IMG/VR virus record: IMGVR_UViG_3300042259_000159
Origin: a virus
DNA: 64,000 nt
Strand: one strand, 5' to 3'
The number at the start of each line of letters is the position of its first letter. Positions within the stretch are counted from its first letter, which is position 1. Made by a program: the position numbers and the translations under genes. The notes under the pieces were generated by a model, which worked only from the letters and a program-made list of their open reading frames with translations, did not search any database and had not been told where the DNA came from. Below are positions 1 to 64,000 of this stretch, in pieces.

Positions 1-407
1 GTATGGGTGTTAAGTATCAACTCGTTCGCGTGAACAACACCGTTGCGCTTTTTCTGGGCCAATCCGCCGTCGTCCATGTACCAAATGGCGATGTGGATTG
101 CAGACAGCCTGTTCAGGAGTTTCCGGTTGTAGATGTTTTTATAGCCATCTTTGTATAATATCCTTCTCAGTGTTTTACCCCATTTAGTTGTGCTTATATA
201 AGTTCGGTAGCTATCAAATCCGTTATTATTTTTGTAGGTGATGTCAGAGCACTTCACCCCTTCGGAACGTAGATACGCGATTTTCCACAGCAAGTAATCT
301 TTTTGAGCTGCGCAGTGCAGTATCGATCCGCTCCCAGTTTTACCTAAGTGTCCGTCGCCCAAGATGACACTTAGTAATGCAGTTCGTGAACTTCTGTTAA
401 ACTTCAT
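1..407 (-). CDS. LAGLIDADG homing endonuclease (3' end cut by window edge)
   Basis: Minus-strand ORF with ATG at 405-407 and RBS (rc of aagcctcc 411-418). Hand translation MKFNRSSRTALLSVILGDGHLGK...IAIWYMDDGGL shows two LAGLIDADG-type motifs. Not in the ORF track because it runs off the window. Confidence 0.7.
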   Translation of the reverse strand, partial: MKFNRSSRTALLSVILGDGHLGKTGSGSILHCAAQKDYLLWKIAYLRSEGVKCSDITYKNNNGFDSYRTYISTTKWGKTLRRILYKDGYKNIYNRKLLNRLSAIHIAIWYMDDGGLAQKKRNGVVHANELILNTH

Positions 408-463
408 GTTAAGCCTCCAAGCACTGTTGTGCTGTTTAAGTCGACATTTAGTCGTTGCACCTT

Positions 464-955
464 CTACCATAAGTAGTTACGGGAGATGTCCTTATAAGAT
501 CTCCGACTACGGATGTCGTCGTAGATATGCTTAGGTATCCCCATAAGGTCTCGAATTTCCTTTGCAGAGTGTCTGCCATCGGCAATCATCTGGCAAATTC
601 TATGCACCTTGTCATCAGGGAGTGTGCTATGTGGACGCTTGCACAACTTGTTCTTGAATGCGTGCTTCCGATTTTCAGATGGCGTCACCCACTCAAGATT
701 GTTCTTGTGGTTATCAATCTTAATCCCATTCTTATGATTGACAACTTTGCCTTCTTCGTAGCCTTGCACATATGTGTAAGCCACAAGTTTATGCACAAAG
801 ATACGAAGAGTCTTTCCTTCAGAGGAGAGGGTTACTCGCTTGTAACCTGTTCTATTAAGGTCAGTGCGCAACACTCTTCCTGTTTCTGAATTTAAGACAA
901 CACCCTCTTCATTAACGAGGTACTTTTCAAAACCTTTTATTGCGACTGGTCTCAC
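464..955 (-). CDS. HNH homing endonuclease
   Basis: Track ORF 163 aa. N-terminal FEKYLVNEEGVV (NUMOD4-like) and HNH core VNHKNGIKIDNHKNNLEWVTPSEN. Confidence 0.8.
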   Translation of the reverse strand: MRPVAIKGFEKYLVNEEGVVLNSETGRVLRTDLNRTGYKRVTLSSEGKTLRIFVHKLVAYTYVQGYEEGKVVNHKNGIKIDNHKNNLEWVTPSENRKHAFKNKLCKRPHSTLPDDKVHRICQMIADGRHSAKEIRDLMGIPKHIYDDIRSRRSYKDISRNYLW

Positions 956-1023
956 ACCTAATCTCCTTATAGTAGCTTGGCTCAGGATTGTCTCTGAGAG
1001 AGTTCCCCTGAATTCACACAGTT

Positions 1024-2010
1024 TTACGCGGGCATCAATTTACCCGCCCCGAAGTAGAAGGTCTCTCCTAGTCTTCGTCCTCTTGTGGCTTTTGTCAGGC
1101 CAAGCCAAGGCCACGGCCTTCCGTATTCGGGCTTAGTTCTTGCTTTTTCTTTTAAGGTAGAACCCTTGACGATACGGGTGTTCTTTGGGACTACAGTCTT
1201 CCACTTGGTGGCTTGCAGACACTCCGCTACCTTCCCTTCGAGGAGACAGTCATTAACATCCTTACACGGAAGCTCAGCAACATGCCCTCCGGGGAAGATA
1301 CGAACAAACTCTTCTGCTGCTTTCTGACCGGGTTCGTCCATGTCAGGGACGTACACTACCTTCTCAAACAGCTGACGAATCTTGTTTGCATGTTGGAGAA
1401 CAGCCTTCTGCACACTTCCTGCTCCTGAAGGAAGGCTCACAACAGCAGGAATGAGATGTTTGTATTGGGTGTTTGCTACGCTATCCCTGAGCATTTGATA
1501 CAAAGACATTGCATCAATCTCACCTTCGGTGATGTACAGAGTCTTTGCTCCAGCTGTGATAGCTTGTTTCCAACCAAAGAACGAAGCCCCTTTCAAAGAG
1601 CCTATAGCCCACATCCTCTTATCTTTCAGGATTCGTGCTTTATAAGCAGTGAGCTGCCCTCCTTCATCCGTGTAAGGAAAGAATACGATGTCAGGAGTAG
1701 AGCCATCCATAGGTGAGACACCTACTTTGACATTGAAATGCTCAAGGGTTTCTTTCCTCAGCTTTCTTGAAGGAAGAGGATGAGAGAGAAGACTAATTAT
1801 GTGTTTAATTTCTTCGTCTATCTCTTCCTTCGTCTTTTTAGCCACTACAGGAGTGTAGCCTTCAGGTTTGTCCTTATAGGGGTCAGGGACATATTTTCCA
1901 CAAGAGAAACAGTAGCCATCATAGCTGCCATCTTCTTGTAAAAACACTTGTAAACCTGAAGCTGTTCCACAAGAGTGAGGCAATTTTTCTACGCATACTC
2001 CTCGTTTCAT
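1024..2010 (-). CDS. DNA primase (zinc-binding domain + TOPRIM)
   Basis: Track ORF 328 aa. Cys-rich N-terminus (CGTASG...CFSCGKY) and TOPRIM acidic motifs (EGEIDAMS, DMDEPGQKAA). Confidence 0.75.
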   Translation of the reverse strand: MKRGVCVEKLPHSCGTASGLQVFLQEDGSYDGYCFSCGKYVPDPYKDKPEGYTPVVAKKTKEEIDEEIKHIISLLSHPLPSRKLRKETLEHFNVKVGVSPMDGSTPDIVFFPYTDEGGQLTAYKARILKDKRMWAIGSLKGASFFGWKQAITAGAKTLYITEGEIDAMSLYQMLRDSVANTQYKHLIPAVVSLPSGAGSVQKAVLQHANKIRQLFEKVVYVPDMDEPGQKAAEEFVRIFPGGHVAELPCKDVNDCLLEGKVAECLQATKWKTVVPKNTRIVKGSTLKEKARTKPEYGRPWPWLGLTKATRGRRLGETFYFGAGKLMPA

Positions 2011-2093
2011 ACCTCCTCCATGTTAGAAGTTAAAGGGGGAATTAACTTCCCCCTATTTATATATACGTCACAGACGAGAGAATGTGACAATTT

Positions 2094-2879
2094 TTATTGC
2101 ATATAATTCCGAATTGCTCTAGCGTATGCTTCAAGAGCAGTGCCCATAATGCCCGGAGCAGTGTTCACTTCCAAGACGTAAGCCATATTCGCCCGCTGGT
2201 TGTAGATAACATCCACTGCTCCGAAGTCAAGCCCAAGAGCTTTAACAGCGAGGAGAGCCTGATTCTGAACTTGGAAGGGGCAGGTGTCATTTACGTCAGC
2301 TCCGTCTTTGTCAGTCCGAACAAAGATGAATCCCTTCTCATGGTTGCGGATACGCCAATCCACATTCTTAATATTCATTTCGGGATTGAGGGCTTTCCTC
2401 GTGATGTCGATGATTCTCCCGTTAAAGACATGGACACGATACTCCTGCTTTTTCTTGATGTAAGCAGTGTAGAGAGGAGCCTCAGGAACTTTGCCATGAG
2501 GCTCCACCAATTCAATTCCCTTTCCGCCATACCCAACGAGAGTGTGACGAACGACTACACAACCTCCGTTTTCCGCCCACAACTGAGCTCTGTCTCGGTC
2601 GATAGTGAAGGCGGGAAAATTGACATACTCTTCATCTTCAAACACTTCAAAAGTACGAAGCTTGTTGGAAGCAATTGCCACTGCCTCAAAGTCGTTAAGC
2701 ACACGACAATCCTCAGGGATGTGCTTAGGACGGGTAGAGCAGCCCCAGTTGAGCACCATTTTATCGGGGGTCCATTTCCACTTGCTGCGTTCAGCTCGAA
2801 TGCGGAGAACACCCAATTCAGTAGCAAGGGCTTTAGCGGACGTAGACTCCATTTTGTAAGGCAGAATAAACAGTTTCAT
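2094..2879 (-). CDS. ATP-grasp family ligase
   Basis: Track ORF 261 aa. Glycine-rich loop GYGGKGIE and C-terminal VLEVNTAPG typical of the ATP-grasp fold. First gene of a tightly packed minus-strand cluster. Confidence 0.75.
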   Translation of the reverse strand: MKLFILPYKMESTSAKALATELGVLRIRAERSKWKWTPDKMVLNWGCSTRPKHIPEDCRVLNDFEAVAIASNKLRTFEVFEDEEYVNFPAFTIDRDRAQLWAENGGCVVVRHTLVGYGGKGIELVEPHGKVPEAPLYTAYIKKKQEYRVHVFNGRIIDITRKALNPEMNIKNVDWRIRNHEKGFIFVRTDKDGADVNDTCPFQVQNQALLAVKALGLDFGAVDVIYNQRANMAYVLEVNTAPGIMGTALEAYARAIRNYMQ

Positions 2880-2889
2880 TTTTTGTCTC

Positions 2890-3714
2890 CTAGATGTCTA
2901 TTAAAGGTTCGTCGATAAACACTGCGTTCATAAAGTCAATGCCATTGACAATAGAGTAGCAGCGATAAAGCTGTCTTTTGAACGAAGCGTTAAAGTCTTC
3001 GTAGGCAAGAGCGAAGGGAAACACTTCCCTCGTAAAGGCTATTGCGTCTTTAGACGCTTCTTTCAGGAGGGCATGAGGGTCTTCAAAAGTACAAGCTTTC
3101 TCCCGAAGAGAGAGGAGAAGGCGGAGCCACTGCTCAATCACTGCGATGTCCACAGTCCCACGCATAGCTCTGAACTCAATCGAACCATACTGAGGCGTAG
3201 CCTTGATGTTCATGCTTGCATAACGAATGTCGTTGTCATCCAAGGCATTAAAGTTCATGCTTTTTGCAAGACCCTCCAGTTTGAAGATGAGTCCTTCCGC
3301 ATCAAAGGAAGAGAGGCAGAAGAGATTGCCTTTACGCGTTTCTCCACAAAACTCCAGAAGAGCGTCTTCATAAAGCAAGTAGAGTATAACAAAGTTGAAC
3401 CACTGGCCCACTGTCAATTTTTGAACGTTAATATGAACATGAACAGATGTTCTGTCCGAGAGGACAACATCCGCTCTCCTGAGATGTTCTCTCAGCATAC
3501 GGAGCCGACGACAAGCCCCCGGGAAGCTGATGGGTTGAGGAAGGACGTATTCCTTCGGGTCATGCCCCCCAATAGGACGAAGAGAAGGTTCGATATGTAC
3601 CTGCCACCCATTCACCTGACGGGGGAGGTCACGACCTTCCACCTCTATTTCAATGCCAATGTCCCCATTCTTAGGGACCAACCCCAGCATATCGGCAATA
3701 GTTATTTCAGCCAT
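2890..3714 (-). CDS. putative amidoligase (glutamine-synthetase-like COOH-NH2 ligase)
   Basis: Track ORF 274 aa. N-terminal GIEIEVEG motif resembles the E-x-E nucleotide/metal site of GS-like amidoligases. Assignment from motif recall only. Confidence 0.45.
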   Translation of the reverse strand: MAEITIADMLGLVPKNGDIGIEIEVEGRDLPRQVNGWQVHIEPSLRPIGGHDPKEYVLPQPISFPGACRRLRMLREHLRRADVVLSDRTSVHVHINVQKLTVGQWFNFVILYLLYEDALLEFCGETRKGNLFCLSSFDAEGLIFKLEGLAKSMNFNALDDNDIRYASMNIKATPQYGSIEFRAMRGTVDIAVIEQWLRLLLSLREKACTFEDPHALLKEASKDAIAFTREVFPFALAYEDFNASFKRQLYRCYSIVNGIDFMNAVFIDEPLIDI

Positions 3715-4268
3715 TCTTCTCCCACCACCTCTTTGATGTAGTTAGCATAGAAGTTGTCTGCCACAATAAACTTTTCTTCATCAATATCTGCCACAGGCAT
3801 AGTCCGATAGAAAAGACTCCGCTCCCCAATAGCGAATTCCCTATGGAAGGCTATGCTTCTTCTTCGAGAACGGTCTTTCTCAAAGCATTCTTCCACCGTA
3901 GGGTAGTCGGCTATAATGGTCTTTGCCAAGTCTCTTACATTGGGTTGAGCACTTATCCCTACATAGTTGGAACGAAGGTCCAGACGGTCAAGAACCAATC
4001 CTTGCTTCTGCTTCCGATGGGGCCAGCGAGCCACATACATTGAGACCCCAACTAGGGTGTTCACATAGCCCAAAGGAGGAGAGGCAAAGTCCCATCCCTC
4101 ATCCCTAATGTGGATGCGAGCATCTTCTCCTTCTTCATCAAGAATGTCATACCCATTAGCAAATCCATCTTCCACATGCCGGATGTAGAAGGGGCTGCCA
4201 TTATACCTCACTACCGTTCCTGCCAGACGCATATTAGCGTCATGGTCGTTATTAAATTTCAACAGCAT
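3702..4268 (-). CDS. hypothetical protein within amidoligase cluster
   Basis: Track ORF 188 aa; overlaps neighbours by a few codons, consistent with operon packing. Confidence 0.5.
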   Translation of the reverse strand: MLLKFNNDHDANMRLAGTVVRYNGSPFYIRHVEDGFANGYDILDEEGEDARIHIRDEGWDFASPPLGYVNTLVGVSMYVARWPHRKQKQGLVLDRLDLRSNYVGISAQPNVRDLAKTIIADYPTVEECFEKDRSRRRSIAFHREFAIGERSLFYRTMPVADIDEEKFIVADNFYANYIKEVVGEEWLK

Positions 4269-5043
4269 GGGGCACTCCCAGATTGTACTTCTTAATAAGA
4301 GCGACTGCCGAATCTACATCCGAAGTGTTGATGATGTTGGTGATGTCTCCCTCTTCCTCAGCCAAGTCTCTTCCTGCAAGCAAGTCAACAACAGCTTGTC
4401 GGGAAGCGGAGAACACCCAACGCATCAGACGCTCTTCTTTAAGCCAAGCATTGGACAGAGTGCGATATTCCATGCCGTAAGGCTTAACACGAAAAGCCCC
4501 TGCCTTCCCGTAGAGTTCTCTCCTTTTGGTGTCCTTGTCGAACAGAAGAGAAGGCAATCCAAGGTAGAAATCCAGCTGCCGTGCAAGCTGACACGAAGCA
4601 AGGAAAGCTCCGAAGTCGTTCACATCATGCTCCATATAGCCGATATGAACATGCCCAGCAGCAGTGCGGAAGTCTCGATTACCGTCAGGAGAAGGGTTGA
4701 TGTCCTGCGTCCACCCATTGTAGTCGGGGTCACACCCCAATTCAAGAGCGGCAGGAGGCTGAGTAGCCATATACTCCTTGCCAAAATGAGCCACAGGCTC
4801 AATGACAATTTCCTCCTTCACCATACGACGAAGCTGAGCGAATACATGCTCAATGTTGCTGACGAAGGTGTTTTCATCAGCTGCCGGCTCAATGTTAAAC
4901 TCAAGAGCCATACCATCCACCTGTACAGCCCCCTTCTCAACAGGGAAAGGGGCTTCCTTAGTCCCGGGAATGAGGCCGTAGCCGGAGATGAACTTCCCAT
5001 TGTCCTTCACAAACAGTTCGGGGTCGGTGCCAATGTATATCAT
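4252..5043 (-). CDS. hypothetical protein, possible second COOH-NH2 ligase-like enzyme
   Basis: Track ORF 263 aa (MIYIGTDPELFV...AAGHVHIGY). Sits between the amidoligase-like gene and the amidotransferases. Family assignment tentative. Confidence 0.4.
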   Translation of the reverse strand: MIYIGTDPELFVKDNGKFISGYGLIPGTKEAPFPVEKGAVQVDGMALEFNIEPAADENTFVSNIEHVFAQLRRMVKEEIVIEPVAHFGKEYMATQPPAALELGCDPDYNGWTQDINPSPDGNRDFRTAAGHVHIGYMEHDVNDFGAFLASCQLARQLDFYLGLPSLLFDKDTKRRELYGKAGAFRVKPYGMEYRTLSNAWLKEERLMRWVFSASRQAVVDLLAGRDLAEEEGDITNIINTSDVDSAVALIKKYNLGVPHAVEI

Positions 5044-5054
5044 GTTATTCCTCC

Positions 5055-6266
5055 TTAAAAGGGTATATTAGAGTCATACAGGGAGACAAAGTCTTTGTCT
5101 TTCAGGCATTCCAAACAAACAGAATCGTATTCCGAGATGATTGCGATTTTCTCATTCCTCTCATAGAACTTCCCGCACCAGTCGCAGGAGTGGTAAGGGT
5201 GATGCGGGTAGCTTATCTTATACTCAATCTTAGGGGCTTCTTCCTCCTTCTGATTGATGGGAATGATGGAACCCACAGTGAAATACGTCTTCTTGTCGAG
5301 CGTTTGCCCGATGAACAATATCTTTGCCCGAAGGGGGACGCCCACAGGAACATCCGAGTTGCCATATGCGAAGTGACGAGCTTCAATATCCTCTCCAATC
5401 ACCTCACCGAAGTAGTCGACATTCTTCCCATATGTGCTTTCCCTTTTGTGGAACTTCACAGTGGCATACTCATCTTCTCGATAGGTGCGAAGATTCCCCA
5501 CTGCTTTTCGTGTTGCCCTCTCCCAATTATTCCACCCTTGGTGGATGTACGTTGTCTTGACAGGAGGCGTGTACGAGCAAGGAGTGAGCTTCTTGGTAGT
5601 GAGTTTAAGGCCGTTGCTCAAGTTCCACGAGTAGAGAACATTTTCTTTCACTTCGCAAGCTTTCATGCAGGGTATTTTGTTTCTCCAACATGCCGCATGA
5701 ATGAAGAAAGGCTCAGAAGCCCAGAACACCACCTTCTTTTCTTTGTCAAGCATATAGTAGAGAGGCCGCTTATCGTTCCGCAGCATGTTGAGCGTGTCTT
5801 CGTTTTCGTCATACCAGACAAGAGCAGCTGCCCCGCAAAGATTCTGCCAAGTGTCTTCCACACCATGTATGGACATATGGTGGTAGATGTTGGAAGAATC
5901 AACATCGAATTTCTTGTAATCCGCCAGAAGATGTTGGGCTGTAAGTGTTCCGTTATGCACTCCTGTAATGTGCCCATGCTGAAACGGATGAGCGTTTTCC
6001 TCGATAATAGTTCCTTTCGTTGCTGCTCTATTATGCCCTATAAGGCATTTCAACACTTGTGAAAAGATAGGCTGTACTTTACCAATGGTGACAAAGTCAT
6101 AGGCTGCCAGAAGAGATTTTTCGATAGTGACTTTCTTCGTATGGCGATTTACTCCAGCGAGACCCACGGAATCAACTCCGCGTATTTCGTCAAAGATGAG
6201 CATATCCTTGACTGCCTTCTCCTCTTTCGTTGTAATCAGTCCAGCTGCTCCAATAATACCACACAT
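5055..6266 (-). CDS. class II (Ntn-type) glutamine amidotransferase domain protein
   Basis: Track ORF 403 aa. Starts MCGIIG, i.e. Cys immediately after Met as in Ntn amidotransferases. Confidence 0.7.
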   Translation of the reverse strand: MCGIIGAAGLITTKEEKAVKDMLIFDEIRGVDSVGLAGVNRHTKKVTIEKSLLAAYDFVTIGKVQPIFSQVLKCLIGHNRAATKGTIIEENAHPFQHGHITGVHNGTLTAQHLLADYKKFDVDSSNIYHHMSIHGVEDTWQNLCGAAALVWYDENEDTLNMLRNDKRPLYYMLDKEKKVVFWASEPFFIHAACWRNKIPCMKACEVKENVLYSWNLSNGLKLTTKKLTPCSYTPPVKTTYIHQGWNNWERATRKAVGNLRTYREDEYATVKFHKRESTYGKNVDYFGEVIGEDIEARHFAYGNSDVPVGVPLRAKILFIGQTLDKKTYFTVGSIIPINQKEEEAPKIEYKISYPHHPYHSCDWCGKFYERNEKIAIISEYDSVCLECLKDKDFVSLYDSNIPF

Positions 6267-6391
6267 AGAATACTCCTTTTTCGCACAGAAAAGGGGTTTT
6301 AAGCCCCGTTTATTTGTTTTGTGGACAATGAGATGTCATTGCATCTACCATCGCTTAGAACCAATTCTCGAAAGAATTGGCTCCAAGAGGG

Positions 6392-7006
6392 TTAGATGCC
6401 GAATACATCCTTCAGTACAGTGAAGAACAGCGTTCGAGTGTCATCCTTCCCACCATATTCAGGATGGGGTTGGAAGCACAGGCTCTTAGTCTTCGGGTAG
6501 ACGACAATTTCAGCTTGGTCGTCACGAAGAACAGAGCGCACCCTTCTTTCAGCCGAGAGAAGAGTGTTGTCGATGCAGTCTTCCACTTCTCCGAATCCTT
6601 CAAGACGACCATGACGGGCAGGAATCATCATCTGGTGGTGAGTGGAGGTGACTTTGTACTTTTCTCCCCTCCAATCGAGAGTGTGTGTGCCTCTGATGGC
6701 ATGACCCGTGACATCCTGCCGCATACTTCCACCATTCATCACATTGAGGAATTGCCCCCCACGGCATATTCCCACCAATGCTGCGTTGTGTTGTGTGGCA
6801 AAGAGGTAGTTGGTTATGTCAGCAATGTCTCGCTGAATACAATTATGGGAAGCCCTGTTGAGTTCACCATACAGAGAAGGGGTGACATCATATCCGCCAG
6901 AGAACACAAAGAGGTCAGCTTCCTCCATCTGTGTTGTCATCTGGTAGCCTGCATTGAGGAACATGGTGGACACAGCAATGTCTTGCGTAGACATAAAGAA
7001 TTTCAT
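6392..7006 (-). CDS. class I glutamine amidotransferase-like protein (gamma-glutamyl hydrolase type)
   Basis: Track ORF 204 aa. Nucleophile elbow GICRGGQ. Confidence 0.7.
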   Translation of the reverse strand: MKFFMSTQDIAVSTMFLNAGYQMTTQMEEADLFVFSGGYDVTPSLYGELNRASHNCIQRDIADITNYLFATQHNAALVGICRGGQFLNVMNGGSMRQDVTGHAIRGTHTLDWRGEKYKVTSTHHQMMIPARHGRLEGFGEVEDCIDNTLLSAERRVRSVLRDDQAEIVVYPKTKSLCFQPHPEYGGKDDTRTLFFTVLKDVFGI

Positions 7007-7815
7007 CGAAATCTCCTCAGGTTGTCTATTGTGTTGACGACAATTTCATCAGTGCCGGGAATATCTTTGTCGTATTCCAGCATGAGAGTATTGCCATTCC
7101 GTGTCACTCTTTTCCCGCTCTCTTTGAGAGCAGATTCAATAAGGTCTATGACAAGAGGCCGATTGGTGTAACGGTTCAGAGTTTTTTCTACTCCTCTGCC
7201 CCAGTCACCCCCATTAAACGGGTCATCCAAGTGCCTTTTTTCCAACTGCTCCCCGTATATGAAGGCGGACGCAGACCTCACCGTAAGACCAGTATCGAAG
7301 AGGGAATGAGGTCCTCTTCTCGACGCAATATATTTCTCCCCACGATAGAAGTAGGCACTAAGCAACGCCACGGGTGGAGACACTTCAAACTTCTTCATAT
7401 ACTCCACCATCTTTTCTATACGGAAATCCTCATGGACGTCCCACGGAAGACGAGCAAGAGTAGCTGCCGTCAGCAAGATGTTTCTGGGAGCGTCCAGAGA
7501 AATGTACACCCCTCCTTTCTTCTTGTTTGTGTTGTTCTCATAATAGCCCTTGAAGCCGCTTTTCTTGAACAGCCAAGGCCAGTAGTGTTCTTTCAAGAAC
7601 TCACCTTCAGACCTAATACCTCCTGCCGGCCCGGGGACACAGCAGAGGTGAGTATATCCATTTTTGAGGGTGTGCGAATTCTTGAGCCATGCAAGGCACA
7701 CTTCGTTCGGAAAAGATTCACACTCTCTCGTTTTTTCGTTCACGAGAAGGTAGGGTTGAGACCTTACGTTATCATCCTCCTGACATTTCTTCACTTCCTT
7801 AAAGAAACTCCTCAT
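7003..7815 (-). CDS. hypothetical protein (last gene of amidoligase cluster)
   Basis: Track ORF 270 aa; stop overlaps the start of the class I amidotransferase gene. Confidence 0.5.
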   Translation of the reverse strand: MRSFFKEVKKCQEDDNVRSQPYLLVNEKTRECESFPNEVCLAWLKNSHTLKNGYTHLCCVPGPAGGIRSEGEFLKEHYWPWLFKKSGFKGYYENNTNKKKGGVYISLDAPRNILLTAATLARLPWDVHEDFRIEKMVEYMKKFEVSPPVALLSAYFYRGEKYIASRRGPHSLFDTGLTVRSASAFIYGEQLEKRHLDDPFNGGDWGRGVEKTLNRYTNRPLVIDLIESALKESGKRVTRNGNTLMLEYDKDIPGTDEIVVNTIDNLRRFR

Positions 7816-8077
7816 GTTTCTCTCCTTTCTTCTCTCTGTATAATATATATATATATATTATATAATAATATATATTATACAGAAGTTAATAGTTTAGTTA
7901 AGAGCAGGAAATCCTGCCCTCTCTAAAGTATTAACAGTAAGGGTCTTCGTCCTCTATCGACCAGTCAATCGGCTCCTCAGGCATAATCGTCACCATTTAT
8001 TTGCGAGTAATCTATTCCTTGTTATTGAAAGTTTCTTGTCACATTTTCCATTTTCCAACGTATAATATATTAAGAGA

Positions 8078-8479
8078 CTAGTTCTTGCGACACCAGATTC
8101 CGTCACAAGACGGAGGCTTATTCATCTGGTCAACGTGGAGAGACACACTCTCAATAGGGTATACAATCATGTTATCGTCCCCTTCTTCTTCCACATTGAG
8201 GTAGTAGGACGACTGTTTTTCAAAGTCAAAGTACCTCACTGATGTAACTTTCAGACAAACATGAGCGTTCTCTTTGTAGAAGAAGTCCCCAACATCAAGG
8301 TCGGTGAAAGCCCTCTTCAGGCTAGTATGTCGGCTAACAACTGCAACTCTGGTCATACTCTCTTCTCCTTCGTTTTCTTCCTTACCTTTCAGATAGGGAA
8401 TTTTCAATATTGCAAACACGCTGATACCCATAGCCGCTACCAGAAAGAAAGCTTCACTCCATAACATAGGAGGCTCCAT
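8078..8479 (-). CDS. membrane protein
   Basis: Track ORF 133 aa with hydrophobic N-terminal helix (LWSEAFFLVAAMGISVFAIL). Confidence 0.45.
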   Translation of the reverse strand: MEPPMLWSEAFFLVAAMGISVFAILKIPYLKGKEENEGEESMTRVAVVSRHTSLKRAFTDLDVGDFFYKENAHVCLKVTSVRYFDFEKQSSYYLNVEEEGDDNMIVYPIESVSLHVDQMNKPPSCDGIWCRKN

Positions 8480-8481
8480 GA

Positions 8482-8718
8482 TTAGCGTTCAAGCCAAGAA
8501 TACTCTTCAGTAATACGGAAAAGTGAACAAAGTGGGTATTTATATACGACACGCTTCTTATCTTCCTCAACCAAAATACAGAAAAGACCGCCTTTTGTAT
8601 ATGTGTTGACGACATTCTCAAGCGTAATTGGTTGGCTGGATTCATTTCTATGTATTGAAATTTTCATACCTTTCTCAATAGCGTCAGTCATTGTACTACT
8701 CCTTTTAAGTATGCGCAC
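8482..8718 (-). CDS. hypothetical protein
   Basis: Track ORF 78 aa, co-directional and tightly packed with neighbours. Confidence 0.4.
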   Translation of the reverse strand: MRILKRSSTMTDAIEKGMKISIHRNESSQPITLENVVNTYTKGGLFCILVEEDKKRVVYKYPLCSLFRITEEYSWLER

Positions 8719-8963
8719 CCTACGTATATAGAGCCGATGTGGAATTTCGTACCCTTAAGTTCAGGCTGTTTCCTTCCAACTTTCTTCAGAAATCTTCTGA
8801 AAGCACGGAGGGTACGACAGGGAGGCCCATGACTGGAGAAGCCTTTCTCTGTCGTACACTCTTCAAGCGGAAGCCAGATGCCATCACAATACCAGAGACC
8901 ATCGGACGCAGGTCTCCAGAAGTAACGTCGCAAACGGGCACCTCGCGAGCTAAAAAGTTTCAT
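8688..8963 (-). CDS. hypothetical protein
   Basis: Track ORF 91 aa. Confidence 0.35.
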   Translation of the reverse strand: MKLFSSRGARLRRYFWRPASDGLWYCDGIWLPLEECTTEKGFSSHGPPCRTLRAFRRFLKKVGRKQPELKGTKFHIGSIYVGCAYLKGVVQ

Positions 8964-9028
8964 CAGTCTCCCCTACCTTGTAAATGGCACTATTTTTCAA
9001 AACCCTGTCTAGGCTTTTTGCAGACATC

Positions 9029-9274
9029 TTACTTCCTCCTCTCCATCCATATCTGACGTATCTCTTGGAAGAGACTAAGACCTTCATGAAGAATAAGTGC
9101 AAGCACCCCTACCCAAGACAACACCGCAACAATAGCACAAACGATGAGTGCCTCACCAAATGTGTTGACATAACATCCATACGTCCTTTGTAGGCCAATA
9201 AGGACTAGGCAGCCTATATATGCAACAACTACCCCGCTCAGGTAAGTGGAAACGACAAGCTCTATTCCCGTCAT
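9029..9274 (-). CDS. small membrane protein (two hydrophobic helices)
   Basis: Track ORF 81 aa, strongly hydrophobic. Confidence 0.45.
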   Translation of the reverse strand: MTGIELVVSTYLSGVVVAYIGCLVLIGLQRTYGCYVNTFGEALIVCAIVAVLSWVGVLALILHEGLSLFQEIRQIWMERRK

Positions 9275-9427
9275 TTTACTTCCTCCGTGCTTTGTCCAGC
9301 ATCATCCTCTGGTTTTCAGACAGTTGTCCCCAATACACTTGGGGATTGTACAAGGCTTTCCACGAGGGCAGACGCAGTTCCTTAGCCAGTGACTTTTCTA
9401 TTGCGTTAGGCATAACCTTCATCCTTG

Positions 9428-9766
9428 TTAATATTCATAGTATTCGCGTAAAGCGTCGTTGTTCCATGCCGGCTCATACACAGGCTTGTCATGTGCTTCT
9501 GCGAGCTTGTGAAGCACGTCGACAATGAAGGAAACGCCATTCTTTGCTTTCTTCGGATTGTTCTTCAGCTGGGCTTCAGCCGCAAGTCTCCCTACCCACT
9601 TCACATATCGGTCAGAGTTGGAACACTTCGCCACACCATACTCCACCTCTCCACTAGGGAGAGAACGGTATGCCACCGTAGCTCCACCGAAAGGATGATA
9701 AGGGTAGAAGTCACCGTTACGGTTGATGTAGCTGCGGCGGTAGTGAAAGAACGACACTTTATCCAT
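9428..9766 (-). CDS. hypothetical protein, PFGGATV-motif paralog family
   Basis: Track ORF 112 aa with HPFGGATVAYR...GVAKCSNSDRYVKWVGR; shares the motif with 9784-10050 and 28085-28573. Confidence 0.55.
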   Translation of the reverse strand: MDKVSFFHYRRSYINRNGDFYPYHPFGGATVAYRSLPSGEVEYGVAKCSNSDRYVKWVGRLAAEAQLKNNPKKAKNGVSFIVDVLHKLAEAHDKPVYEPAWNNDALREYYEY

Positions 9767-9783
9767 TTCTATTCTCCTTTGTC

Positions 9784-10050
9784 CTATTCCCAGCGACCAC
9801 GGTAGTCAGGTGTATTGTATGCTGCTCTTATGTACGCTACTATTCCATCGAACACGTCTTTTTTCATTGTTAAAGGGGCAGACAGAGCGTCTATGTATGC
9901 GAGGTTACGCCCGATGCGTTTCACATACTGTTCAGAGTTACAGCATCGGGCAAGGCCAAATGCTACAGCATCCCCTACCTTGCGGTAGAAAACAGTAGCG
10001 CCACCAAACGGATGAAGACGCAATTCACCTTTACGGCTTATGTAGGGCAT
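9784..10050 (-). CDS. hypothetical protein, PFGGATV-motif paralog family
   Basis: Track ORF 88 aa with HPFGGATVFYR...GLARCCNSEQYVKRIGR; tandem paralog of 9428-9766. Confidence 0.55.
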   Translation of the reverse strand: MPYISRKGELRLHPFGGATVFYRKVGDAVAFGLARCCNSEQYVKRIGRNLAYIDALSAPLTMKKDVFDGIVAYIRAAYNTPDYRGRWE

Positions 10051-10069
10051 TGCTCCCTTCTCTTAATTG

Positions 10070-10312
10070 CTACAACACATCACACACACGAGTCCCATTG
10101 TTATAGTAGTATCGGTATTCCCGCACCTTAACAAGTTGTCCTTCCTTGTTAGGTGACATTACACCAATGGAAATGGAAGGAAATATTCCTAGCTCCAATT
10201 CATGCAATGCTACCTTATAAGCGGCGTCGAATGTTGAAAACAATTGGTATCGGTAGGTGTATACGGACATTACACTGTCTTCCAGAATAATTTCATTCCG
10301 CAGACTTTTCAT
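10070..10312 (-). CDS. hypothetical protein
   Basis: Track ORF 80 aa. Confidence 0.4.
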   Translation of the reverse strand: MKSLRNEIILEDSVMSVYTYRYQLFSTFDAAYKVALHELELGIFPSISIGVMSPNKEGQLVKVREYRYYYNNGTRVCDVL

Positions 10313-10428
10313 ATTATTTCCTCACTTTCTTTCATCAATCGATTTGCAATCCCACCGAATGATGATAGTAGCTTATGCTACCAACAAGGGAAGGGGCGAC
10401 GCATAGACGCATCACCCCTTCCCTTGCT

Positions 10429-10797
10429 TTAGAACACCATATCGAGAACCGCCGACACGGCTTTGTTTAGTGTATGGAATCTTGCTTCTTCTTCCATCCT
10501 ATCGCCCGTGATATTCACGAGCACAATGCTATCGAGGTGCGGAAGGAGGGTATAGTCCTCCTCGTTGATAGAAAAGAAAAGCCCTTCCTCGCTTTCATAT
10601 GCGGCGATAAGGCGCTTGGCTACGTCCTGTTTATCCTTCTCCAGCCGGAGACGCTTTACGGCCTCGCTGTTTTCAACGTAGTCATGGCAATCCGTTCCAC
10701 CTTTACGGGCAACGAACGCACCACCGCCACAAGTCAGGGGCTTTCCTTCACCCCACCGGCAAGTCTGGCAATATTGTGTGTTTTGCATAGCAGTCAC
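10429..10797 (-). CDS. hypothetical Cys-rich protein
   Basis: Track ORF 122 aa (CQTCRWGEGKPLTCGG...C). Confidence 0.45.
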   Translation of the reverse strand: MTAMQNTQYCQTCRWGEGKPLTCGGGAFVARKGGTDCHDYVENSEAVKRLRLEKDKQDVAKRLIAAYESEEGLFFSINEEDYTLLPHLDSIVLVNITGDRMEEEARFHTLNKAVSAVLDMVF

Positions 10798-10866
10798 TAC
10801 TCCATTGGTTATGGTTCATCACATAATTGCAAGCCCTATTGCTAGGGCCTGCTATATGGGACGAAG

Positions 10867-11532
10867 CTAATCAAGGGAAATGCCGCAATCAAATGCGAGG
10901 CTTTTCACACGGTCGAGAAATTCTTTCATATTGTCCTCGGGAATGTATTGTCCCTCGGCCAGTTTTTTCAAGTCAGACTTGATTGCATTGACTGCTTTTC
11001 CCTTGTACGGTTTTTCAGGCTTGGCAGGATTAAAATCATACCATGACTGAGCCGCGAGGCGGGCTTTCACGCTCATGACATTAAAAGACTTGGCGATAAG
11101 CTTCCCTTTTTTGTACGGTTCGCCGTTCGGATCGAGAAGCGTTTCACCGTCCGCTTTCTCCTTCGCCGTTTCGAATTTCCCCTTTTTCATATTCCAGCGT
11201 ATAGCGGACGCGCTTGCGTCCAGAACCGGCTTGTTGTCCTTATCGTATTGTATGGGACCGTCGCAGAATACCCATAACATATAGTTTTGTACTGCCGTGA
11301 TGTTAATTGCCCGTGTGCCGCCGATACGTGTCATGAATTCGCTCATAAGGCGGCAACCTACTTCGCCGTCAGTATCTTCCGCCTTCGCCATTACAGCGTC
11401 GACGATAACCGCCTGGACGGCTTCGCGGAAGGACAATGCCATTGCCTCGATATCCGGCATGGCGGCTGCGAACCTTTCAGCATGCTGGCGGACAACAGGA
11501 TTACTAATCTTGCTTGCGTCGAAGTTGCTCAT
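10867..11532 (-). CDS. hypothetical protein
   Basis: Track ORF 10867-11592; start placed at the internal Met (MSNFDASK), so the 5' end is uncertain. Confidence 0.5.
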   Translation of the reverse strand: MSNFDASKISNPVVRQHAERFAAAMPDIEAMALSFREAVQAVIVDAVMAKAEDTDGEVGCRLMSEFMTRIGGTRAINITAVQNYMLWVFCDGPIQYDKDNKPVLDASASAIRWNMKKGKFETAKEKADGETLLDPNGEPYKKGKLIAKSFNVMSVKARLAAQSWYDFNPAKPEKPYKGKAVNAIKSDLKKLAEGQYIPEDNMKEFLDRVKSLAFDCGISLD

Positions 11533-11599
11533 GGTCTTTACCTCACTTACGTTATTTGTTTGTGGTATGAATGAACAAGCCACCTTGCGCATTCAAGCC

Positions 11600-13050
11600 C
11601 ACAAACAAACAAAACCTTGCTAGGGCTTGTTTGTCTATGGCGCACAAAGCGTCTATCCTACTTTTCGCCATAGTCCATGATGCGCGTTCCCCGATAGCCT
11701 AGGAATAATTTGTCCTTTCTAAGCGAAGAAATACGCGGAACCATGCTACTTTTCGAATATCCGCTTTGCTTTTCGGAGCGGTGGCCCGCTGCAACCACTT
11801 AAGGAGTCTAGACCACGTCACGCCGCTGAATTCTATCAACGGTCTGCGATGTAAGACGGTACGGAACCTATATAGGACGGTTACCTATCGGTGTCAACCG
11901 GTTTTTTCGTCCGCTTGCCGTACCGTGCCGGTATGCCGCTGATATAGCATACGCCGTGCCAACGTGTGCAACATGTTGAAATATCAGCACTATTTTTTGT
12001 GCCCTGAAACGCTATGCCCTAACCGCTTTATGTAAACCGTTGAAATGACTAGCTTTTCATATAATGCCGGTTAAAAATTTTGTACCGCTTTTCTGCTAGT
12101 GAATGAAAACTATGGCAATGCCGTAATGTAAGCGCCTGATATAATTGGCGGTTTAAAAAATTATACCATTTCAGGCAAAAGTATAAAAAATTGAACCGAC
12201 CATTTTCTTGTATAATGAGACGCGATTGCAATTATTATGCCAAACTGAATGGAACGCCTTGTGCTTATGCAATTGCCATGCCAATTGATATGGCACAATA
12301 AGTGCATAAGCAAGCATTGTGCCAACAAAGTTATCAGCCAGTTTAGCATGAAGCGTGCCATAATGTCATAAGTGAATGATAGCAGCATGATAGCATGGTT
12401 CAGCAATCTGAATATAGAATGTTATGTCTCGTTTATTGATCATTGCATATAAGCAAAATGATCAATAAGAGAGACAATATTATATAATAAGTATATACTT
12501 GTGTCGAGCGTAAGCGAGACGATATAATACTATATAGAATACACGTAAGTGCCCATAATGATTGGACTATAGGTGAATGAGTAGTTGAAACATGATAGCA
12601 GTAGGGTAATGACCTATATATGCCGTAGGCGATATAGGATACCAGATAAATATGCCGTAGGCGATATAATATTCCCTAACCGATATAGATTTACAGGGGG
12701 GTAGTAGGGGGTGAGGGGGTGTCCTTTTGGATGCACTACCCCTTAAAAATTTCTCATAGAAATTATCGCCCCAGCCAAAAATATTTTCTCCAATTCCCCC
12801 GCACATTTACACACAAATATGTCGAGCGTAGCGAGACGATATAAAAATATTTTGTCACACTTTTGATTTTCTTACGTATATACATATAGGGGGATAAGGG
12901 GGGAAGAGGAATAAGTATTATAACGAAAGAAGAAGAAGAAGAAATAAGATGGTAGATATATAAAGGGGAGGGCTCTGCTAAGAAAGCAGCCCTCCCCTTA
13001 TAAGAAATAGATGAGGAAGAGAGAGGCTAACATAACAAAGGAAAAGTAGG
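11600..13050. repeat. 1.4 kb non-coding region with short direct repeats separating leftward early genes from the rightward tail-fiber gene
   Basis: No convincing ORFs. Repeated units include atatgccgtaggcgatata (x2), gtcgagcgta(a)gcgagacgatata (two copies), cggtt(t)aaaaa(a)tt-type units, and G-rich gggggtagtagggggtgaggggg. Confidence 0.4.
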
Positions 13051-13057
13051 AGAGAAG

Positions 13058-14956
13058 ATGGCTAAGATAAACATTCCTAATATTTCTTCTCCTTATGCGT
13101 CTCAGAATGCTTTGAATGAAAGATTCAAGATGATTGAGGACGTATTGAATGACAAGGTGTTGTGGAGAGACAACCCTATCGGAGAAGTGAACACGTTAAA
13201 GAATGACATAGACCTAGGCAACAACGACCTGCTTAATGTAGGCTTAGTTAGTGCTTCGTCTATTATGGTGCAGGGGCAGGGGCTAGAAGAAGGCATTACA
13301 GAAGCCTTGTCTCGTTGTACTGAAAAGGCTGACGAGGCTGAGGCTTCTGCTAATGCAGCTGCTGCTAATGCAGCCAGTGCTGAGGCTTCTGCTATTAGGG
13401 CGGAGGCTGCTGCGTCTCAAGTTGACCTGCCTGCCGTCTCCCCCGGAGATGAGGGGAAAGTTCTTACAGTTTCTCCTTCGTTAGAGAAGGAGTGGGCAGA
13501 GGTGCCTGAGGAGCTCCCTCCTTACAGCGTTGCAGACGAAGGGAAGGTTCTTAAGGTTTCTTCGTTGGGGGAGACAGAGTGGGGGATGGAAGAGAAAGAG
13601 CTTCCTTCCTACACACCGTTGGATGCTGGAAAGACCCTGTCTGTTAACGAAACAGGAAACGCAGTAGAGTGGACAGAGCCTCCTAAAGGGAGTGTTAATA
13701 TTGCTCCACAAACGATAGTGAGGGCTCAAGTGGGTCCTCGTCCCGACGGCTGGACGGCTGCTGACTGTGACGCCCCCGTGCAGAGTATGTCTGCGGAAAG
13801 CGCAGTCATCGTGAATAACGATGTACTCCCGGTGTTCTCTAGCTCTAACAGCAGCGGTGGGATGACGGTGTCAGCGCAGTCCATTTACAGTAGCACCTAC
13901 CCTGTATGGAAAGCGTTCAACAAGCAGGCCGTGAATTATACGGATAGTTGGCAATCAGGAAATGACTTCGCAAGTGACACCGGAGTTGGTAGCAGTTGGA
14001 TTCAAGTTGACATGGGCAGTCAGTTCAATGTGGCGCGTATCGTCCTGTATCCTCGAAATGAAGACGGGACGTTCAACACAAATTTCCCGTATGACTTCGA
14101 TATTGTCATAGACGGCGTGAAGGTGAAAGAGGTCAGAAATGCTATCCCGCCAAGCAGCACTGCGCGAATGGAGTTCGACCTAGATTCTCCGGTAACTGGG
14201 CAGATAGTCCGGTTGGACATTACGAGGACAGGCGGGGCCAGTGTGACTTCACTAGGCCAGTTTTATGTCTATGATGCGGAGGTAGTAAGTGGGAGCGCTC
14301 TTGTACAGATAGCCGCAGGGCTTCAAGTCGCTTACGCAGATGAGGGCAGGGTACAGTTGTCTGATGTTTTAGATTCAGCACATGCAGTTGACCTGTCGGC
14401 AGCGGCGGACGGGACGAGCTACATTTACGCGGATCTCTCGGAGGATGGGGCTTTCTCCGGTTTCGGTGCGACTGCCGTTGCGCCTGAGGTCGGGGCGGAA
14501 AAGGCCGACACATTGGCCGACCACTTCAACCCCGCAGAGGTTGTAATGTACAACGTCGCGGGTTCACCAGTCCGCCGCGTCTACATCGGCACGGCTGAAA
14601 AAGCGTCCGGAGCGATTACGAGTGTTCACTGCTATAGCCTTGGAACAGTAGTCACTATGCCCATAAACAGCGGCAACCCTGTGGCTACGCAGTCCCTTGT
14701 TCTTGATGAACTTCCTTATGCCTACAGCAGGATGATGCAGGTTGAACCGCAGTTGTACGGTGAAGGCATATGGGGCAAAGCTGGATGGATTTATACGTCT
14801 GCTGGCCTCGGTGTGTCGGCCACCGTGCGAAAAGAGGCAATCCGTGTTGTGACAGGCACTGGTCTTACTGCACAGTATGCGTCTATTGGTGGTGACTTTA
14901 ATGCAAACATACCGAGTCCGGCAAAAATCCGCGTCACGGTGCACAGGGGGTACTAA
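13058..14956 (+). CDS. tail fiber / receptor-binding protein with C-terminal discoidin-like carbohydrate-binding domain
   Basis: Track ORF 632 aa with RBS. N-terminus MAKINIPNISSPYASQ, Ala-rich coiled-coil stretch, and C-terminal SWQSGNDFASDTGVGSSWIQVDMG resembling an F5/8 type C domain. Confidence 0.7.
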   Translation: MAKINIPNISSPYASQNALNERFKMIEDVLNDKVLWRDNPIGEVNTLKNDIDLGNNDLLNVGLVSASSIMVQGQGLEEGITEALSRCTEKADEAEASANAAAANAASAEASAIRAEAAASQVDLPAVSPGDEGKVLTVSPSLEKEWAEVPEELPPYSVADEGKVLKVSSLGETEWGMEEKELPSYTPLDAGKTLSVNETGNAVEWTEPPKGSVNIAPQTIVRAQVGPRPDGWTAADCDAPVQSMSAESAVIVNNDVLPVFSSSNSSGGMTVSAQSIYSSTYPVWKAFNKQAVNYTDSWQSGNDFASDTGVGSSWIQVDMGSQFNVARIVLYPRNEDGTFNTNFPYDFDIVIDGVKVKEVRNAIPPSSTARMEFDLDSPVTGQIVRLDITRTGGASVTSLGQFYVYDAEVVSGSALVQIAAGLQVAYADEGRVQLSDVLDSAHAVDLSAAADGTSYIYADLSEDGAFSGFGATAVAPEVGAEKADTLADHFNPAEVVMYNVAGSPVRRVYIGTAEKASGAITSVHCYSLGTVVTMPINSGNPVATQSLVLDELPYAYSRMMQVEPQLYGEGIWGKAGWIYTSAGLGVSATVRKEAIRVVTGTGLTAQYASIGGDFNANIPSPAKIRVTVHRGY

Positions 14957-15306
14957 TGGCAATTTACGCAAAAGTAGGCGAGAGCGTGCAATATGTAATG
15001 ACAGAGGCTCAGGCACGGAAAATGCCTGACTTGGTTTTGATGTCAGGGGAGAGACCCTCCCTAGGACATATTGCTCAAGCAGATGGAACATGGTTGGGTC
15101 CAGACAGCATACAAAAACAAATAGAAGCCATCGAAAAAAAGTATAAGACAAAAGAAGATGCTATAAAAGAACGCCTCCTGAATATACGATTATCTGATGG
15201 AACTTCAGAAGAGGCAAGAACCCTTGAAATACAAACGGCGTGGGCAGGAATACAGGCTGCAAAAACACAGGAAATAGAAACAATTTTACTAGGAGGTTTA
15301 GAGTAG
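14956..15306 (+). CDS. hypothetical protein downstream of tail fiber
   Basis: Track ORF 116 aa; start overlaps the tail-fiber stop (ATGG/TAATGG context). Confidence 0.5.
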   Translation: MAIYAKVGESVQYVMTEAQARKMPDLVLMSGERPSLGHIAQADGTWLGPDSIQKQIEAIEKKYKTKEDAIKERLLNIRLSDGTSEEARTLEIQTAWAGIQAAKTQEIETILLGGLE

Positions 15307-15461
15307 TGCCTACACTTCATTGTTCGGCTTGTGATAGTAAGAATCTTACACAGGAAGGCTTACCAGCTTCAGCCATCAAGTATGGCTATTATAGGTGTTT
15401 AGATTGCGGAAACCTCGTAAGACCTATTGTTATGCCAGACCTTGTAAACGAACCACTATAG
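15306..15461 (+). CDS. small zinc-ribbon protein
   Basis: GTG at 15306 after aggagg; CSACDS...CLDCGN Cys pairs. Start trimmed from the track ORF 15240-15461. Confidence 0.35.
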   Translation: MPTLHCSACDSKNLTQEGLPASAIKYGYYRCLDCGNLVRPIVMPDLVNEPL

Positions 15462-15470
15462 GGGGTAATT

Positions 15471-15752
15471 ATGTCTCTTGGTTACGTTCCACTACGTGCA
15501 GGAGACAGCAGTGATTGGTTGGGGAGAGATATTGTTATTAATATCTCTTCCTCATTAGACCTCACTGGCTGGTCTGCAAAGTTCAAATTGCAAGAAGTCA
15601 CTAAAGACTTCCCTGATATTTCTTCTAAACAAATATCTATTGCACTAACAAAGGAGGATACCTCCGGCCTTACTAAGGGCTTCCATTACGGGTATCTTAA
15701 AATATATGACAATGATGGTGGAAGCATAAAATCAGTTGGAGGGTTTATCTAG
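15471..15752 (+). CDS. hypothetical protein
   Basis: Track ORF 93 aa with RBS-like gggggtaatt ATG. Confidence 0.45.
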   Translation: MSLGYVPLRAGDSSDWLGRDIVINISSSLDLTGWSAKFKLQEVTKDFPDISSKQISIALTKEDTSGLTKGFHYGYLKIYDNDGGSIKSVGGFI

Positions 15753-15964
15753 TGTTAGATTCTATTTTGAGGCTCTTGCTGCTTCTTGTCGATTTAATTA
15801 AAACATCTGTGAGGAAGCAGGAGGTAGAGAATGTTAAAAAAGAATATAAGGATATTAGTTCTGATAGTAGTGATGAGTGGTCTTCTTGTTTCGGGGTGTC
15901 TATCGACAGGAAGCCAACAAAGCATGATAAAGAGCCTGCCTCCAAAACCAGTTCTGGAAAATAG
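15752..15964 (+). CDS. small protein with N-terminal transmembrane helix (possible i-spanin-like)
   Basis: Track ORF 70 aa (SILRLLLLLVDLI helix); overlaps the lipoprotein gene in another frame. Confidence 0.3.
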   Translation: MLDSILRLLLLLVDLIKTSVRKQEVENVKKEYKDISSDSSDEWSSCFGVSIDRKPTKHDKEPASKTSSGK

Positions 15965-16064
15965 TTGGATAGATGAAGAGGGAACGCTTCATATCCCAAA
16001 AGGAGATAAAGAAGAACTAATGCTCTATATAAAACAACTTGAAAATATATGTTCAGGATATTGA
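15831..16064 (+). CDS. lipoprotein (possible o-spanin-like)
   Basis: ATG preceded by AGGAGG; signal peptide with lipobox LVSGC. Confidence 0.5.
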   Translation: MLKKNIRILVLIVVMSGLLVSGCLSTGSQQSMIKSLPPKPVLENSWIDEEGTLHIPKGDKEELMLYIKQLENICSGY

Positions 16065-16489
16065 CTTTCGGTGGTAAAATGATTATCTTATAGGTAACAC
16101 ACCATAAGCCGGTCTATTTAACATAGAAACAAAAACTCTTGGAACAAGAGGGTTAGCTCGGTCCGTTTTCGTTGGCTAGTAAAAGCAACGATAAGCCGAG
16201 AAGCCCCCCACTTCAATTAGACCGCAAGGTCAATAAGTGGTGGGCAGTTCACAAAATTCCTATACAACACGTCACAACCCTACAACACACCATACAAGAG
16301 AATGCTTGCAAGACATGGCAAACTTCTGTCATGTAAACATGTATACATATGACAGGAATTTGAACCAGTGGCGAAGCATGGGTTTTCAGGAAATGCAGCA
16401 AATAATGATGGGGAATGGTATACCACAAAGTATGATACAATCCCTTATGTACGGAACAAGAATTTAAAACCCCCTAGGAGGACAACACA

Positions 16490-16711
16490 ATGGAAGCAAT
16501 TATTACATATCTGGTAGCTAATGGAGGAACAATCCTCGCTGCCCTATCCGCCATTATTGGTGGATTTTCTATTATAGCAACGCTAACACCGAACCAAACA
16601 GATAACAAGGTTATTAATGCTTTATTGAAGGTTATTAACTTTCTTGCTGCTAACTTCGGTAATGCTAAAAATGACCCGAATGTTGGAGTTATAAAAAAGA
16701 GCGAAAAATGA
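16490..16711 (+). CDS. small membrane protein (holin-like)
   Basis: Track ORF 73 aa; hydrophobic N-terminal half, charged C-terminus; RBS ctaggagg. Confidence 0.4.
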   Translation: MEAIITYLVANGGTILAALSAIIGGFSIIATLTPNQTDNKVINALLKVINFLAANFGNAKNDPNVGVIKKSEK

Positions 16712-16953
16712 CGCTCATATTTAGGCTGTGAGCGTTTCTAATATCAACACAACCCTTACATCATAATACTGGAAAAAGTGTCTGATAAGGCATGTTCTGT
16801 TAAAAAGAGCCTGCATACGGCCCATAGTGTGTGGGCATACACATAGTGTATATGCACACATTTGTGTGCACATCTTTCCGGTTGTGTTGTATGGGTGTTG
16901 CTATTTCTTGGTAGAAACGGCGAGAGGCGGTAAGGTTTCCCTACCGCCTCTTT

Positions 16954-17502
16954 TCATATCATGCTTGTATCTTTTATAAACCGCCAAGTATATCCAGCAC
17001 TTTTACCCTTTTTGTTTTTGCAGCACTTGGTTATACCCGACCCACTCTTAAGCCCTACCGCTTTTGCAGCCTCCTTATCATCACTAAATATTTTTCCTGT
17101 CTCTAGACATACAATAAACTCCCCCCTTCTCCTCCTTCCATGTATGGTTCTCTGTCTGCGTTGTTCAGCGGTAACAGATTTATGACACGCTTTGCAAAGA
17201 ACCCTTAATTTGCTCTCATCACAAAACATCCTCTCCATTACCTCAGACCAATCCATTTCATAAATAGTCTTCTCAAGAGGTATTACAGGGACAATATGGT
17301 CTACCTCAACACCGGATGCTCCATAGGGCTTTCCACATATACTGCAAATAAAGACCCTCCCCCCTCTCGGTCCACGAAGTGTTGGATGTGTGGCCTTATT
17401 CAGCACATTGCGTACAATGGGCGAGCGCGAAAAAGTTCTCCGCATACAAGACATGATGGCATTGTGTGGTTTCCATGTTTTTTTATCCTTCTTCGTTTTC
17501 AT
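16954..17502 (-). CDS. HNH endonuclease
   Basis: Track ORF 182 aa; HNH core VDHIVP...LCKACH with extra Cys pairs. Confidence 0.7.
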   Translation of the reverse strand: MKTKKDKKTWKPHNAIMSCMRRTFSRSPIVRNVLNKATHPTLRGPRGGRVFICSICGKPYGASGVEVDHIVPVIPLEKTIYEMDWSEVMERMFCDESKLRVLCKACHKSVTAEQRRQRTIHGRRRRGEFIVCLETGKIFSDDKEAAKAVGLKSGSGITKCCKNKKGKSAGYTWRFIKDTSMI

Positions 17503-18064
17503 ATATCTCCATAAAACTCTTTACCACCTCCAAACTGTCATAAGGGTAGAAGTTTCTACCAAACATTTTTACAGAGATGTTATACGGTTTTCTAGGCATC
17601 ATTATTCTTATCCTAGAATCATCAAACATCTGAACTGTGTGTGGATGGTCATCAACAAAGACAAGGACATTATTCTCTTCACAAAAAGGGTGTTTCTCAT
17701 CCCAGTCACGGTTGAATATTCTAAAAACAATATCATCGCCGTATATCTGGTGTAACATACCCTGTGTGTCTGCGTTTGTTTCTCTTTTACGTGCAGTGAG
17801 AATATCAACACTACCAAAAAGTTTCATGCTTTTACCAACCACATTAACAGAATAATCAACAGGTTTGCTGTGTTCCGCATACTTAAAAACATAGTCACAA
17901 AGAAGAGAATGTGTCTCCTTCTCACTCATATTTCCAACAGTTTTAATATACTCATTTCCTGTAGTATGAATACCATGCTCCATCTTTAGTCCATAAACAA
18001 TACATGGAAAGGTTTCAACAAGGGTATTATCAAGATCAAAAACAAAAGGGTTTAGTGCCTTCAT
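17483..18064 (-). CDS. HAD-superfamily phosphatase (probable nucleotidase)
   Basis: Track ORF 193 aa; motif I FDLDNTL near the N-terminus and a later VDDH-type acidic motif. Confidence 0.65.
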   Translation of the reverse strand: MKALNPFVFDLDNTLVETFPCIVYGLKMEHGIHTTGNEYIKTVGNMSEKETHSLLCDYVFKYAEHSKPVDYSVNVVGKSMKLFGSVDILTARKRETNADTQGMLHQIYGDDIVFRIFNRDWDEKHPFCEENNVLVFVDDHPHTVQMFDDSRIRIMMPRKPYNISVKMFGRNFYPYDSLEVVKSFMEIYENEEG

Positions 18065-19104
18065 TAGAACCGCTCCTCATACTCATAAAGGGTTGTTATA
18101 TGGCCTCTCTTCTCAAGCATTCGCAGAAGAATGAAATTTTCATTCATCATCTCTTTCCAGTTACGGGTTATCTCATCACCTCTCCAACCGGTGTATGTGT
18201 AATTATCTCCATAATAATCTTTGTAAGCTTCTGACACGGCTACATACATATCCCTTTCAGTGTTACATCCTTCGAGGTACTTCTCTGCGCCTTTGGGACC
18301 AACGCCTTTGGATTTTCTAATTCCAAACTCTTTCCTTATTTCATCTGTGAAATTATGCAGGCCAAGGATGTTGTCGGTAGCATCTCCTGTCAACATCTGT
18401 GTCCAAAACCGTCTTGCAGCAATATCAATACCAACCCACTCTGGAATAATCTCTTTGTCTAGATAATTAAGGTGATAGCCTGCAACCTGATAAAGATCCT
18501 TATCACAGGCACATATAGTGATGGGTGATGCATCCATATTTCCAGCCTTAACGGCCTTATGATATCCCCACCAACCAAGGACGGAAACAACATCATCAGC
18601 TTCAAATCCGTCTTCCCACACAACCTTGTCTTTGTATGCATCTTTAACAAAATCTTTAACAGCATCAAATCTAAGCGGTTTATCTATCCTGTTCCCTTTG
18701 TATTTCTGTATTGTAGCAATGTCATCACGAAAATTACCACAGCCGCCTATAACTATTTTATAATCTTTGCATAAGGGGTGCTTAATAATCCTCTCAAGGC
18801 TTGCTTCAAATCTGCCGAAGGCGACAAAATCTTCATTTGTTATTTCCACAAGAGGTTCTATCTCAAAGCACTCCGGTGTGAAGGGTGGTTTTCCGTTAGC
18901 CTCCCGTTCTGCATTTAAGTCCGCTAGCCACCCCCCGTCTTTTTTTGAGAAGTTACCTCCCCAGAAGGCTGTTCTGTTTTTAAATATTTTTTTCTTATCA
19001 CTACCTTTGTGCTTCACAACAACACGTTCTTCTTGGCAAGCCAGTGCAGATCTAACAAGGAGTGTATCGGCATCAATAGCAAAAAGCTTTTTATTTTTCT
19101 TCAC
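18064..19104 (-). CDS. 5'-3' exonuclease / flap endonuclease (T7 gene 6-like)
   Basis: Track ORF 346 aa; FAIDADTLL, GFEADDVV and GDATDNILG acidic motifs. Confidence 0.8.
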   Translation of the reverse strand: MKKNKKLFAIDADTLLVRSALACQEERVVVKHKGSDKKKIFKNRTAFWGGNFSKKDGGWLADLNAEREANGKPPFTPECFEIEPLVEITNEDFVAFGRFEASLERIIKHPLCKDYKIVIGGCGNFRDDIATIQKYKGNRIDKPLRFDAVKDFVKDAYKDKVVWEDGFEADDVVSVLGWWGYHKAVKAGNMDASPITICACDKDLYQVAGYHLNYLDKEIIPEWVGIDIAARRFWTQMLTGDATDNILGLHNFTDEIRKEFGIRKSKGVGPKGAEKYLEGCNTERDMYVAVSEAYKDYYGDNYTYTGWRGDEITRNWKEMMNENFILLRMLEKRGHITTLYEYEERF

Positions 19105-19158
19105 TATCCCTCCACAAGTGAAAGGGGTTACATTGTAACCCCTTGGAATATAACAGAA

Positions 19159-20031
19159 CTAGAACGGAATATCATCCATTTCGAAGTCTTCTTCACCGCC
19201 ACCAACACTGTCGTCATTAACATATTCATCAGGTTCAAAAGGAGGTTCATCAGGGAGTACAGGTGTTTCAGGTTCTTTTGTCTTCTCCTCCGCTACAGGG
19301 ATTTTACCCTCTTTGACATATTCTGTAACCGGCTTAACCAGTTGAAGAACCCAGATAGCTTTTTCCTGAATCTCATCCTCTTTCTTAGCAATATCACAAG
19401 CATTAAGAATGGCGTGACCCACGGCAGCACCAACATCATAGTCACTCATATCGGGGTGCTTCTTTGCATAAGCGGCCTTAAGCTTGGTTGTCAGGTCATG
19501 AATGAAGCAAGCCGTCTTAATGACAACGCTGTCATCTGCAACCTTTCCACCCTTAAGGAAACGGAATGCTCCGTTGAGTGCGTGACCGACACTAACCCCT
19601 GTCATATCTTTTTTGAAAGACTGCTTTTGCTGCCCACCGCCGGTCTGCTTGCTTTTTGCAGCAGCCTGCTTAAGCTTTATGCTTTTGCCGTTGTAGTAGG
19701 TAACACCGTTGGCACCTGTGTTTGTGGTTAGCGTGAAAGTAATTTCATCTCCTTCTTTCAGATCATGAAATCCTGCACCAAGCTTGATGGCAAACCTCTT
19801 ATCTTTTCTTCCTCCAATATTTACTTTAATACCATCAAAGGATACAGTCTCCATTTTATCCATATCCATACCCTTGACTTCACCATCAAACTGTGCCACC
19901 ACTCTTACCGTGTTTCCATAGTTATCAGGTTGCTTAAGCTCATTAAACCAAAGCTTGCTAATAACACCATTTACAACCATACTCATATCTTTCCTCCTTT
20001 TATCTAAAGCTTTAATATTTAAACTAACCAA
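19159..20031 (-). CDS. single-stranded DNA-binding protein with acidic C-terminal tail
   Basis: Track ORF 290 aa; C-terminus EEDFEMDDIPF as in SSB/gp2.5-type proteins. Confidence 0.6.
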   Translation of the reverse strand: MVSLNIKALDKRRKDMSMVVNGVISKLWFNELKQPDNYGNTVRVVAQFDGEVKGMDMDKMETVSFDGIKVNIGGRKDKRFAIKLGAGFHDLKEGDEITFTLTTNTGANGVTYYNGKSIKLKQAAAKSKQTGGGQQKQSFKKDMTGVSVGHALNGAFRFLKGGKVADDSVVIKTACFIHDLTTKLKAAYAKKHPDMSDYDVGAAVGHAILNACDIAKKEDEIQEKAIWVLQLVKPVTEYVKEGKIPVAEEKTKEPETPVLPDEPPFEPDEYVNDDSVGGGEEDFEMDDIPF

Positions 20032-20607
20032 CTTAAAAATAGACTATACATATTTTCTAAGTATAAGTCAAGAGTTTATTTATTTTATTATTATTTATCT
20101 TAATATTTCATATCTCTACACCTGAAAGGGATTCGATGGGTTTGAAGAGGTTTGGATAGACCACCCCCTATATACCAAGTATTAATACTTAGCTAGAGGG
20201 TCTTTCTATCCATTGATTCGATTGGGAATCAGATGGTCATATCCACAGACTTGATTGCAATCCTTGATTATAATCAGTCGTACCTTTCTCAGTACGGGAT
20301 ATGGGGAGTATATACACGTTGTGCTAGACATATATACCCTACTGGAATCATAACGAAGGATAGCTCCTCCGGCAGCACCCACACCAGTATTAGACCTAGG
20401 CTCTTGCTTCGCTGCGTCCCTCAAGTAACAAGTTCACCACATTTTGCGGCTTATACCCTGCTGGCCCTTGTTGGGGGTCGTCACAACCAACAGGCAGGAG
20501 TCTTGACAAAAGACCTCCTGTCACATACAGTATATGAAAGTGGGCGAACCAAAATCTTTTTGCATGTGAAAAATAAATATACAACAGAGTTTTCAAAAAG
20601 TCAAGAC

Positions 20608-20635
20608 TTGACTTAAACAAAAAATAGTGTATAGT
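20608..20635 (+). promoter_or_regulatory. sigma70-like promoter for the rightward replication operon
   Basis: TTGACT (20608-20613), 16 nt spacer, TATAGT (20630-20635). Confidence 0.4.
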
Positions 20636-20667
20636 CTTAAGATAATCAAAAGGGAGGTAAAATATAC

Positions 20668-21051
20668 ATGAGAACACTGGATAAACAAATAGGCGGGAGT
20701 CATTATACAAAACAAAAAATACAACCAATACAGGGGTATGCGCTCATTGGAATTGAAAAGCAAGCCTTTATGTCAAACATTATCAAGTACATTACGAGGT
20801 TTAAAGACAAGAACGGTCTTCAGGATATCCAAAAAGCAGACGACTATCTTGACCTTATGAAGCTGGGATTTGAAGGTGGTCTTGAGACAGATATGCTAAG
20901 CCTTAGAGAGTATTGTGAAGCAAATAAATTTACAGAAGATCAAACCTCTGTGGTATGCCTCTCTTGGCTCTACATGTTGACAGGAAGAGATGAATACTAC
21001 ACCTATGCAAAGCAGAAGATAGCGAATATACTCAAGGGGTTGGAAGATTAA
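20668..21051 (+). CDS. hypothetical protein
   Basis: Track ORF 127 aa with RBS aaagggaggt. Confidence 0.5.
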   Translation: MRTLDKQIGGSHYTKQKIQPIQGYALIGIEKQAFMSNIIKYITRFKDKNGLQDIQKADDYLDLMKLGFEGGLETDMLSLREYCEANKFTEDQTSVVCLSWLYMLTGRDEYYTYAKQKIANILKGLED

Positions 21052-22685
21052 TGGCAATAGGAGGTTATACAAATATGCGGAAAAGGTCTTTTGAGTATAC
21101 CCCGACAGAGACGGTTGAAGAGGTTAATAAGTACCCTTTTGCCATATGGGATGAGAGAGGAATTAGACCAGAAACATTCAAACGTTTTGGTGTAAGAATG
21201 GCCCGTTCCAGCGACGGTCTTTCTGTTTCAGCTATATATTACCCCTTTTATTCTCAGGACAAGAAGGTTTGTGGATATAAGAAGCGCGACCTGACAAAAG
21301 ACAAGCATGAGAGAGGCCACTTCACTGTGATAGGGCATGTCGGGGTAGATTGCATGCTGTTCGGGCAGAACCTTGCAAAAAAATCAAAGAAGGTTTTTAT
21401 TGTTGAGGGAGAAAACGATGTACTGGCTTCATATCAGGCCATGAAGGACTTCATCCTTAAAGGCAAGCCAGAATACAGAAACATGGAACCACCTGTGGTA
21501 GGCTTGTCATGTGGAACAGCAAATGCAGCAGCTGCTGTTGCAACAAACATAAGTTTTATAAACAGTTTTGATGAGGTCGTTCTTGGTCTTGACAATGATG
21601 AAGCAAACCTTGTCGAAAAAAGAAAAGGGGTGAAGAAGGGGAAAGAGGCTACGGAGGATGTTGCAGGCATCCTTATGCGCGACAATATCTTTGTGGCGCA
21701 CTACGAGGATGGATTTAAAGATCCAAACGATTATCTCATGCAAGGTAAGAGCACTCTTCTTGCAAACACGCTCATGTTTACAAAAAACAGGTATGTTGCA
21801 GAGAAGGTGGTGGGTGCCTCAAGCTTTTCTTTTGAGGAGATTATTGCTGAAAAAGAAAAAGGTGTTTATGTAGAGTCTTTCCCGAAAGTTATGGACATGA
21901 TATATGGGATAAGAAAAAGGGAGATGATTGTTATTACCTCAATGTCCGGTGTTGGTAAAAGCTATTTTACATCAGAAATAGGTTACAGTCTTCTGGAGAA
22001 AGGTGCCACAGTGGGAGCAATTTTCCTTGAAGAAGAGGGTAAAGAGACAGTGCAGAGGATTGTGGCAAGAAAGGCCAAGATAAACTTCAACAAGTTCAGA
22101 TTTGCTTGCAAGAGCCTTGCCTCTATTGAGCAGTTGAGGCAGGCATACGATTGGACAACGGGGAAAGATATAGGGAAAGAAAGGCTTTATACCCTTAACC
22201 ATTTTGGTTCCTTGCGTATTAATGACTTGATGAATAAGATAAAGTATTTGACATATGTTTGTAAATGTGACTATATCCTTCTTGACCATTTAAGTGCTGT
22301 TTTGTCTGGACAAGATAGTAAAGATGAACGCAAGGAATTTGATATCCTTATGACCGAGCTTGCTGCTTTTGTATCCTCAAACGATGTTGGCATCATTGCC
22401 GTGTCACATCTTAATAGAAATGCAGCAGAGGAGATTAGAGGTCTTTCAAACCTTAAAGAACCTAAATGGATATGCACCAAGAAGGAAGACCTCAGGGGTT
22501 CAGCGAGCCTTGAGCAGTTCTCATGGATAATTCTTGGGATTGACTTTGAGGTTAGACCTGATAGAACCAGAGGAAGAGCACGGATTACCGTTCTTAAAAA
22601 TAGACCTCTGGGAACAATCGGTGTTGGTGATGTTTTTATATTGGACAATGATACTGGCCTCTTTATTAACGCAGATATTGTATAG
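21051..22685 (+). CDS. primase-helicase (TOPRIM + DnaB-like helicase, T7 gp4-like)
   Basis: Track ORF 544 aa; TOPRIM VEGENDVLAS, Walker A ITSMSGVGKS, Walker B region CDYILLDHLS. Confidence 0.85.
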   Translation: MAIGGYTNMRKRSFEYTPTETVEEVNKYPFAIWDERGIRPETFKRFGVRMARSSDGLSVSAIYYPFYSQDKKVCGYKKRDLTKDKHERGHFTVIGHVGVDCMLFGQNLAKKSKKVFIVEGENDVLASYQAMKDFILKGKPEYRNMEPPVVGLSCGTANAAAAVATNISFINSFDEVVLGLDNDEANLVEKRKGVKKGKEATEDVAGILMRDNIFVAHYEDGFKDPNDYLMQGKSTLLANTLMFTKNRYVAEKVVGASSFSFEEIIAEKEKGVYVESFPKVMDMIYGIRKREMIVITSMSGVGKSYFTSEIGYSLLEKGATVGAIFLEEEGKETVQRIVARKAKINFNKFRFACKSLASIEQLRQAYDWTTGKDIGKERLYTLNHFGSLRINDLMNKIKYLTYVCKCDYILLDHLSAVLSGQDSKDERKEFDILMTELAAFVSSNDVGIIAVSHLNRNAAEEIRGLSNLKEPKWICTKKEDLRGSASLEQFSWIILGIDFEVRPDRTRGRARITVLKNRPLGTIGVGDVFILDNDTGLFINADIV

Positions 22686-22698
22686 AAGGAGTAGTGAA

Positions 22699-25119
22699 AT
22701 GAGATTCTTTACAATGGACTCTGAAGGAGATGGACTTGTAGATGAAATAACTAAGTTCCACTGTATTGTCTTCAAGGAGTATAAAAAGGAAAACATTTTT
22801 GTGTTTGTCGACAAAGAAAGAATGACAAAAGACATCTCAAAAGGTATAGAAAATGTATTCTCTAAATACCGTTTTACTTGGGGGTATATAGAGGATTTTC
22901 CCAGATTCCTTAAGAGTGATATTGTTGACGGATTTCATTGTCATAACTTCTTCGGATTTGATCAGAAGGCCATTGAGAAACTGATACCGGAAATAAAGTT
23001 TAACCCCTTCATCAGACGTGAGGGGGTTCCGAGTACTGTTAATGTTGGTGGTTTTGAAAGAGACATACACATTTATGACACCCTTCCAATGAGCAGAACG
23101 CTGCACCCAGACAGACCCCTACCTTCTGGGTGTCCTGCTAGGATTAAGAACCCTATAACAGGGAAGATGCAAAATGTTGGCCCCCACGGTTTTCAGGCTT
23201 GGGGATACCGTGTTGCAAGAGCAAAGCCGCAGATCGATGATTGGATAAATGACACACTTTTTAACTATATACAACGGTGTGTTGCAGATACTGAAATCGG
23301 TGAAAAGGTTTGGGATGCCCTAAGGGTGGAGGCTCAAGACATAGCCACGGGTGGGGATTGGAAAAAACCGCTTAAGACATCAATGATAGATTTTTTTCTG
23401 TTTTGTGGTCAAGAGCAGGAAGGTGCCTTGTTGGATAAAGAGAAAGCGAAGACCCTTTGGGAAAGTATAAATAAAATGATGAAGGAGATAGCAGATGATG
23501 TAAATGCCTATCTTCTTGAGAAGAATGTTAGAAGGCCCCTTCCAAAAACAAAACAACCTAAATATCCTGCACAAACGTTTAAAAAAGACGGCACTCTAAC
23601 AAATAATGCACTCAAGTGGTGTGATAGGGTTGGTATACCAGAAAAAGACGCTGAGAAGGCCATTCTGTGCATAAATAAGGCACTTAAAGAAGGGGATGAG
23701 AGTGTCCTTGAAAGGTATGTTTTGACGGAACAAGTCACTATTGCACACGATGCAGCCATTAAGGAGTATCTTGTGGAAGAGGGTTGGGTTCCTACTCTTT
23801 GGAATATAAAAAACGCTTTTGTGAATCAGAAGAAAAAGGACTACACTCCTGAAGAGGTAGATGCAAACATTGCAAAGTATATCAGTGAACTGAAGACAAG
23901 CCCTTATAAAAGATTTATTCTTAAAGAGTTGGATTGGGAAGGCATGGACACTGATAGAGCTTTAAGTACCGAATCCTTCAGGAAGCATGTAAAAAGTAAA
24001 GGTAGGCAGCTTCCCACAACACCTAAAATAAAGGATGCCGCCACGGGTCGTATATGTCACAACCTTGAAGAGATGGATGGTGATTTTGCAAAGAAGGTTG
24101 TGAAATATGGTAGTTTGGAAAACAGACGTAATGTAATTCTTAGTGATAATGGAACTGGTTGGCTAACACACCCTAGACTTGAAAGGGACGGAAGAATACC
24201 TGCCAGCCATACAGGAACCACAAATACACACAGAGTTAAGCATTCAAACATCGTTAATATACCCAAGCCCGATCCTAAGGTTCTTTTGGGGTATGAGATG
24301 CGTGATCTTTTTGTTGCTCCTGAAGGGTGGATGTGTGTTGGGTGGGATAGTGCCGCTCTTGAAAACAGGGTTGCGGGGAGTGCTGCATACCCCTATGATG
24401 GGGGCAGATATGCAGATATTCTTCTCTTAGCGGACAGCCATACCCTTAATGCCCAAGCTTATTCTAAAGCAGCGGGGAAGGAAATCACAAGAAATAATGG
24501 CAAGTCTGTGACGTATGGAATTTTATACGGAGCACAGGCAAAAAAGGTTGCAAAAATGCTTGACATTTCCGTGGAAAAAGCACAAGATGTTATCAATGCT
24601 TTTTGGGATTCCAACGATGGTTTGAAGAAGTTTAAAGAGCATCTTGAGGCTTATTGGGAGAGCACAGGGAAAAAATACATCCTCGGACTAGATGGTAGGA
24701 AGGTTTATACAAGAAGTAAGCACAGCCTTGTAAATGCAGCCTTCCAATCCTGCGGTGCCATTCTTATGTCGCACACTATGGTGGAGATTGAGTATAGAAG
24801 GAGAGAGCAGGGTCTTATTGCTCCTCGTTGGGGATTTTATCATGATGAGGGGCAGTATTATATTCCTTTTACAAAAGATAAAAGTCTTTTTGATTTTGTG
24901 ATTCAGGATGAAAAGGATACCCCAAAACCAGATGACAGGATGTGGACAAAAGCAAGAGAGATAAAAGAAGGCAAGGCGGCAGGCAAGTTTGTGAGGTATT
25001 ACAGCCGTTTTGGAGAGTTGTGTGTTGAAACCCATAGGGATGTAGGTGTAATGCTTGGTATGAATATTCCTCTTGACGGGGAATACATGGTTGGTAAGAG
25101 TTGGGCACAAACACATTAA
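22699..25119 (+). CDS. DNA polymerase, family A, with 3'-5' exonuclease domain
   Basis: ATG at 22699 after aaggag; Exo motif MDSEGDGL; polymerase motifs VGWDSAALENRV and K...YG (YGAQAKK). Track ORF extended upstream in-frame from an alternative start. Confidence 0.85.
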   Translation: MRFFTMDSEGDGLVDEITKFHCIVFKEYKKENIFVFVDKERMTKDISKGIENVFSKYRFTWGYIEDFPRFLKSDIVDGFHCHNFFGFDQKAIEKLIPEIKFNPFIRREGVPSTVNVGGFERDIHIYDTLPMSRTLHPDRPLPSGCPARIKNPITGKMQNVGPHGFQAWGYRVARAKPQIDDWINDTLFNYIQRCVADTEIGEKVWDALRVEAQDIATGGDWKKPLKTSMIDFFLFCGQEQEGALLDKEKAKTLWESINKMMKEIADDVNAYLLEKNVRRPLPKTKQPKYPAQTFKKDGTLTNNALKWCDRVGIPEKDAEKAILCINKALKEGDESVLERYVLTEQVTIAHDAAIKEYLVEEGWVPTLWNIKNAFVNQKKKDYTPEEVDANIAKYISELKTSPYKRFILKELDWEGMDTDRALSTESFRKHVKSKGRQLPTTPKIKDAATGRICHNLEEMDGDFAKKVVKYGSLENRRNVILSDNGTGWLTHPRLERDGRIPASHTGTTNTHRVKHSNIVNIPKPDPKVLLGYEMRDLFVAPEGWMCVGWDSAALENRVAGSAAYPYDGGRYADILLLADSHTLNAQAYSKAAGKEITRNNGKSVTYGILYGAQAKKVAKMLDISVEKAQDVINAFWDSNDGLKKFKEHLEAYWESTGKKYILGLDGRKVYTRSKHSLVNAAFQSCGAILMSHTMVEIEYRRREQGLIAPRWGFYHDEGQYYIPFTKDKSLFDFVIQDEKDTPKPDDRMWTKAREIKEGKAAGKFVRYYSRFGELCVETHRDVGVMLGMNIPLDGEYMVGKSWAQTH

Positions 25120-25145
25120 AAACTTTTAGTAAAGAAGGAGAATGT

Positions 25146-25394
25146 ATGAATCTTTATGTAGTAGAAACACCTGTTATGCCTAAGAATGATTGGGATACCT
25201 ATCACAGAGCCTTTACGAGGGTAGAGGCTGTTGATCCCCTCCATGCGGTTAAGATAATTCTGTCTCAGCTTGACGATAAGGAAAAATACCGTGATTACAT
25301 TGTGAGCTGTGATGGTATGTGTGATGACAAGGGTGTTTCTTGTCAAACCCTTATTAGGGTTGATACAGCAGGAATTTCAACATATTATATTTAG
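25146..25394 (+). CDS. hypothetical protein
   Basis: Internal ATG after aaggagaatgt within track ORF 25101-25394. Confidence 0.4.
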   Translation: MNLYVVETPVMPKNDWDTYHRAFTRVEAVDPLHAVKIILSQLDDKEKYRDYIVSCDGMCDDKGVSCQTLIRVDTAGISTYYI

Positions 25395-25402
25395 GAAACA
25401 AT

Positions 25403-25753
25403 ATGAACATCTTTAACAAAACAGATAAAGAAACGGCAGACGACCCAGAAAACGAAGGCATGTTCTTTACCCTAGCCAAAAACTTTGATGATGACTTTGA
25501 TTCACAAGAACAAAAAGAAAAACATAGTGGGTGGGTAAAAATTGCGGTAGGGGAATTGGGGTGTAATGCCGTTCTTGATTATGAAAAAGGCATTTCAGAC
25601 TTTGCACTTGAAATGCTCAAAGAAGATATAAAGGATCAGAATGTTGATCTTGGAGAGGTTGGTGTGTACACGTTTAACATAAATGTGGACTGTGAATCAG
25701 ATTACTATGGTGACTATGATTGTTACCTTGAATATGAGAAAATTGAAGACTAA
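25403..25753 (+). CDS. hypothetical acidic protein
   Basis: Track ORF 116 aa. Confidence 0.4.
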   Translation: MNIFNKTDKETADDPENEGMFFTLAKNFDDDFDSQEQKEKHSGWVKIAVGELGCNAVLDYEKGISDFALEMLKEDIKDQNVDLGEVGVYTFNINVDCESDYYGDYDCYLEYEKIED

Positions 25754-25793
25754 ACACTACTGACCGAATTAAACAAAAAGGAGAGTTGATCAT

Positions 25794-26186
25794 ATGAATT
25801 ATAAAGAACACCTTATTGCAAACATGAAAGTTGCTGCCAACTCATTTAAAATGATGGTATTTCATGCCTTGCACGGTATCATTCCTTGCAAATACACAAG
25901 TCATGATTATTGGGCTGTCAACGACAATTCAAAGGATATCAAAACATCGGAGTTTATTCCCTGCAAAGAGCGATTGCCGGAAAACAAAGGATATTATTGG
26001 GCTACTGTTAAAGAATCGGGTAGCCCGTATAGTGAAACCGGCACTAGTTACTATATAGAAACAGTTTGGTACAGCCCTGAAAATGGAAATGGCTGGTACA
26101 TTGCGAATTGCCGCAAAGATAATCCTGATTGGACATTTGAAGTTACTGCGTGGATGGAACGCGCCAAGCCTTATAAAGGAGATTGA
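25794..26186 (+). CDS. hypothetical protein
   Basis: Track ORF 130 aa with RBS aaggagag. Confidence 0.45.
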   Translation: MNYKEHLIANMKVAANSFKMMVFHALHGIIPCKYTSHDYWAVNDNSKDIKTSEFIPCKERLPENKGYYWATVKESGSPYSETGTSYYIETVWYSPENGNGWYIANCRKDNPDWTFEVTAWMERAKPYKGD

Positions 26187-26288
26187 TAGTGCCCAAGAAC
26201 TACATACCTGTTTGGACGGGTTGGGGAGGGCAAGCCCTACTTGTAGATAAAGCGTGAAACGCTTTGTTTCTAAAACCTATATTTTCTA

Positions 26289-26317
26289 TTGACAAAAGTG
26301 TTCGGTCTTGATAGGTT
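26289..26317 (+). promoter_or_regulatory. sigma70-like promoter (cTATTGACAaaa...gTTGTATTTAAC family)
   Basis: TTGACA 26289-26294, 17 nt spacer, TAGGTT; the same extended motif recurs at 32236-32264. Confidence 0.4.
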
Positions 26318-26356
26318 GTATTTAACGAAACAACATAAACAAACAAAAGGTTCAGA

Positions 26357-26768
26357 CATGCGTAAAACTCTTTTTATTATTCGGGGTGCTTCCGGTTCCG
26401 GTAAAAGCACTCTTGCTGATGAGATTGATAACATTTTGCAGGTTTGGGAAGCAGATATGTATTTTACAGATGCCATTACTCAGGAATATAACTTCATCCC
26501 TAAACTCCTCCCGCTGGCTCATAAGTGGTGTCAAAATCAGATCCGTAAGTGTATGGAGCGCGGTGACAAGAGAATTGCTGTGGCAAATACCTTTACAAAA
26601 AACTGGGAAATGAAACCATATCTTGACATGTGTGAAGATTTTGGTTACACTCCTTTCGTAATTCGCTGTGAGAATGCTTTTGACAATATCCACGATGTAC
26701 CTGAAGATGTTGTCAAGAAACAACGCGAACGTTTTGAAGATTATGGAGTAACTAAAGATGTCTCGTAG
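26357..26768 (+). CDS. P-loop kinase (polynucleotide/nucleotide kinase-like)
   Basis: ATG at 26357; Walker A GASGSGKST. Track ORF 26289-26768 begins upstream from an alternative start. Confidence 0.6.
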
Positions 26769-26988
26769 GGTATACACAAAAACTATCAAGACAGAAAAGG
26801 AAGTCGCATTTACCGAATTAACATGTGACGAGTGTGGCAGAAAAGAAGAAACAAGCGCAGACGAATTGTTCGGATGGGATGCTATGACGTATGGTGGTAA
26901 GGTATACGATATATGCCCCTCGTGTGCTGAGGCTTTGGCTACTATTGTACAATCTATGAAAATAGAAAAGCAAGAAAATCTATACTAA
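26758..26988 (+). CDS. small zinc-ribbon protein
   Basis: Track ORF 76 aa; CDECG...CPSC. Confidence 0.4.
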   Translation: MSRRVYTKTIKTEKEVAFTELTCDECGRKEETSADELFGWDAMTYGGKVYDICPSCAEALATIVQSMKIEKQENLY

Positions 26989-27011
26989 CCTGTTATAAGA
27001 AAAGGCTAACT

Positions 27012-27545
27012 TTGGACATCTTCTTTATAACTTTTATTCTGTGGTTTGGAGGGGAGACTATTCCCGATGATCTCCTGCACGATACAATCAGTGAGGTTGT
27101 CGATATTGTATGTTCTCAGCACCACATACCGGACAAGGAAAGTTTTAAAAGGCTTTTATATGAGACTGCTCAATATGAAAGTGAGGGTGGAATATATATA
27201 GAACAGCTTTCCGGAGGAGGAGCAAAAGGTATCTATCAGATAGAGCCTTTCACAGCGGAGTGCATAAAAAGCAATTGGATGAAATATAACGCTTCCAGCG
27301 GTGTTGAGACACTTTATAAAAATGCCTATGAAAGCGGCATGGGCTTGGAGTGGAATCTAGAGGTTAATCTGGGGTTTCAAACACTTATAGCCTCTTTGAT
27401 TTACATTTCAAGAATGAATAAAAAAGACCATGCCCTAATAAAAACCTTGACAGGAAGGGCAAAAGTGTATAAGAAGTATTTTAATACACCACTTGGAAAA
27501 GGAACAGTTCAAGGGTATATAACCAAAAACAAAAAGGAGAAATGA
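27012..27545 (+). CDS. hypothetical protein, possibly lysozyme-like/transglycosylase
   Basis: Track ORF 177 aa (TTG start in track); ESEGG...GGGAKGIYQ vaguely SLT-like. Weak. Confidence 0.3.
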   Translation: MDIFFITFILWFGGETIPDDLLHDTISEVVDIVCSQHHIPDKESFKRLLYETAQYESEGGIYIEQLSGGGAKGIYQIEPFTAECIKSNWMKYNASSGVETLYKNAYESGMGLEWNLEVNLGFQTLIASLIYISRMNKKDHALIKTLTGRAKVYKKYFNTPLGKGTVQGYITKNKKEK

Positions 27546-27802
27546 TGAGTATTTACACACCGAAAGAGGTAGCAAATGTAGCAATGGATATCGTTCTGAA
27601 GGAGGGCATTGCACGTCTTGAGTATGATAAAGATTTTATCCGAAAGATTGAAAACACCCTTCAAGAAGCAGGGTACTTTAAGGTAAACATTACCGATGCA
27701 CAGAAGCGTCACATTGCAAAAGCAATGCTTAAGGATGTGACACGATGGCATGAAAGTCGCCGTAAATATATGGCAGAAAGCCGTGGACATAAGAACTGGT
27801 AA
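27542..27802 (+). CDS. hypothetical protein
   Basis: Track ORF 86 aa with RBS aaggagaa. Confidence 0.4.
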   Translation: MMSIYTPKEVANVAMDIVLKEGIARLEYDKDFIRKIENTLQEAGYFKVNITDAQKRHIAKAMLKDVTRWHESRRKYMAESRGHKNW

Positions 27803-28084
27803 GTCTTAATTCCTCGACTGGCCAGTCCCATTCAGACGTTTAAGGAGTACAAATGCTTGCTTTTTGTTCGCAAGACGAGTTTGATTTTTCAGAGGAAAAA
27901 CAGGAAAGACGTGTAAACCGTATGAAGAAGGGAAGTAAACGGCTTACTAAAGAAGATCGTAAGAAGATAGTTAAACAAAGGCGTATACTTAAGAACAAAG
28001 AGGGCTTCAGGGATGAAGAGCATGATGGTGAGTATATCTAGCGCACCACACTCAAAATGCCTGAGAAAAAATAAGGAGAACACT

Positions 28085-28573
28085 GTGGAAAAGATGAGTG
28101 AAAATATGAGCCTCTATGATTTTATTCTTGAGGATCTTGCAAAACTTAAAGGTACTACGAAATACGGGCACTACCGTCACAAAATGTTAAAGCTGCTTCC
28201 ACGTATAGGCTTTTTGGGTGATGCCGGTTACTACCCCTTTGGAGGATGTACTGTAGCACTTGAGTTCACTAATGTAGGTGTTGCTATAAAATACGGAGTA
28301 TGCAACGAGGTCGATCGCTTTGTTAAAAGCCTCGGAAGGGCTTGTGCAAGATCAAAAAAGCCCTCACAATTTTATCCGTATGAGAAACTTCTAGAAGACA
28401 TCCTTCAGGATGAAGAATGCCTTACGGATGACAGCCTTGCATGTAAGCTTGATATCGCACTGACAACCCTAGATACCTTTAGACGCATGATCATACAAAG
28501 AGCCTACCAGAAAGCCGAGGAAGGTCTTAAGAAGGCAGGATTTAAAGAGAAAACATTCTACATTCTGAAATAG
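28085..28573 (+). CDS. hypothetical protein, third member of PFGGxTV-motif paralog family
   Basis: YYPFGGCTVALEF...GVCNEVDRFVKSLGR shares the motif with 9428-9766 and 9784-10050. Start placed at GTG after aaggaga; start uncertain. Confidence 0.45.
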   Translation: MEKMSENMSLYDFILEDLAKLKGTTKYGHYRHKMLKLLPRIGFLGDAGYYPFGGCTVALEFTNVGVAIKYGVCNEVDRFVKSLGRACARSKKPSQFYPYEKLLEDILQDEECLTDDSLACKLDIALTTLDTFRRMIIQRAYQKAEEGLKKAGFKEKTFYILK

Positions 28574-28647
28574 GCATTTATCACCTTGACAAGCATCTTA
28601 TCTTAGGATAGGGTGCTTTTATTATTTTCAATTACAAGGAGGATGCT

Positions 28648-30024
28648 ATGGAGATGTTTTTTAGCAACAAAGAGGTTATCAGGGCTTGGGAAAATGTTGT
28701 GAAAAAACTTAACGCCAGCGGTTTTAAAGGTGCCATTGTTGGCGGTGCAGTTAGGGATGTTTTTATGGGAAAGACTCCCACAGATATAGACATTGCTACA
28801 AATGCAACACCAGAGGAGGTTTGTAGCATCTTTAAAGGTGCTAAACTTGTTGGTGAAAGCTTTGGTGTTTGCCGTTGGAATGGCTATGAAATTGCTACTT
28901 ATCGAAACGATGTCCACAACGGTATTGGTGATACTTGTTGCACCGTGAGGTATACAGACGATCTCATTGAAGACCTTAGGCGTAGAGACTTCACAATGAA
29001 TGCTTGTGCATATGAGAGGCATCCTGACGGGACAACGCATTTTGTTATGGCACAGGCAGGTTGTCTGGATGACATCGAGAATAAGCGTCTTGATTTTGTA
29101 GGCAATGCTGAAGATAGAATCAGGGAAGATCCCAACCGCAGCTTCAGAGCATACCGCATGATTTGCAAAACAGGCTTTCTGCCGTCATATGCTACAGCAA
29201 AGATAATATACAACAGAGGTATTGTTGAAAAATATCTTCCGTACATTGCACCTGAGAGGATAGGTAAAGAGCTTATAAAATCTATGGAGGAGCCTTTCTC
29301 TTGGAATTTTTTTAGGTGTCTTTACAGGTCTGGTATTATGTACACTCTCATCCCTGAGATGGCACAGGCTTGGAATATTTGGGGAGGAAAATACCATGCA
29401 GAGTACGTTGGTGAACACCTTATGGCTGTTGGTATGGGTATCTCTGCAAAATTCCCCTTGCTGAGGCTTGCAGGGTATCTGCATGATGTTGGTAAGGGGG
29501 TAACACACGAGGATGGCAGCTTCATCCGGCATGAAAAAGAGGGCGTGCATATTGCGCGGAGGTTTCTTAAAAGCCTTAAGTTCTCTACAAAAGATACAGA
29601 GAAGGTTTGCAATATAATTCGTTGCCATATGCGTAGATTTGGTGAGAATGAAACGCCTGCTACAAACAGGCGAACCCTTGCATATCTTGCAAAACACAAT
29701 GTCTGCACATACGATTTCATCCGTTTGCGGATTGCGGATCACAACGGCAACTTTGCATGCAAGAAGATGAAATTCAGAGATATTAAGTCCCTTGTCAGAT
29801 GTTGGGACACCTATCAGTTTGAAAAACAAGCTGCCCATAGTAGGAAAATGCTTGCCATTAATGGCAGGGATATTATGAAAGAGTTTAATATCCCTCCGTC
29901 AAGACTTGTTGGGGAGATGATTGAATTTGCCCATAATATTGTTCTTGACAATGTTGATAAAAACGAATATAGTATCCTTATCAATGAAATTAAAAAGCGG
30001 TTCGGAGGTAGCAATGGCGAATGA
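28648..30024 (+). CDS. cca: tRNA nucleotidyltransferase (CCA-adding enzyme) with HD domain
   Basis: Track ORF 458 aa with RBS caaggagg. Polymerase-beta head motif GGAVRD...DIDIAT and HD motif LHDVGK. Confidence 0.8.
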   Translation: MEMFFSNKEVIRAWENVVKKLNASGFKGAIVGGAVRDVFMGKTPTDIDIATNATPEEVCSIFKGAKLVGESFGVCRWNGYEIATYRNDVHNGIGDTCCTVRYTDDLIEDLRRRDFTMNACAYERHPDGTTHFVMAQAGCLDDIENKRLDFVGNAEDRIREDPNRSFRAYRMICKTGFLPSYATAKIIYNRGIVEKYLPYIAPERIGKELIKSMEEPFSWNFFRCLYRSGIMYTLIPEMAQAWNIWGGKYHAEYVGEHLMAVGMGISAKFPLLRLAGYLHDVGKGVTHEDGSFIRHEKEGVHIARRFLKSLKFSTKDTEKVCNIIRCHMRRFGENETPATNRRTLAYLAKHNVCTYDFIRLRIADHNGNFACKKMKFRDIKSLVRCWDTYQFEKQAAHSRKMLAINGRDIMKEFNIPPSRLVGEMIEFAHNIVLDNVDKNEYSILINEIKKRFGGSNGE

Positions 30025-30202
30025 ACTTAATCTAAGGCTTAAGCTTAACGATGTGGAGAGGGAGGCAGCCACCTACAGGGCGGTATGCAAGATGTTGTTT
30101 AATAGAATGTCTTCAGCAGGAGACCTTGCATTCATCCACAAAAAGGATCTTCAAAAAGCACTTGACAAATATAAGGAGGTATCACAAGATGCAAATATAT
30201 AA
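30014..30202 (+). CDS. hypothetical small protein
   Basis: Internal ATG (MANELNLRLK) within track ORF 29921-30202. Confidence 0.3.
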   Translation: MANELNLRLKLNDVEREAATYRAVCKMLFNRMSSAGDLAFIHKKDLQKALDKYKEVSQDANI

Positions 30203-30608
30203 ACCGAGCCACTTCAGGATTGAAGAACTTGTTGACAAAAAAACTTTCAACGACAGAGGCGAGAAGGCTTGGCAACTTTTGGATGACAGGGCTTTGTTTG
30301 TTCTTCAGCTTCTCAGAAAGCGTTATGGACCCATTACAGTTAACAACTGGCTGTGGGGAGGGGACAGACAGTGGAGCGGCCTTAGAACAAAAGAGTGCAG
30401 TATTGGTGCAACATATTCTCAGCACAGGTTCGGAAGAGCCTTTGACTGTCTTATTAAAAACGCCACTGCCGAAGAAGTTAGAAAAGATATGCTTGACTTC
30501 TGGCCAAAACAGATGTATAACTTCCCTATCACGATGGAAGACGATGTAAGCTGGTTCCATTTTGATACGCGGCAACAGGAAAATCCAGTAACCATTTTTA
30601 AACCGTAA
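30189..30608 (+). CDS. peptidase M15-like (L-alanyl-D-glutamate / D,D-peptidase type, endolysin-like)
   Basis: ATG at 30189; SQHRFGRAFD matches the H-x6-D zinc-binding motif of M15 peptidases. Confidence 0.55.
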   Translation: MQIYKPSHFRIEELVDKKTFNDRGEKAWQLLDDRALFVLQLLRKRYGPITVNNWLWGGDRQWSGLRTKECSIGATYSQHRFGRAFDCLIKNATAEEVRKDMLDFWPKQMYNFPITMEDDVSWFHFDTRQQENPVTIFKP

Positions 30609-31051
30609 AGGCGAATATCTGCCTAGCGTAACTCATAGGATACATGGACTTCGCAAGTACAAGAATCAAATTAAAAAGGAACTTTAACTATGGATATAGC
30701 GGTATCACACAAGATACGACTGCCGTGGTTCCCCTCCAAATCCTTCTGTGCTAAATCTTAACGCCTGTGGACAGAATGACCTCTGTATCTACCAACCAAT
30801 GGAAGATATAAGTCAGCTGGTTGAAGCAGGAATTAAGTCCGGATTAATAGAAATTAATAGGAATTAAGGAGCAGATGAATATGTTGATTACGAACAATAA
30901 AGAACACCTTCGCTCATACCATGATATCATGCGTCTTTGGAAGATTGGTATCTTCACAGACAAGGCAAAGGATAAGTATTTGAATAAGCTTTATATTCGT
31001 GCTATGCACGACGGTAGGGTTCTTACAGAAAAAGAACATTGAGGGATAGCA

Positions 31052-31393
31052 GTGGACAATGTACCTTTTCTTGACCTTAATAGGGTCTCTGTAAATATGC
31101 TTATCAAAGCACCTGAATTACTTGTTAAAACAGATGCACAGATACATTCCGTAAAACACATTATAGAGGATCTGAATCTAGATGCTGTTAAACTTGTAAA
31201 GATGGCCGTCCTTCTACGTACTCTTTTGAGGCAGAGGAGGTATTATAAAGAGATCACGGCCTTGCATAATTCAATGTGTGTTGATAGTGAAAGGGTACTG
31301 AACTGGAAAAAGAAAAGCGATAGGCGGTTGATGGGGTATAAAGATCAATCCGAGCAACAGCTTGAATACTATGAGAAGAAATACAATCTCTGA
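31052..31393 (+). CDS. hypothetical protein
   Basis: Track ORF 113 aa (GTG start). Confidence 0.35.
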   Translation: MDNVPFLDLNRVSVNMLIKAPELLVKTDAQIHSVKHIIEDLNLDAVKLVKMAVLLRTLLRQRRYYKEITALHNSMCVDSERVLNWKKKSDRRLMGYKDQSEQQLEYYEKKYNL

Positions 31394-31408
31394 TACAGGA
31401 GGAGAAAG

Positions 31409-31600
31409 ATGAAGATGGGTTTTATGACTATTCTGGGTCTTATCTTTATTACGCTGAAACTTACAGGGCATATCCTGTGGTCTTGGTGGTGGGTATTGGC
31501 ACCTTTCTGGGGTCCAGCAGTAATTGCACTGATTTGCTTGATTTGTTTTGTAGCAAGCAACCTGCTGTTTAATACGAACAAAGGCAAAAATAGACTTTAA
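31409..31600 (+). CDS. small membrane protein
   Basis: ATG after aggagg; two hydrophobic helices, Trp-rich. Confidence 0.4.
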   Translation: MKMGFMTILGLIFITLKLTGHILWSWWWVLAPFWGPAVIALICLICFVASNLLFNTNKGKNRL

Positions 31601-31610
31601 GATTAATTTA

Positions 31611-31647
31611 AAAACCGCTTGACAAAATCAGGCGGTTTTTCTATTGT
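31611..31647 (+). promoter_or_regulatory. composite terminator-promoter element
   Basis: Hairpin aaccgc-ttgacaaaatcag-gcggtt followed by ttttt; TTGACA (31619-31624) in the loop and TATTGT 17 nt downstream. Near-identical copy at 38081-38116. Confidence 0.45.
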
Positions 31648-31785
31648 GTTCCTACGGCAACGAGGAAAAGAACACAAATACGCAACAAACAAAAGGGGAA
31701 ATAAAGATGAAATGGTTGGAACAGTTTGAACCTATCAGTAACACCACAAATGTAAAAGCAATTTATGAAGTTGCAGGTATCGTAG

Positions 31786-32058
31786 ATGGTCTTGGGGGAT
31801 CTTTCTGACGAAACATTCAGTAGCTGGCAGGATGTTTTCAAGAAGTGCACGCCTCTTTATGCAGACTGCGTAGGAAGGAGTACATATCAGGTTGTCACCT
31901 ATCTTAGAGAAATTAATGAAATGACCTACCAAGAAGCTGTTTCCTACATGTTACAGGAGATGCTCCCTTTATTTGGAAAGCCCATCTTCTGGCACAGTAA
32001 ACATATACAGCTTTGGGATTATCTCTCAAAGCACGGTGTTAGTAAGAAGAAGGCGTAA
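31786..32058 (+). CDS. hypothetical protein
   Basis: Track ORF 90 aa. Confidence 0.3.
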   Translation: MVLGDLSDETFSSWQDVFKKCTPLYADCVGRSTYQVVTYLREINEMTYQEAVSYMLQEMLPLFGKPIFWHSKHIQLWDYLSKHGVSKKKA

Positions 32059-32235
32059 GGCTCCTATAGACTTTTCAAAGAACTAGTTGGGGCATCAACT
32101 AGTGGAGTAGGGCATGTCAGACTGGAGAAATCTAGCAATGCCTGTTGATACCAGAATCCCAAGAACTTTAGCCTTGGGAGTATGTCAAGGACAAGTTGTG
32201 AATCGATTTGTTTTTTACAAAAAACACAAATTTCT

Positions 32236-32264
32236 ATTGACAAAACTTCTTAGCTTGGATATGT
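32236..32264 (+). promoter_or_regulatory. sigma70-like promoter (same family as 26289)
   Basis: TTGACA, 17 nt spacer, TATGTT, followed by gtatttaac. Confidence 0.4.
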
Positions 32265-32493
32265 TGTATTTAACAAAAACATTTTTTACATCAGAAAAAG
32301 AGAGAAGATCATGATGTATAAAGAAATGACAATCATGCAGTTTTTGGCAAAACTGGCAAATGCCTCTGGAGATGAGGCACTTGACCTTGTTGGGGAATGG
32401 CAATGTGGAGGTCTTGTTGTTGGTGGAATCAGTCTTGATGATGCTGAAGAATTTGAAGCTAAATAAAACACATTTAATAAAAAAGGATTGACA

Positions 32494-32928
32494 ATGACCG
32501 AAAACAATTGTACAAAGTTTCTTGCACGTGAGAAGTACGAGGAAGCATGGATTTGCATGATAACAGCACTGGAACATATTGAGAGTGCAAAATACCTTAT
32601 CGGGCTTTGTAACAGTGTGCATGTCGGCGATGCAACCTATAACCTGAATCGTGCCACCGATGATATGCAAACGGCACACAGTTTCTACAAAGAATTCTTC
32701 GATACTCTGACGATTGGTTGTGATGACGAGGATGAACAAAATGTTTATCAAAGTGAGGAAGAAATTAACGAGGCACTGTGTGACCTAGACATAATGGGGA
32801 TAGACAGTAAAACTGTATGCATTTCTTGTTTTTATTGTGGGGGTATTTGCCCCAAAGACCCCGTTAGTTGCAATCAAGCAACACATTTTTATAAGTTCCT
32901 TCACAAGGATACAGGAGAGCGAGCATGA
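32494..32928 (+). CDS. hypothetical Cys-rich protein
   Basis: ATG at 32494 within track ORF 32488-32928. Confidence 0.4.
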   Translation: MTENNCTKFLAREKYEEAWICMITALEHIESAKYLIGLCNSVHVGDATYNLNRATDDMQTAHSFYKEFFDTLTIGCDDEDEQNVYQSEEEINEALCDLDIMGIDSKTVCISCFYCGGICPKDPVSCNQATHFYKFLHKDTGERA

Positions 32929-33263
32929 ACAAGTGTCAAGAAGAAATCCTTACTTTTGTTGTTGGGGTGGTTGCGGAGATGGAGCGTGAAACAGGAGCGG
33001 ATATTTTTGTAAGTTACTCTCCCCACGTGTCTTGCATCAATGTTAATTTCCACGCTAATAAGTGGATAAGTGGACATGGATCAGATTTTGATGTGGTGTT
33101 TTATCTTGATTCTGAAGAGTATGATGATATAGCTGAAAGTTTCCTGTCTCTGGAGAATGCTAGGGATTTGATTGAAAAGCATCAACAAGATACCCTGCTT
33201 AGAAAGCAAAAAGCCATTAAGGAACTTGAAGAGCAGCTTAAACGCCTGAAAGAAGAGCAGTAA
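32925..33263 (+). CDS. hypothetical protein with C-terminal coiled coil
   Basis: Track ORF 112 aa; start overlaps upstream stop. Confidence 0.45.
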   Translation: MNKCQEEILTFVVGVVAEMERETGADIFVSYSPHVSCINVNFHANKWISGHGSDFDVVFYLDSEEYDDIAESFLSLENARDLIEKHQQDTLLRKQKAIKELEEQLKRLKEEQ

Positions 33264-33270
33264 GTATTGA

Positions 33271-33296
33271 GGCCGGAAATAATCCGGCCTTTTTTA
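33271..33296 (+). terminator. rho-independent terminator
   Basis: ggccggaaataatccggcc hairpin followed by tttttt. Confidence 0.55.
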
Positions 33297-33446
33297 CGTC
33301 TAAATCCAGAGGACTTTTTCATTTTAAAAGGTCTAGAGAGGTTTTTCATTTTGGGAGGTCTAAAGAACATTTTCAATTTACAACCAAAAGTAAAAAGTCT
33401 AGAGAACATTTTTAATTTGAGGTCTAAAGAGGATTTTCATTTTCAG
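33297..33446. repeat. iteron-like array (about five degenerate 27-nt units)
   Basis: Units of the form (a)ggtctaRaga(N)ttttcatttt; the first ~80 nt are identical to 37871-37951. Confidence 0.6.
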
Positions 33447-33460
33447 ATTTTTGTATGAAA

Positions 33461-33600
33461 ATGATACTCATTATCACCGATAATGGTCGTTGAAAACGAC
33501 ATTCATTATCAACGATATTGATAATCATTTTCAATGATATTGAGTTTCATTATCAATCTAAATAGTAACTATTACTAATAATAAAAATTGTGCAGGGGCG
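33461..33600. repeat. cluster of ATTATCA-containing palindromes
   Basis: attatcaccgataat, cattatcaacgatattgataatca, ttcattatcaatc. Confidence 0.45.
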
Positions 33601-34555
33601 GTTTATAATGGATCTTAACCATGTGCCGGAATGCCTTTGATTTTTTCCTCGCTGGCAAAGACAGAATATTAAAAATGCAAACGGCGGTCAAGCGGAAAAT
33701 GAAAAAATATTAAAAATATTTTTTCGGCTTGCCATATCATTATATAGACGCTATATCCATCCCATACCACAGACAATGAATGGAACGCGGAGGAATGGAG
33801 TTTTTATTAAAAATCGTCTGAAAAACACTTGACAGTGATTCCGCTTTGTGTTTAGTTTTTCACCTACAAGAACACAAAAAAGAGGTAAAGAAAATGCCAA
33901 CCATGTATCAATTTGCTAGTGCAACGCCCTACATCATTATTATTGTATCCATGCTGATCTGTGTCGGGATCGGATCAACCCTTTCCAGTAAAAAAGATAG
34001 TAAGCACGCTTGGAACACAACATACAACGGTAAAAATATCTAGGAGGCTAAAAATGTCTGATTTTCTTACTCTTTTCAAGAGCATTGCGGCGGAGGTACT
34101 GGCCGAAGAGGAAACATCCCGCGCAGCTGCTACTACACTTGACGCTTGGCAATGGGCAACGGATGAAACGGACGGATTGCCCGAACAGGTATGCAAACAT
34201 ATAGGTCTGTGGGAGGAACAGGAAAATGAAAGATAAGCAGGTTTTGATTGATCTTGTCACGGCTTGCGGATACATTTGCATTCTTTTTGCTATCCTTTAT
34301 ATATGCCTTTTTATACATGCAGCCTAGTCGGGAGGTGTGAAATGCTTTTTTCAGATTTTTGTAGGGCGCTCCAGTGCACGCCGCTTGCCGGTATCCGGAT
34401 TATTGAGGAGTGGGCAGAAAAGCACAGTACAGTCACCTGTAAAAATATTGTACCGTTCCGGCCTTGGCGGGCTGGACAAATATATGTTAATGAATTGTGC
34501 CCTGAAATATTTGACACCGTATATAAATGGTTTATCGGCAGGGGGGTAGTAAATA

Positions 34556-34843
34556 ATGAAGACAAAGAGTGAAAAAGATTTTTTCATGAAAAACTTTTGT
34601 TCCTATGGTTTTACACGCAAAAGCGTTTTGGCACTATATGACGCTGTACAGGAGTGGGAAGGCAAAGAACAGGATACATACAATTTAGACGGTATACACG
34701 GCTACATACAGGAATGGCTTGCAATTAATCCGCCGGAGGTATTAGCATGCAAAATAACGTTACGCCGTGCCCGTGCCGATGATATTAACGCCGATCCAGA
34801 ACAAATAACACTGTGGAGGAGGAATGCCGGTAAAAATACTTAA
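34556..34843 (+). CDS. hypothetical protein
   Basis: Track ORF 95 aa. Confidence 0.35.
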   Translation: MKTKSEKDFFMKNFCSYGFTRKSVLALYDAVQEWEGKEQDTYNLDGIHGYIQEWLAINPPEVLACKITLRRARADDINADPEQITLWRRNAGKNT

Positions 34844-35174
34844 AAATTGCATGGATGGATATAAAGATGCTATATTTTTTACCGAGGAGGATAAAAACGG
34901 CTGGACAGGAAACGAAACATTTAGTATGGAAGCGGAGGAGGTGATTTTCAAAGACTGCTCGCACTTTGTGGATACCATTATAGGCTATTTACCTATTGAT
35001 TTTTGTGAATATGATCAACTAGGCTTTGATTTTTGGCTTACACGCAACGGGCAAAACGCTTTTGCAAAGCGTATAATGCTTTACAATGGTGCAGCAAAAA
35101 TACTAACACAGGTATCTGAAGTTTTTGGCACTGTTTATGCCTACGCTGAAAATGATGAAATATTTTTGAAATAA
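34824..35174 (+). CDS. hypothetical protein
   Basis: Track ORF 116 aa. Confidence 0.35.
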   Translation: MPVKILKNCMDGYKDAIFFTEEDKNGWTGNETFSMEAEEVIFKDCSHFVDTIIGYLPIDFCEYDQLGFDFWLTRNGQNAFAKRIMLYNGAAKILTQVSEVFGTVYAYAENDEIFLK

Positions 35175-35232
35175 CGCTTGACAATGCTAAAAGTACAGAT
35201 TAGAACAAGACAAACAACAGCAAAAAAGGAGC

Positions 35233-35829
35233 ATGGAAATGAAAATTATCGAAGCTTTTGAAATGTGGGAAAATGAAGTGCAGCCCTTCATCGTTGAAAA
35301 ATACGGTGAAAATGACTTTCCGGCACTTGCGGAAAGCTGGAATGACTTCACAGACATTCTTTGCAAGGACGGAGAATTGACGTCCTTGCAGTATCACTAT
35401 GCACCGGCATATGATGAAGGTATGCCCGACGATGATCTGGAGTACATCCTTGACCAGCTTGGCATTGAGTTCCATTGCGAGACCATACCTGCACGTACAG
35501 ACGGGCTTATGTCTGATATGCCTGCCGGTACGCGGCACTTTGAGTGCACATTCTATCAGGGCAACACTCCGGCTCTTGTTGTGCAGTACTCGCAAGGTCC
35601 TGCACACATGGGCATGCCCACTCGCGAGGAGGTTTTGCAAAGCATCATGCAAGATATCGCCTATGCCGATTACGATTTTGAGGAGTTTTGCAACGAAATG
35701 GGCTACGATACTGACAGCAGGACGGCAGAAAGTATCTATAATGCAGTAGTGGAACAAAACGAAATTGTCCAAGCCATGTTTACGGCGGATGAAATTGCCG
35801 ATCTTCAGCAGCTTTTTTACGATTTTTAA
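35233..35829 (+). CDS. hypothetical protein
   Basis: Track ORF 198 aa with RBS aaaaggagc. Confidence 0.45.
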   Translation: MEMKIIEAFEMWENEVQPFIVEKYGENDFPALAESWNDFTDILCKDGELTSLQYHYAPAYDEGMPDDDLEYILDQLGIEFHCETIPARTDGLMSDMPAGTRHFECTFYQGNTPALVVQYSQGPAHMGMPTREEVLQSIMQDIAYADYDFEEFCNEMGYDTDSRTAESIYNAVVEQNEIVQAMFTADEIADLQQLFYDF

Positions 35830-35839
35830 CGAATAGTGC

Positions 35840-35866
35840 TTGACAGGTGCTGTATTAACCTATAAT
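35840..35866 (+). promoter_or_regulatory. sigma70-like promoter
   Basis: TTGACA, 15 nt spacer, TATAAT. Confidence 0.4.
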
Positions 35867-35907
35867 ACAGTACCTACTCAACCACTATTAAAAACGGAGT
35901 AAAAGCC

Positions 35908-36492
35908 ATGCGTGAAATTATTACGAAAATTTACCGCTTTGAGGAATTGTCTGAAAAATCCCAAGCCCGTGCACTTGAAAAATATCGTGACATTTTTGTG
36001 TCTGATAGCCTTTGGTATGAGGATTTGCTTGAGGAATACAAGGCATGCCTCGAAAAATGTGGGTTCTATGATGCAGAAATACTTTTTTCTGGCTTTTTCT
36101 CGCAAGGGGATGGAGCCTGTTTTGACGCACAACACATTGACGTTGCGGAAGTGCTCAATGCAATAATTATGACTGATCAGGCATGCATTGACCGCGAATT
36201 TATCCGCTTTTACACACTGGCGAATCATGATGCAATCGAGTGCGACATTCTTCAGCGGTCATCCCTTTATGTTCATGAGCATACCAGATACATAGGCGCG
36301 GATAGCCCGTTTTTGACTGAAATGGAAACAAAACGCCTTGAGGAAATTATTGAAAATTTTCGCCTTGATCTGTGCTATACCATATACAACCGCCTTGAGG
36401 CGGAGTATCAATATCAGACCAGTGATGAAGTTTTGCGTGAGTTTTTCATTGATATGGAATGCGAGTTCTATGAAAGCGGGAAGATGGTATAA
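35908..36492 (+). CDS. hypothetical protein
   Basis: Track ORF 194 aa. Confidence 0.45.
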   Translation: MREIITKIYRFEELSEKSQARALEKYRDIFVSDSLWYEDLLEEYKACLEKCGFYDAEILFSGFFSQGDGACFDAQHIDVAEVLNAIIMTDQACIDREFIRFYTLANHDAIECDILQRSSLYVHEHTRYIGADSPFLTEMETKRLEEIIENFRLDLCYTIYNRLEAEYQYQTSDEVLREFFIDMECEFYESGKMV

Positions 36493-36552
36493 CTATCAAA
36501 AATAGTTAGCAATGTTTGAGAGGAAAGAAAAATAATTTTTTATAAAAACCGC

Positions 36553-36581
36553 TTGACAGGTGTAGGGCATATTTGTATGGT
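36553..36581 (+). promoter_or_regulatory. sigma70-like promoter
   Basis: aaaaccgcTTGACA, 17 nt spacer, TATGGT. Confidence 0.4.
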
Positions 36582-36614
36582 TGCCCTACAGACAACAAAA
36601 AAGGACGGTTAAAA

Positions 36615-36890
36615 ATGACAAAGCTTGAAAAACAGAACGCTAAAAAATGGGATGAAATTTGCAACCTCCTCCGCGCCCACGGCTATGAAATGGACCGTTA
36701 TGGCAATATGGTCAAGGGCGAAAAGGGTAGTGCCGTGAGATATAAGAAGATGGCTCGCAATGTGCGCAAAGAGCGTGATTTTTATACGGAAGGGTATGAC
36801 GGGAAAATGGAAAGGCTTTGGCGTAAAGTGTGGTCCATACCGCTTAAGCAGCTTGCCATTGTGGATGGAAAAATAACAAAAAATAAGTGA
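36615..36890 (+). CDS. hypothetical basic protein
   Basis: ATG after aaaaggacgg within track ORF 36573-36890. Confidence 0.4.
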   Translation: MTKLEKQNAKKWDEICNLLRAHGYEMDRYGNMVKGEKGSAVRYKKMARNVRKERDFYTEGYDGKMERLWRKVWSIPLKQLAIVDGKITKNK

Positions 36891-36978
36891 TTTGGTGCAT
36901 TGCGGGGAATCCTGAAAATAATCCTGACAGGATTCCCTGCCCCAGCGTGTCAAAAAACAAAACAGATTGGAGGATACA

Positions 36979-37206
36979 ATGATAGATGAAAATATCCGCT
37001 TCATTAGCATAGAACACGATTATCAGAATAGTGCGGTTCGAAGCTGGTTTAATGTTGACGGTCAGGATTGGTGTATTCACCTTTCCACTATGACAGGGGA
37101 GCGAACTATGCTTGACAGTGAGGGCTATCCAGTTTATCCGCGCAATAGACGTGAAGATGCTATCTGGCGTAGGCTTTTGCAACACGTATATAGGGAGCAG
37201 GTATGA
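36979..37206 (+). CDS. hypothetical protein
   Basis: ATG after ggagga within track ORF 36967-37206. Confidence 0.35.
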   Translation: MIDENIRFISIEHDYQNSAVRSWFNVDGQDWCIHLSTMTGERTMLDSEGYPVYPRNRREDAIWRRLLQHVYREQV

Positions 37207-37460
37207 AAAATATAAAAGCAGTGGATAGAAAAAAGGACCTTTCCACAGGAACCATTGAGTTGATTCATTGGTTTCAGGATCAAGCGCACTGGCAAAAGGA
37301 TCCGTGTTTCAATAGGATGTGCATTCATGTCGCTGATTGCCTTGAGTGTGGGACAATTACACCGATGGAGGGTTATGATATACAGGCATATGTACATCTA
37401 TACGGATTATTCCCGGAGTGGCCGAAGGCGCGGGCGTCAAACTACTCACATACCATCTAG
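37203..37460 (+). CDS. hypothetical protein
   Basis: Track ORF 85 aa. Confidence 0.35.
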   Translation: MKNIKAVDRKKDLSTGTIELIHWFQDQAHWQKDPCFNRMCIHVADCLECGTITPMEGYDIQAYVHLYGLFPEWPKARASNYSHTI

Positions 37461-37478
37461 TACACCAAGGAGCATATT

Positions 37479-37808
37479 ATGACCACAGTGAAAAGATTAC
37501 AGAAGCTGGTTGAAGACATTGCAAGAGACATTGAAAACGGCGTAATTGATTGCGAACCCGTGGACGGTGAAGAGCCTACGGCATTTGATTACCTACAAAA
37601 CGCACTTGCTATTGAGTACATTGTCAGCAGCAGGAAAGAATATCTTGGCGCACGCATCATGGTTGCATGTGGCGGACCTGATATCTGGATTAATACACGC
37701 ACAAACACTGTGGAAGGCTACTGGGGCTCTAATGCAGCCGTGGCCATGGCCTCGGCATTGTTCCGCCGTCACGGAAAAGCGCTGGAGGAATTATACTTGT
37801 GTAGTTAG
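37479..37808 (+). CDS. hypothetical protein
   Basis: Track ORF 109 aa with RBS aaggag. Confidence 0.4.
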   Translation: MTTVKRLQKLVEDIARDIENGVIDCEPVDGEEPTAFDYLQNALAIEYIVSSRKEYLGARIMVACGGPDIWINTRTNTVEGYWGSNAAVAMASALFRRHGKALEELYLCS

Positions 37809-37843
37809 GGGCTACGTTAAAATTAGCAAAAACTTCAAAAAAG

Positions 37844-37871
37844 GCGTTGACAAGGTTGACGCCTTTTTTAC
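37844..37871 (+). terminator. rho-independent terminator
   Basis: ggcgttgacaaggttgacgcc hairpin followed by tttttt. Confidence 0.5.
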
Positions 37872-37951
37872 GTCTAAATCCAGAGGACTTTTTCATTTTA
37901 AAAGGTCTAGAGAGGTTTTTCATTTTGGGAGGTCTAAAGAACATTTTCAAT
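37871..37951. repeat. second copy of iteron-like array
   Basis: acgtctaaatccagaggactttttcattttaaaaggtctagagaggtttttcattttgggaggtctaaagaacattttcaat, identical to the start of 33297-33446. Confidence 0.6.
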
Positions 37952-38080
37952 CCGATGCAGCCTTTGCCGCGTATAGCCGTGACCGCATTGGTTTGGATGG
38001 AGAACTGGAGGGATTGTATGCGTGTAAGCCTCCGCTAACACACATAAGGCTGCTTACAGTAAAAATAGAAAAACTATTCA

Positions 38081-38116
38081 AAACCGCTTGACAAAACCGG
38101 GCGGTTCTTCTATTGT
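38081..38116 (+). promoter_or_regulatory. composite terminator-promoter element (copy 2)
   Basis: aaaccgcTTGACAaaaccgggcggttcttcTATTGTgttcct; near-identical to 31611-31647. Confidence 0.45.
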
Positions 38117-38157
38117 GTTCCTAACGAACACAAACACTCAACAAAGAGAGGTAAAGA

Positions 38158-38502
38158 ATGTTTCCTATCAAGATGAATGTCAAGCATTTTTATGCCGCCA
38201 GAAAAGCGTTCCTGCATGCATTTATGCGCCACAACAACCCCGACAGTATATTCGACGAGACAGATTGCGCGATCAATGCCGTAAATCGTGAAAGAATCTA
38301 TAAAAAAAGAGAAAAGGACGCGTTTGTTGTTGGATTTCTTGCGTTTTTGTCTGATATTGACAATATCAAAGAGCTGTACAGACAGCACGGGGAAGATGCT
38401 GTTATGAAGACTTGGCTAGTAGACAAAAAACTGGTGCTTACCGGTGACGAAGATATGATAGACGATGTTCTGTATAGGGTAGGGCTCAAGGTAGCTAAAT
38501 AA
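38158..38502 (+). CDS. hypothetical protein
   Basis: Track ORF 114 aa with RBS agagaggt. Confidence 0.4.
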   Translation: MFPIKMNVKHFYAARKAFLHAFMRHNNPDSIFDETDCAINAVNRERIYKKREKDAFVVGFLAFLSDIDNIKELYRQHGEDAVMKTWLVDKKLVLTGDEDMIDDVLYRVGLKVAK

Positions 38503-39119
38503 TCAAAAAACCTCAAAACAACATAAATAACAGGAGCACACTATAACTGACCGCACATTCTTTATCCACCTTATATCCGGCCACGTTGCTACGCTCGAAG
38601 AGTGGAGGGCAGACTATAAGTCAATGGATGCAGAACTATGGCACGGCAAGCCCGCTGAAGAGTGCAACCCTGATGAATGGCTTAAAGACGGCCTCCTTGA
38701 GGAATATGAAGCGGATCCCAACGAATAAAGCAGTTACACCACAGAGGCACCTATGAGGTGCCTCTTCTTATGCCTACTAGCGCCGTTATCAGGGTAACGG
38801 CAGGAATCAGCGGGAAACATGTATATAAGGAAAGAAAAACTAAAAGATAACCTAGGACATACGTAAGAGGTAAAAAGCATTAGAAGGCGCATAAGGGGCA
38901 CTAAATATGCCCCTTATTTGTTTGTGTGTCTAATAGGCTTTGTGTGTGCAAAAAGGCTTGTATAGCGGCTTTATCATGGAAGCCGCGCATACAGGCAAGG
39001 CTTTTAGCACTATATATGCACAGATACGGTGTATCCGTGAATATGGTTAATAATCTCTAAATACCTGCCCGAAAGATATGAAATATCTTGAGGGGGGAAA
39101 CACACAATAATCCTCCTGT

Positions 39120-39370
39120 CAAGTGTTACTGATTTTGAATATCATTATCAATGGAGATATTGTCATTGAACAGCATAACGCTGTTATACACACGGATCAA
39201 TTAATTCCCATCGATCAGCATTTCGCTGGTGCTGCTGGAATCAACACTTGTTGAGATAATGACATCCATTATCAATGCTGTTCAATGGCCGTTTTCAACG
39301 GCAATGTTTCACGTGAAACATTCCTGATCAGAATACTGGCAAGAAACATTGATAACGACAATCTTTATCA
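39120..39370. repeat. palindrome/repeat cluster in large non-coding region
   Basis: Repeated cattatcaatg units, palindrome gtttcacgtgaaac, and gttgataacgacaatctttatcaac inverted repeat. Confidence 0.4.
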
Positions 39371-39442
39371 ACGTATCTGGCGATCCTTTCAGGTTAACAC
39401 AAATCTGGAAGAAAGTAAAGTAATATAAATTTTAATAAGGGG

Positions 39443-39471
39443 TTGACATCTTCCTGATATTTTGATATTAT
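39443..39471 (+). promoter_or_regulatory. sigma70-like promoter
   Basis: TTGACA, 17 nt spacer, TATTAT. Confidence 0.35.
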
Positions 39472-39967
39472 AGAAAGAGAGGCGTATGGGGAGGGGGGAG
39501 GCCTTAAGCACCGGTATACTTATATACCAAGTACCCCTATAGGTTCATGCCGGATATTTGCCCAAGTACCCCTATAATGGTATACCGATATACTTATACA
39601 CACCATATCTGCACACAGAAGGTATAGGGGGATATTTCCTGCTAGGATATTTCCACACAAAAAGGGGGAGTATATGGGAGGGATATTCCTGAAGGGAATA
39701 GATATTTTAGACAGGTATATATATATTATCTCTATGCTATATATACTCTATATATGTATATTCCATATATACATATTTCTTCTTATTCTATTCTTCTATT
39801 TCTACTAATGAGATATATACATATTAGGACAGCATATGCATGTGTCTACATCACATGTAGACACATATATACACATTCCCTTTCCTAACGGACAGCCGTA
39901 TTATAACATATTTTTTGGATTTTGTCAAGAACTTTTTTGTATTTCACATGGAAAATATTTCATACCG

Positions 39968-40085
39968 GCTATTCCTTTTGGGAATAGCCTATTCCATTTT
40001 GGAATAACCATTCCTAGGGGAATAGCCTGTTCCCAGAGGGAACAGACATACCCGAAGGGAATAGATATGCCCATTGGAAATAGCA
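39968..40085. repeat. array of GGAATAG-containing direct and inverted repeats
   Basis: gggaatagcc, ggaatagcctattcc, gaatagcctgttccc, gggaatagatatgccc, ggaaatagc within about 120 nt. Confidence 0.45.
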
Positions 40086-40414
40086 AAAGCCCACACACCT
40101 GTAAAGATATGTGGGCTGATAACATTAACAGTGTTAATAACATTAGCGAAGCTAATAATATTTTATCCTATCAATCAATACCTGTAGCTACGTGATCGAG
40201 GCAGAGCACCTGTGGTCGAGGTAGAACACCTTGCCAATGCAGAAGGTATGCCCTTCCTTCATAATGCGGAATGTTGCTTGCATGGGCACATTTACCTCCA
40301 CTACCCACTGGATGCCTTGTTCAGGCCAGAAACTCAAGCTGCCGTTAAACTCAAAAGGCTTTGCTTCACAACCCTTCACAGCGGTATTTATCTCTTCCAT
40401 ACCATCTTCACCAG

Positions 40415-41269
40415 TCATGACTCCACGGAATCAAGCAAACTTGGCTGCTTATTTCTACGGCTAATAGCCTCGGCGTCTAGCCGCTTAGCGATTATCTCGC
40501 AGTACTTTTCTTCGCGCTCTATCAGGATCCAGCGGCGGCTAGCACGCTCGGCTGCAACTGCTGTTGTGCCGCTGCCCGCGCAGAAATCAAGCACTGTTTC
40601 ACCTTCGTTGGTGTAGGTTTTGATGAGGTATTCCATTAGGGCAACAGGTTTTTGGGTTGGATGGAGTGCTTCAGAGTCTTGGCTAAATTTAATAACACCG
40701 CGAGGGTAGTTTGTAAATTCTTGTTTATAGCTTTCAGATTTGGTCAGATCATTATGTACACTTGTCCTATCCCCATTCTCTTTTAGAGAATCCTTCCGTG
40801 TCTTTGTCCCCGTGTTTTTTACCACCTTGTCCACCTTTACAAGCCCCTGCGCGTTATAAGTTGGCTGCTTGCGGTAGAATACAAGCACGTCCTCAAATCC
40901 TTTTAGCGGCATCCTTTTGGCATTGGGGAAATTTGTTGGACGACCTTTCTCCCAGACCCATGTGTATTTAAGCATTTTGAGATTACTAGCCCCCAAAAGA
41001 CTTGTAAACGGCTGGCTAGCAGTCATAACAACAGCCCCACTAGGCTTGATAGCCCGCTTCAACTGCTCCCACATTGGCTCTAGCGGAATAATGCTATCCC
41101 ACTTACACGCCGTCATTCCAATTCAGCCGTAGGGTGGATCGCATAACACCAGGTCTATAGAGCCGTCTGGGATATATTTCATAACCTCAAGACAATCTCC
41201 ATGAACCAACGTGTTAGGCAATACGCACCCTACGTGCTGTATCTCCTTTTCGTTAGTTATAGTAAACAT
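40415..41269 (-). pseudogene. beta-class N6-adenine/N4-cytosine DNA methyltransferase interrupted by an in-frame TGA
   Basis: Upstream segment MFTITNEKEIQHVGCVLPNTLVHGDCLEVMKYIPDGSIDLVLCDPPYG ends at TGA (41123-41125), then continues in the same frame as track ORF 40415-41116 (HPTQKP, DFCAGSGTT). Confidence 0.6.
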
Positions 41270-41811
41270 TAAATAAAATACTCCTGTATGTTTAGTTTCA
41301 AATTATTCCAATCTGTTTGTGTCATATCATTTTTGCACCTATTTTCAAACCACGACAAAAACTGCAAGTTTTCTATGTCATTAGTTCCTCCTTTTGCTTT
41401 TGGTGTTATGTGGTCTATTGATGGCTTTTTGTATTTTTCTTTACCGCCGCTAACCCATCTTTCATAAATCCTATTAAATTGATCGTCATAGTAAAACCTA
41501 CTTATATAACTTTTGTACCATTCAGTTGATATGTCCCATCTGCCTGAACGATTCGTAATTACATCATTTAACAGCTTTAATTTATCAAAATCCTTAAACT
41601 GCATTAACCAATCAGTCGTTACGTCAAACCTCAAGTGTGTTGCCATGTTGTTATAATTGCGCTCAATATCACAATTAAATTTTTTAACACCTCTTAGATT
41701 CTTGGGCTTTCTGGTCTGTACCCCATTTCTCTTCAGGATTCTTGATATTAGTTTGTGATTAGTACCTAGCTTATCCGCTATAGAGCGCATTGAATCGCCA
41801 CTTTTGTACAA
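41269..41811 (-). CDS. HNH homing endonuclease with N-terminal helix-turn-helix
   Basis: Track ORF 180 aa; HNH core SIDHITPKAKGGTNDIENLQFLSWFENRCK; lies between the two methyltransferase genes. Confidence 0.7.
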   Translation of the reverse strand: MYKSGDSMRSIADKLGTNHKLISRILKRNGVQTRKPKNLRGVKKFNCDIERNYNNMATHLRFDVTTDWLMQFKDFDKLKLLNDVITNRSGRWDISTEWYKSYISRFYYDDQFNRIYERWVSGGKEKYKKPSIDHITPKAKGGTNDIENLQFLSWFENRCKNDMTQTDWNNLKLNIQEYFI

Positions 41812-41816
41812 TTCAA

Positions 41817-42218
41817 CTAATGGATAAATAGGTAATCCCCAATCTCCTCGGGGCGTTTAGCATTTTTTACCTGCTCATTATAAGGAAGAACCAAGAGTTC
41901 ACCAACAGCATCCCTTTTGGATACAGGCAGTTTTTCTTCCAGCCGTTTTTGCATAGACTCGGAGTCCATTCCCATCAACAGCTCAAAAATCTCCAAATCT
42001 TTTAGACGATTATCGGTGGCAGGTAGAAGCGATCCAAGTATACAGGCTTTATTGAGTATCAGGGGTTTGCGCCCTTTCCAGTAACTGCCAAGAGCGGTCA
42101 ATGTTTTGCTCTGAACAGCGCTCTGTTCTTTAAAACTTTCAGCGGATATTTTTTGCACTGGAAAGAGATGTTCAATCAGTGCCGGTTTATCTTTCCATTC
42201 GAACGGTTTCAGTGCCAT
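41817..42218 (-). CDS. hypothetical protein
   Basis: Internal Met (MALKPFEW) of track ORF 41817-42293; overlapping ORF 42218-42448 in another frame leaves the start unclear. Confidence 0.35.
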   Translation of the reverse strand: MALKPFEWKDKPALIEHLFPVQKISAESFKEQSAVQSKTLTALGSYWKGRKPLILNKACILGSLLPATDNRLKDLEIFELLMGMDSESMQKRLEEKLPVSKRDAVGELLVLPYNEQVKNAKRPEEIGDYLFIH

Positions 42219-42592
42219 CAGATATCTCCCTTTTCTATAAATCCAACAAGAGGAAGGACTTCTTGTTTTGCTTGTATATTGTACATCTGGCAAAGATCAG
42301 TAAGATTGTCAGAAGATGTAACCCACTTACCAACCTGATTTTTGACATCGAAAAAGGTAACACCCTTATTGTGATTGCATGGTAAGAGGTTTTCAAAAAG
42401 ATTATGGCACCCCCTTAAGGAGGGCTTTTGTATCATAACACCTTCCACAGGTGGGACAAAATATTAAACTGGTTAGTTCTGTTTGGTGTATAGTCATCAA
42501 CACACCCTCCCATCACTTGTCATTTGCTTGCTCCTCTGTGTTTTTTGTATGGTTTTATAGCCTCGGCATCGCCCCTGCTTTCTGCCCATTGC

Positions 42593-43417
42593 TTAGATGA
42601 TTGCTTTATTCTCATGTGCACTCTCAATGCGCCGCTTGGCAATGTTGAAATAGCCTTGGTCTAGCTCAATACCGATAAAGCAGCGGTTCAGCAGCTTGGC
42701 CATCTTGCCAGTCGTACCGCTGCCCATGAAGGGGTCGAAAATCGTATCGCCTTCGTTTGACCAGCTTGATATATGTCTTTGCGCTAATTTTTCAGGAAAA
42801 ATTGCAGGGTGCTTAAACGCCTCACTATCCATTGTTGAGTGACCTTTACCTGTCGTTATGTACCATATATTTCCATCTATCTTATCTAATCCAACTGGTT
42901 TCCTTTTCTTGCCACTTCTGGCACTGCGCATTTTTTCAGTTGTAGATGAAAAATAACTGTTCTGACGTGAAGTTTCTTTTTCCGGATATTTTGTCGGAAC
43001 TCGAATGGCGTTAAAGGTTTTAGGTCTACCCTTACTAAAAACAAACATATACTCAAAATCTTGTTCGTATCTGTTGTGGTTTTTCGGTAGTGCGTTTTTA
43101 TGGTATATCATCGTATCATGCAGCCGGAAGCCGCACTCCATAGCCCACAATGCTTGCTTAAAGCTAGTACCTGTCTCACTACCCTTAATCGTGGCGTCAC
43201 CAACAACCCAAACAACAACCCCACCATCTTTAGTAACACGGTATAGGTCTTTAATAACCGCCTTCCAAACATGCTCTCCCCACAACGCATTATTGCCGTT
43301 ATAAGTGCGCAGATTATCGTATGGTGGGCTTGTTACCGTTAAATCAACAATACCATCAGGTATTTCTTTCATCCGCTCAAGGCAATCGCCTAGCATCAGC
43401 TTAATCATCATCACCAC
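42593..43417 (-). CDS. beta-class N6-adenine/N4-cytosine DNA methyltransferase
   Basis: Track ORF 274 aa; motif IV SPPY near the N-terminus, HPAIFP, motif I DPFMGSGTT near the C-terminus. Confidence 0.8.
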   Translation of the reverse strand: MVMMIKLMLGDCLERMKEIPDGIVDLTVTSPPYDNLRTYNGNNALWGEHVWKAVIKDLYRVTKDGGVVVWVVGDATIKGSETGTSFKQALWAMECGFRLHDTMIYHKNALPKNHNRYEQDFEYMFVFSKGRPKTFNAIRVPTKYPEKETSRQNSYFSSTTEKMRSARSGKKRKPVGLDKIDGNIWYITTGKGHSTMDSEAFKHPAIFPEKLAQRHISSWSNEGDTIFDPFMGSGTTGKMAKLLNRCFIGIELDQGYFNIAKRRIESAHENKAII

Positions 43418-43634
43418 CCATCAGCCCGTCAAACAAATCATCGGTATATCCTTCAATTTTCCCTTCAATATGCCCATCAATCCATGCCCCACCGTATGTT
43501 TTAGGGTAGGGGCTAGTAACACCTTCTAGCTTGTTACGGCTATCCTGTTCACAACACAAGGGGATGTACTTGTTCTGTTCATTTTCACAATCCACCTCAA
43601 TCACATATCTCATGATTTCTCCTTTTATTCGCTC

Positions 43635-44351
43635 TTATATTTCCGAAAGACGCTTGTTTCCCCTGAACCTTTTACCTTCCGAGTAATTTATTCTCTCCTC
43701 AAGATCAAGCATCCTCGCCCACAATTCCGGCTTATTATTTTTAACAGCCAAAAGGCTGTCCAAGGGTTGAAGGGGGCAGCAATAGCAGGATACCCTATTC
43801 ATGTGTTTGTAGAGGCCCCCCCAATCAAAGCCCCTATCATAGCAGTATTCAAGGGCTGATTTTTCGTCCATATCCCACTCTATCAAAGGAAAACGAAGAA
43901 TCCATCCATGTTTTTCAGCATTAGCATTCATTGTTCTAGAGAGCGCCCTCTCTGATTCATCTTTTGCAAAGCCAATACACTTAACAATGTTACCATCTAT
44001 TTTTTTATAGCTCATCCCCCTCAAATAGTAATCAAAAGCTTTTATCTTTTCTCTTGTACACCACCTTCTAGACGGTGATGGCCATCCAACACCACGGCAC
44101 CTTACTTCTTTAGTCCCCCTAGAGACCACTTCGTGCTCCGTAAGCCAATAATCAAAGGGTTTGTTTGGTTTGAGTATGGTGATTTTGCGAGAAATATAGT
44201 CTTCAACCTTTTTGATATGATCATACATCTCGGGAAATTCCCAACCTGTGTCAAACATAACAATGTCTTCAATCTTTTCTCCACATTCAATGGCCTTCAA
44301 AAGCATTGCTGTAGAATCCTTTCCCCCGCTAAAACTAAAAAATTGTCGCAT
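43635..44351 (-). CDS. PAPS reductase-like / PP-loop ATP pyrophosphatase family protein
   Basis: Track ORF 238 aa; PP-loop FSGGKDS at N-terminus and C-terminal Cys cluster CYCCP. Confidence 0.65.
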   Translation of the reverse strand: MRQFFSFSGGKDSTAMLLKAIECGEKIEDIVMFDTGWEFPEMYDHIKKVEDYISRKITILKPNKPFDYWLTEHEVVSRGTKEVRCRGVGWPSPSRRWCTREKIKAFDYYLRGMSYKKIDGNIVKCIGFAKDESERALSRTMNANAEKHGWILRFPLIEWDMDEKSALEYCYDRGFDWGGLYKHMNRVSCYCCPLQPLDSLLAVKNNKPELWARMLDLEERINYSEGKRFRGNKRLSEI

Positions 44352-44631
44352 ATACTACTCCTTTTTGCAATCTAACGTTTATTAACATATTTTCCTCTGA
44401 CAGGTACTCCCCTGTAAAGCACAGGTGTATCAAAATAGTACTCTTCTGTCAACCTGTTTAGAGGAGTATAATGCCAAGTTTGGTTTTTATTTGATGTCCA
44501 TGAAAAATGAGGAAAGGGGAATATCTTTTCACAATTAACCCTCCCTCCACATGTAATTTGTTTCCAGATTGCCCAGATAAGACAGTTACCGTACCGCATA
44601 AACTTACCACGTATAAAAGAGGATATAAAAG

Positions 44632-44943
44632 TTAAAGTTTGTCATCCAACCCCTTTATCCACCGACTATACTCTGTATCTGAGAGGCCAAAATATTCTTG
44701 AAGGGTAACACCTTCACATTCATCGCCACCATACCGCTTATCGATCATGTTGTCAACAATTTTCCTGTTTATCTTTTGAGGCTTATTTAATGTTGATGCC
44801 ACATACTTAACATCTAGAACGTGGTATACATACAGGAGAACAATCCAAATAAACGGAGTCATCCCACTAAAGGTGGCATAAAGGGTCGCTACAAACAAGG
44901 TAGCAATAGTGGCAAAGTAAGAAACAATAAAAACAGGGTACAC
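44632..44943 (-). CDS. membrane protein
   Basis: Track ORF 103 aa; two N-terminal hydrophobic helices. Confidence 0.4.
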   Translation of the reverse strand: MYPVFIVSYFATIATLFVATLYATFSGMTPFIWIVLLYVYHVLDVKYVASTLNKPQKINRKIVDNMIDKRYGGDECEGVTLQEYFGLSDTEYSRWIKGLDDKL

Positions 44944-45138
44944 GGCAACACCTCCTAAATATGTTCTTCTATAAGATTCTTTGTACTTATAACACAGAAC
45001 CTGATGGAGCTATACAGCCCAAGGAGCAAACCTGTGGTAATGAAGCCGCTAACAACTATGCTTCCTGACAAAGCCATAACCAGAAGATAGGCAAAGAAGA
45101 GACAACCACACAACGATCCTGCAAAATCAAGCAGTGTT

Positions 45139-45693
45139 TTAAAGCCTTTCATGTTGTTCTTTCTCCATAATATATTGACAAATAACTTTTGCTGCTTTTT
45201 CGTCACTTACTAGGTTTATAAAAGGTATATTATACTCTATAAGAAAGTTTTTTATCTTAATATCTACCTCTTCAGCCTCTTTTACATCCTTTTGGGTGCG
45301 TCCCTTTGAATCATAGGGGAACTTTTTATTTCTTTCCAAGAGGATGTTAACGTTGTCATATGCATTGAAAGTTTCAACAACAAGGTGTTGAAATGCGTTT
45401 TTAGGAACAAAACCATCAACCTTGCAATAGATGGCTGATAGGAGTATAGGGCTGTCTGTAACCACGAAGTCTGCCTGCCCATAGATACTTTTCTGTTGCA
45501 GTAGCTGTTTTGCGAAAATGTAGAGTTGCTCTTCTTGGAGAATCTTCTCTCTGCCCTGATATACCAAGCTTTTAGCATACTCTGTTACCAGTTCAGTGCT
45601 CAGATGTCTCCTTTTCATTACTGAGAAAAGATCCGCAGCGACAGTGCTTTTACCGGCACAAGGCCCACCAAAGATGTTGATTATTTTAGTCAT
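45139..45693 (-). CDS. P-loop nucleotide kinase-like protein
   Basis: Track ORF 184 aa; Walker A GGPCAGKST at the N-terminus. Confidence 0.6.
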   Translation of the reverse strand: MTKIINIFGGPCAGKSTVAADLFSVMKRRHLSTELVTEYAKSLVYQGREKILQEEQLYIFAKQLLQQKSIYGQADFVVTDSPILLSAIYCKVDGFVPKNAFQHLVVETFNAYDNVNILLERNKKFPYDSKGRTQKDVKEAEEVDIKIKNFLIEYNIPFINLVSDEKAAKVICQYIMEKEQHERL

Positions 45694-46211
45694 TATCCCT
45701 CCAAACCTTCTTCAACAATCCACCAATTCTTTACAAGGAGTGTGTGGTATACACTCCCGTCCTCCAAAGACACCACACACGCAAGAGGGATTCCATCATA
45801 TATACCAATAACCTCTTGAATAATAAAAACACACCCCTCCTCTACCTGACACGGCTCATACTCCTCAACAAAATAATCATAGAGATTACCATCCTTGAGA
45901 ACAATAACGGCAAGCATCCCCACCAAAACCTCTTTAGTTTGTGTAACAACGGCTGTACCGTTTGAGGTGGCCTTGCTACCAATCAGAGAAGCTGCGCTAC
46001 TATCTCTTACAAGGCTCAGGAGAAATACCATCCCCACAAGCAGATAAATTATTAGTAAAGTCTTCTTCTTCAACAAAATACTCCTTTTTTTGTATTCTTG
46101 CTTTATATTCTTCCCCACAATCCAAACAAACAACGGATCCCGCTGTGTAGACACCGTCCGGTTGTTCTTCAAACTGAAAAACACATCTCCCTGAGCACTT
46201 CGGGCAAACCA

Positions 46212-46439
46212 TCATACCGAATCCTCCTTTTCATTCATCTCTTTTAGGCATTGTAAACAGATATGCTCCCAATCTTCATCAAACTTAACCTTCTTTGATT
46301 CCACGATGGAAGCGATGGGGTATATGACCTCGTAATCATCTGTTACCCCGCAGCAGTCACAAAGGAAAGCCTCTTTCAAATACTTCATAACAACCTCCAT
46401 GAAAAGAATATACACATAACAAAGAAGAAAGTCAAGCAA
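46212..46439 (-). CDS. small zinc-finger protein
   Basis: Track ORF 75 aa; CDCCG...CLQC. Confidence 0.35.
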   Translation of the reverse strand: MLDFLLCYVYILFMEVVMKYLKEAFLCDCCGVTDDYEVIYPIASIVESKKVKFDEDWEHICLQCLKEMNEKEDSV

Positions 46440-46471
46440 AAAAAAAAGGAGAGCCGAAGCTCTCCGTAAAT

Positions 46472-46870
46472 CTACCCTTTCTGACTTCTCTCAATGTAGT
46501 CATCAATGAGGGCATCTTTCTTTTTAATCCTTCCATCCAGATCGACACCTTCTTTGAAGGCTTTTGACTTAATCTCCTCAATGGAGAGATTCTCAAGCTC
46601 CTCCCGCAAGGTGTTTTCCGCTCCTGTGGCAACCTCCTGCATCTTCTCTTCCTCTTTTACCGTTGTCTCAACCACAACACTCTCTGGGTCATTGATAGCC
46701 TCTCCCGCACTTTTAGGTACGGTTACAGAATATTGACTGCCAAAACGGTTCATTTTTACACCCGCAAGAGACACACCAGCAACGCCAAGACAGTAGGCAA
46801 TACGTGCATAATCACGATGGTTGAACGCACTGTAAACATAAAAATCAATAAGCTCTTTTGTATAAAACAC
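46472..46870 (-). CDS. hypothetical protein
   Basis: Track ORF 132 aa. Confidence 0.45.
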   Translation of the reverse strand: MFYTKELIDFYVYSAFNHRDYARIAYCLGVAGVSLAGVKMNRFGSQYSVTVPKSAGEAINDPESVVVETTVKEEEKMQEVATGAENTLREELENLSIEEIKSKAFKEGVDLDGRIKKKDALIDDYIERSQKG

Positions 46871-46871
46871 C

Positions 46872-47999
46872 TTAATCCTCCCTGATATATTGTCCTACAG
46901 TATTCCCTTGCGGAATACCATCTTTCGAAAACTCCTGAAACTTAACATTAAGCCACTTGCCAATATAGCTGTCTTTGTACTTTATAATTTGCTCTCTATA
47001 GGCATCCTCCCCCATAGGTCTAACTTCAAAAATCTTTTTATTCTGGGTTTCACAGACAAACATACCTTGGCGGTATGCAACACACCCGTCTGTATTATAG
47101 ATTGGTTTTGTTTCCACCACATCTACAATTTTAAACTCATTATCCATAAAGCTTTTATATTTCCACAGGTGAGGAGACCTAGTACATTCATAGGGGGCAT
47201 CTATTCTTATTATTATGCCCTCAAATCCTTGCTGAACACGTTCGTTACATATCTTCTCCAAGGAATCACAGGAAGGCAGTCTCATATCCTTCTGCTGGAG
47301 GAGGGTGTTTGGGGTAAGAAAGGCAGTTCTTTCCCTATAAGTAAGATGCTCCATCCCCTTAATATAAACATCAAATACTACAAAGTCAATATCATATATT
47401 TCAGCATTACCTGTCTTTACAAATGAGTTGATATCTTGTAAGGGCATCCCGTGCTTATAAAACTCCCCATCAAGTATTACATTCTCCTCCTTGGCCTTCA
47501 TCCCTCTTGCAATCCTTGATATAAGAGCCTCTGACTGGTAATACGCACGGCATTGTAAAGGCACCTTGGAATATTCTACATTTTTACGTGAGAAAAACAG
47601 CCTTCTCCTGTCAACTTCTTGGAAGGTGGCTCGTAACCCGTTTAACTTATTTTGAAGCACCACAGACCCGCCCACGGCCATTTTTTCCATACGTCTATAG
47701 TTTTTCCTTCCGTCCTGCGCCTTCATAGGGTAGAAGGTGGAACCCCACTGTTCAATATCTTCGACATACCCTTTACGCTCTATCTGCTTCCTGTGCAGGG
47801 CGGCAGCTTCAAGACGTGCCTGTTCCTCTGCTGTTGTCTCATTTGCTTTCCCTATATTCTTACCGTTGCAAACCGTTTTTCTTTTTGTTTGTTTACCGCC
47901 CTGTGTTCCGTGGATAACAGTGAAGGAATCTCCCTCAACAAAGATCCTCCACTCCCTGATTTTGCCTTTTCTATCTTTAGCATATAGTGTGGAAAACAC
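46872..47999 (-). CDS. ATP-dependent DNA ligase
   Basis: Track ORF 375 aa; motif I KLNGLR, motif III ILDGEFY, motif IV EGIIIR, motif V LWKYK. Confidence 0.8.
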   Translation of the reverse strand: MFSTLYAKDRKGKIREWRIFVEGDSFTVIHGTQGGKQTKRKTVCNGKNIGKANETTAEEQARLEAAALHRKQIERKGYVEDIEQWGSTFYPMKAQDGRKNYRRMEKMAVGGSVVLQNKLNGLRATFQEVDRRRLFFSRKNVEYSKVPLQCRAYYQSEALISRIARGMKAKEENVILDGEFYKHGMPLQDINSFVKTGNAEIYDIDFVVFDVYIKGMEHLTYRERTAFLTPNTLLQQKDMRLPSCDSLEKICNERVQQGFEGIIIRIDAPYECTRSPHLWKYKSFMDNEFKIVDVVETKPIYNTDGCVAYRQGMFVCETQNKKIFEVRPMGEDAYREQIIKYKDSYIGKWLNVKFQEFSKDGIPQGNTVGQYIRED

Positions 48000-48053
48000 A
48001 AAGAACCCCTGTACATAAAAAGTTTTCTGGAATAAAACAAAGGAAATACATAA

Positions 48054-48287
48054 TTAACCTTTATTCAGAAGAGATGTTAGCATTTCTGTAAAAGCCGCTA
48101 CCTCGTCCATCTCGTCTGAGAAGTTTTGTTTGTGAACAACCTTAACCACCCTATTGAACAAAGCAGGCTTGATATCAAACTCCTCTTTGGCAGTTTTTGC
48201 CAACTCTTTGCGCTGCTCTTTTATTTGATTTTCTTCTTCCATAAGTACTGCTGCCGATTCAATCATGTTCTTAAGCTTCTGTTCCAT
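48054..48287 (-). CDS. hypothetical protein
   Basis: Track ORF 77 aa. Confidence 0.4.
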   Translation of the reverse strand: MEQKLKNMIESAAVLMEEENQIKEQRKELAKTAKEEFDIKPALFNRVVKVVHKQNFSDEMDEVAAFTEMLTSLLNKG

Positions 48288-48296
48288 AATTCCTCC

Positions 48297-48848
48297 TTAT
48301 TTAACTCCTGTGCTTCCGTGACCACCACGATTTTTACCACTGAGGCTATCAACCTGTTTCAAAACAAAACCCTCACTGCGCATCGTGGATGTTACCCTGA
48401 ATTGGCAAACCCTATCATTTTTTGCTACTCTCCCATCACGCATAGCTATGACAGGGAAAAGCCACTCATCCCCCTCACCGCAGTAGGTGTTATCAATAAT
48501 GCCCATACTATTAGTGAGAAGAAATCCATAGTTTTTAAAGGTGGAAGATCGGGGAACAACATGTGCCTCGCTTCCCTCTGGTAGCTGCACTGCTATGCCA
48601 AGGCGGATTCTTAAATAATCGTTAGGATAATAATACCAATATTGTCCAGTATTTACCAAGGGCTTAAAAATAATCTCCCCTGTGCTTTTACACATATACC
48701 CTTTCTCAATGCTAGAAACACGAAGGTCAATCCAATCCCCGATATCAATTACCTCCGGCGGGATAAGGTCTTTATCCAAAACCTTAAAACAAATCTCCTT
48801 TCTCAAAACTACCTCCTTTTTAGGGGGTCGTAACCCCCTTTTTTTCAA
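48297..48848 (-). CDS. dut: dUTP diphosphatase (dUTPase)
   Basis: Track ORF 183 aa; trimeric dUTPase motifs (DLRVSS, RSS, GIIDNTYCGE, RVCQ, RGGHGSTG). Confidence 0.8.
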   Translation of the reverse strand: MKKRGLRPPKKEVVLRKEICFKVLDKDLIPPEVIDIGDWIDLRVSSIEKGYMCKSTGEIIFKPLVNTGQYWYYYPNDYLRIRLGIAVQLPEGSEAHVVPRSSTFKNYGFLLTNSMGIIDNTYCGEGDEWLFPVIAMRDGRVAKNDRVCQFRVTSTMRSEGFVLKQVDSLSGKNRGGHGSTGVK

Positions 48849-51800
48849 CTAAATGCTTTTATCTACAAACTTTCTCTGTGGAAAATCAAATTCCCGCCTT
48901 GTTTTATTCCAAGCTTTTACGGGTGTAAAAAACCCAACAACCCTTGTCAGCTGTGTACTTATATCTTCCGAACATATGGGGCATGTACTGAAGGAACCCA
49001 TAGAGACATGGGAGTTGATACACTCAGAGTATACGGTATTAATGGCAAAATGTTCACATCCACAACCCAAAGCAAAACAGATAATTTTCTTGGCCTGCTC
49101 TCTTGTCAGCCTCTGCCCGACAGTGGCATGAACAATCCCCCCGCCTGTTAGGTTTTTAGTATATTCTCCGTCAATTCTGAGCCTGTCCCACAGAGATGCC
49201 TCTTCCCACAAAGGAACAAACTGGTTTGCATAGAGAGGGTATTCTATAAAAGTATCGCCGTGAATGATCTTATCTGCGCTGCAAACTTTTACAGCCATAC
49301 TCTCTGCTGGGATTTGCTCAATGTTGAAGACATATCCTGCGTTCTTCTTGGTATACAATCTAGCTTTTCTGTTAAGAAATGTCAAGATCTTTTTCTTCAA
49401 ATCCCCCTCAACACCGAACCTTTGTTTAAGAACCTTTTCACACTCGTAAAGACCAAGAATACCAAACGTTGAAAAGAGCCTGTTGAGGTCTATCCACCCA
49501 CGCGTTATAAAAGGCTGAAGACCTATTTGTTCAAGGACATGAATCAAGACCTTATGAGCAATCAGAATATCTTTAGCAGCCTCTACACGGTACGTGTATA
49601 TTTTCCAAAAATCATCAATACTCTCGGCCTCAATTGCCATCTTGTTGAAATTAAGAGTAACAACTCTATGGCTCCCGATGCTGGAAAGAACACCGGCACC
49701 GAAAGAATTGGAGGTGGATGCCACATCTAACATCTCTTCATCATTGATCAATCGGCAACAGCTAGCGATCTTTGTGCTCTCAGATGTGAAAATATTGTAG
49801 CGCGAAATGTCTCTATTAAGAAATATTTCCAAACTCTCTTCGTCTGCAAGGATGTAATCATCGCCGTCCTTAGTTTTTGAAATGTTCATCGTGCAAACAG
49901 GGAACCTGTAAGGCATCCCGTTATTTGAGGGATCTCCTTTATCAAAGATGTCTAGGAATATTTCCTGCAATTCAAAAACATAGTCAACACACTCTTCTAT
50001 ATCTACAACACCACCATCTGAAAACATCCACAAAAGATGTTCCTTTATGATGTACCTGAGTTTGTGTTTATCAAACACCGATACATTGGTAAAGGGACTC
50101 TCAACTCCGTCACGACTCAAATGGTTTACGCTGTGAATAAGCTGTTGAAACTCGTTTTCTATCTCTTTCCTCACAGCCTTATCGTTTTTAAGCACATCAA
50201 GGGGAACCTTATTCTTTATCATGAGAAGGTGAGCAACATCTATAAATACAGTACCTATGGCTAGAGCACCAGCAACATGCGATGACATTTGGTGGATTGT
50301 CTCACACAGGGCGGCAATATAACTATTAACTCTTTTTGCCGGTTTAGAGGGCAATACTCCAAAAGTTCTTCCTTCTGTAATGAGATTTGTTGCGTTTAAA
50401 GAATAACAATTATGTTGCACCATTCCGTTTGCATAAAAACGGCCCGTTGCTGTTGTCAAATCATATACGTCTTGAAGCTCCTCTCTAAGCTTTCTTGTAC
50501 TAGGAATGTCTTCAAGATTAAACCTGATGATTTTTACAACCCTGTTGCTTTCGCCCTTGGTGTTTGCTTTTTCATTATACTTATCATAGTCTTCTTTATG
50601 CATCTTCATCTTATCAGAAAGATCAACCATCTTATTCGTACTTGACGGGACAAAGGAAAGGGCATAAATCGAATTAGAAATATCACTCCCTTTTATCCTT
50701 TTTCTAAGGCATCGAATACCTTCAATGCCTCTAAGGACGTCATAAAGTGTGTTTATTACTGCCATAGACTGCAAACAAATCTCCACCCTGCCATTCTTTT
50801 TGTAGGTATATCCGTCCGCGTCTACAAGCCCCGCAACAAGTGCCTCTACAGAATCATTTGTCCAAGAGAGGATGTTCTTAGGAAGAACCTTTGTGAAGCT
50901 ATTTTCTTTGTTCCCGAAACCAAAAAAGGCACTTACAAGAAAATTCATATCATAAGAAGACCAATTAATCTGTCTCTCGACTTTATCACTGGGCTTAAAA
51001 AGATTCGCATCAGGAAACAAGTCTTTTATGATACTATAAATTCTTGAGTTATCAATATCGTTTTGATAAACACTGCAAAGCGTTCCCCCTCTTGTAAATC
51101 TGAAAGAGCCTTTTATGTCCTTACCGTTCATTACGCCATCATCAACACAATACCCTTCAAAGTTCCCATCACCAAGCATAAAGCCAAGAAGGTAGGCCAG
51201 CTTTTCTGGAACAATTATTGTTTTTTCCACGGAGGGCAAACAAGTCTCTGTCAAAACAGCATCCCCAACAGAAAGTTCTGAGGCTATTTTTTCAGTTCCA
51301 TCTTCCATATAGATTGGGTGGTTGTCTGTTACCAAAGCAAAGTGCCCTGCCTCTGTCTGATACAAAGAGAATCCTGTATCCGTTTTATGCTTGATAATAC
51401 GTTGTACAGCAACCCATCCATTGTTTGTATCCCAAACCTCTATATTAACTTTTTCACTCACATTGCAGGCCAACTTACCGGAACGACCTTTTGCGGTGTT
51501 CTTGTTAGTGATGTTCGCACTCACATTATTACGCAGCATTGCTGTTGTAATCTCTAGATCTCTTGTAAGGCCTTTTGTGTTAATTTCCTCATGCGTACCC
51601 CTATTTTCGGAGTGTATTGCAAACATATTGAAAAGCTTTTTAAGAGGAATACAAATAATCTCTCCGTTAATTCTGACAAAAACAGGCGTGTTTCCATAAT
51701 ACGAATATGGAAGGTTTAGCTTCGTGCTGTCGGAGATGGGAAGACTGAAATCCAACATTTCTCCTATAAGCCTTTTAGCCCTCTTCTTGCCGTAGAGTTC

Positions 51801-52151
51801 CTTCATAACACGGTAGAGGAAATCGTACCCTGCAATTTTTTTCTGGGGGGCACTTGCCTCACTCTGTATTCCGGCAATTGTCTTCTCATTCTTATTAGCA
51901 TTGTCATCAATAGAGACATCATTAATGTTTGCATTTAATTGTTTTTGAAACATCTTGAGAAAGTCTGTATTGTCCTGCGAAAGACCATGCAGACGCATAA
52001 GTTTTTCAGCTTTTGTATCAATCTCTTCTTGAGAAAGGGTTGTTTTACGAGAAAGATTCCTTTTCAAAGCCTTAAGCATCTGTTTCCGTGTGTATTCAAT
52101 CTCAGCATCATTTGTAAAAGATGAAGAAAAACCTTTAGCTATGCTATTCAA
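48849..52151 (-). CDS. nrdD: anaerobic ribonucleoside-triphosphate reductase (class III) carrying an intein
   Basis: C-terminus has four-Cys zinc ribbon (CINSH...CPIC) and glycyl-radical motif TRVVGF...WNKTRREF. Start uncertain: track begins at TTG 52220; TTG at 52151 after AAGGAG is preferred here. Confidence 0.8.
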   Translation of the reverse strand: MNSIAKGFSSSFTNDAEIEYTRKQMLKALKRNLSRKTTLSQEEIDTKAEKLMRLHGLSQDNTDFLKMFQKQLNANINDVSIDDNANKNEKTIAGIQSEASAPQKKIAGYDFLYRVMKELYGKKRAKRLIGEMLDFSLPISDSTKLNLPYSYYGNTPVFVRINGEIICIPLKKLFNMFAIHSENRGTHEEINTKGLTRDLEITTAMLRNNVSANITNKNTAKGRSGKLACNVSEKVNIEVWDTNNGWVAVQRIIKHKTDTGFSLYQTEAGHFALVTDNHPIYMEDGTEKIASELSVGDAVLTETCLPSVEKTIIVPEKLAYLLGFMLGDGNFEGYCVDDGVMNGKDIKGSFRFTRGGTLCSVYQNDIDNSRIYSIIKDLFPDANLFKPSDKVERQINWSSYDMNFLVSAFFGFGNKENSFTKVLPKNILSWTNDSVEALVAGLVDADGYTYKKNGRVEICLQSMAVINTLYDVLRGIEGIRCLRKRIKGSDISNSIYALSFVPSSTNKMVDLSDKMKMHKEDYDKYNEKANTKGESNRVVKIIRFNLEDIPSTRKLREELQDVYDLTTATGRFYANGMVQHNCYSLNATNLITEGRTFGVLPSKPAKRVNSYIAALCETIHQMSSHVAGALAIGTVFIDVAHLLMIKNKVPLDVLKNDKAVRKEIENEFQQLIHSVNHLSRDGVESPFTNVSVFDKHKLRYIIKEHLLWMFSDGGVVDIEECVDYVFELQEIFLDIFDKGDPSNNGMPYRFPVCTMNISKTKDGDDYILADEESLEIFLNRDISRYNIFTSESTKIASCCRLINDEEMLDVASTSNSFGAGVLSSIGSHRVVTLNFNKMAIEAESIDDFWKIYTYRVEAAKDILIAHKVLIHVLEQIGLQPFITRGWIDLNRLFSTFGILGLYECEKVLKQRFGVEGDLKKKILTFLNRKARLYTKKNAGYVFNIEQIPAESMAVKVCSADKIIHGDTFIEYPLYANQFVPLWEEASLWDRLRIDGEYTKNLTGGGIVHATVGQRLTREQAKKIICFALGCGCEHFAINTVYSECINSHVSMGSFSTCPICSEDISTQLTRVVGFFTPVKAWNKTRREFDFPQRKFVDKSI
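50409..51467 (-). mobile_element. intein with LAGLIDADG homing-endonuclease domain inside nrdD
   Basis: In-frame insert with block B GHFALVTDNH, two LAGLIDADG motifs (LLGFMLGDGNF, LVAGLVDADGY), C-terminal block VYDLTTATGRFYANGMVQHN followed by Cys. N-terminal boundary (CNVSEK vs earlier Cys) uncertain. Confidence 0.6.
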
Positions 52152-52659
52152 AGCAGTAAACTCCTTCTTTTGTAAGTTTAACATAATTATTATTATAAAG
52201 TTCTTGGTTAGACGAACCAAGTACGAGTTTTGTCCTTTGCCCTTTTGTTGTATCTGACTGGTGCAGTTCTTTTATATACTCTCCTGTTTTTATAAATTTG
52301 AAACCGTTAAGATTAAGGTATTTAACAGTGTCAATATCGTATCCAGTATAAATACATATGTTAAAACACCCACCGTATTGTTCTAAGAACTGTGCTGTAA
52401 ACCCTCTGTTGCAGGAGGCTAGCGGATCTCCACCAAGAAGTACAATATTATTTGTGCGGTATTTTAAGGTCTCCTGTTTACAATGGTTGTAGAAGTCTTC
52501 AATGGAAAATTCCACACCACCCTGATATTCAGGGTTTTGCAGGGAGGGGTTATGACACCCCTTACAGGAAAAATCACACCCACACATAAAAAGACTTACT
52601 GCCCACCCATCCTTTGAGGGGTAGTCTGTAAATGTCATCTCAGAACCTGCAAATCTCAT
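52144..52659 (-). CDS. nrdG: anaerobic RNR activating enzyme (radical SAM)
   Basis: Track ORF 171 aa; radical-SAM Cys motif CDFSCKGC (C-x3-C-x2-C) near the N-terminus. Confidence 0.8.
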   Translation of the reverse strand: MRFAGSEMTFTDYPSKDGWAVSLFMCGCDFSCKGCHNPSLQNPEYQGGVEFSIEDFYNHCKQETLKYRTNNIVLLGGDPLASCNRGFTAQFLEQYGGCFNICIYTGYDIDTVKYLNLNGFKFIKTGEYIKELHQSDTTKGQRTKLVLGSSNQELYNNNYVKLTKEGVYCFE

Positions 52660-52661
52660 TT

Positions 52662-53258
52662 TTATCCTTCTCTTTCCAGAGCAACATCTATAAGGGATTG
52701 GAACTCCGGCGGGAGGCTGTTATACATTTTTTGTGCCATTTCCCTTATTTCCCACTGTGCGTCTTTTGCCATACGGAGTTTTAGAAAATTGATTAATGCT
52801 CTTAGATTCATTGTTACCATAATTTTTGTGGTAGTTGCGTTCGGGAACACAAAACGTGCATCCTCTTTTTTAACCCCAGCATCAAGCAGGCGATTGTATG
52901 TGTCCCATATAACCTCCATTGTATCTTCATAAAGATCACGAATATAGCCATCCTCGTGCTCTGATATGCTTGGTGGAGTGACATAAGAAGGCTCTTCTGT
53001 CTTTACATACCTTTGACTTGCCTGTGTATATGATGCAATACGGTGTCTTACCTGTTGATGTGTTAGTGCGCGGGATACCCCTGTAATTTCAAAACAAAAA
53101 GCAGAATGCTCCACAACACTTTCGTGTCCTTTCTTAATACACTTTTTAACAAGCGCTGTATCACTCGCACCCCCATTGTCAGAAACACTTTCATAGGGTA
53201 TTCTGGCAGCACGACAAATAGTTGTGTATTTCAAACAATCAACAAGTTCTACTTTCAT
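52662..53258 (-). CDS. thyX: flavin-dependent thymidylate synthase
   Basis: ThyX signature RHRIASYTQASQRY. Start set at MKVELV after AAGGAGG; track ORF extends 7 codons upstream. Confidence 0.85.
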   Translation of the reverse strand: MKVELVDCLKYTTICRAARIPYESVSDNGGASDTALVKKCIKKGHESVVEHSAFCFEITGVSRALTHQQVRHRIASYTQASQRYVKTEEPSYVTPPSISEHEDGYIRDLYEDTMEVIWDTYNRLLDAGVKKEDARFVFPNATTTKIMVTMNLRALINFLKLRMAKDAQWEIREMAQKMYNSLPPEFQSLIDVALEREG

Positions 53259-53422
53259 TACGCCTCCTTTTTTACCCAAGATGTGGGCTTATAATCATTG
53301 CCTATTCGGCAGTTTTTACACTCTACCTTCCTGTGGTGTCTATAGGGGCCACTTGCACAGCTTATGCATGTAAGATTTGTCTCAACATGCCCACGGTTTT
53401 TCCTCTCTACAAAGACATTCAT
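53258..53422 (-). CDS. small zinc-ribbon protein
   Basis: Hand-translated 54 aa ORF (MNVFVERKNRGHVETNLTCISCASGPYRHHRKVECKNCRIG...); its TAA overlaps the thyX ATG. Below the track size cutoff. Confidence 0.35.
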   Translation of the reverse strand: MNVFVERKNRGHVETNLTCISCASGPYRHHRKVECKNCRIGNDYKPTSWVKKEA

Positions 53423-53590
53423 CGTTTCTCCTTTTTGCGTTGATAGGTGAATTTAATATTCCCAACCCTTGCAGGTATAACACTCTTTTCAATAACACGC
53501 CCACATGCCTTTTCAGGAATGGAGAAGGTATCTATAATTTCCCCATTACTATTAAACACCACTATAGTATCCACAAAACCCCCTAAAGGC

Positions 53591-53612
53591 TGAAAAAGCC
53601 GCTTTTAGCGGC
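53591..53612 (-). terminator. rho-independent terminator
   Basis: Minus-sense hairpin gccgctaaaagcggc followed by ttttt, at the 3' end of the phosphoesterase gene. Confidence 0.5.
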
Positions 53613-54579
53613 AAAAATAAATGTCTGGTGAGAAGGTTAGAAGATCTTTTGTATGCACTGAGTATGAGATATCGTTCAAATCCTGTGCTTCGTGTAAAAT
53701 ATCAAACACAAGGAACCCGAAATCTACTGTTCCAGAACATTTCCTCTCTCCGAAAATTGTCTTTGGACCTTGAAGAGATGGACAAGACATCGCCATATAT
53801 TTTGTTGTACTGTTTGCAATGTGGTAGTGAACATGCCCACGGAGAATTACATCGCTTTTAGGCTGCATCTTTTTCTCTTCCCATAGGCGATTCCAGACAT
53901 ATTCTTTCGAAAGCTGTGTTGCCCTCCCGTGAGGGATTCCACTACTTCCAATGGCATGTCTGAGGTCAAAAAGAATCCCATTAATATCTACCCACAACCT
54001 ACCATCAAAAATAGCACCTATCTCTTTAGCTAGAACCTCTTCAAAATCCTCACCACCGGCATATGTATGGTAACCTGTCCCACCAACTAGAAAAATATTC
54101 TTACACGGGATTGAATCGAAGACTTGAACAGCTATATCTACTTGCTCGTTGAGGGATGAGGTTATCAGTCCATTTCCACCATCCTTAGATGCCTTGCCAT
54201 CAATTGCATCGCCTATGTGAAAAAGTGCATCGATATGGCCTAAGGATGAAACCCCTGTAGAGAAAAAGTCCCACATCTCTTCTTGCATAGAGGCAATCTT
54301 CTTTCTTTCCTCTTTGCTTCCTCCTTGAACGTTAAACATCCAGTCTGGAGGTGTCAAACCAACCTTACTTCCGCAGTGGGTATCCGAGATAACCAAAACC
54401 CTTGAGAAATCCCTTTTACACCTTTCCTCCTCTTTTTCCCACTTTGTGAGACCCTTATACTTATCCTTAAGAAAGTCGTGAACAGAAGATTTTGGAACCC
54501 CTGTTGCGGCAGAAATCTGCCTTATAGACTTCCCAGCCTTTTGCATTATAAGAGCAACCTCTTTCTGATATTCCTCCAT
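53605..54579 (-). CDS. calcineurin-like metallophosphoesterase with N-terminal HTH
   Basis: Track ORF 324 aa; metallophosphoesterase motifs DTHCG, GDAIDG, GHVH. Confidence 0.7.
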   Translation of the reverse strand: MEEYQKEVALIMQKAGKSIRQISAATGVPKSSVHDFLKDKYKGLTKWEKEEERCKRDFSRVLVISDTHCGSKVGLTPPDWMFNVQGGSKEERKKIASMQEEMWDFFSTGVSSLGHIDALFHIGDAIDGKASKDGGNGLITSSLNEQVDIAVQVFDSIPCKNIFLVGGTGYHTYAGGEDFEEVLAKEIGAIFDGRLWVDINGILFDLRHAIGSSGIPHGRATQLSKEYVWNRLWEEKKMQPKSDVILRGHVHYHIANSTTKYMAMSCPSLQGPKTIFGERKCSGTVDFGFLVFDILHEAQDLNDISYSVHTKDLLTFSPDIYFCR

Positions 54580-54616
54580 CTAACCTCCTTTACTCCTGTT
54601 TTTGGGAATAGAAATA

Positions 54617-54644
54617 TGGTACTGGCAGCGGGATTCGAACCCAC
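54617..54644 (-). pseudogene. orphan tRNA 3' fragment (T-arm + acceptor 3' strand + CCA)
   Basis: Minus-sense GTGGGTTCGAATCCCGC TGCCAGT A CCA with no matching 5' half nearby; its acceptor 3' strand pairs perfectly with the 5' acceptor strand of the aberrant tRNA at 55246-55323. Confidence 0.4.
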
Positions 54645-54658
54645 ACTGAAGGGGGGAT

Positions 54659-55108
54659 TTACTTATCTCTCTGGTAGTAGTGCTTTGATATTGCACTTCT
54701 TTCCATTTTTTGAATTTTTTTATTCTGAACGTCGGACCCATAACGTCCAGAACACGTTCTGGAACAAAAGGGCCCAGCTTTATTTTTAATGTTTCTCTGT
54801 GTCACCGTTGGCGTAAAAAGAGAATCGCAATATGGACACTTTACTTCTTCCACTCTCACCCTTACCACATCAAGCGAAGCATGGGAGGATCTACACAAAA
54901 CTTGTAAATTTTCAATTTTGTTGTTCAGTGGATTTCTATCAATGTGGTCAACTGTCTCAGATGGATCTAAAACTCTGCCCAGATGCACTTCCATTATAAT
55001 TCTGGAAGCCTGTTTAGCAGTTCTTTTAATTCCATCATATAAAACAATGACCAGTCTACCGTCTTTCCTTAAATATGGCCCATAAATTTTTTTACACTCT
55101 GGGTACAA
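54659..55108 (-). CDS. HNH homing endonuclease inserted in tRNA array
   Basis: HNH core HIDRNPLNNKIENLQVLCRSSH. Track ORF 54659-55192 would overlap tRNA-Leu, so the start is placed at TTG near 55108. Confidence 0.7.
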   Translation of the reverse strand: MYPECKKIYGPYLRKDGRLVIVLYDGIKRTAKQASRIIMEVHLGRVLDPSETVDHIDRNPLNNKIENLQVLCRSSHASLDVVRVRVEEVKCPYCDSLFTPTVTQRNIKNKAGPFCSRTCSGRYGSDVQNKKIQKMERSAISKHYYQRDK

Positions 55109-55122
55109 TTTTTGAATGTGTT

Positions 55123-55206
55123 TGGTAGGAGAAGAGAGATTCGAACTCTCAAGGAATAATCCGTCGAGGCTTAAACTCGATGTGTTTACCATTTCACCAT
55201 TCTCCC
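55123..55206 (-). tRNA. tRNA-Leu (anticodon TAA), type II, CCA encoded
   Basis: Hand-folded cloverleaf: acceptor GGGAGAA/TTCTCCT, anticodon stem TCGAG/CTCGA with loop TTTAAGC, long variable arm, T-arm GAGAG-TTCGAAT-CTCTC. Confidence 0.7.
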
Positions 55207-55245
55207 GTATTTTTTATCTACCATTCCGCCATTCCCGCATTTATT

Positions 55246-55323
55246 TGGTACCCACTGTGAGATTCGAACCCACACTAATCAGTTTCTAAGACTGATGCCT
55301 CTGCCAAGTTGGGCTATACCAGT
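55246..55323 (-). tRNA. aberrant tRNA-like gene (anticodon TAG, type I architecture, poorly paired acceptor stem)
   Basis: Good D-, anticodon (TCAGT-CTTAGAA-ACTGA) and T-arms, but 5' acceptor ACTGGTA mispairs with the adjacent 3' strand AGTGGGT. Confidence 0.4.
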
Positions 55324-55581
55324 ATTATGCTTATTATTTTATTTTGAAAGGCCATATGTATACACATATATATATATACATATATATATGTATAGAGCAA
55401 CCAAAATGGTTAAATAAAAAGGTGTTTTGTGGAGACACCAAACTCCTCCAGTTTTAGTGATCTGGAAACAATAAGCGGCGCAGGTGCTCTTTAAAACACG
55501 TGCTACCAAGCGTATAAATTGTCTAGGGGATTTCACCAAACACATTATGTTATTGGAGGGATCTTTCCCTAGACTCAGTAA

Positions 55582-55654
55582 AGCTCCTGACAGGACTTGA
55601 ACCCGCAACCGGCTGATTACAAATCAGCTGCTCTGCCAGTTGAGCTACAGGAGC
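55582..55654 (-). tRNA. tRNA-Thr (anticodon TGT), no encoded CCA
   Basis: Acceptor GCTCCTG/CAGGAGC, D-arm GCTC...GAGC, anticodon loop TTTGTAA, T-loop TTCAAGT. Confidence 0.7.
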
Positions 55655-55658
55655 AGAA

Positions 55659-55730
55659 CAGAGGGAGAAGGATTCGAACCTTCGAATGACGGGACCAAAA
55701 CCCGTTGCCTTACCGCTTGGCTACCCCTCT
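55659..55730 (-). tRNA. tRNA-Gln (anticodon TTG), no encoded CCA
   Basis: Acceptor AGAGGGG/TCCCTCT, anticodon stem ACGGG/CCCGT with loop TTTTGGT, T-arm GAAGG-TTCGAAT-CCTTC. Confidence 0.7.
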
Positions 55731-55738
55731 AAATTTTT

Positions 55739-55815
55739 TGGCTCCGGCGGCAGGATTTGAACCTACATTCGCAATGGTTAACAGCCATTTGCCTTACCAA
55801 TTCGGCGACACCGGA
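55739..55815 (-). tRNA. tRNA-Asn (anticodon GTT), CCA encoded
   Basis: Acceptor TCCGGTG/CGCCGGA, anticodon stem AATGG/CCATT with loop CTGTTAA, T-arm GTAGG-TTCAAAT-CCTGC. Confidence 0.7.
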
Positions 55816-55860
55816 ATGAACTTTTTATTTGTTATCAGCATTGTTTTGCTTTATTTTAAA

Positions 55861-55939
55861 TGGTCTCGGTGATTAGATTTGAACTAATGATTATTCCTGC
55901 TCCCAAAGCAGGTGCCATACCAAGCTAGGCGACACCGAG
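55861..55939 (-). tRNA. tRNA-Pro (anticodon TGG), CCA encoded
   Basis: Acceptor CTCGGTG/CACCGAG, anticodon stem CCTGC/GCAGG with loop TTTGGGA, T-arm ATTAG-TTCAAAT-CTAAT. Confidence 0.65.
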
Positions 55940-56416
55940 ATCAGGTGTGGTACCAAACTCCACTATGGGCAGAGGTTATAAGAAGGTCCGTACATGATAT
56001 AGACAGATATTCTTCCATAACAGCGGTACGGACGCTGTCTCATTTTTATATCTTTCAGTGTGCTATTACGCCAAAGGGAAATTAAGCCTTACCAGTTACG
56101 GGGTGCCCTTTTACTATCCACAAAGAATTTCAAATCGCGTGCATTCTAAGTATCGGAAAATTCTACAACCACTTAAAGTACACCTCGTTTAAGAGATAGC
56201 GACCTGTGCTTCGTCCCACTCTTTAAAGGATGGCTGCCTCAAAGCCCACCTCCTGAAAAATGCATGAAGGATTATCCCTCCTTCGCTAAATACAACCTAT
56301 CAATTTTAAGGGTTCTTGTCAAGAACATTTTAAGGTTTTTGAAATTTTTGTTGAACGCTGATTTGCTACGCGGGTACAGCGTTCGAAACCTCGATAGCAT
56401 CCTTGCCGTTGGCAAA

Positions 56417-56506
56417 GCTGTCAGGAGCCGCAGGAGGAGAATTGAACTCCTCTGGCATCAACACGCAGTCACCACAACTACATCTACCGTTACGGGTATG
56501 GCTCCC
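56417..56506 (-). other. tRNA-like element (T-arm and acceptor helix, non-canonical D/anticodon region)
   Basis: Minus-sense GGAGCCA...GAGGAG-TTCAATT-CTCCTC...CGGCTCC; lies just outside the right-end hairpin of the tnpB element. Confidence 0.3.
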
Positions 56507-56574
56507 CATCCTAGTCACCTGTTGATACCTTATAGGTTCAGCCCTACCAAGGGCACTGCGGCTTAAGTGGGTTG

Positions 56575-56860
56575 GTTGGTGCAGATTGTGAACGTACCCC
56601 CGCCTATAGAGGCGGAAGCTTCCTGCTTCAGCGAGAACAGCACCAGTAACTCCGAAGAGTTGTGGCGAATTACACTCTCTCCACAGGCGTAAATTCCCGT
56701 GCGACCCACGGTACTTTATGAGTTACGCTAGGCAGATATTCGCCCAGCTTCTTCTCTAATATTTATTGCAGCGTTCTTGTCACGGTTATGATGACTGCCA
56801 CACTTAAGGCAATCCCATTCCCGCACAGACAAGTCTTTGGTATCCTTGTTCTGGTAGCCA
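56575..56860 (-). ncRNA. candidate TnpB guide RNA (omega/reRNA) region at the element right end
   Basis: By analogy with IS200/IS605 TnpB systems the guide RNA overlaps the tnpB 3' end and runs to the right-end hairpin (56600-56615). Not folded or aligned. Confidence 0.3.
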
Positions 56861-57965
56861 CAGACATGGCATAGCTGACTGCTTGGATACCATTTGTCTA
56901 TCTTGATAAGTTGCTTACCCTGCCATGCAAGTTTGTATTTCAGCATACTTGTGAACATGCTCCAGCCGTTGTCGGATATGGATTTACCAAAGTTGAACTT
57001 GCCACCCTTCTTTCGCTTCGCCATGTCCTTTACGCTAATGTCCTCTATGCCAATCACATCATAGCGGTCTGCAAGATAACGAGCTTTCTTATGCAGGAAG
57101 TCGCGGCGTTGATTAGCAATTTTCTCATGGAGTACAGCCAAACGTAGTCTTTGTTTATTCCTATTACGGCTCCCTTTTTGTCTCTTGGAGAGTTTTCTTT
57201 GTGCCTTGATCAATCTCTTTTCGGCTTCCCGTAAGAAATTTGGATAATCGGCGTTGTCCTCATCGGAAGCAACATACATCCCGTGCATAGCAAAATCCAA
57301 TCCAAGAAAATTCTTCGGTATGATGGGAAGTATTTGGTTTTCATACTCCACCAAAATACTAATATAGTATTTTCCTGACGGTGTTTTACTTATGGTTACA
57401 GTCTTTATGGTGCTATTCTCCATCAATGGACGATGCAGACACAGCTTTACCCAACCTATTTTCGGCAGCTTGACTTTGTTTCCCTCGATTCTTACAGAGC
57501 CATGTTGGTTGTTCGTAGAATATGAAGCATGACCCGCTTTCTTCGACTTGAAGCGTGGCTTGCAAAAATGCTTCCTATTGCTCCAAAAGTTGTTATACGC
57601 CTTGTTCAGGTTTATTTGGGCATTGGCGAGAGCAAGGCTGTCAACCTCTTTCAGCCAAGGAAACTCTTTCTTGTACTGTGCAGGTGTGTTGTTCAGCCTC
57701 TCTCCTGTTTCCTTATAGTGATCAAGACGATCTCCAAGCATCTTGTTATAGATGAATCTGGCACTGCCGAAAGTCTTGGCAAACATAATCTTCTGTTCAA
57801 TTGTCGGGTAGAGTCTATATCGGTATGCCTTATTCACTATAATCACCTGCCTTGATTTTCTATGTATTTACGAATTGTCTCAAACGGAGCAATTATCTGG
57901 CTCAACTACTTACGTAAATTCGCTAGACACACCTTCATCCCCCACCTTAGAGGTGGAGGGCTTCT
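56590..57965 (-). mobile_element. IS200/IS605-family insertion element carrying tnpB only
   Basis: tnpB flanked by similar imperfect palindromes: cccgcctatagaggcgg (56600-56615) and ccaccttagaggtgg (57942-57956). No Y1 tnpA. Inserted between tandem tRNA-Leu genes and the rest of the tRNA array. Confidence 0.65.
56728..57846 (-). CDS. tnpB: TnpB (RuvC-like RNA-guided endonuclease, IS605 OrfB family)
   Basis: Track ORF 372 aa; N-terminal YRYRLYPT, RuvC-like region, C-terminal zinc finger CHVCGY...CLKCG. Confidence 0.85.
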   Translation of the reverse strand: MIIVNKAYRYRLYPTIEQKIMFAKTFGSARFIYNKMLGDRLDHYKETGERLNNTPAQYKKEFPWLKEVDSLALANAQINLNKAYNNFWSNRKHFCKPRFKSKKAGHASYSTNNQHGSVRIEGNKVKLPKIGWVKLCLHRPLMENSTIKTVTISKTPSGKYYISILVEYENQILPIIPKNFLGLDFAMHGMYVASDEDNADYPNFLREAEKRLIKAQRKLSKRQKGSRNRNKQRLRLAVLHEKIANQRRDFLHKKARYLADRYDVIGIEDISVKDMAKRKKGGKFNFGKSISDNGWSMFTSMLKYKLAWQGKQLIKIDKWYPSSQLCHVCGYQNKDTKDLSVREWDCLKCGSHHNRDKNAAINIREEAGRISA

Positions 57966-57987
57966 GGCGGGTTAGGTTAAATCCCTT

Positions 57988-58012
57988 GTGTCTACTAATT
58001 CCACCAATCGGG
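57988..58012 (-). pseudogene. truncated tRNA 5' fragment (acceptor + D-arm) adjacent to the tnpB element left end
   Basis: Minus-sense GCCCGATTGGTGGAATTAGTAGACAC duplicates the 5' 26 nt of tRNA-Leu(TAA) at 58023-58109, including the aaagatttt spacer, but has no anticodon or T-arm. Confidence 0.45.
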
Positions 58013-58022
58013 CTAAAATCTT

Positions 58023-58109
58023 TGGTGCCCAATGCAGGACTCGAACCTGCACGCCATTTCAGGCAGGAGGGCTTAAACCTCGTGTGTCTACCAATTCCAC
58101 CAATCGGGC
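58023..58109 (-). tRNA. tRNA-Leu (anticodon TAA), type II, CCA encoded
   Basis: Acceptor GCCCGAT/ATTGGGC, anticodon loop TTTAAGC, long variable arm, T-arm GCAGG-TTCGAGT-CCTGC. Confidence 0.65.
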
Positions 58110-58118
58110 TAAAATCTT

Positions 58119-58202
58119 TGGTGCCTCAGACAGGATTCGAACCTGCACGGATCTCTCCACTTGGTCCTAAGCCAAGCGTGTCTGCCATTCCACCACTGAG
58201 GC
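58119..58202 (-). tRNA. tRNA-Leu (anticodon TAG), type II, CCA encoded
   Basis: Acceptor GCCTCAG/CTGAGGC, anticodon stem CTTGG/CCAAG with loop CTTAGGA, long variable arm, T-arm GCAGG-TTCGAAT-CCTGT. Confidence 0.7.
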
Positions 58203-58229
58203 TGAAATTTTAATTAAAGTTTGACATAC

Positions 58230-58640
58230 TCCCCACGGATAAATCCGGGGGATTCTGGATTCAAACAGCAACGGCGGGTGCAAGCACCCTTCTGTCTGTC
58301 ATTGAGGCAGTCGCCTTAGAACCAGCCGCTGCACCGAACTCGCTACCGCTGGGCGCTCTGCAAGAACACACTCCCAGATATGTATGCCAATAGCAATTTT
58401 TGTCATGTTTCATGTTTACCTCCGCTCGCAGGTGAGCTATTCGTTATATGTCGTAAAATTCATGGCTCGTGTATTTGCACGGGATTACCCCATGCAAAAC
58501 GTGCAGGAAGGCAAGCACAGCCTGACGCACGGCCTCCCTTAATGCCTTTTTTGCTACGGCAAAATTCGCCATCATGTGCTTAAAATAGATCATCATATAA
58601 CCAGTCAATCAACCGGATTTGCTATGCTCTCCGGTTATTT
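58230..58640 (+). other. non-coding region with tmRNA-5'-like motif (candidate structured RNA)
   Basis: Plus-strand GGGGGATTCTGGATTCAAAC (about 58247-58266) resembles the conserved 5' end of tmRNA, but no 3' T-arm/CCA partner was found in the next 400 nt. Confidence 0.25.
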
Positions 58641-58646
58641 CGGTCG

Positions 58647-59057
58647 TTAGCCTTCCATCGCCAGCTTGATTGCCCGGCGAACTTTCCCAAAATCGTGAAT
58701 CGAAAACAGGCATCCGCCGAAATTATACCGGCAGACCATCTCCGCATCCAGCCAGCGCAACACCTCCAGCATTTCAGGGGCGGCTGCAATAAGTTTGGCG
58801 TTGGCCTCCATGATTGGCACGCGTCCTTGCACGCCACGGGCAGAGGTTGCACATACCGGGTTGCCGTTGCAATCCTCTACTATCAACCGGCCTTTTCGGT
58901 CCGGCACAACTCCGGCAGTAACCGACCACGGGCCGGGACTATGCACAGGATAATCTTCCCTGTTGTAGGCTGTTTTCCCATCCGTTATAATTGTCGGCGT
59001 TTCGCTATCTTTGCAAACCTTTCCCCGATATGTATTTCCGTCACCGTAGCTATTCAT
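58647..59057 (-). CDS. hypothetical protein
   Basis: Track ORF 136 aa. Confidence 0.45.
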   Translation of the reverse strand: MNSYGDGNTYRGKVCKDSETPTIITDGKTAYNREDYPVHSPGPWSVTAGVVPDRKGRLIVEDCNGNPVCATSARGVQGRVPIMEANAKLIAAAPEMLEVLRWLDAEMVCRYNFGGCLFSIHDFGKVRRAIKLAMEG

Positions 59058-59284
59058 TGGTGTTATCTCCTTCTTCGGCCATTATTCTTAAAAATTCTTC
59101 AAAGTTGTATGCGGCCTTATTCGTCATCTCTATACACCTCCACTTGCTCATGTGATTGTCGGAAACTTTCGGCAACTTTTTCGGCGACATCTTTTGTCAT
59201 TAGGCCAGTCCTATACCACTCTCCGGCTTGTTCGTTAATCCATCTCCAGTATTTCACTCGATAATTAACATTTTTTGGCATTGT

Positions 59285-59551
59285 CTATCTCCTCCGCAAG
59301 TTGCGCTCTCTGGTCAAGCCACCATTTTTTTCTGACACGTCTTTGTCTCTTTCAATCGTGTAGAGAAGGTTTTCGGATTTGTCTATCAATTCCTGTAATT
59401 GATGATATATTTTCCGGTATTCGTCGTGCGAAATATCCAAAAGTTCCCGCATTCCGTCTCTGGTATTCTTAAACAACAAGCAATCTGCATCACCACGAGA
59501 AAGGCCAAGGTTTGCTTCCATATAATTAAACGGGCAAACAGGCTTTTTCAT
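59285..59551 (-). CDS. hypothetical protein
   Basis: Track ORF 88 aa in a run of small co-directional minus-strand ORFs. Confidence 0.35.
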   Translation of the reverse strand: MKKPVCPFNYMEANLGLSRGDADCLLFKNTRDGMRELLDISHDEYRKIYHQLQELIDKSENLLYTIERDKDVSEKNGGLTRERNLRRR

Positions 59552-59808
59552 GTTGTCTCCTTTATTTCTTCAATAAGTGTTTCCAGGTCTGAACACTCCT
59601 GCTCAAGTGCCTTGTGCAGTGCTTTATTCTCATGAGCACCTTGCATTTCCGAGTACAGCCGCCCGAGCAACGATGCTTCCAAGTATGGCAAAACCCTTTT
59701 CAACAGTTCACCTCGCAACAAATTTTCAGTAACCTGCTTTTCTTGGTGGTTCTTCATCAGGCAAGAACCGCAAATAATATTCTCGCTGTGGTTACAGGAC
59801 GTTATCAT
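59548..59808 (-). CDS. hypothetical protein
   Basis: Track ORF 86 aa; start/stop overlap with neighbours. Confidence 0.35.
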   Translation of the reverse strand: MITSCNHSENIICGSCLMKNHQEKQVTENLLRGELLKRVLPYLEASLLGRLYSEMQGAHENKALHKALEQECSDLETLIEEIKETT

Positions 59809-60047
59809 ACAAACCCCTCAAAATAGCATAACGGCAGCCAACCCCGAATAAGGTGCGTGTCGTGACCATCTATCAAGAACCTATCTTCACAACATATCCA
59901 ATCATACTCGCCGTCGTCTTTCGCGTCGTTCTCCGGAGCAACATTAGAAAACCACGCACTACAAACTGTTCCGTCATGCAAAAACAACAATATCTGCTGA
60001 CCGTTTGTCGGTAGTGTTTCCGGGCCATTCAATCGTATTTGATTCAT
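59805..60047 (-). CDS. hypothetical protein
   Basis: Track ORF 80 aa. Confidence 0.35.
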   Translation of the reverse strand: MNQIRLNGPETLPTNGQQILLFLHDGTVCSAWFSNVAPENDAKDDGEYDWICCEDRFLIDGHDTHLIRGWLPLCYFEGFV

Positions 60048-60257
60048 TTACAGTCCTCCAAATGTATTTTCCATTGCCGTAAACCCGCAGCCTTTTCCAT
60101 CTGCAAGCGTTTCAACTGCGGCATTAAAACCACGGACGAACGCCGGTGGCGGGTCCGGTATGTCGTCATCGTCAGTACCCCAATACTTACGCCAGCTATC
60201 CATCATCGTTTTGTTAATCATTTCACTCATCTTCAAAGCCCTCCACGTGCAAATCAT
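60048..60257 (-). CDS. hypothetical protein
   Basis: Track ORF 69 aa. Confidence 0.3.
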   Translation of the reverse strand: MICTWRALKMSEMINKTMMDSWRKYWGTDDDDIPDPPPAFVRGFNAAVETLADGKGCGFTAMENTFGGL

Positions 60258-60713
60258 TGCTCAGATCCAAGTCAACAAACACCTGCGCCGGTTCCTCTTC
60301 CTCGCCGTAATTACCCGATTGCCTGACGGGGCCGGTGAGTATTCTGATGTCTCTTATCATGCATAACAACTGTGATCCGTCGAAAGAGAGATTAAACAGC
60401 TGAGACAGTTATGCAGGCGTTAACGTTCTTATTATATAGCACAGGAGAAACACTTTGTCAAGCTTTTTATAAAACTATTTTAAAAAAGAACTGTTTCGCT
60501 GTACATAATTCTGACTTAAGGCCTAGAACAAATAGTAAAACCGGAGGAGGAGCTTCTTTTCATCTAGGATGTGACTTCCATGTCTGATAGGCTTTCCGGC
60601 GTGTTAAGAAGAATATAACAAACAACACAGGCCTTGTCAAGTGTTTTCTTACATCCCTTATGAGACTCCTTATTGTTTATATCACAACACCCTGCTGTCA
60701 TTGCTTCTTCCTC

Positions 60714-61423
60714 TTAGATAGTAAACAGTTTTTCAACACCTTTCTTGCTTCCCGTGTTCTTTGTCAGGCTGCTTACAATTTCTTTTTTCCAAATGCAAGT
60801 AAAATCTTCTGGAGCATTATATTCTGAAACAAACACCTTATGTCCCTCATTAGCCTTATCTCTGCACCACTGCCAAAACAACTCATGGTCAAAATCATTA
60901 GAGTACTTTGTTGTCCCTGAATAGGGCGGATCACAGTAGATTAAGCTGTTACTGGGGATATGTAGCTCATCATAAGGACAACACAAAAATTCTACATTTT
61001 GAATTAGCGAGGACTGTTTTATTGCTGATTGCTTACTACGTTTTGTTTGTATTATCATGTTTTCAATATCACCTTTTGTTCCTGCTTTGTCCCGCCTATA
61101 CCCCCCAAAAAATTTACCACCAAAAGACATTGAAAATGCTGTAAATCCAGTTAAACCATCAATATTTTTGTGTTTTTTCATTGAATTGTACATATCTTCT
61201 GTAATAATTTCAGGAATACTTTTTGGTGCATCGCGTATAAGTTTTAATGCTTCTATTACATACGGGCTGCAATGGCGGCCCCAATACGATTCCCATCAAC
61301 CTTATCAATCATGTTTCCACCTCCAACAAACGGTTCAACCCACCACTGGTCAGGTTTTCTTTCTGCAAGCATAATTGGGAGGATATACTTTGCTATTCTG
61401 TTTTTACTTCCCATGTATTTCAT
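60714..61423 (-). pseudogene. Dam-like N6-adenine DNA methyltransferase requiring a -1 frameshift
   Basis: N-terminal piece MKYMGSKNRIAKY...EPFVGGGNMIDKV (ATG 61421-61423 after AGGAGG) stops at 61256; the DPPY-containing C-terminal part (track ORF 60714-61193) continues in the -1 frame as ...PYVIEALKLIRD. Frames diverge near a GGGGCC run around 61255-61270. Confidence 0.55.
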
Positions 61424-61772
61424 ACTTACCTCCTGTTTTTGTTTTAGTTGTAAGGTGCTTTTACCTGTCAATATCAAACTACCCCTATTCCCCCTGTTTG
61501 TCAATACCTTATTCTTATCTAAACATAAGATATATATATTATATATATATTCTTTATATAATATAAATATATATACTTTATATATAGTATATTTATATAA
61601 TATATATATGTATATAATATATATACTCCTACTCACTACGAGACACATACATAATATATACATTAACCCTTCCTGCAAAGGAAGCCGTAGGATACCATAA
61701 AAAAGAGATTTTGTCAAGCATTATTTTAAGAAATGTTAAAAATAATTTCCTAACCTAATCTCTATTTTTTAC

Positions 61773-61801
61773 TTGACAAAAAGACTTTATTGTGTTATAA
61801 C
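61773..61801 (+). promoter_or_regulatory. sigma70-like promoter
   Basis: TTGACA, 17 nt spacer, TATAAC; upstream of 61822-62016. Confidence 0.45.
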
Positions 61802-61821
61802 ATAATAGAGGCTAATTTTAT

Positions 61822-62016
61822 ATGGAGGAAAATATGATATACACATACAGGTGTTCAATCTGCAACAAGCTTTTTACCTCGCACGAGGATGTATACGATG
61901 TATACTTAGAAAGCTTTGTTTGTCCTGAATGTCTGCGTGAGGGAAATATCTCCGCTGTCTATGGCGAGGATTTCTTAGATTCGCTGGACATGTTCGACAA
62001 CCCAGAAGATCTTTAA
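61822..62016 (+). CDS. small zinc-ribbon protein
   Basis: Track ORF 64 aa; CSICN...CPEC. Confidence 0.45.
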   Translation: MEENMIYTYRCSICNKLFTSHEDVYDVYLESFVCPECLREGNISAVYGEDFLDSLDMFDNPEDL

Positions 62017-62051
62017 TAAAGTATTTTATCAAAAAATAATTAAATAAAGAC

Positions 62052-62080
62052 TTGACAAATGGTTAAAAGTGTGTTATAAT
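62052..62080 (+). promoter_or_regulatory. sigma70 consensus promoter
   Basis: TTGACA, 17 nt spacer, TATAAT; upstream of 62220-62540. Confidence 0.5.
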
Positions 62081-62219
62081 AGGTTTTGAATTAATAATTA
62101 AAAATGATAATGAATTTCATTGTCTTTTGTAATCTTCTAAGATGTCTTAGATAGGCATCCGAAAAGTATAGGGGAGTTTCCCTCCTTTTCTCCCCTATAA
62201 AATATTAACAGGAGGTAAT

Positions 62220-62540
62220 ATGGCTAGGCCGAAAGGTACAACAAAAGAGGTTCTTATGAACAGGAAGCTTCTTGCACAACTAGACATTATCAAAGAGAAG
62301 GTGTCTGATGATGTTGTAGAGGCTTATGAAACACTGGCCTTCTTGATGAGGGATAAGGCATCCTCTTCAAGTGTAAGAAAGGGTTCAGCGGAACAAATCA
62401 TTGGTCTCCACAAATCTTTTTGCAAGGAAGCAAGCGGTGATGTTGAGGATGTAGAGGAGGTAATGGAAGACGGTAGGACTTCTGGCGGGGGTATGGGTAA
62501 AATACTCAGCCTGAAAATGGTAGGAGGAGGCAATGACTAA
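62220..62540 (+). CDS. hypothetical protein (possible small terminase subunit or first terminase exon)
   Basis: Track ORF 106 aa with RBS aacaggaggt; lies directly upstream of the intron-interrupted large terminase segments. Confidence 0.4.
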   Translation: MARPKGTTKEVLMNRKLLAQLDIIKEKVSDDVVEAYETLAFLMRDKASSSSVRKGSAEQIIGLHKSFCKEASGDVEDVEEVMEDGRTSGGGMGKILSLKMVGGGND

Positions 62541-62759
62541 ACTCGCACCTGCATCAAGAAAGCAAGAAATGATGCTGGGTGCTGATGCCCAAATGACGGT
62601 AATTGGTAGATAACTGCCCTGTACACAGGAAACTGTGTATGTGTATCTCATTAAAACGGGGAACCCTAAGTGTACACGCATAAGGGAATCCCGTGACTAC
62701 GCAAGCCGAAAAAGGAGTAGGCATGAAAAATTTAGGATTTATGGGTTTTGATAAGTGTG

Positions 62760-63037
62760 CGGATATGTTCTGACCTAGAGAAGGGTTTTTCATGCTCTTC
62801 TACTGTAAGGAGGAATAAGGTTGGAACAAGCACGGTACATAGGATCTATAGAAGAAAAACGCATACTTCCATATCTAAGAATTTTTCTTGGGAGTAGTTG
62901 TAACGACTAGTTCATAAGAACGTAAGACACAAGTAGTCCTTAAGTGCAAGGACAAGGTGTTTGAAACATGAGACACTCTAACAAGTAATGTTGAGGGTGA
63001 AGAGATAGTCTGAACTGTATAGAAATATACAGCAGGA
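62760..63037 (+). mobile_element. group I intron core (candidate), copy 1
   Basis: R-like element gtaacgactagttc (62899-62914), S-like element gaagagatagtctgaac (about 62999-63016), P9-like hairpin ctgtatagaaatatacag (63015-63032). Boundaries not determined. Confidence 0.5.
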
Positions 63038-63350
63038 GAACATTTTAATGTTTTTCCGGCAGATGCCTTACGAACATCTGTGAACATTTTGGGTGCCGCA
63101 GGTTCGGGAAAGTCATACATAATGAATATGATACCTTTGAGGTATGTCGATTGCCCCAACTTTAGGGGGATTGTCTTCCGAAGGGAAACGACACAGCTTA
63201 CAGGTGAAGGGGGGATGTGGGATACAGCAACGGAGATATACTCTGAGCTGCCTAAAAATATCAGGCCCAAAATATTGAAACATAACCTGAGAATGATTTT
63301 TCCGAATGGGGCAAAAATTAAGTTTTCACACATGGAAAATGATAATGATT
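63038..63350 (+). CDS. terL: terminase large subunit, exon with Walker A
   Basis: Frame opens after the intron core; Walker A GAAGSGKSY. Exon ends are approximate because the reading frame stays open into the flanking intron sequence. Confidence 0.5.
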
Positions 63351-63585
63351 TCAGGAAACATCAAGGGTTAATTAGTAGCCCCTTGTGTTGGTGACAGCGC
63401 AAGCAAACTAACCTAATTCGGTGGAAGCCCAAACATGTAGGATGTGGGTGATACCGAGCAAGCCACGGCGTGTGTAACGACTAGTTCTTAGGAACGTAGG
63501 CCCAAGCGGGTCGAAACGGTTAGCATCTTATTAAGATGAAGATATAGTCTACTCTGCATGGAAACATGCAGCGGACACTTTATGT
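63350..63585 (+). mobile_element. group I intron core (candidate), copy 2
   Basis: R-like gtaacgactagttc (63474-63487), S-like gaagatatagtctac (about 63537-63551), P9-like hairpin ctgcatggaaacatgcag (63553-63570). Confidence 0.5.
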
Positions 63586-63594
63586 GTCGGGCAG

Positions 63595-63860
63595 ATGTTA
63601 GCGCCATCTGTTGAATATTATGTACAATATACCCTGATATGCTTTGATGAGGCAACACATTTCACTTTCCAACAAGTTGAATACTTAATGTCACGTATGA
63701 GAAGTAAAAGTAAGTATGCTTCTCGTATGGTTCTGTCGTGGATTACGCGACATGTATGGCGAAAGCTGTACTGGCAACTGTGTGAACTCAGGGAAACCTT
63801 AGCTGCTGCAATTGGGCAGAGGAAGAAGGCAATCCTGAGCGAAGCCTTCCCACCGGGAAG
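63595..63860 (+). CDS. terL: terminase large subunit, exon with Walker B
   Basis: Walker B ICFDEATHF shortly after the start of track ORF 63595-63888; 3' boundary approximate. Confidence 0.5.
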
Positions 63861-64000
63861 GAACGTGCAACGACCATCGAAAGCGTAACACCTGTTACAG
63901 TGAGTAGAGTACACCACACATGTGTGGTGGAAGCGCACAGCCCCTAACATGTAACGATGAGGGTGAAGATATGGTCTGAACCTACAGAAATGTAGAAAAA
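63860..64000 (+). mobile_element. group I intron core (candidate), copy 3, running off the window
   Basis: R-like gtgcaacgaccatcga (63864-63879), S-like gaagatatggtctgaac (63965-63981), P9-like hairpin ctacagaaatgtag (63982-63995). Confidence 0.45.

Follow-up and report, generated by a model that had tools for sequence, protein, structure and literature searches.

The Interrupted Methyltransferase Gene

How can a phage gene for a DNA methyltransferase carry a stop codon directly after the codons of its catalytic motif, followed by a frame that runs on to the end of the gene? This question is raised by the minus strand of positions 40415–41269 in a stretch of viral DNA of 64,000 nt (IMG/VR record IMGVR_UViG_3300042259_000159), referred to as the window hereafter. 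The initial annotation had described a beta-class enzyme with the motifs DPPY, HPTQKP and DFCAGSGTT, in which an in-frame TGA (41123–41125) follows DPPYG and the frame continues to a second TGA (40415–40417). The sequence confirms this reading, the junction being DPPYG-TGA-ATT-GGA-ATG. The features of the locus are the following:

41117–41819, minus strand: whole mobile module of about 700 nt, composed of the HNH gene, the replacement methylase leader and the stop-containing spacer with the landing codon
41269–41811, minus strand: ORF of an HNH endonuclease, 180 aa when started at TTG 41811 (173 aa at the ATG of the JGI gene call)
41281–41285, minus strand: Shine-Dalgarno-like AGGAG, read from the sequence, 11 nt upstream of the leader ATG
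41126–41269, minus strand: leader ORF of 48 codons, from ATG 41269–41267 to GAT CCA CCC TAC GGC; in translation, a novel N-terminal extension (MFTITNEKEIQHVGCVLPNT), then the methylase N-terminus and catalytic motif IV (LVHGDCLEVMKYIPDGSIDLVLCDPPYG)
41126–41128, minus strand: proposed take-off codon GGC, the Gly of DPPYG
41123–41125, minus strand: in-frame stop TGA, directly 3′ of the take-off codon
41120–41122, minus strand: spacer ATT, proposed to stay undecoded
41117–41119, minus strand: proposed landing codon GGA
40415–41116, minus strand: methylase body of 233 codons, from ATG 41116–41114 to TGA 40417–40415 (translation and ORF list), with motifs V–VIII, the target-recognition region, HPTQKP and DFCAGSGTT (motif I)

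The enzyme class was borne out by Pfam, since the profile N6_N4_Mtase (PF01555) matches with 109 bits (cut-off: 26.7) over positions 1–220 of 221, in one stretch across the stop. Because this match spans the stop unbroken, the leader and body ORFs are one gene by homology. DPPY (motif IV) lies in the leader and DFCAGSGTT (motif I, FxGxG) near the C-terminus, which is the order, IV first and I last, that defines the beta-class N6-adenine/N4-cytosine methyltransferases (PF01555; CcrM 6pbd, M.RsrI 1eg2, DpnA 5hek). In contrast to typical members of this class, the window gene is interrupted after motif IV and bears a foreign N-terminal extension of about 20 residues. The best PDB matches of the methylase are CcrM (6pbd) and M.RsrI (1eg2), the leader aligning with CcrM up to DPPY, and the body is 76–81% identical to the uninterrupted homologues P0002–P0006. 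In an AlphaFold2 model of P0002, the part equivalent to the leader is made of two strands, a helix and the DPPY loop. An HNH insertion into a methylase of the DUF1156 type was also considered and ruled out, as the body is a small beta-class enzyme and the nearest uninterrupted genes are devoid of a DUF1156 domain. The JGI annotation of the window methylase is a 219-aa fragment.

The 855 nt of 40415–41269 are identical in at least five independent assemblies, among which contigs L001–L004 come from four other samples (JGI 3300042258 and 3300042269; Logan SRR35174882 and SRR35183615), and IMG/VR contig L013 has the same junction as the window. This identity, along with more than 100 related junctions, excludes the sequencing or assembly error that had been listed as an option. 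Reading the stop as a single nonsense codon does not survive comparison with the homologues either, in which one Thr codon corresponds to TGA-ATT-GGA-ATG in the window, i.e., a 9-nt insertion and a Thr-to-Met change. The stop thus belongs to an insertion (a stop, one codon and a Gly codon) and does not result from a point nonsense mutation. Thr follows DPPYG in 104/104 homologues and in 105/106 interrupted junctions; Met is found in the window's lineage, which is also the only one among the interrupted junctions compared to have an ATG after the landing codon. The claim that the genome is not recoded as a whole holds as well: 7 of the 50 long ORFs of the window end with TGA, some of them with ATGA stop/start overlaps, including at the 3′ end of the methylase itself. 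The initial annotation had overlooked the insertion and its flanking Gly codons, as well as the HNH element directly upstream.

A Family of Inserts with Common Rules

Pattern scans leaving the insert sequence free, including its first codon, recovered more than 120 loci and 108 distinct junctions, with inserts of 4, 5, 6, 7, 8, 9, 10 or 11 nt. Among the homologues, 108/120 have DPPYG-TTACKWD with a fixed spacing (the remaining 12 comprise the truncated call with 100% identity, genes that are interrupted or aberrant in other ways and one with a divergent motif), and deleting the insert gives back this consensus exactly. The first codon is a stop in 106/106 element-type inserts (TGA: 71, TAG: 23, TAA: 12), without a single sense-codon derivative, and the next base is A or C in 86% of the junctions. 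From the stop to the landing codon, the spacers measure 0–5 nt and amount to 281 nt (T: 151, A: 78, C: 52), among which there is no G at all; hence, the gap holds no competing cognate triplet and the landing site is unique. The last three bases of the insert are GGA (43), GGC (39), GGT (13), AGC (10) or GTT (1) but never GGG. About 90% of inserts therefore end with GGA, GGC or GGT (GGH), and this triplet is always in the frame of the body, whatever the insert length. The AGC landings (9%) are always combined with a GGT take-off.

Codon choice around the insert is equally biased. The take-off codon is GGC or GGT in 94% of the 106 interrupted junctions, versus 33% for this Gly across 120 alleles without an interruption, while the two preceding codons are CCC in 84% (versus 10%) and TAC in 83% (versus 40%). 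GGG is missing as a landing codon, though it represents 18% of the Gly codons elsewhere in these genes; a landing GGG would give rise to a GGA out of frame. In 9-nt inserts, the middle codon is Leu/Ile-like, with T at the second position in 95% of cases, and when it encodes Leu, it is always CTY or CTA, although TTA and TTG make up 54% of the Leu codons elsewhere. The G-free spacer, the absence of GGG, the Leu codon choice and the GGY/CCC/TAC bias are constraints at the nucleotide level that coding leaves unexplained.

In the classes of 4, 5, 7, 8, 10 and 11 nt, leader and body are in different frames, yet the body is intact. These 28 distinct out-of-frame junctions show the same anatomy as the in-frame ones, and leaders (41–89 codons) and bodies (200–290 codons) are open even there. 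Two of the loci, L300 and L301, carry TGACTTCGGT, which is the common TGACTTGGT with one additional C. Conversely, L270 and L290 are ordinary genes with sense two-codon inserts (GG, NG) at the same spot, so that small insertions may be tolerated. P0023 and P0025, whose N-termini look odd, were discarded as a separate version: at a 10-nt junction, the leader DNA has been translated in the frame of the body.

RNAalifold detected no conserved structure across 65 junction regions (−1.6 kcal/mol; mean z of single folds: −0.08), and Rfam had no match at the locus, its only hits in the window being tRNAs and two group I introns located far away. Likewise, no nascent-peptide signal common to all clades was seen, the extension FTITNEKEVQ.VG being confined to the main clade.

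The HNH Element as a Mobile Module

The ORF directly upstream of the leader encodes an N-terminal helix-turn-helix and a C-terminal HNH motif (Pfam HNH PF01844 at 27 bits, HTH_38, PHROG endonuclease VII/HNH families), and its stop overlaps the leader start (TAATG). In most interrupted loci, an HNH homologue (41–100% identity) ends 2–3 nt before the leader, while none is adjacent to any of 177 uninterrupted junctions. The Shine-Dalgarno-like motif is present in 30 of 41 distinct regions upstream of leaders.

Both edges of the module can be located. On the left, nucleotide similarity recurrently ends at about 41819 (L007, L012, L017, L022, L037, L063, L064); on the right, identity to many loci shows a step at the insert, from 92–100% in the last 84 nt of the leader to 61–76% in the next 150 nt of the body. 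Moreover, the recipient's original N-terminus is kept upstream of the HNH gene in 30 of 56 loci, broken within the DPPYG codons, and in L084, the leader is fused exactly after TACGGC to a methylase in a GC-rich background. This arrangement spans leader clades that share only 60–70% nucleotide identity and HNH proteins down to 41% identity. As far as the sequences tell, the HNH gene, the replacement target segment and the cassette move as one bounded unit into diverse recipient genes. No GenBank phage proved closely similar to the locus in a DNA search. VnaP and H101, both cultured phages, have decayed methylase genes with an HNH homologue at the DPPY site; these loci were rejected as hop cassettes.

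Leaders are always more similar to each other than bodies are, which implies that old genes, already diverged, received the spreading module recently. As bodies are older than leaders, the dN/dS of bodies is largely uninformative on function after invasion, and function was judged instead by leader dN/dS and by the co-diverged out-of-frame pair L300/L301. Among element lineages, all of which have the stop, leader pN/pS is 0.11–0.16. Leader conservation doubles as conservation of the enzyme N-terminus. In L300/L301, pS is equal in leader and body (0.19 each) and body pN/pS is 0.13, whereas the out-of-frame classes as a whole have a body pN/pS of 0.12–0.23, which denotes purifying selection.

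A Probable Short Stop Hop from Gly to Gly

From this anatomy, we infer that ribosomes probably hop from Gly codon to Gly codon over the stop-containing spacer that an HNH element has brought into the methylase gene. The element would be a selfish unit of about 700 nt (HNH gene plus replacement methylase N-terminus), inserted at the site coding for the boundary between DPPYG and TTACKWD, and its 3′ end would act as a bypass cassette in miniature, in which the Gly codon ending DPPYG (GGC) is followed by the stop, a short G-free spacer and a second Gly codon. Translation would start at the element's own leader ATG (41269). With GGC in the P site and TGA in the A site, the peptidyl-tRNA-Gly would unpair, the mRNA would slip by 9 nt, and the peptidyl-tRNA-Gly would re-pair at GGA (41119–41117), decoding then resuming at the next codon. 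The expected product is a single enzyme of 281 aa, reading DPPYG-MTACKWD without inserted residues (junction peptide: YIPDGSIDLVLCDPPYGMTACK). Across the family, hops of the peptidyl-tRNA-Gly from GGY to the next GGN would restore the consensus protein in every insert-length class.

Regarding the role of the spacer, we propose that a seamless fusion of leader and body would recreate the uninterrupted target (GAYCCNCCNTAYGGNACNACNGCNTGYAARTGG) of the element's own endonuclease. The spacer would break this presumed cleavage site and thereby confer self-immunity, while hopping would rescue the protein. Indirect support comes from the insertion point inside the DPPYG codons and from the position of the HNH homologues in VnaP and H101. 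It is awkward for simple self-targeting that the phages of L008, L021 and L033 have uninterrupted paralogues beside the invaded copy.

Several hallmarks of bypassing are found here: two ORFs encode one protein by homology, the gap has no counterpart in homologues, coding resumes in the frame of the landing codon, and a slow-to-decode stop would occupy the A site at take-off. A stimulatory mRNA structure, of the type of the gene 60 take-off stem-loop, is missing, but this is a feature of long-gap bypassing that short hops do not require. Since there is neither a conserved RNA structure nor a shared nascent-peptide signal, efficiency may be low, as in synthetic hops. In addition, the wobble base differs between take-off and landing in many junctions (GGC to GGA in about one third of the 9-nt class); given these mismatches and the AGC and GTT landings, re-pairing would often rest on two base pairs. 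A further point against the hop is that the window's lineage has Met where Thr is otherwise invariant.

Alternative Explanations

A mix of conventional recoding events, i.e., readthrough for 3n inserts, a +1 frameshift at a shifty stop for 3n + 1 and a −1/+2 shift for 3n + 2, survives best among the other explanations, even if we deem it unlikely. It predicts 1–4 extra residues after DPPYG, hence DPPYG-W-I-G-MTACKWD in the window. TGA is the leakiest stop codon and TAA the tightest, while an A or C after the stop makes a weak termination context in E. coli. The enrichment in TGA (67% of the junctions versus 14% of gene ends in the window) and the bases following the stop are thus in line with recoding, as are the middle codon of the 9-nt version, which behaves like a Leu/Ile codon and would fit translation by readthrough, and the existence of the sense inserts of L270 and L290. 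Yet TAA is used at 12 junctions, and a sense codon in place of the stop at none of the 106 element-type ones. Programmed readthrough was the nearest of the options first proposed, in that it invokes a recoding event, but the shared frame it depends on is found in the 9-nt version of the window and not in the family, so that it fails for inserts of 4, 5, 7, 8, 10 and 11 nt. One uniform anatomy would then need three different mechanisms, of which the shifts imply a poor P-site re-pairing (GGC to GCU for +1, or to CGG for −1); in L283, a simple +1 frameshift is blocked by a TAA that lies in this frame of the spacer. Finally, recoding leaves unexplained why inserts end with a Gly codon, why the spacer is free of G and why GGG and CTG/TTG/TTA are avoided.

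Slightly less probable still, and specific to the window's lineage, is that ribosomes stop at TGA and re-initiate at ATG 41116, 9 nt downstream, yielding a 48-aa leader and a 233-aa body that would form a non-covalent two-piece methylase. Such a spacing of stop and start is close enough for coupled re-initiation, and it is precisely in this lineage that an ATG directly follows the landing codon, in place of the otherwise invariant Thr. There are precedents in T4-type phages, where homing endonucleases have divided a gene and left two functional polypeptides (such as gp39/gp60 and the split nrdA; bioRxiv 10.1101/2022.08.31.505936). However, GGA abuts the ATG and no Shine-Dalgarno lies at a usable distance, while, according to the P0002 model, two core strands and the catalytic loop would need to come from the leader in trans. 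As for the other members, the first in-frame start is 16 codons downstream in 67 of 83 related loci, past the conserved TTACKWDSIIPLEP, and the family as a whole therefore cannot re-initiate.

That the methylase is inactivated, as one option of the initial annotation had it, seems very improbable to us. Under this hypothesis, the HNH parasite truncates the gene and the downstream ORFs are intact only owing to the recency of the invasions, which would agree with leaders being more alike than bodies. Decayed cases do exist (a stop 25 codons into the body of L044, the loss of TTACKWD in L084, several loci reduced to HNH remnants), and the window's Thr-to-Met change could mark a first step of decay. 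Against it, the leader is kept as a methylase N-terminus in stop-carrying lineages, with the low pN/pS given above, out-of-frame bodies are under purifying selection, and leader and body have co-diverged in L300/L301; the arrangement also persists across the whole range of leader and HNH divergence, and nothing would maintain the strict insert rules (stop, G-free spacer, Gly codon) in a dead gene.

Lastly, a stop decoded as an amino acid (alternative code with TGA as Trp or Gly, tables 4 and 25, or selenocysteine) is already refuted, as is sequencing error: the public gene call P0055, which reads DPPYGWLG and had looked like a sense version, results from gene calling with genetic code 4, the underlying DNA (L083) having TGA, 35 junctions have TAG or TAA instead, TGA ends 7 of the 50 long ORFs of the window, ORFs grow by similar amounts whichever stop codon is omitted, no suppressor tRNA is encoded in the window, and no conserved hairpin lies downstream for selenocysteine.

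Comparison with Known Bypassing Systems

Very few natural cases of programmed bypassing are known, namely T4 gene 60 with its relatives, the inserts of yeast mitochondria and, as a candidate, a case in Streptomyces phages. In T4 (comparison record: NC_000866), the gene 60 bypass is associated with the HNH homing-endonuclease element mobA (Bonocora et al. 2011, as cited in bioRxiv 10.1101/2022.08.31.505936). Both elements have an HNH ORF immediately upstream, a novel N-terminal extension with a replacement target segment, and a bypass cassette at the end, in which a Gly take-off codon, a stop directly after it and a Gly landing codon follow one another (GGA-UAG...GGA in T4). In both, the upstream fragment of the recipient remains and ends in a short foreign tail, and the logic proposed is the same, the insert destroying the endonuclease target and bypassing rescuing the protein. 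They differ by the gap (4–11 nt here versus 50 nt in T4, and 20 nt in one Aeromonas clade), by the take-off stem-loop of gene 60, to which no conserved structure corresponds here, by the wobble base, often unequal between take-off and landing in our junctions but GGA and GGA in T4, and by the target gene (DNA methyltransferase versus topoisomerase II). Furthermore, T4 bypassing has an efficiency of about 40–50%. Between the window HNH and T4 MobA, only the catalytic motif aligns (37% over 40 aa, E-value of 3e-4 against 7 kb of T4). As the HNH proteins share nothing beyond this motif, the two elements are analogous in architecture, not homologous.

Synthetic stop hops and two-codon hops were described in E. 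coli (Weiss et al. 1987; O'Connor et al. 1989; Kane et al. 1992; as cited in PMC5009743 and bioRxiv 10.1101/2022.08.31.505936). In these accounts, the geometry is that of the window, with 9 nt specifying one amino acid and a peptidyl-tRNA re-pairing past a slow A-site codon, and the +5 and +6 hops match our 5-nt and 6-nt classes. The same accounts present them as engineered or resulting from overexpression and of low efficiency, whereas the methylase cases are natural, conserved and numerous. A 2016 review knew of no natural in-frame stop hopping (PMC5009743).

In the terminase of the Streptomyces phage phiHau3, 10-nt inserts were proposed to be bypassed, with support from mass spectrometry upon expression in E. 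coli (PMC10732093). This case also combines a short gap (10 nt) in a phage gene, a Gly take-off (junction peptide GWG/N) and a slow A-site codon as the trigger. There, however, the trigger is a rare UUA sense codon tied to the host bldA tRNA, with a proposed regulatory role; flanking stem-loops and a Shine-Dalgarno were proposed as stimulators, no homing endonuclease is involved and few genes are affected. Finally, the byps of Magnusiomyces capitatus mitochondria (cited in PMC5009743) are many short mobile inserts in protein-coding genes that translational bypassing renders harmless. They resemble our inserts by being short, mobile, located in genes and flanked by matching take-off and landing codons, but they are 27–55 nt long, GC-rich, structured and mitochondrial, with an unassigned codon in the A site and no link to an endonuclease gene.

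In the literature searched, whose coverage was limited, no description of a methyltransferase bypass or of a natural stop-hop family was found. On balance, we lean towards regarding these loci as the first natural family of short stop hops to be maintained in evolution (4–11 nt, Gly to Gly, in any frame). Its origin and spread would be due to an HNH homing element not described before, which brings a replacement N-terminus of its own and has as its target the catalytic DPPY motif in the beta-class methyltransferase genes of phages.

Significance

If this interpretation is true, minimal hops (GGY, stop, G-free spacer, GGH, without RNA structure) would be used in nature, and the graded natural series of gap lengths and landing codons would provide a data set on the minimal requirements of bypassing when RNA structure is lacking. 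It would also generalise the co-evolution of homing endonucleases and bypass cassettes as self-immunity devices. Since gene callers split or truncate these methylases, or switch the contig to genetic code 4, the methylomes and anti-restriction repertoires of phages are under-annotated.

The Interrupted Methylase Gene and Its Homologues

Translation of the (−) strand confirmed that the methylase frame meets an in-frame TGA directly after DPPYG and runs on in the same frame to a second TGA, as described in the initial annotation. The locus comprises:

41269–41267 (−), ATG of the methylase ORF, whose first part (the leader) has 48 codons, to ...GAT CCA CCC TAC GGC (DPPYG)
41125–41123 (−), in-frame stop TGA, directly after DPPYG
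to 40417–40415 (−), continuation in the same frame (ATT GGA ATG ACG GCG TGT AAG TGG ...), 235 codons to TGA
41269–41811 (−), HNH endonuclease ORF with an N-terminal helix-turn-helix, directly upstream, its stop overlapping the leader ATG
41281–41285 (−), ribosome-binding site AGGAG of the replacement N-terminus, the element's own

The Pfam profile N6_N4_Mtase matches across the stop in a single stretch (profile positions 1–220, 109 bits, cut-off 26.7), so the two ORFs are one gene by homology. A sequencing or assembly error, one of the options initially raised, is excluded, since an identical 855-nt stretch recurs in four other contigs, which come from four samples, and the junction is also present in an IMG/VR contig. 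That the genome is not recoded as a whole likewise held, TGA terminating 7 of 50 long ORFs, with ATGA overlaps at several of them; ORFs of the window lengthen about equally whichever single stop codon is dropped from the code, and no suppressor tRNA was found among its eight tRNA genes.

The stop did not arise by nonsense mutation, as had also been considered, but by insertion: uninterrupted homologues, 76–81% identical to the body (the methylase past the insert), read DPPYG-TTACKWDS, versus DPPYG-*IG-MTACKWDS in the window, which is 9 nt longer. Two diverged relatives from other genomic contexts read DPPYG-*IG-TTACKWDS (L005) and DPPYG-*LG-TTACKWDS (L006), and common to all three are 9 inserted nt, TGA-NTN-GGN, that follow the Gly codon. 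Exactly uninterrupted spacing is found in 108 of the 120 best homologues, the exceptions being P0001 (a 100%-identical truncated call), truncated calls of interrupted genes, P0055 (a code-4 call), P0115 (a deletion variant) and P0098 (a divergent motif). The apparent sense version DPPYGWLG of P0055 was rejected, its contig (L083) having been called under genetic code 4 while its DNA has TGA. Public gene calls mishandle interrupted methylase genes, e.g., at L083 157–927 (P0055) and in the window, where the gene appears as a 219-aa fragment from MWEQ (P0001) plus a separate 48-aa ORF. Two ordinary-looking methylase genes (L270, L290) carry sense two-codon inserts at the same spot, GGT-GGG (GG) and AAC-GGG (NG), a hint that this site may tolerate small insertions; the AACGGG insert could have arisen from a TAACGGN junction of 7 nt by losing the T.

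Family-Wide Rules of the Insert

A degenerate pattern leaving the first two insert codons unconstrained retrieved 73 more loci, and the first insert codon is a stop in 79/79 loci. Leaving the third codon unconstrained too brought in one further locus, in which AGC replaces GGN, and no sense version was found with these three codons free. Scans for any gap length revealed inserts of 4, 5, 6, 7, 8, 9, 10 and 11 nt; counts for the non-9-nt classes come mainly from viral contigs, as the metagenome and reference-genome collections were each covered by a single scan, that of the metagenomes with the first, narrower 9-nt DPPYG pattern. A stop opens the insert in 106/106 distinct element-type junctions (TGA 71, TAG 23, TAA 12), which are phylogenetically related, so that raw counts overstate independent observations. 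The last three insert bases (the landing codon), always in frame with TTACKWD, are GGA (43), GGC (39), GGT (13), AGC (10) or GTT (1) and never GGG, which represents 18% of Gly codons elsewhere in the same genes. Between stop and landing codon, the spacer is devoid of G (T 151, A 78, C 52, G 0), and A or C follows the stop in 86% of the junctions. When the middle codon of a 9-nt insert encodes Leu, it is always CTT or CTA; TTA and TTG make up 54% of Leu codons elsewhere in these genes.

Table. Codons preceding the junction in interrupted (106 junctions) and uninterrupted (120 alleles) genes.
Codon; interrupted; uninterrupted
Upstream Gly = GGC or GGT; 94%; 33%
Preceding Pro = CCC; 84%; 10%
Tyr = TAC; 83%; 40%

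These constraints (codon choice, G-free spacer, no GGG) operate at the nucleotide level rather than on the protein. A conserved RNA structure was not detected at the junction. All ten AGC-ending junctions (L271–L273, L281, L288, L296, L280, L282, L297, L080) have GGT as the DPPYG Gly (take-off) codon and a local TTAGC sequence (TAGC, TAGTTAGC, TGAATTAGC); AGC would either serve as a near-cognate landing codon or mark a variant mechanism.

Decoding of the Junction

From comparative evidence, we infer that a single mechanism, a ribosomal hop, accounts for all insert classes: while the Gly codon occupies the P site and the stop the A site, the peptidyl-tRNA-Gly would unpair, the mRNA would slide and the tRNA would re-pair at whichever G-containing triplet, cognate or near-cognate, comes first, and the product would be precisely D(P/L)PYG-TTACKWD. 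A unique landing site calls for such a spacer without G and for GGG and NTG-GGN to be avoided. Family-wide re-initiation after the stop fits poorly, for the first start codon is met only 16 codons downstream in 67/83 loci, past the conserved TTACKWDSIIPLEP. Separate frameshifts for each insert-length class would need poor P-site re-pairing, and a +1 frameshift in L283 is blocked by a TAA in the +1 frame. Programmed readthrough, the remaining initial proposal, fails as the family mechanism because in the 4, 5, 7, 8, 10 and 11 nt classes the body lies out of the leader's frame, yet stays open for 200–290 codons. Selenocysteine, pyrrolysine and TGA reassignment are ruled out, since TGA, TAG and TAA all occur at the site.

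In L300 and L301, whose insert TGACTTCGGT differs from the common 9-nt TGACTTGGT by one additional C, pS is 0.19 in both leader and body and body pN/pS is 0.13, which indicates that the gene has been maintained since the out-of-frame insert arose; pN/pS in the 4-nt class is 0.12–0.23.

Only in the window's lineage does ATG replace ACN after the landing codon, a position where Thr is invariant (104/104 homologues), and the predicted hop product is a 281-aa protein with DPPYG-MTACKWD. Here, termination could be followed by re-initiation 9 nt downstream, giving a two-piece enzyme, or the ATG change could represent early decay. The hop is nevertheless rated most likely for the window too, though less confidently than for the whole family.

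According to two sources (PMC5009743; bioRxiv 10.1101/2022.08.31.505936), synthetic stop hops in E. coli (Weiss, O'Connor, Kane) share this geometry, i.e., 9 nt per one amino acid, with +5/+6 hops. A 2016 review gave in-frame stop hopping as being without known natural occurrence (PMC5009743), and our literature search found no earlier report of a methylase stop-hop family. T4 gene 60 also has a Gly-stop take-off and a Gly landing (bioRxiv 10.1101/2022.08.31.505936), but the gap is 4–11 nt here versus 50 nt, there is no stem-loop here, and the target here is a methyltransferase.

Genomic Context in the Window

Other features of the window are:

41817–42293 (−), 158-aa ORF adjoining the HNH element at its left edge; a DUF1156 N-terminal domain standing alone
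42593–43417 (−), second beta-class methylase, uninterrupted, motif SPPY (PF01555, 160 bits)
43635–44351 (−), PAPS-reductase-domain protein
48849–52220 (−), NrdD (PF13597), anaerobic ribonucleotide reductase, 1123 aa, intein-splicing-domain match at residues ~258–604
56728–57846 (−), IS605-type TnpB (OrfB_IS605 + Cas12f-like TNB domain)
63359–63571 and 63728–63997 (+), two group I introns (Rfam RF00028, 76 and 77.5 bits)

The match of the 158-aa ORF to an anti-phage-associated DUF1156 methylase-like family, 960 positions long, is confined to the first 85; in L003 it is only 85% identical, whereas HNH and methylase are 100% identical. The second methylase and the PAPS-reductase-domain protein lie just upstream of the interrupted locus, and the phage carries several DNA-modification genes. 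The nrdD gene appears intein-interrupted, and the introns, ~150 nt apart, lie at the window end. A tRNA-Leu(taa)/tRNA-Leu(tag) pair is present on either side of TnpB (55123–55314 and 58023–58202); the two copies look like a duplication associated with this transposon-like gene. Just downstream of the methylase operon, ~1.7 kb (38500–40200) contain low-complexity, pyrimidine-rich runs, with no ORF longer than ~120 aa on either strand in the ORF list.

A Mobile HNH Element

Most interrupted loci have an HNH homologue (41–100% identity) at the corresponding position, several others keeping decayed remnants only, while 0/177 uninterrupted junctions have an adjacent HNH or element-type leader. At the right edge, the nucleotide identity of the window to other loci falls from 92–100% in the leader to 61–76% immediately past the insert, and uninterrupted L085 shows the opposite (64% over the leader region, 73–80% over the body); the left edge of similarity recurs at ~41819. 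The recipient's own N-terminus persists upstream of HNH in 30/56 loci, broken within the DPPYG codons (e.g., ...DPPYG|VLC*). In L084, an AT-rich leader joins a GC-rich methylase exactly at TACGGC|, and the loss of the spacer and TTACKWD codons leaves an uninterrupted but motif-deleted ORF; this GC-rich phage gene (4001–4756, P0115) has an HNH 3' remnant, its leader being fused directly to ...TVIPFEP. On a 2.7-kb contig (L123, 159–2616), both members of a tandem pair of methylase paralogues are invaded and an intact HNH separates them; the leader is 48 codons long in either copy and they share one 10-nt out-of-frame insert, which suggests that the element spread between paralogues within a genome.

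With a pN/pS of 0.11–0.16, the leader is retained as methylase N-terminus. AlphaFold2 modelling of a homologue places two core strands, one helix and the catalytic loop in the leader-equivalent part, with the junction inside that loop.

The MobA element of T4 gene 60 is similar in architecture (bioRxiv 10.1101/2022.08.31.505936): along with its HNH gene it brings an N-terminal extension and a replacement segment, as well as a bypass cassette, although the HNH proteins share the catalytic motif only. By analogy with T4 mobA/gene 60, the spacer likely serves target avoidance, as a seamless leader–body fusion would recreate the endonuclease target. This self-targeting part of the model is weakened by L008 (minus strand), L021 and L033, where uninterrupted DPPYG-TTACKWD paralogues adjoin the invaded copy and HNH; the endonuclease would there be either more sequence-specific than the protein motif or inactive.

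In two cultured phages, Vibrio phage VnaP (L298, ON212104) and Pseudoalteromonas phage H101 (L299, KR534323), decayed methylase genes carry HNH homologues (47% identity) at their DPPY site, directly after an N-terminal fragment ending ...TDLP*; in VnaP, the fragments on both sides of HNH are annotated "DNA methylase". Linkage, edges, surviving recipient N-termini, the L084 transfer and these phages indicate an element of ~700 nt that inserts at DPPYG|TTACKWD, supplies a replacement N-terminus and ends in stop plus spacer. VnaP and H101 are possible laboratory handles for the HNH family.

What the first reader, a model, noticed from the sequence alone, without database searches (positions are those of the whole stretch)
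40415..44351. DNA-modification module: two beta-class methyltransferases, an embedded HNH endonuclease, and a PAPS-reductase-like PP-loop protein
A PP-loop (FSGGKDS) protein with a C-terminal Cys cluster sits upstream of an intact methyltransferase, an unknown gene pair, an HNH endonuclease and the TGA-interrupted methyltransferase. PAPS-reductase-like proteins in phages are linked to DNA sulfur or base modification and anti-restriction, but their function is mostly unproven.
Basis: partly seen in the sequence, partly recalled or inferred. Interest (0 to 1): 0.55.

Follow-up and report, generated by a model that had tools for sequence, protein, structure and literature searches.

The report
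Homing-endonuclease cassette with ribosome-hop gap
The "stop-codon-interrupted" DNA methyltransferase of this phage is not a dead gene: it carries a short untranslated insert that travels with an HNH homing endonuclease through many phage methyltransferase genes and looks built to be hopped over by the ribosome, a decoding trick known in nature essentially only from phage T4 gene 60.

Summary
They do not form a demonstrable pathway.

- **PP-loop protein:** a stand-alone PAPS-reductase-fold protein of the phage NinC/phrog_424 family. Its nearest defence model is SspD. It fails the CysH, DndC and QueC tests, and relatives sit next to methyltransferases only occasionally.
- **"Unknown pair":** a 76-aa ORF plus the first 133 residues of a bacterial BREX-related DUF1156 methyltransferase.
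- **The TGA in methyltransferase 2:** this is the real finding. Across 89 distinct junctions from viral and metagenome contigs, 88 have a stop codon (TGA, TAG or TAA) directly after the Gly codon of DPPYG.
  - The insert is 4–11 nt long, so the downstream body lies in any of the three frames.
  - The insert ends in a second Gly codon in 75 of 89 and almost never contains G inside.
  - An HNH homologue lies just upstream in about 44 of 59 loci, and the alleles carry a roughly 17-aa N-terminal extension.
  - 81 uninterrupted homologues have neither the HNH nor the extension.

This mirrors the T4 mobA/gene 60 cassette. The best reading is a Gly-to-Gly ribosomal hop that restores DPPYG|TTACKWD. 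It is not experimentally tested.

The parts
43635..44351 (-). Stand-alone PP-loop / PAPS-reductase-fold protein (238 aa), NinC/phrog_424 family, with a probable Fe-S Cys motif (C98, C189, C191, C192)
43401..43613 (-). 70-aa ORF with an acidic C-terminus, function unknown
   Evidence: No hit in Pfam, PHROGs, NCBIfam or PADLOC. Called as a gene in JGI and Logan contigs.
42593..43417 (-). Intact orphan beta-class DNA methyltransferase 1 (motif IV TSPPY, motif I FMGSGTT), probably N4-cytosine specific
   Evidence: N6_N4_Mtase E 7.7e-47. PADLOC orphan MTase E 7e-82. 68-70% identical to methyltransferases of many cultured phages, some annotated as N4mC group beta.
42218..42448 (-). 76-aa ORF of unknown function; its stop overlaps the DUF1156 ORF start by 1 nt
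   Evidence: No family hit. Only its last ~45 nt lie in DNA homologous to bacterial DUF3780/DUF1156 loci.
41817..42218 (-). Captured N-terminal fragment (133 aa) of a bacterial BREX-related (DUF499-DUF3780-DUF1156) N6-methyltransferase of about 950 aa
   Evidence: NF042963 positions 1-85 of 960, E 1.9e-39. PADLOC DUF1156_MTase positions 1-133 of 944, E 5e-70. 76-82% aa and 71-74% nt identity to bacterial loci. No tblastn hit in 50,697 phage records.
41269..41811 (-). HTH+HNH homing-endonuclease gene. Its native start (MDVDLI...) has been replaced by the DUF1156 segment, leaving a TTG or internal ATG start.
   Evidence: Pfam HNH and HTH_38, phrog_1035. Homologues of 34-88% identity lie directly upstream of gapped methyltransferases in about 44 of 59 loci. 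Nucleotide homology to relatives begins at 41819.
41126..41269 (-). Cassette-borne N-part of methyltransferase 2: 48 codons comprising a ~17-aa N-terminal extension, methyltransferase residues up to DPPYG, and the take-off Gly codon GGC at 41126-41128
   Evidence: Near-identical N-parts occur in 31 or more other loci, with pN/pS 0.19. The extension and its VG....N[ST][LI] motif are absent from 81 uninterrupted homologues.
41117..41125 (-). 9-nt coding gap TGA ATT GGA: a stop codon, a G-free spacer, and the landing Gly codon
   Evidence: Absent from uninterrupted homologues. The same architecture occurs in 88 of 89 unique junctions, with lengths of 4-11 nt.
40415..41116 (-). C-part of methyltransferase 2 (233 codons, motif I FCAGSGTT), N6-adenine type. 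Its first codon is ATG here and ACN in the other 88 junctions.
   Evidence: N6_N4_Mtase E 4e-31 for the joined sequence. 50-58% identical to over 800 full-length phage methyltransferases that align straight across the gap. The ATG is unique to this phage.

Best explanation
**Overall.** The region is a patchwork of accessory genes, not one pathway. Its notable unit is a mobile cassette, window 41117-41819. It consists of an HNH homing-endonuclease gene, a replacement N-terminus for a beta-class N6-adenine methyltransferase (48 codons including a ~17-aa extension), and a 9-nt coding gap placed right after motif IV (DPPYG).

**Proposed mechanism.**
1. The HNH enzyme cuts gap-less methyltransferase genes of co-infecting phages near the highly conserved DPPYG|TTACKWD coding sequence.
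2. Repair copies the cassette into the cut gene.
3. The gap splits that target sequence and so protects the carrier from its own endonuclease.
4. At the RNA level, a ribosome that has decoded Gly48 (GGC) meets UGA in the A site.
5. Peptidyl-tRNA-Gly detaches, slides 9 nt and re-pairs with GGA.
6. Decoding resumes at the next codon and yields the normal uninterrupted methyltransferase.

**Shown.** The cassette architecture, its recurrence and its sequence constraints.

**Inferred.** Cleavage, immunity, and the hop itself with its efficiency.

**Other genes in the region.**
- The PP-loop protein is a NinC/SspD-like ATP-pyrophosphatase, probably with an Fe-S cluster. Its substrate is unknown and nothing links it to the cassette.
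- Methyltransferase 1 is an ordinary orphan methyltransferase that would protect against restriction.
- The DUF1156 ORF is a captured piece of a host defence gene, sitting exactly at the cassette's left breakpoint.
For: 1. **Recurrence and mobility.** The same HNH + N-part + stop arrangement occurs in relatives whose HNH is 34-88% identical.
   - Nucleotide identity between this window and its relatives is high across the HNH gene and the first 270-330 nt of the methyltransferase, then drops.
   - L103 and L105 have identical N-parts, while their C-parts differ by dS ~0.9-1.0.
   - Both patterns indicate that the cassette moves between methyltransferase genes.
2. **Gap architecture**, from 89 unique junctions:
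   - 88 have a stop immediately after the Gly codon: TGA 59, TAG 18, TAA 11.
   - Insert lengths are 4, 6, 7, 8, 9, 10 and 11 nt, giving frames 0/+1/+2 in 66/13/10 junctions.
   - The last triplet of the insert is GGN in 75 of 89. All but one of the rest (AGA) could still form 2 of 3 base pairs with a Gly anticodon.
   - A 5-nt variant occurs in bacterial MAG contigs.
3. **G depletion.** Only 1 of 125 interior gap nucleotides is G, against a 22.5% background. All three frames occur within single N-part families.
4. **ORF integrity.** The downstream ORF is intact in 59 of 63 loci where it can be assessed, including 14 of 15 out-of-frame cases.
5. **Selection on the cassette N-part.** pN/pS is 0.19 over pS 0.48.
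6. **Controls.** Among 81 uninterrupted DPPYG-TTACKWD genes, none has the HNH homologue and none has the extension motif. Their N-terminus is a median of 31 aa to the Gly, against 48 aa in gapped alleles.
7. **A hop restores native spacing.** The product would have exactly the spacing seen in gap-less homologues.
8. **Precedent.** T4 has gene 39, then mobA (HNH), then gene 60 with 46 codons, GGA UAG, a 50-nt gap and a landing GGA. The MobA element carries an N-terminal extension and ends at the landing codon, and its gap protects against self-nicking (bioRxiv 10.1101/2022.08.31.505936). Synthetic stop-hops with 9 nt per amino acid are known (PMC5009743).
9. **A cultured carrier.** Geobacillus phage PK3.6 has GGT TAA C GGC. 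The gapped 5' part of its gene is a divergent patch relative to sister phage PK5.1.
Against: - No protein, ribosome-profiling or methylation data exist. Hop efficiency over such sites in synthetic constructs is low, about 1% (my own knowledge of Weiss et al. 1987).
- Take-off and landing codons are often not identical (for example GGC to GGA). 14 of 89 landing triplets are not Gly codons.
- In the common 9-nt class the middle codon is nearly always NTN (Ile or Leu). That would also fit translation by read-through.
- Because the cassette is mobile, intact downstream ORFs could simply be recently invaded genes. C-part dN/dS comparisons are saturated or reflect divergence before invasion.
- No conserved RNA structure was established.
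- In this particular phage the HNH gene has lost its native start, and the first C-part codon is ATG. Expression here could differ from other carriers.
Confidence: 0.58

Rival explanations
1. Immunity scar only. The insert exists solely to break the HNH target site. It kills the methyltransferase, and the downstream ORFs are intact only because each invasion is recent.
For: The cassette is clearly mobile: L103 and L105 have identical N-parts on diverged C-parts, and PK3.6 carries a divergent patch. 4 of 63 downstream ORFs are truncated. Orphan methyltransferases are dispensable.
Against: This reading does not explain several constraints:
- a stop codon (any of the three) kept at exactly the first position in 88 of 89 junctions;
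- a Gly codon kept at the 3' end in every frame;
- the exclusion of G from the gap interior;
- protein-level selection on the cassette-borne N-part and its extension.

The gap also persists in about 15 loci that have lost the HNH gene.
Confidence: 0.2
2. Other recoding. In-frame gaps are read through by near-cognate tRNAs, adding 2-3 residues. Out-of-frame gaps are corrected by +1 or -1 frameshifting at the Gly-stop 'shifty stop'.
For: 66 of 89 gaps are in frame. The middle codon of the 9-nt class is Ile or Leu, with synonymous variation. The base after the stop is mostly C or A, a context associated with weak termination (the context effect is my own knowledge).
Against: - It needs three different mechanisms for one homologous element.
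- GGN-U/A sequences are poor slippery sites.
- All three stop codons are used, so no single suppressor tRNA fits.
- Gap-less homologues show fixed spacing between DPPYG and ACKWD. An insertion in this catalytic loop is therefore not obviously tolerated.
Confidence: 0.12
3. Two-piece enzyme. The 48-aa N-peptide carrying motif IV and a separately initiated C-fragment assemble non-covalently, as in MobE-split NrdA or T4 gp39/gp60.
For: In this window the first C-part codon is ATG at 41114-41116. Precedents for split proteins created by homing-endonuclease insertion are summarised in bioRxiv 10.1101/2022.08.31.505936.
Against: 88 of 89 junctions have ACN, not a start codon, after the gap. The next conserved Met lies 14 codons downstream and would drop the conserved TTACKWD segment. 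This reading gives no reason for the landing Gly codon or for the G-free spacer.
Confidence: 0.06
4. The PP-loop protein, the two methyltransferases and the HNH form one DNA-modification or anti-restriction module, with the PP-loop enzyme installing a sulfur or base modification on phage DNA.
For: The PP-loop protein's best defence-model match is SspD, followed by BrxP and DndC. DNA methyltransferases and ParB_N are the commonest identifiable neighbours of homologues. The genes share one strand and are closely spaced.
Against: - Only 9 of 115 neighbours are methyltransferases.
- No cysteine desulfurase or DndD/E or SspB/C-like partners lie within about 10 kb.
- Curated DndC, CysH and CysD models are missed by more than 100 bits, and QueC gave no match.
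- The HNH and methyltransferase 2 unit has an independent, mobile history.
- The family includes lambda-type NinC in phages with no known DNA hypermodification (the second point is my own knowledge).
Confidence: 0.12

Closest known systems
Phage T4 mobA / gene 60 translational-bypass cassette (Huang 1988; Bonocora 2011; Manning & Atkins bioRxiv 10.1101/2022.08.31.505936)
   Same: - An HNH homing-endonuclease gene lies directly upstream of the interrupted gene.
- The element supplies an N-terminal extension of 44-48 codons.
- The take-off codon is Gly and is followed at once by a stop.
- The landing codon is Gly and sits at the 3' end of the insert.
- Gaps can carry stops and/or frameshifts.
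- The gap persists in lineages that have lost the endonuclease.
- The insert lies in a very conserved coding motif.

(Searches compared with 83, 87, 104.)
   Different: - The target is a beta-class DNA methyltransferase (motif IV), not topoisomerase II.
- The HNH protein shares only the catalytic motif with MobA (E 3e-4 over 40 aa) and has an N-terminal HTH.
- The gap is 4-11 nt rather than 50 nt (20 nt in the Aeromonas clade).
- Take-off and landing codons are often only synonymous, not identical.
- The N-part duplicates the gene's own N-terminus rather than splitting the protein in two.
- No stem-loop or internal SD has been shown.
Synthetic 'stop-hops' in E. coli (Weiss, Dunn, Atkins, Gesteland 1987, as reviewed in PMC5009743)
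   Same: Matched codons flank a stop codon, and 9 nt specify one amino acid. This is exactly the GGT TGA GGA and GGC TGA GGC variants, 11 unique junctions.
   Different: Those were engineered, low-efficiency events. The review states that no natural in-frame stop-hop occurrences are known. The sequences here are natural, conserved and linked to a mobile element.
Free-standing homing endonucleases that split or flank phage genes (MobE in nrdA, Seg/Mob genes of T4)
   Same: An HNH gene lies next to a conserved target gene. Co-conversion tracts are visible, and endonuclease genes degenerate and are lost after fixation.
   Different: Those elements rely on split-protein assembly or on intergenic placement, not on a stop-initiated micro-gap.
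Lambda NinC / phage 'PAPS reductase' (phrog_424) and SspD/DndC/BrxP phosphorothioation PP-loop enzymes
   Same: PAPS-reductase fold, SGGKDS PP-loop and conserved Cys residues compatible with an Fe-S cluster.
   Different: No Ssp, Dnd or BREX partner genes are nearby. The protein lacks the CysH C-terminal ECGLH motif. It scores far below the curated DndC and CysH cut-offs. Its function is untested and it is often annotated as a sulfur-metabolism gene without evidence (PMC13369170).
Type-1 BREX-related (DUF499 / DUF1156 methyltransferase / Snf2-nuclease) defence systems (PMC12839542)
   Same: The 133-aa ORF is 76-82% identical to the conserved N-terminal helical DUF1156 domain of these methyltransferases.
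   Different: Only the first 133 of about 950 residues are present. There is no methyltransferase core and there are no partner genes. It lies in a phage, at the breakpoint of the HNH cassette.

Membership tests
PAPS-reductase / PP-loop ATP-pyrophosphatase superfamily (Pfam PF01507) | PP-loop motif SGGxDS near the N-terminus, and a Pfam score above the gathering cut-off | tested here: met
CysH (assimilatory PAPS reductase) | TIGR00434 / PRK02090 score above cut-off, and a C-terminal ECG[LI]H catalytic cysteine | tested here: not met
   17 bits against 165, and 17.8 against 154. No ECGLH motif in the 238-aa sequence.
DndC (DNA phosphorothioation) | TIGR03183 score above cut-off, and dndA/D/E partners in the neighbourhood | tested here: not met
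   16.1 bits against 290.4. PADLOC DndC reaches only E 2e-6 over the N-terminal half. No partners within about 10 kb.
SspD (Ssp phosphorothioation PP-loop enzyme) | Full-length match to the SspD model | tested here: inconclusive
   PADLOC SspD E 1.9e-25, residues 3-230 against profile positions 2-209 of 277. The model has no curated cut-off.
SspD (Ssp phosphorothioation PP-loop enzyme) | sspA/B/C partner genes adjacent | tested here: not met
   The neighbours are AAA_28, small ORFs and methyltransferases.
QueC (7-cyano-7-deazaguanine synthase) | Match to QueC models, and a closer fold match than to other PP-loop enzymes | tested here: not met
Phage NinC-like 'PAPS reductase' (phrog_424) | Profile match; a stand-alone protein of about 240-290 aa in phage genomes | tested here: met
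   phrog_424 E 1.7e-42. tblastn hits annotated as NinC or PAPS reductase in 48 phage records.
Beta-class N6/N4 DNA methyltransferases (Pfam PF01555) | Motif IV ((D/S)PPY) lies N-terminal to motif I (FxGxG); Pfam score above cut-off | tested here: met
   Methyltransferase 1: SPPY...FMGSGTT, 160.5 bits. Methyltransferase 2: DPPYG...FCAGSGTT, 109 bits.
Homing-endonuclease-linked translational-bypass cassette (T4 mobA/gene 60 type) | An HNH gene lies directly upstream of the interrupted gene and is absent from uninterrupted alleles | tested here: met
   About 44 of 59 gapped loci have it, against 0 of 81 uninterrupted loci.
Homing-endonuclease-linked translational-bypass cassette (T4 mobA/gene 60 type) | The coding gap begins with a stop (or hungry) codon right after the take-off codon | tested here: met
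   88 of 89 unique junctions; TGA, TAG and TAA are all used.
Homing-endonuclease-linked translational-bypass cassette (T4 mobA/gene 60 type) | The landing codon at the 3' end of the gap matches the take-off codon | tested here: inconclusive
   75 of 89 are Gly codons, but often a different synonymous codon. 14 are NGC, AGT, AGA or GTT.
Homing-endonuclease-linked translational-bypass cassette (T4 mobA/gene 60 type) | Coding resumes in any frame while the downstream ORF stays intact | tested here: met
   Frames 0/+1/+2 in 66/13/10 junctions. 14 of 15 assessable out-of-frame loci keep at least 195 codons.
Homing-endonuclease-linked translational-bypass cassette (T4 mobA/gene 60 type) | An element-encoded N-terminal extension (candidate nascent-peptide signal) | tested here: met
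   Median of 48 aa to the take-off Gly against 31 aa. Motif VG....N[ST][LI] in 48 of 77 gapped loci and 0 of 81 uninterrupted. Its role in bypass is not tested.
Homing-endonuclease-linked translational-bypass cassette (T4 mobA/gene 60 type) | Sequence homology to MobA or to the gene 60 gap | tested here: not met
   Only similarity at the HNH motif, E 3e-4 over 40 aa. The target gene is different.
Homing-endonuclease-linked translational-bypass cassette (T4 mobA/gene 60 type) | Ribosomes actually bypass the gap; the endonuclease cuts gap-less alleles and the gap confers immunity | not testable with these tools
   This needs reporter and mass-spectrometry assays, cleavage assays and co-infection assays.
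DUF1156 BREX-related N6-methyltransferase | N-terminal DUF1156 helical domain | tested here: met
   PF06634 E 1.2e-19. NF042963 positions 1-85.
DUF1156 BREX-related N6-methyltransferase | Methyltransferase core with TRD insert, a C-terminal HTH triad, and DUF499 ATPase and Snf2 helicase neighbours | tested here: not met
   The ORF stops at residue 133 of about 950. NF042963 scores 135 bits against a cut-off of 1000. No partner genes.

The most novel reading that the evidence does not exclude
**Main claim.** Phage beta-class DNA methyltransferase genes host a second, independent family of homing-endonuclease-borne translational-bypass cassettes.
- The coding gaps are 4-11 nt long and are crossed by a Gly-to-Gly stop-hop.
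- The hop is possibly primed by a conserved ~17-aa nascent N-terminal extension.

This would be the first natural short-range stop-hops. It would also show that "insert a bypassable gap to immunise the target site" is a general strategy of homing endonucleases, not a T4 oddity.

**Secondary possibility.** The phage-borne DUF1156-only protein may act as a decoy against the host's BREX-related system.
Probability: 0.5. Interest if true: 0.9.

Novelty: new variant of a known kind. Interest (0 to 1): 0.8.

Why it matters
**A second natural bypass family.** Programmed translational bypassing has essentially one natural bacterial or phage example, T4 gene 60 and its homologues in topoisomerase genes. 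The latest survey held in the library describes that cassette as remaining unique (bioRxiv 10.1101/2022.08.31.505936). Short stop-hops were made synthetically in 1987, and natural counterparts were long presumed, but none was known (PMC5009743).

**What this offers.** A family of more than 100 natural junctions, with graded gap lengths, all three stop codons and a range of landing codons, amounts to a ready-made mutational series for testing what a ribosome needs in order to hop. One carrier is a cultured Geobacillus phage.

**Practical consequences.**
- These methyltransferases are routinely annotated as two fragments or as pseudogenes. Phage methylomes and anti-restriction capacity are therefore under-called.
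- Calling the nearby PP-loop gene a "cysH" auxiliary metabolic gene has no support from this locus.

Tried and rejected
**Explanations rejected**
- **Assembly error.** Four assemblies are identical, and a GenBank phage carries the same kind of gap.
- **Reassigned genetic code.** TGA ends about 20% of ORFs, including methyltransferase 2 itself in an ATGA overlap. There is no suppressor tRNA.
- **Selenocysteine or Trp-specific read-through.** TAG and TAA replace TGA in 29 junctions.
- **Group I intron or other known RNA in the methyltransferase.** The Rfam gathering search finds introns only at 63.4-64.0 kb and nothing at 40.4-42.0 kb.
- **The DUF1156 ORF as the N-terminus of methyltransferase 2.** Methyltransferase 2 has its own complete N-terminus and does not hit the DUF1156 methyltransferase model.
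- **HNH plus methyltransferase as a restriction-modification pair.** The methyltransferase C-parts are native to each phage while the HNH and N-part move.

**Analyses that were uninformative**
- dN/dS of the C-parts: synonymous sites are saturated, or the divergence pre-dates invasion.
- RNA folding around the take-off site: only a weak 3-bp hairpin, with no claim made.
- PDB sequence search: a marginal hit to 21fy_C "PptA" (E 1.3e-4, C-terminal half only). No paper was found for it.

**Not available or empty**
- The AFDB50 fold library was not available.
- Megablast of the region against phage records found nothing.

Full report
**1. What is at the coordinates**

Window 40415-44351 carries a run of minus-strand genes:
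- a 238-aa PP-loop protein, 43635-44351;
- a 70-aa ORF, 43401-43613;
- an intact beta-class methyltransferase, MT1, 42593-43417;
- a 76-aa ORF, 42218-42448;
- a 133-aa ORF, 41817-42218;
- an HTH+HNH endonuclease, 41269-41811;
- a second beta-class methyltransferase, MT2, 40415-41269. Its frame contains TGA at 41123-41125 immediately after DPPYG.

Pfam, PHROGs, NCBIfam and PADLOC agree on these assignments. The sequence is 100% identical in two JGI and two Logan assemblies.

The surrounding genome is a large phage of at least 117 kb. It encodes:
- ThyX, NrdG, an intein-bearing NrdD and a DNA ligase;
- its own PolA, primase-helicase and CCA-adding enzyme;
- eight tRNAs.

It uses all three stop codons normally.

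**2. The PP-loop protein**

*Family.* It belongs to a very large family, more than 4,226 hits, of stand-alone 240-290-aa proteins. Invariant features are SGGKDS, FDTGWEFP, RRWCT and RVSCxCCPL. Distant members in lambdoid phages are annotated NinC.

*Structure.* The AlphaFold model is confident (pLDDT 92.8). It shows a generic PP-loop fold that is closest to Fe-S-containing enzymes:

Foldseek gives TM scores of only about 0.5 to CysH.

*Model scores.* Curated models for CysH, APS reductase, CysD and DndC are missed by more than 100 bits. The PADLOC SspD model gives E 1.9e-25 over nearly the full length, ahead of BrxP (2.7e-10) and DndC (2e-6).

*Neighbourhood.* I took the immediate neighbours of homologues in 59 non-redundant IMG/VR loci. 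Of these 115 proteins, 5 are N6_N4 methyltransferases, 4 are C5 methyltransferases and 5 are ParB_N. Most have no family. That is a mild association, not an operon. No desulfurase or Dnd/Ssp partner lies nearby.

*Verdict.* It is a NinC/SspD-like ATP-pyrophosphatase, probably with an Fe-S cluster and probably acting on a nucleic acid. The substrate is unknown. The common "cysH auxiliary metabolic gene" label is untested (PMC13369170).

**3. MT1 and the "unknown pair"**

MT1 has SPPY as motif IV. It is 68-70% identical to methyltransferases of many cultured phages, and some depositors call these N4-cytosine group beta. It is an ordinary orphan methyltransferase.

The 133-aa ORF is the N-terminal DUF1156 helical domain of the N6-methyltransferase of type-1 BREX-related systems (DUF499 ATPase, DUF3780, DUF1156 methyltransferase, Snf2 nuclease).
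- It matches positions 1-133 of a 944-position model at E 5e-70.
- It is 76-82% identical in protein and 71-74% in DNA to bacterial loci (PMC12839542).
- It has no match in 50,697 phage records.
- The homologous DNA is window 41826-42263. It ends exactly where homology to the HNH cassette of related phages begins, at 41819.
- At that junction it has replaced the native start of the HNH gene (MDVDLI...).

**4. The TGA is a conserved feature of a mobile cassette**

*The insert.* Full-length homologues of MT2 (50-58% identity, more than 800 phage records) align straight across the stop. Relative to them, this gene has a 9-nt insert, TGA ATT GGA, between DPPYG and TTACKWD.

*The HNH link.* Homologues of the HNH lie beside methyltransferase fragments in Vibrio phage VnaP and Pseudoalteromonas phage H101. 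In IMG/VR relatives with HNH identity down to 39%, the HNH is always followed within about 50 nt (0-3 nt in the closer relatives) by an MT2 homologue. The most distant of them (39%, L099/L100) have no gap. In the gapped relatives the first 48 codons of that homologue are near-identical, followed by a stop.

*Mobility.*
- Upstream of the HNH there is usually a short, different N-terminal methyltransferase fragment ending near DPP. In one locus it is fused in frame to the HNH. This looks like the remnant of the invaded gene.
- Nucleotide identity between this window and its relatives is high through the HNH and the first 270-330 nt of the methyltransferase, then falls.
- L103 and L105 share an identical N-part, while their C-parts differ by dS ~0.9-1.0.
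- In cultured Geobacillus phage PK3.6 the gapped 5' 600 bp is a 65-70% identity patch, set among regions that are 80-100% identical to sister phage PK5.1.

**5. Anatomy of the gap across 89 unique junctions**

I searched for DPPYG-coding sequence, then 4-34 nt, then TTACKWD-coding sequence. This returned 24 viral and 110 metagenomic stretches, of which 80 of the latter were fetched. They reduce to 89 unique junctions.

- **Stop codon.** 88 of 89 have a stop codon directly after the Gly codon: TGA 59, TAG 18, TAA 11. The exception is a plain 2-codon insertion.
- **Insert length.** 4 nt (3 junctions), 6 (11), 7 (4), 8 (7), 9 (55), 10 (6) and 11 (3). The methyltransferase body therefore lies in frame 0, +1 or +2 in 66, 13 and 10 junctions. 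A 5-nt variant occurs in six copies in one cyanobacterial MAG.
- **Landing triplet.** The last triplet of the insert, in the downstream frame, is GGN in 75 of 89. The others are AGC, CGC, TGC, AGT, AGA and GTT.
- **G depletion.** Interior positions contain G once in 125 nt, against a 22.5% background.
- **Frames within families.** There are 19 N-part families at 60% identity, and several contain all three frames.
- **ORF integrity.** The downstream ORF is intact in 59 of 63 assessable loci, including 14 of 15 out-of-frame ones.
- **Selection.** The cassette-borne N-part evolves under protein-level constraint (pN/pS 0.19 at pS 0.48; pairwise values).
- **Loss of the endonuclease.** About 15 of the 59 loci with enough upstream DNA have lost the HNH but keep the gap.

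*Control.* In 81 uninterrupted DPPYG-TTACKWD genes:
- none has the HNH homologue;
- the N-terminus is a median of 31 aa to the Gly, against 48 aa in gapped genes;
- none has the motif VG....N[ST][LI], which 48 of 77 gapped genes carry in their extension.

**6. Mechanism**

These constraints are what a translational hop predicts:
- a take-off Gly codon;
- a slow-to-decode stop in the A site;
- a spacer free of competing G-rich landing sites;
- a landing Gly codon whose position defines the resumed frame.

The product would have exactly the native DPPYG|TTACKWD spacing.

The organisation parallels the T4 element: gene 39, mobA (HNH), then gene 60 with 46 codons, GGA UAG, a 50-nt gap and a landing GGA. 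That element brings a 44-45-aa N-terminal extension and ends at or just after the landing codon. Its gap, not its polymorphisms, blocks self-nicking by MobA (10.1101/2022.08.31.505936). The same preprint calls that cassette unique. The 2016 review notes that shorter counterparts were long presumed and that no natural stop-hops are known (PMC5009743).

I found no paper in the held library describing a methyltransferase-linked case. The library omits much of the subscription literature.

The HNH here is not a MobA homologue beyond the catalytic motif. I therefore regard this as an independent, analogous family.

**7. Rivals and caveats**

- **Pure immunity scar.** This would not preserve the stop, the landing codon, the G-free spacer or the N-part protein sequence. 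It remains possible that the hop is very inefficient and the methyltransferase nearly silent.
- **Read-through.** It could serve the in-frame majority, and the Ile/Leu bias of the middle codon in the 9-nt class hints at it. It cannot serve the 23 out-of-frame junctions.
- **Two-piece enzyme.** This lacks a start codon in 88 of 89 junctions. This window is the one exception, with ATG at 41114-41116.
- **State of this phage's cassette.** The loss of the HNH gene's native start suggests the cassette here is ageing.
- **Limits of the evidence.** Nothing has been tested at the bench, and the C-part selection analyses are confounded by cassette mobility.

**8. Verdict**

- The "module" interpretation is only partly supported.
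- The interesting object is the HNH and coding-gap cassette in MT2.
- Confidence that the stop is a selected cassette feature and not a random lesion is about 0.9.
- Confidence that it is decoded by a Gly-to-Gly hop is about 0.5-0.6.

Noticed in passing
window 41817-42263: A phage-borne DUF1156-only ORF: the N-terminal domain of a host BREX-related methyltransferase, 76-82% aa identical to bacterial genes. It has no counterpart in 50,697 phage records. It could be junk captured at a break site or a decoy against that defence system.
   Followed up: partly
L237 2474-3251 (Geobacillus phage vB_GthS_PK3.6, OP341627 35900-36677): A cultured phage whose methyltransferase is annotated as two CDS (gp63 and gp64). 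It carries GGT TAA C GGC, a 7-nt out-of-frame gap, with no adjacent HNH. Sister phage PK5.1 has the uninterrupted gene. This makes it a ready experimental system.
   Followed up: partly
L357, L358, L360, L365-L367 (Leptolyngbyaceae MAG, CBDHHL01): Six copies in one cyanobacterial MAG of a methyltransferase with a 5-nt gap, GGT TG AGC. Each has an intact 231-237-codon downstream ORF, which suggests a multi-copy element.
   Followed up: no
window 41114-41116: The first codon after the gap is ATG in this phage only, and ACN in the other 88 junctions. It may allow independent initiation of the C-part.
   Followed up: partly
window 63359-63571 and 63728-63997 (+): Two group I introns (Rfam RF00028, 76-77 bits) lie close together at the end of the window. 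The host gene was not examined.
   Followed up: no
window 48849-52220 (-): The anaerobic ribonucleotide reductase NrdD carries an intein (Intein_splicing hit in the JGI and Logan gene tables). This is another mobile element in the same genome.
   Followed up: no
window 56728-57846 (-): A TnpB/IS605 OrfB-type gene (OrfB_IS605 plus the Cas12f1-like TNB domain) sits between two tRNA clusters. The Leu(taa) and Leu(tag) tRNA pair is duplicated at 55123-55314 and 58023-58202.
   Followed up: no
window 2890-7006 (-): A cluster of Amidoligase_2, phiEco32-like COOH-NH2 ligase, glutamine amidotransferase and Peptidase_C26 genes, in a segment of higher G+C (0.45-0.49). It is a candidate small-molecule or peptide-tagging pathway, unrelated to the finding.
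   Followed up: no
window 464-955 (-): A second, unrelated HNH endonuclease (HNH_3 plus NUMOD4).
   Followed up: no
window 38500-40190: About 1.7 kb between the convergent gene blocks has no convincing ORF. It is rich in short direct repeats and palindromes, for example GGGAATAGCCTATTCC-like units at 39960-40068. It may be an origin or a regulatory region.
   Followed up: partly
PDB 21fy chain C ('PptA'): This is the only solved-structure sequence with a profile match to the C-terminal half of the PP-loop family (E 1.3e-4), including the Cys motif region. I found no paper in the library explaining what PptA is.
   Followed up: partly
L093 3786-4730 (Vibrio phage VnaP) and L094 3778-4600 (Pseudoalteromonas phage H101): Cultured phages in which the same HNH family sits behind a decayed N-terminal methyltransferase fragment. 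In VnaP the fragment ends ...DLVLTDLP. These look like older, degenerated insertions.
   Followed up: partly

What the first reader, a model, noticed from the sequence alone, without database searches (positions are those of the whole stretch)
50409..51467. Intein with LAGLIDADG endonuclease domain inside anaerobic ribonucleotide reductase NrdD
The 1123-codon nrdD ORF contains an in-frame insert with intein block B (GHFALVTDNH), two LAGLIDADG motifs and a C-terminal block ending VQHN followed by Cys. The extein C-terminus keeps the NrdD zinc ribbon and glycyl-radical motif. Phage nrdD genes are usually interrupted by group I introns rather than inteins.
Basis: partly seen in the sequence, partly recalled or inferred. 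Interest (0 to 1): 0.6.

Follow-up and report, generated by a model that had tools for sequence, protein, structure and literature searches.

The report
Homing intein in phage NrdD
An uncultured phage's anaerobic ribonucleotide reductase gene carries a real, apparently intact 432-residue self-splicing intein with a homing endonuclease, inserted just before a catalytic cysteine; this is a new member of a widespread intein family, not a new kind of element.

Summary
The finding is real. The nrdD gene (window 48849..52151, minus strand) contains an in-frame intein with a LAGLIDADG endonuclease domain. Intein-free homologs and a 96%-identical sister contig join ...LPY|CYS... exactly. The intein is therefore 50409..51704: 432 residues, starting at Ser (SYYGNTPVF), not at Cys252.

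All canonical class-1 splicing residues are present and invariant in 22 same-site homologs: Ser1, Thr126-x-x-His129, Asp415, His431-Asn432 and Cys+1. Both LAGLIDADG motifs keep their acidic residues. An AlphaFold model (pLDDT 85.5) matches endonuclease-bearing inteins (TliVMA, PI-PfuI, PI-SceI).

The +1 Cys corresponds to Thermotoga NrdD Cys125, a cysteine conserved in all ribonucleotide reductases. Two pairs of near-identical alleles, one with and one without the intein (96% nt and 99.9% aa extein identity), indicate recent gain or loss.

The same allele occurs in many metagenomic phages and in bacterial and archaeal MAGs. At least 34 of 62 NrdD relatives carry inteins, at four or more sites. 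Verdict: a new member of a known kind, of modest interest. Splicing and cleavage are inferred, not tested.

The parts
48849..52151 (-). nrdD precursor gene (1100 codons plus stop) from the likely start TTG 52151. The mechanical ORF extends to TTG 52220.
   Evidence: ORF list. AAGGAG at 52162..52167 lies upstream of TTG 52151, and homologs start MNSIAKGF / MTIVKNF. The exact 1100-aa product is a called gene in Logan SRR35174882. Pfam NRDD E=2e-67. PDB Thermotoga NrdD 4COI E=3.5e-56.
51705..52151 (-). N-extein (149 codons), ending ...STKLNLPY. The last Tyr corresponds to TmNrdD Tyr124.
   Evidence: In intein-free homologs, blastp of the N-extein ends exactly where the C-extein begins. Alignment to 4COI. 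Tyr124/Cys125 roles from PMC4493059.
50409..51704 (-). Intein, 432 codons: SYYGNTPVF...FYANGMVQHN.
   Evidence: The insertion is exact relative to the empty allele in L001 (CCATAT|TGTTAT) and to 27 intein-free proteins. There are 21 same-site homologs at 32-47% identity. AlphaFold pLDDT 85.5 / pTM 0.86. Foldseek hits to TliVMA, PI-PfuI, PI-TkoII and PI-SceI inteins.
51663..51704 (-). Intein block A (SYYGNTPVFVRING) with the Ser1 nucleophile.
   Evidence: S1, Y2, Y3 and T6 are invariant in the 17- and 12-sequence alignments.
51450..51623 (-). Variable extension of the splicing domain between block A and block N2 (about intein residues 28-85).
   Evidence: Poorly conserved and variable in length in the alignment, and partly deleted in P0010/12/13/14. 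pLDDT is below 50 for residues 56-78.
51318..51347 (-). Intein block B (GHFALVTDNH) with the T-x-x-H motif (Thr126, His129).
   Evidence: Coordinates. T126, H129 and P130 are invariant.
50550..51227 (-). LAGLIDADG homing-endonuclease domain (about intein residues 160-385). Motif 1 is LAYLLGFMLGDGN (51162..51200) and motif 2 is LVAGLVDADGY (50808..50840).
   Evidence: Coordinates. G178-D179-G180, G292, D295 and G298 are invariant and D297 is >=90% conserved. Pfam LAGLIDADG_3 / Hom_end give weak hits below the cut-off. Foldseek matches to I-DmoI and intein endonucleases.
50409..50468 (-). Intein blocks F and G (VYDLTTATGRFYANGMVQHN): Asp415, penultimate His431 and terminal Asn432.
   Evidence: V413, Y414, D415, T417, T418, G421, F423, M428, H431 and N432 are invariant. 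phmmer match to the Neq Pol C-intein 5OXX.
50406..50408 (-). +1 Cys codon (first C-extein residue). It corresponds to TmNrdD Cys125, T4 Cys79 and E. coli Cys175.
   Evidence: Alignment to 4COI places query residues 604-605 on chain residues 124-125, 'YC'. [quoted passage not shown]
48849..50408 (-). C-extein (519 codons plus stop). It holds the SCCR motif, the zinc-site CPIC motif (48972..48983) and the glycyl-radical motif RVVGF (48930..48944).
49755..49760 (-). Unoccupied second intein site, between the two Cys of SC|CRL. It is occupied by a different 338-aa intein in sister contig L001 and in Clostridium phage c-st NrdD.
   Evidence: blastn of L001 against the window shows a 1 kb insertion in L001 at window 49755/49758. 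Junctions are IASC|CFKGDQ...DTHN|CRLIN in L001 and ALASC|CFDGQQ...ITHN|CRLTSS in c-st.
52144..52659 (-). nrdG (activating radical-SAM enzyme) immediately upstream. Its stop codon overlaps the nrdD start by 8 nt.
   Evidence: Pfam Fer4_12 E=2.7e-13 and Radical_SAM. Sequence read.

Best explanation
The phage nrdD gene encodes a 1100-residue precursor in which a 432-residue class-1 intein interrupts the active site. The intein combines a HINT splicing domain with a nested two-motif LAGLIDADG homing endonuclease. It lies between the Tyr and Cys that correspond to Tyr124 and Cys125 of Thermotoga NrdD.

Inferred protein-splicing mechanism, from canonical intein chemistry:
1. After translation, Ser1 of the intein undergoes an N-to-O acyl shift.
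2. The thiol of the +1 Cys attacks that ester, forming the branched intermediate.
3. Asn432 cyclises, helped by His431, and releases the intein.
4. An S-to-N shift restores the native Tyr-Cys peptide bond.
The products would be a 668-residue active NrdD and a free intein of about 49 kDa.

Inferred DNA-level mechanism: the free intein acts as a site-specific endonuclease. It would cut intein-less nrdD alleles at the sequence spanning ...AACCTTCCATAT|TGTTATTCTTTAAAC... during co-infection. Recombinational repair would then copy the intein gene into the cut allele (homing).

Shown here: the exact insertion, conservation of every catalytic residue, the predicted fold, and the existence of near-identical alleles with and without the intein. 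Inferred, not shown: actual splicing, actual DNA cleavage and the extent of the recognition site.
For: - Exact in-frame insertion. Intein-free homologs (P0018-20, 25, 26, 28, 29 and others) and L001 join ...LPY|CYS... with no gap. At the DNA level the L001 empty site is identical to the window's joined flanks. After in-silico removal of both inteins the two genes are 96.06% identical over 2007 nt.
- Catalytic set. S1, T126, H129, D415, H431, N432 and the +1 Cys are invariant in 22 same-site inteins that are otherwise only 32-47% identical. This indicates selection for splicing.
- Endonuclease. GDG (D179) and DxDG (D295, D297) are conserved.
- Fold. The AF2 model has pLDDT 85.5 and pTM 0.86. 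Top Foldseek hits are the TliVMA intein (E=3.7e-20), PI-PfuI, PhoVMA, PI-TkoII and PI-SceI, followed by I-DmoI and mini-inteins.
- Extein integrity. NRDD Pfam E=2e-67. The alignment to 4COI runs through SCCR, the Zn site and the glycyl-radical loop. nrdG is adjacent and translationally coupled.
- Mobility. The window and L001 differ by this intein. A second lineage has P0015 (1125 aa, with intein) and P0218 (673 aa, without) at 99.9% extein identity. Four alleles (P0010/12/13/14) carry internal deletions in the endonuclease domain, as expected for a homing cycle.
- No group I intron was detected in nrdD.
Against: - No experiment was done: splicing and cleavage are inferred from sequence and predicted structure only.
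- Pfam Intein_splicing (31.3 bits) and LAGLIDADG_3 (19.8 bits) fall below their gathering thresholds (35.8 and 22.5). Family assignment therefore rests on motifs, homologs and fold rather than on curated cut-offs.
- No near-identical copy of this intein was found in a divergent extein. The next best is 47-48% identical, so recent horizontal homing by this particular copy is not shown.
- The difference between the window and L001 could equally reflect precise loss through recombination with an intein-less allele.
- The region of intein residues 56-78 is modelled with low confidence.
Confidence: 0.9

Rival explanations
1. The intein still splices, but its endonuclease is no longer active. It would be a vertically inherited passenger at the late stage of the homing cycle rather than a currently mobile element.
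For: No near-identical copy occurs in other exteins; the best other intein is 47-48% identical. Related alleles with deleted endonuclease cores exist (P0010/12/13/14), showing that decay happens in this family. Pfam LAGLIDADG hits are weak.
Against: Both LAGLIDADG motifs and their acidic residues are intact and conserved. The endonuclease domain is full length and confidently folded. Two independent pairs of near-identical alleles with and without the intein exist.
Confidence: 0.3
2. The insertion is a dead, non-splicing element, so nrdD is a pseudogene in this phage.
For: No functional data exist. Pfam Intein_splicing is below its gathering score.
Against: The 1100-codon frame is open. All splicing residues are invariant among homologs as little as 32% identical. 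The extein is conserved, with 13 amino-acid differences against 79 nucleotide differences versus L001. nrdG is intact and coupled.
Confidence: 0.03
3. One reading: the intein begins at Cys252 (window 51467), and the preceding 79 residues are an NrdD-specific extein segment.
For: A Cys followed by a beta-strand-like stretch (CNVSEKVNIEVWD) superficially resembles block A. The Pfam Intein_splicing match starts at residue 258 of the ORF.
Against: Intein-free homologs and L001 lack residues 173-251 as well. Cys252 is not conserved in same-site inteins, whereas Ser-Tyr-Tyr at 173-175 is invariant. The Pfam match starts at profile position 30-31, meaning the first ~30 profile positions lie upstream. 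The Thermotoga NrdD alignment leaves room for only 5 residues between query 167 and the Cys.
Confidence: 0.01
4. The inserted region is a lineage-specific functional domain of NrdD, not a mobile element.
For: None beyond its in-frame position.
Against: The region is absent from 27 close homologs and from alleles 96% and 99.9% identical in the extein. It has an intein/LAGLIDADG fold. It splits the invariant active-site Tyr-Cys dipeptide.
Confidence: 0.005

Closest known systems
Endonuclease-containing class-1 inteins with solved structures (TliVMA/PhoVMA inteins 7QSS/7QSU/7QST, PI-PfuI 1DQ3, PI-TkoII 2CW7, PI-SceI 1VDE)
   Same: HINT splicing domain with a nested two-motif LAGLIDADG endonuclease. 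TxxH in block B, His-Asn at the C-terminus and a nucleophilic +1 residue. These are the best Foldseek matches (E 3.7e-20 to 1e-8), with weak sequence matches as well.
   Different: Only 11-16% sequence identity. The host protein differs (NrdD rather than V-ATPase, RNR class II or DNA polymerase). It has Ser1 where PI-SceI has Cys1. It carries an extra variable segment of about 55 residues between blocks A and N2.
Same-site NrdD inteins in uncultured phages and MAGs (P0002-P0017, P0021-23, P0060-61; IMG/VR loci L010-L022; MAG loci L005-L008)
   Same: Identical insertion point (...PY|S...HN|C...), invariant Ser-Tyr start, and the same block F/G sequence VYDITTxTGxF..HN. Identity is 23-48% over the full length. 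The window's intein is a member of this allele family.
   Different: None of these is named or characterised. The window copy is less than 50% identical to every other sampled copy except its own source contigs.
Clostridium phage c-st / D-1873 NrdD intein (reported as 'putative intein' in PMC3653736)
   Same: A phage class III RNR of the SCCR (NrdDh) type interrupted by an in-frame LAGLIDADG intein whose +1 residue is an active-site-motif cysteine.
   Different: The c-st intein sits at another site, between the two Cys of SCCR (ALASC|C...THN|CRL). The PY|C site is uninterrupted in c-st. It starts with Cys, not Ser. It is allelic to the second intein in L001, not to the window's intein.
Group I introns in phage nrdD (T4 nrdD intron; Lactococcus phage 949)
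   Same: Selfish, homing-endonuclease-associated interruptions of the same gene that are removed without harming the product.
   Different: Those are removed at the RNA level. Here the frame is open across the element, and Rfam finds no intron in nrdD. The same window does have two group I introns, but they are in terL.

Membership tests
Class-1 intein (HINT domain, canonical four-step splicing) | In-frame insertion that is absent from orthologous proteins, with exteins contiguous in intein-free alleles | tested here: met
   N- and C-extein blastp segments abut exactly in 27 homologs. The empty DNA site in L001 is identical to the joined flanks.
Class-1 intein (HINT domain, canonical four-step splicing) | Nucleophile (Cys/Ser/Thr) at intein position 1 (block A) | tested here: met
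   Ser1, invariant in all 22 same-site inteins.
Class-1 intein (HINT domain, canonical four-step splicing) | Block B T-x-x-H | tested here: met
   Thr126-Asp-Asn-His129, invariant T and H.
Class-1 intein (HINT domain, canonical four-step splicing) | Block F Asp, and block G penultimate His plus terminal Asn | tested here: met
   D415, H431 and N432 are invariant. The segment matches the Neq Pol C-intein.
Class-1 intein (HINT domain, canonical four-step splicing) | Cys/Ser/Thr at C-extein position +1 | tested here: met
   The Cys codon at 50406..50408 is conserved in all homologs, with or without the intein.
Class-1 intein (HINT domain, canonical four-step splicing) | HINT fold | tested here: met
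   This rests on a predicted model only: pLDDT 85.5. Foldseek probability is 1.00 to intein structures, including mini-inteins 5O9I and 2LCJ.
Class-1 intein (HINT domain, canonical four-step splicing) | Curated Pfam Intein_splicing (PF14890) gathering score | tested here: not met
   31.3 bits against a cut-off of 35.8 (E=2e-7). Several same-site homologs do carry precomputed PF14890 hits. This reflects a divergent sequence and does not contradict membership.
Class-1 intein (HINT domain, canonical four-step splicing) | Protein splicing actually occurs | not testable with these tools
   Requires expression followed by SDS-PAGE or mass spectrometry.
LAGLIDADG homing endonuclease (monomeric, two-motif) | Two LAGLIDADG motifs, each with a conserved acidic residue | tested here: met
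   LAYLLGFMLGDGN (D179) and LVAGLVDADGY (D295, D297). G-D-G and D..G are invariant.
LAGLIDADG homing endonuclease (monomeric, two-motif) | alpha-beta-beta-alpha-beta-beta-alpha double-domain fold | tested here: met
   The predicted model matches I-DmoI (TM to target 0.55-0.67) and intein endonuclease domains.
LAGLIDADG homing endonuclease (monomeric, two-motif) | Site-specific cleavage of the intein-less allele, and homing | not testable with these tools
   Only indirect evidence exists: intein-present and intein-absent alleles at 96% nt and 99.9% aa extein identity.
Class III ribonucleotide reductase NrdD, SCCR-type (NrdDh of Aurelius et al. 2015) | NRDD domain, C-terminal glycyl-radical motif and Zn site, and adjacent NrdG activase | tested here: met
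   PF13597 E=2e-67. Alignment to 4COI runs through RVVGF and CPIC. nrdG is upstream.
Class III ribonucleotide reductase NrdD, SCCR-type (NrdDh of Aurelius et al. 2015) | SCCR motif, and Tyr preceding the conserved Cys (Tyr124-Cys125 in TmNrdD) | tested here: met
   IASCCRL is present. The spliced junction gives PY-C. Definitions come from PMC4493059.

The most novel reading that the evidence does not exclude
The intein may be more than a parasite: it could make NrdD maturation conditional. Its +1 nucleophile is the redox-active catalytic Cys of an oxygen-sensitive enzyme. Oxidation of that thiol would block transesterification, so active NrdD would be released only in a reduced, anoxic cell. 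The alternative occupancy of the two catalytic-cysteine sites (PY|C here, SC|C in the sister phage) would then be two versions of the same redox switch.
Probability: 0.05. Interest if true: 0.6.

Novelty: new member of a known kind. Interest (0 to 1): 0.3.

Why it matters
- Annotation. The gene should be described as a 1100-aa NrdD precursor with one 432-aa intein. The mature enzyme is 668 aa.
- Biology. This is a clear natural example of inteins targeting the two catalytic-cysteine motifs of a class III RNR. Sister phages 96% identical in the extein carry an intein at one site or the other, never both in this pair.
- A usable experimental system. Such pairs supply matched donor and recipient alleles, with empty sites of known sequence. 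They could be used to test splicing, endonuclease specificity and co-conversion in an uncultured gut or environmental phage lineage.
- Literature correction. Phage nrdD is not interrupted mainly by introns in metagenomic phages. In this NrdD clade inteins are the rule rather than the exception.
- No new mechanism or family is implied.

Tried and rejected
- Megablast of the nrdD region and tblastn of the intein against the 50,697 INPHARED phage records found nothing. The closest cultured-phage NrdD exteins are only 24-32% identical, so no annotated relative could be used.
- A word-indexed homolog search with the intein alone returned nothing at E<=1e-5, although full-length searches and the exhaustive HMMER search found many relatives. 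I treat as a limit of candidate selection, not as evidence of absence.
- A PDB sequence search with the intein gave only marginal hits (E 0.02-1). The fold search was needed.
- Literature searches for 'Mja RNR' and 'MJ0832' found nothing. My recollection that Methanocaldococcus jannaschii NrdD carries two inteins could not be verified and is not used as evidence.
- Cluster look-ups gave no source names for the homologs.
- I considered and rejected three readings: an intein start at Cys252, the insertion as a conserved NrdD domain, and the interruption as a group I intron (no Rfam hit in 48849..52220).
- I did not attempt an intein-versus-extein phylogeny or dN/dS analysis.
Full report
**The observation.** The minus strand of the window carries a 1123-codon mechanical ORF at 48849..52220.
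- GHFALVTDNH at 51318..51347
- LAYLLGFMLGDGN at 51162..51200
- LVAGLVDADGY at 50808..50840
- VQHN|C, with the Asn codon at 50409..50411 and the Cys codon at 50406..50408
- CPIC at 48972..48983
- RVVGF at 48930..48944

Pfam calls the C-terminal 510 residues NRDD (E=2e-67). It also gives sub-threshold Intein_splicing and LAGLIDADG_3 hits in the middle. The neighbouring genes on the same strand are thyX, nrdG, nrdD, a dUTPase-like gene and an ATP-dependent DNA ligase.

**Gene start.** The true start of nrdD is probably TTG 52151. An AAGGAG lies 10 nt upstream, and the start overlaps the nrdG stop codon by 8 nt. The closest homologs begin at the equivalent residue. The resulting 1100-aa protein is exactly a called gene in public assemblies.

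**Boundaries.** The closest solved structure is Thermotoga maritima NrdD (4COI/4U3E, E about 4e-56). It aligns as query 73-167 to chain 25-118 and query 604-1121 to chain 124-646. This leaves room for only about five extein residues before the Cys.

A homolog search returned 62 NrdD relatives. Separate blastp of the N-extein, insert and C-extein against them gave a clear result. In 27 proteins of 646-712 aa, the N-extein match ends exactly one residue before the C-extein match begins (...PY|C...). In 21 proteins, a homologous 332-452-aa insert at 32-47% identity sits at exactly that point.

The insert is therefore residues 173-604 of the mechanical ORF. That is window 50409..51704: 432 residues, starting SYYGNTPVF and ending GMVQHN. 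The N-terminal junction (51467, Cys252) is 79 residues too late. Cys252 lies in a variable, non-conserved stretch, whereas Ser-Tyr-Tyr at the real start is invariant.

**An empty allele at the DNA level.** Protein P0001 is encoded on ENA contig NODE_1720 (locus L001), which is collinear with the window at 92-97% nucleotide identity. In L001 the sequence ...AACCTTCCATAT|TGTTATTCTTTAAAC... is uninterrupted. It is identical to the window's joined flanks, and the window has exactly 1296 extra bases.

Conversely, L001 has a different 338-aa intein (CFKGDQ...DTHN) between the two cysteines of IASC|CRLIN. That site is empty in the window at 49755/49758. With both inteins removed in silico, the two nrdD genes are 96.06% identical (79 of 2007 nt; 13 amino-acid differences).

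A second, independent pair exists in another phage lineage. P0015 (1125 aa, with a site-a intein) and P0218 (673 aa, without) are 99.9% identical over the extein.

**Anatomy of the intein.** In alignments of same-site inteins the invariant positions are:
- S1, Y2, Y3, T6 (block A)
- T126, H129, P130 (block B, TxxH)
- G178-D179-G180 (LAGLIDADG 1)
- G292, D295, G298, with D297 at >=90% (LAGLIDADG 2)
- V413-Y414-D415, T417, T418 (block F)
- H431-N432 (block G)

An AlphaFold2 model built on that alignment has mean pLDDT 85.5 and pTM 0.86. Low confidence is confined to residues 56-78 and 191-199.

Foldseek against the PDB ranks endonuclease-bearing inteins first: TliVMA 3.7e-20, PI-PfuI 4.9e-17, PhoVMA, PI-TkoII and PI-SceI. 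These are followed by I-DmoI and mini-inteins.

Residues about 28-85 form a variable extension between blocks A and N2. Four alleles (P0010/12/13/14) have lost part of it along with about 90 residues of the endonuclease core. That is the degenerate state expected in a homing cycle.

**Where it sits in the enzyme.** The +1 Cys aligns with Cys125 of TmNrdD and the -1 Tyr with Tyr124. Aurelius et al. [quoted passage not shown] They also state that Tyr124 and the SCCR motif are hallmarks of subclass NrdDh. The intein therefore splits the active-site Tyr-Cys dipeptide and uses the catalytic cysteine as its +1 nucleophile. The second site, occupied in L001, splits the SCCR motif. The NrdD intein of Clostridium phage c-st, noted as 'putative' in PMC3653736, is at that second site (ALASC|C...ITHN|CRLTSS). 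Its PY|C site is intact.

**Distribution.** An exhaustive HMMER search of 1.84 billion representatives with the intein alone found 198 proteins at E<=1e-3, 55 at E<=1e-10 and 29 at E<=1e-30. Most strong hits are NrdD proteins with the intein at the same position, and several carry two or three inteins.

At least four insertion sites are used in this NrdD clade, at spliced-protein positions of about 149|150, 195, 250 and 366|367. At least 34 of the 62 first-search relatives carry an intein.

Pattern scans found the same PY|S...HN|C allele in about 20 IMG/VR viral contigs. They also found it in MAGs labelled Thermoplasmatales, Thermoprotei and Lachnospiraceae, and in one unclassified bacterium.

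The window's own intein occurs at 100% identity in IMGVR_UViG_3300042267_000152 (91.6 kb), probably the source contig. No cultured phage in INPHARED is close.

**Mechanism (inferred).** Canonical class-1 splicing would proceed in four steps: Ser1 N-O shift, attack by the Cys+1 thiol, Asn432 cyclisation and S-N shift. This restores ...LNLPY-CYSLN... in a 668-aa NrdD, which NrdG can then activate. The released 432-aa protein would act as a LAGLIDADG endonuclease on intein-less alleles and spread by recombinational repair during co-infection. What is shown is the insertion, the conservation, the fold and the recent presence/absence polymorphism. Activity itself is not shown.

**Comparison and novelty.** This is an ordinary bifunctional intein in kind. 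RNRs are among the proteins most often invaded by inteins (PMC4760082). Phage nrdD inteins have been noted before (PMC3653736). Intein_splicing domains in nrdD of gut Jug phages are reported in PMC12880540. I found no paper that names the PY|C site allele, but absence from the searchable library is weak evidence. I rate it a new member of a known kind, with interest 0.3.

**Residual oddities.**
- Mismatches between the window and L001 are sparse around site a (1 within +/-75 nt, against about 6 expected at 3.9%).
- They are dense, and all synonymous, around site d (12 within +/-55 nt, against about 4 expected).
- The dense tract fits co-conversion from a divergent donor when one lineage gained or lost the site-d intein. 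I did not test this further.

Noticed in passing
window 63080-63997 (+): The large terminase gene appears to be split by two group I introns. Rfam RF00028 hits lie at 63359-63571 (76 bits) and 63728-63997 (77.5 bits). The upstream ORF 63080..63394 matches PHROG terminase large subunit (E=4.7e-39) and has a Walker A motif. A Walker B-like exon (ICFDEATHF...) lies between the introns. Exact splice sites were not determined, and the gene runs off the window.
   Followed up: partly
L001 1838-2851, and window 49755-49760 (-): The sister contig carries a different 338-aa LAGLIDADG intein (CFKGDQ...DTHN) between the two Cys of the SCCR motif, which is an empty site in the window. It is the same site as the Clostridium phage c-st NrdD intein. 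The two catalytic-cysteine motifs of this NrdD are therefore both intein targets, occupied alternately in phages whose nrdD exteins are 96% identical.
   Followed up: yes
window nrdD extein versus L001 (spliced coordinates; window about 49700-49810 and 50330-51780): Mismatch density is uneven. There are 12 synonymous differences within +/-55 nt of the SC|C site but only 1 within +/-75 nt of the PY|C site, against a background of 3.9%. This may be a co-conversion tract around the second intein site.
   Followed up: partly
window 55123-55939 and 58023-58202 (-): There are eight tRNA genes in two clusters: Leu-taa twice, Leu-tag twice, Thr-tgt, Gln-ttg, Asn-gtt and Pro-tgg. The duplicated Leu pair flanks a 372-aa ORF (56728..57846) that matches a PHROG transposase family (E=2.5e-119). 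This suggests a duplication or an inserted element.
   Followed up: no
window about 48297-48303, versus L001 4312-4857: L001 has an extra MT-A70-type methyltransferase gene (181 aa) between the dUTPase-like gene and the DsbA-like gene. It is absent from the window, giving another indel between the two otherwise collinear phages.
   Followed up: no
homologs P0008 (1632 aa), P0068 (1987 aa), P0074 (1753 aa): Some NrdD relatives carry three large insertions (at sites of about 150, 195-250 and 360 in spliced numbering). More than half of the polypeptide is then intein.
   Followed up: partly
window 1024-2010 (-) and 21051-22685 (+): Two separate ORFs both match the PHROG DNA primase/helicase family phrog_239 (E=5e-82 and 1.6e-135), on opposite strands about 19 kb apart. 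I did not examine whether this is a duplication, a split gene or two paralogs.
   Followed up: no
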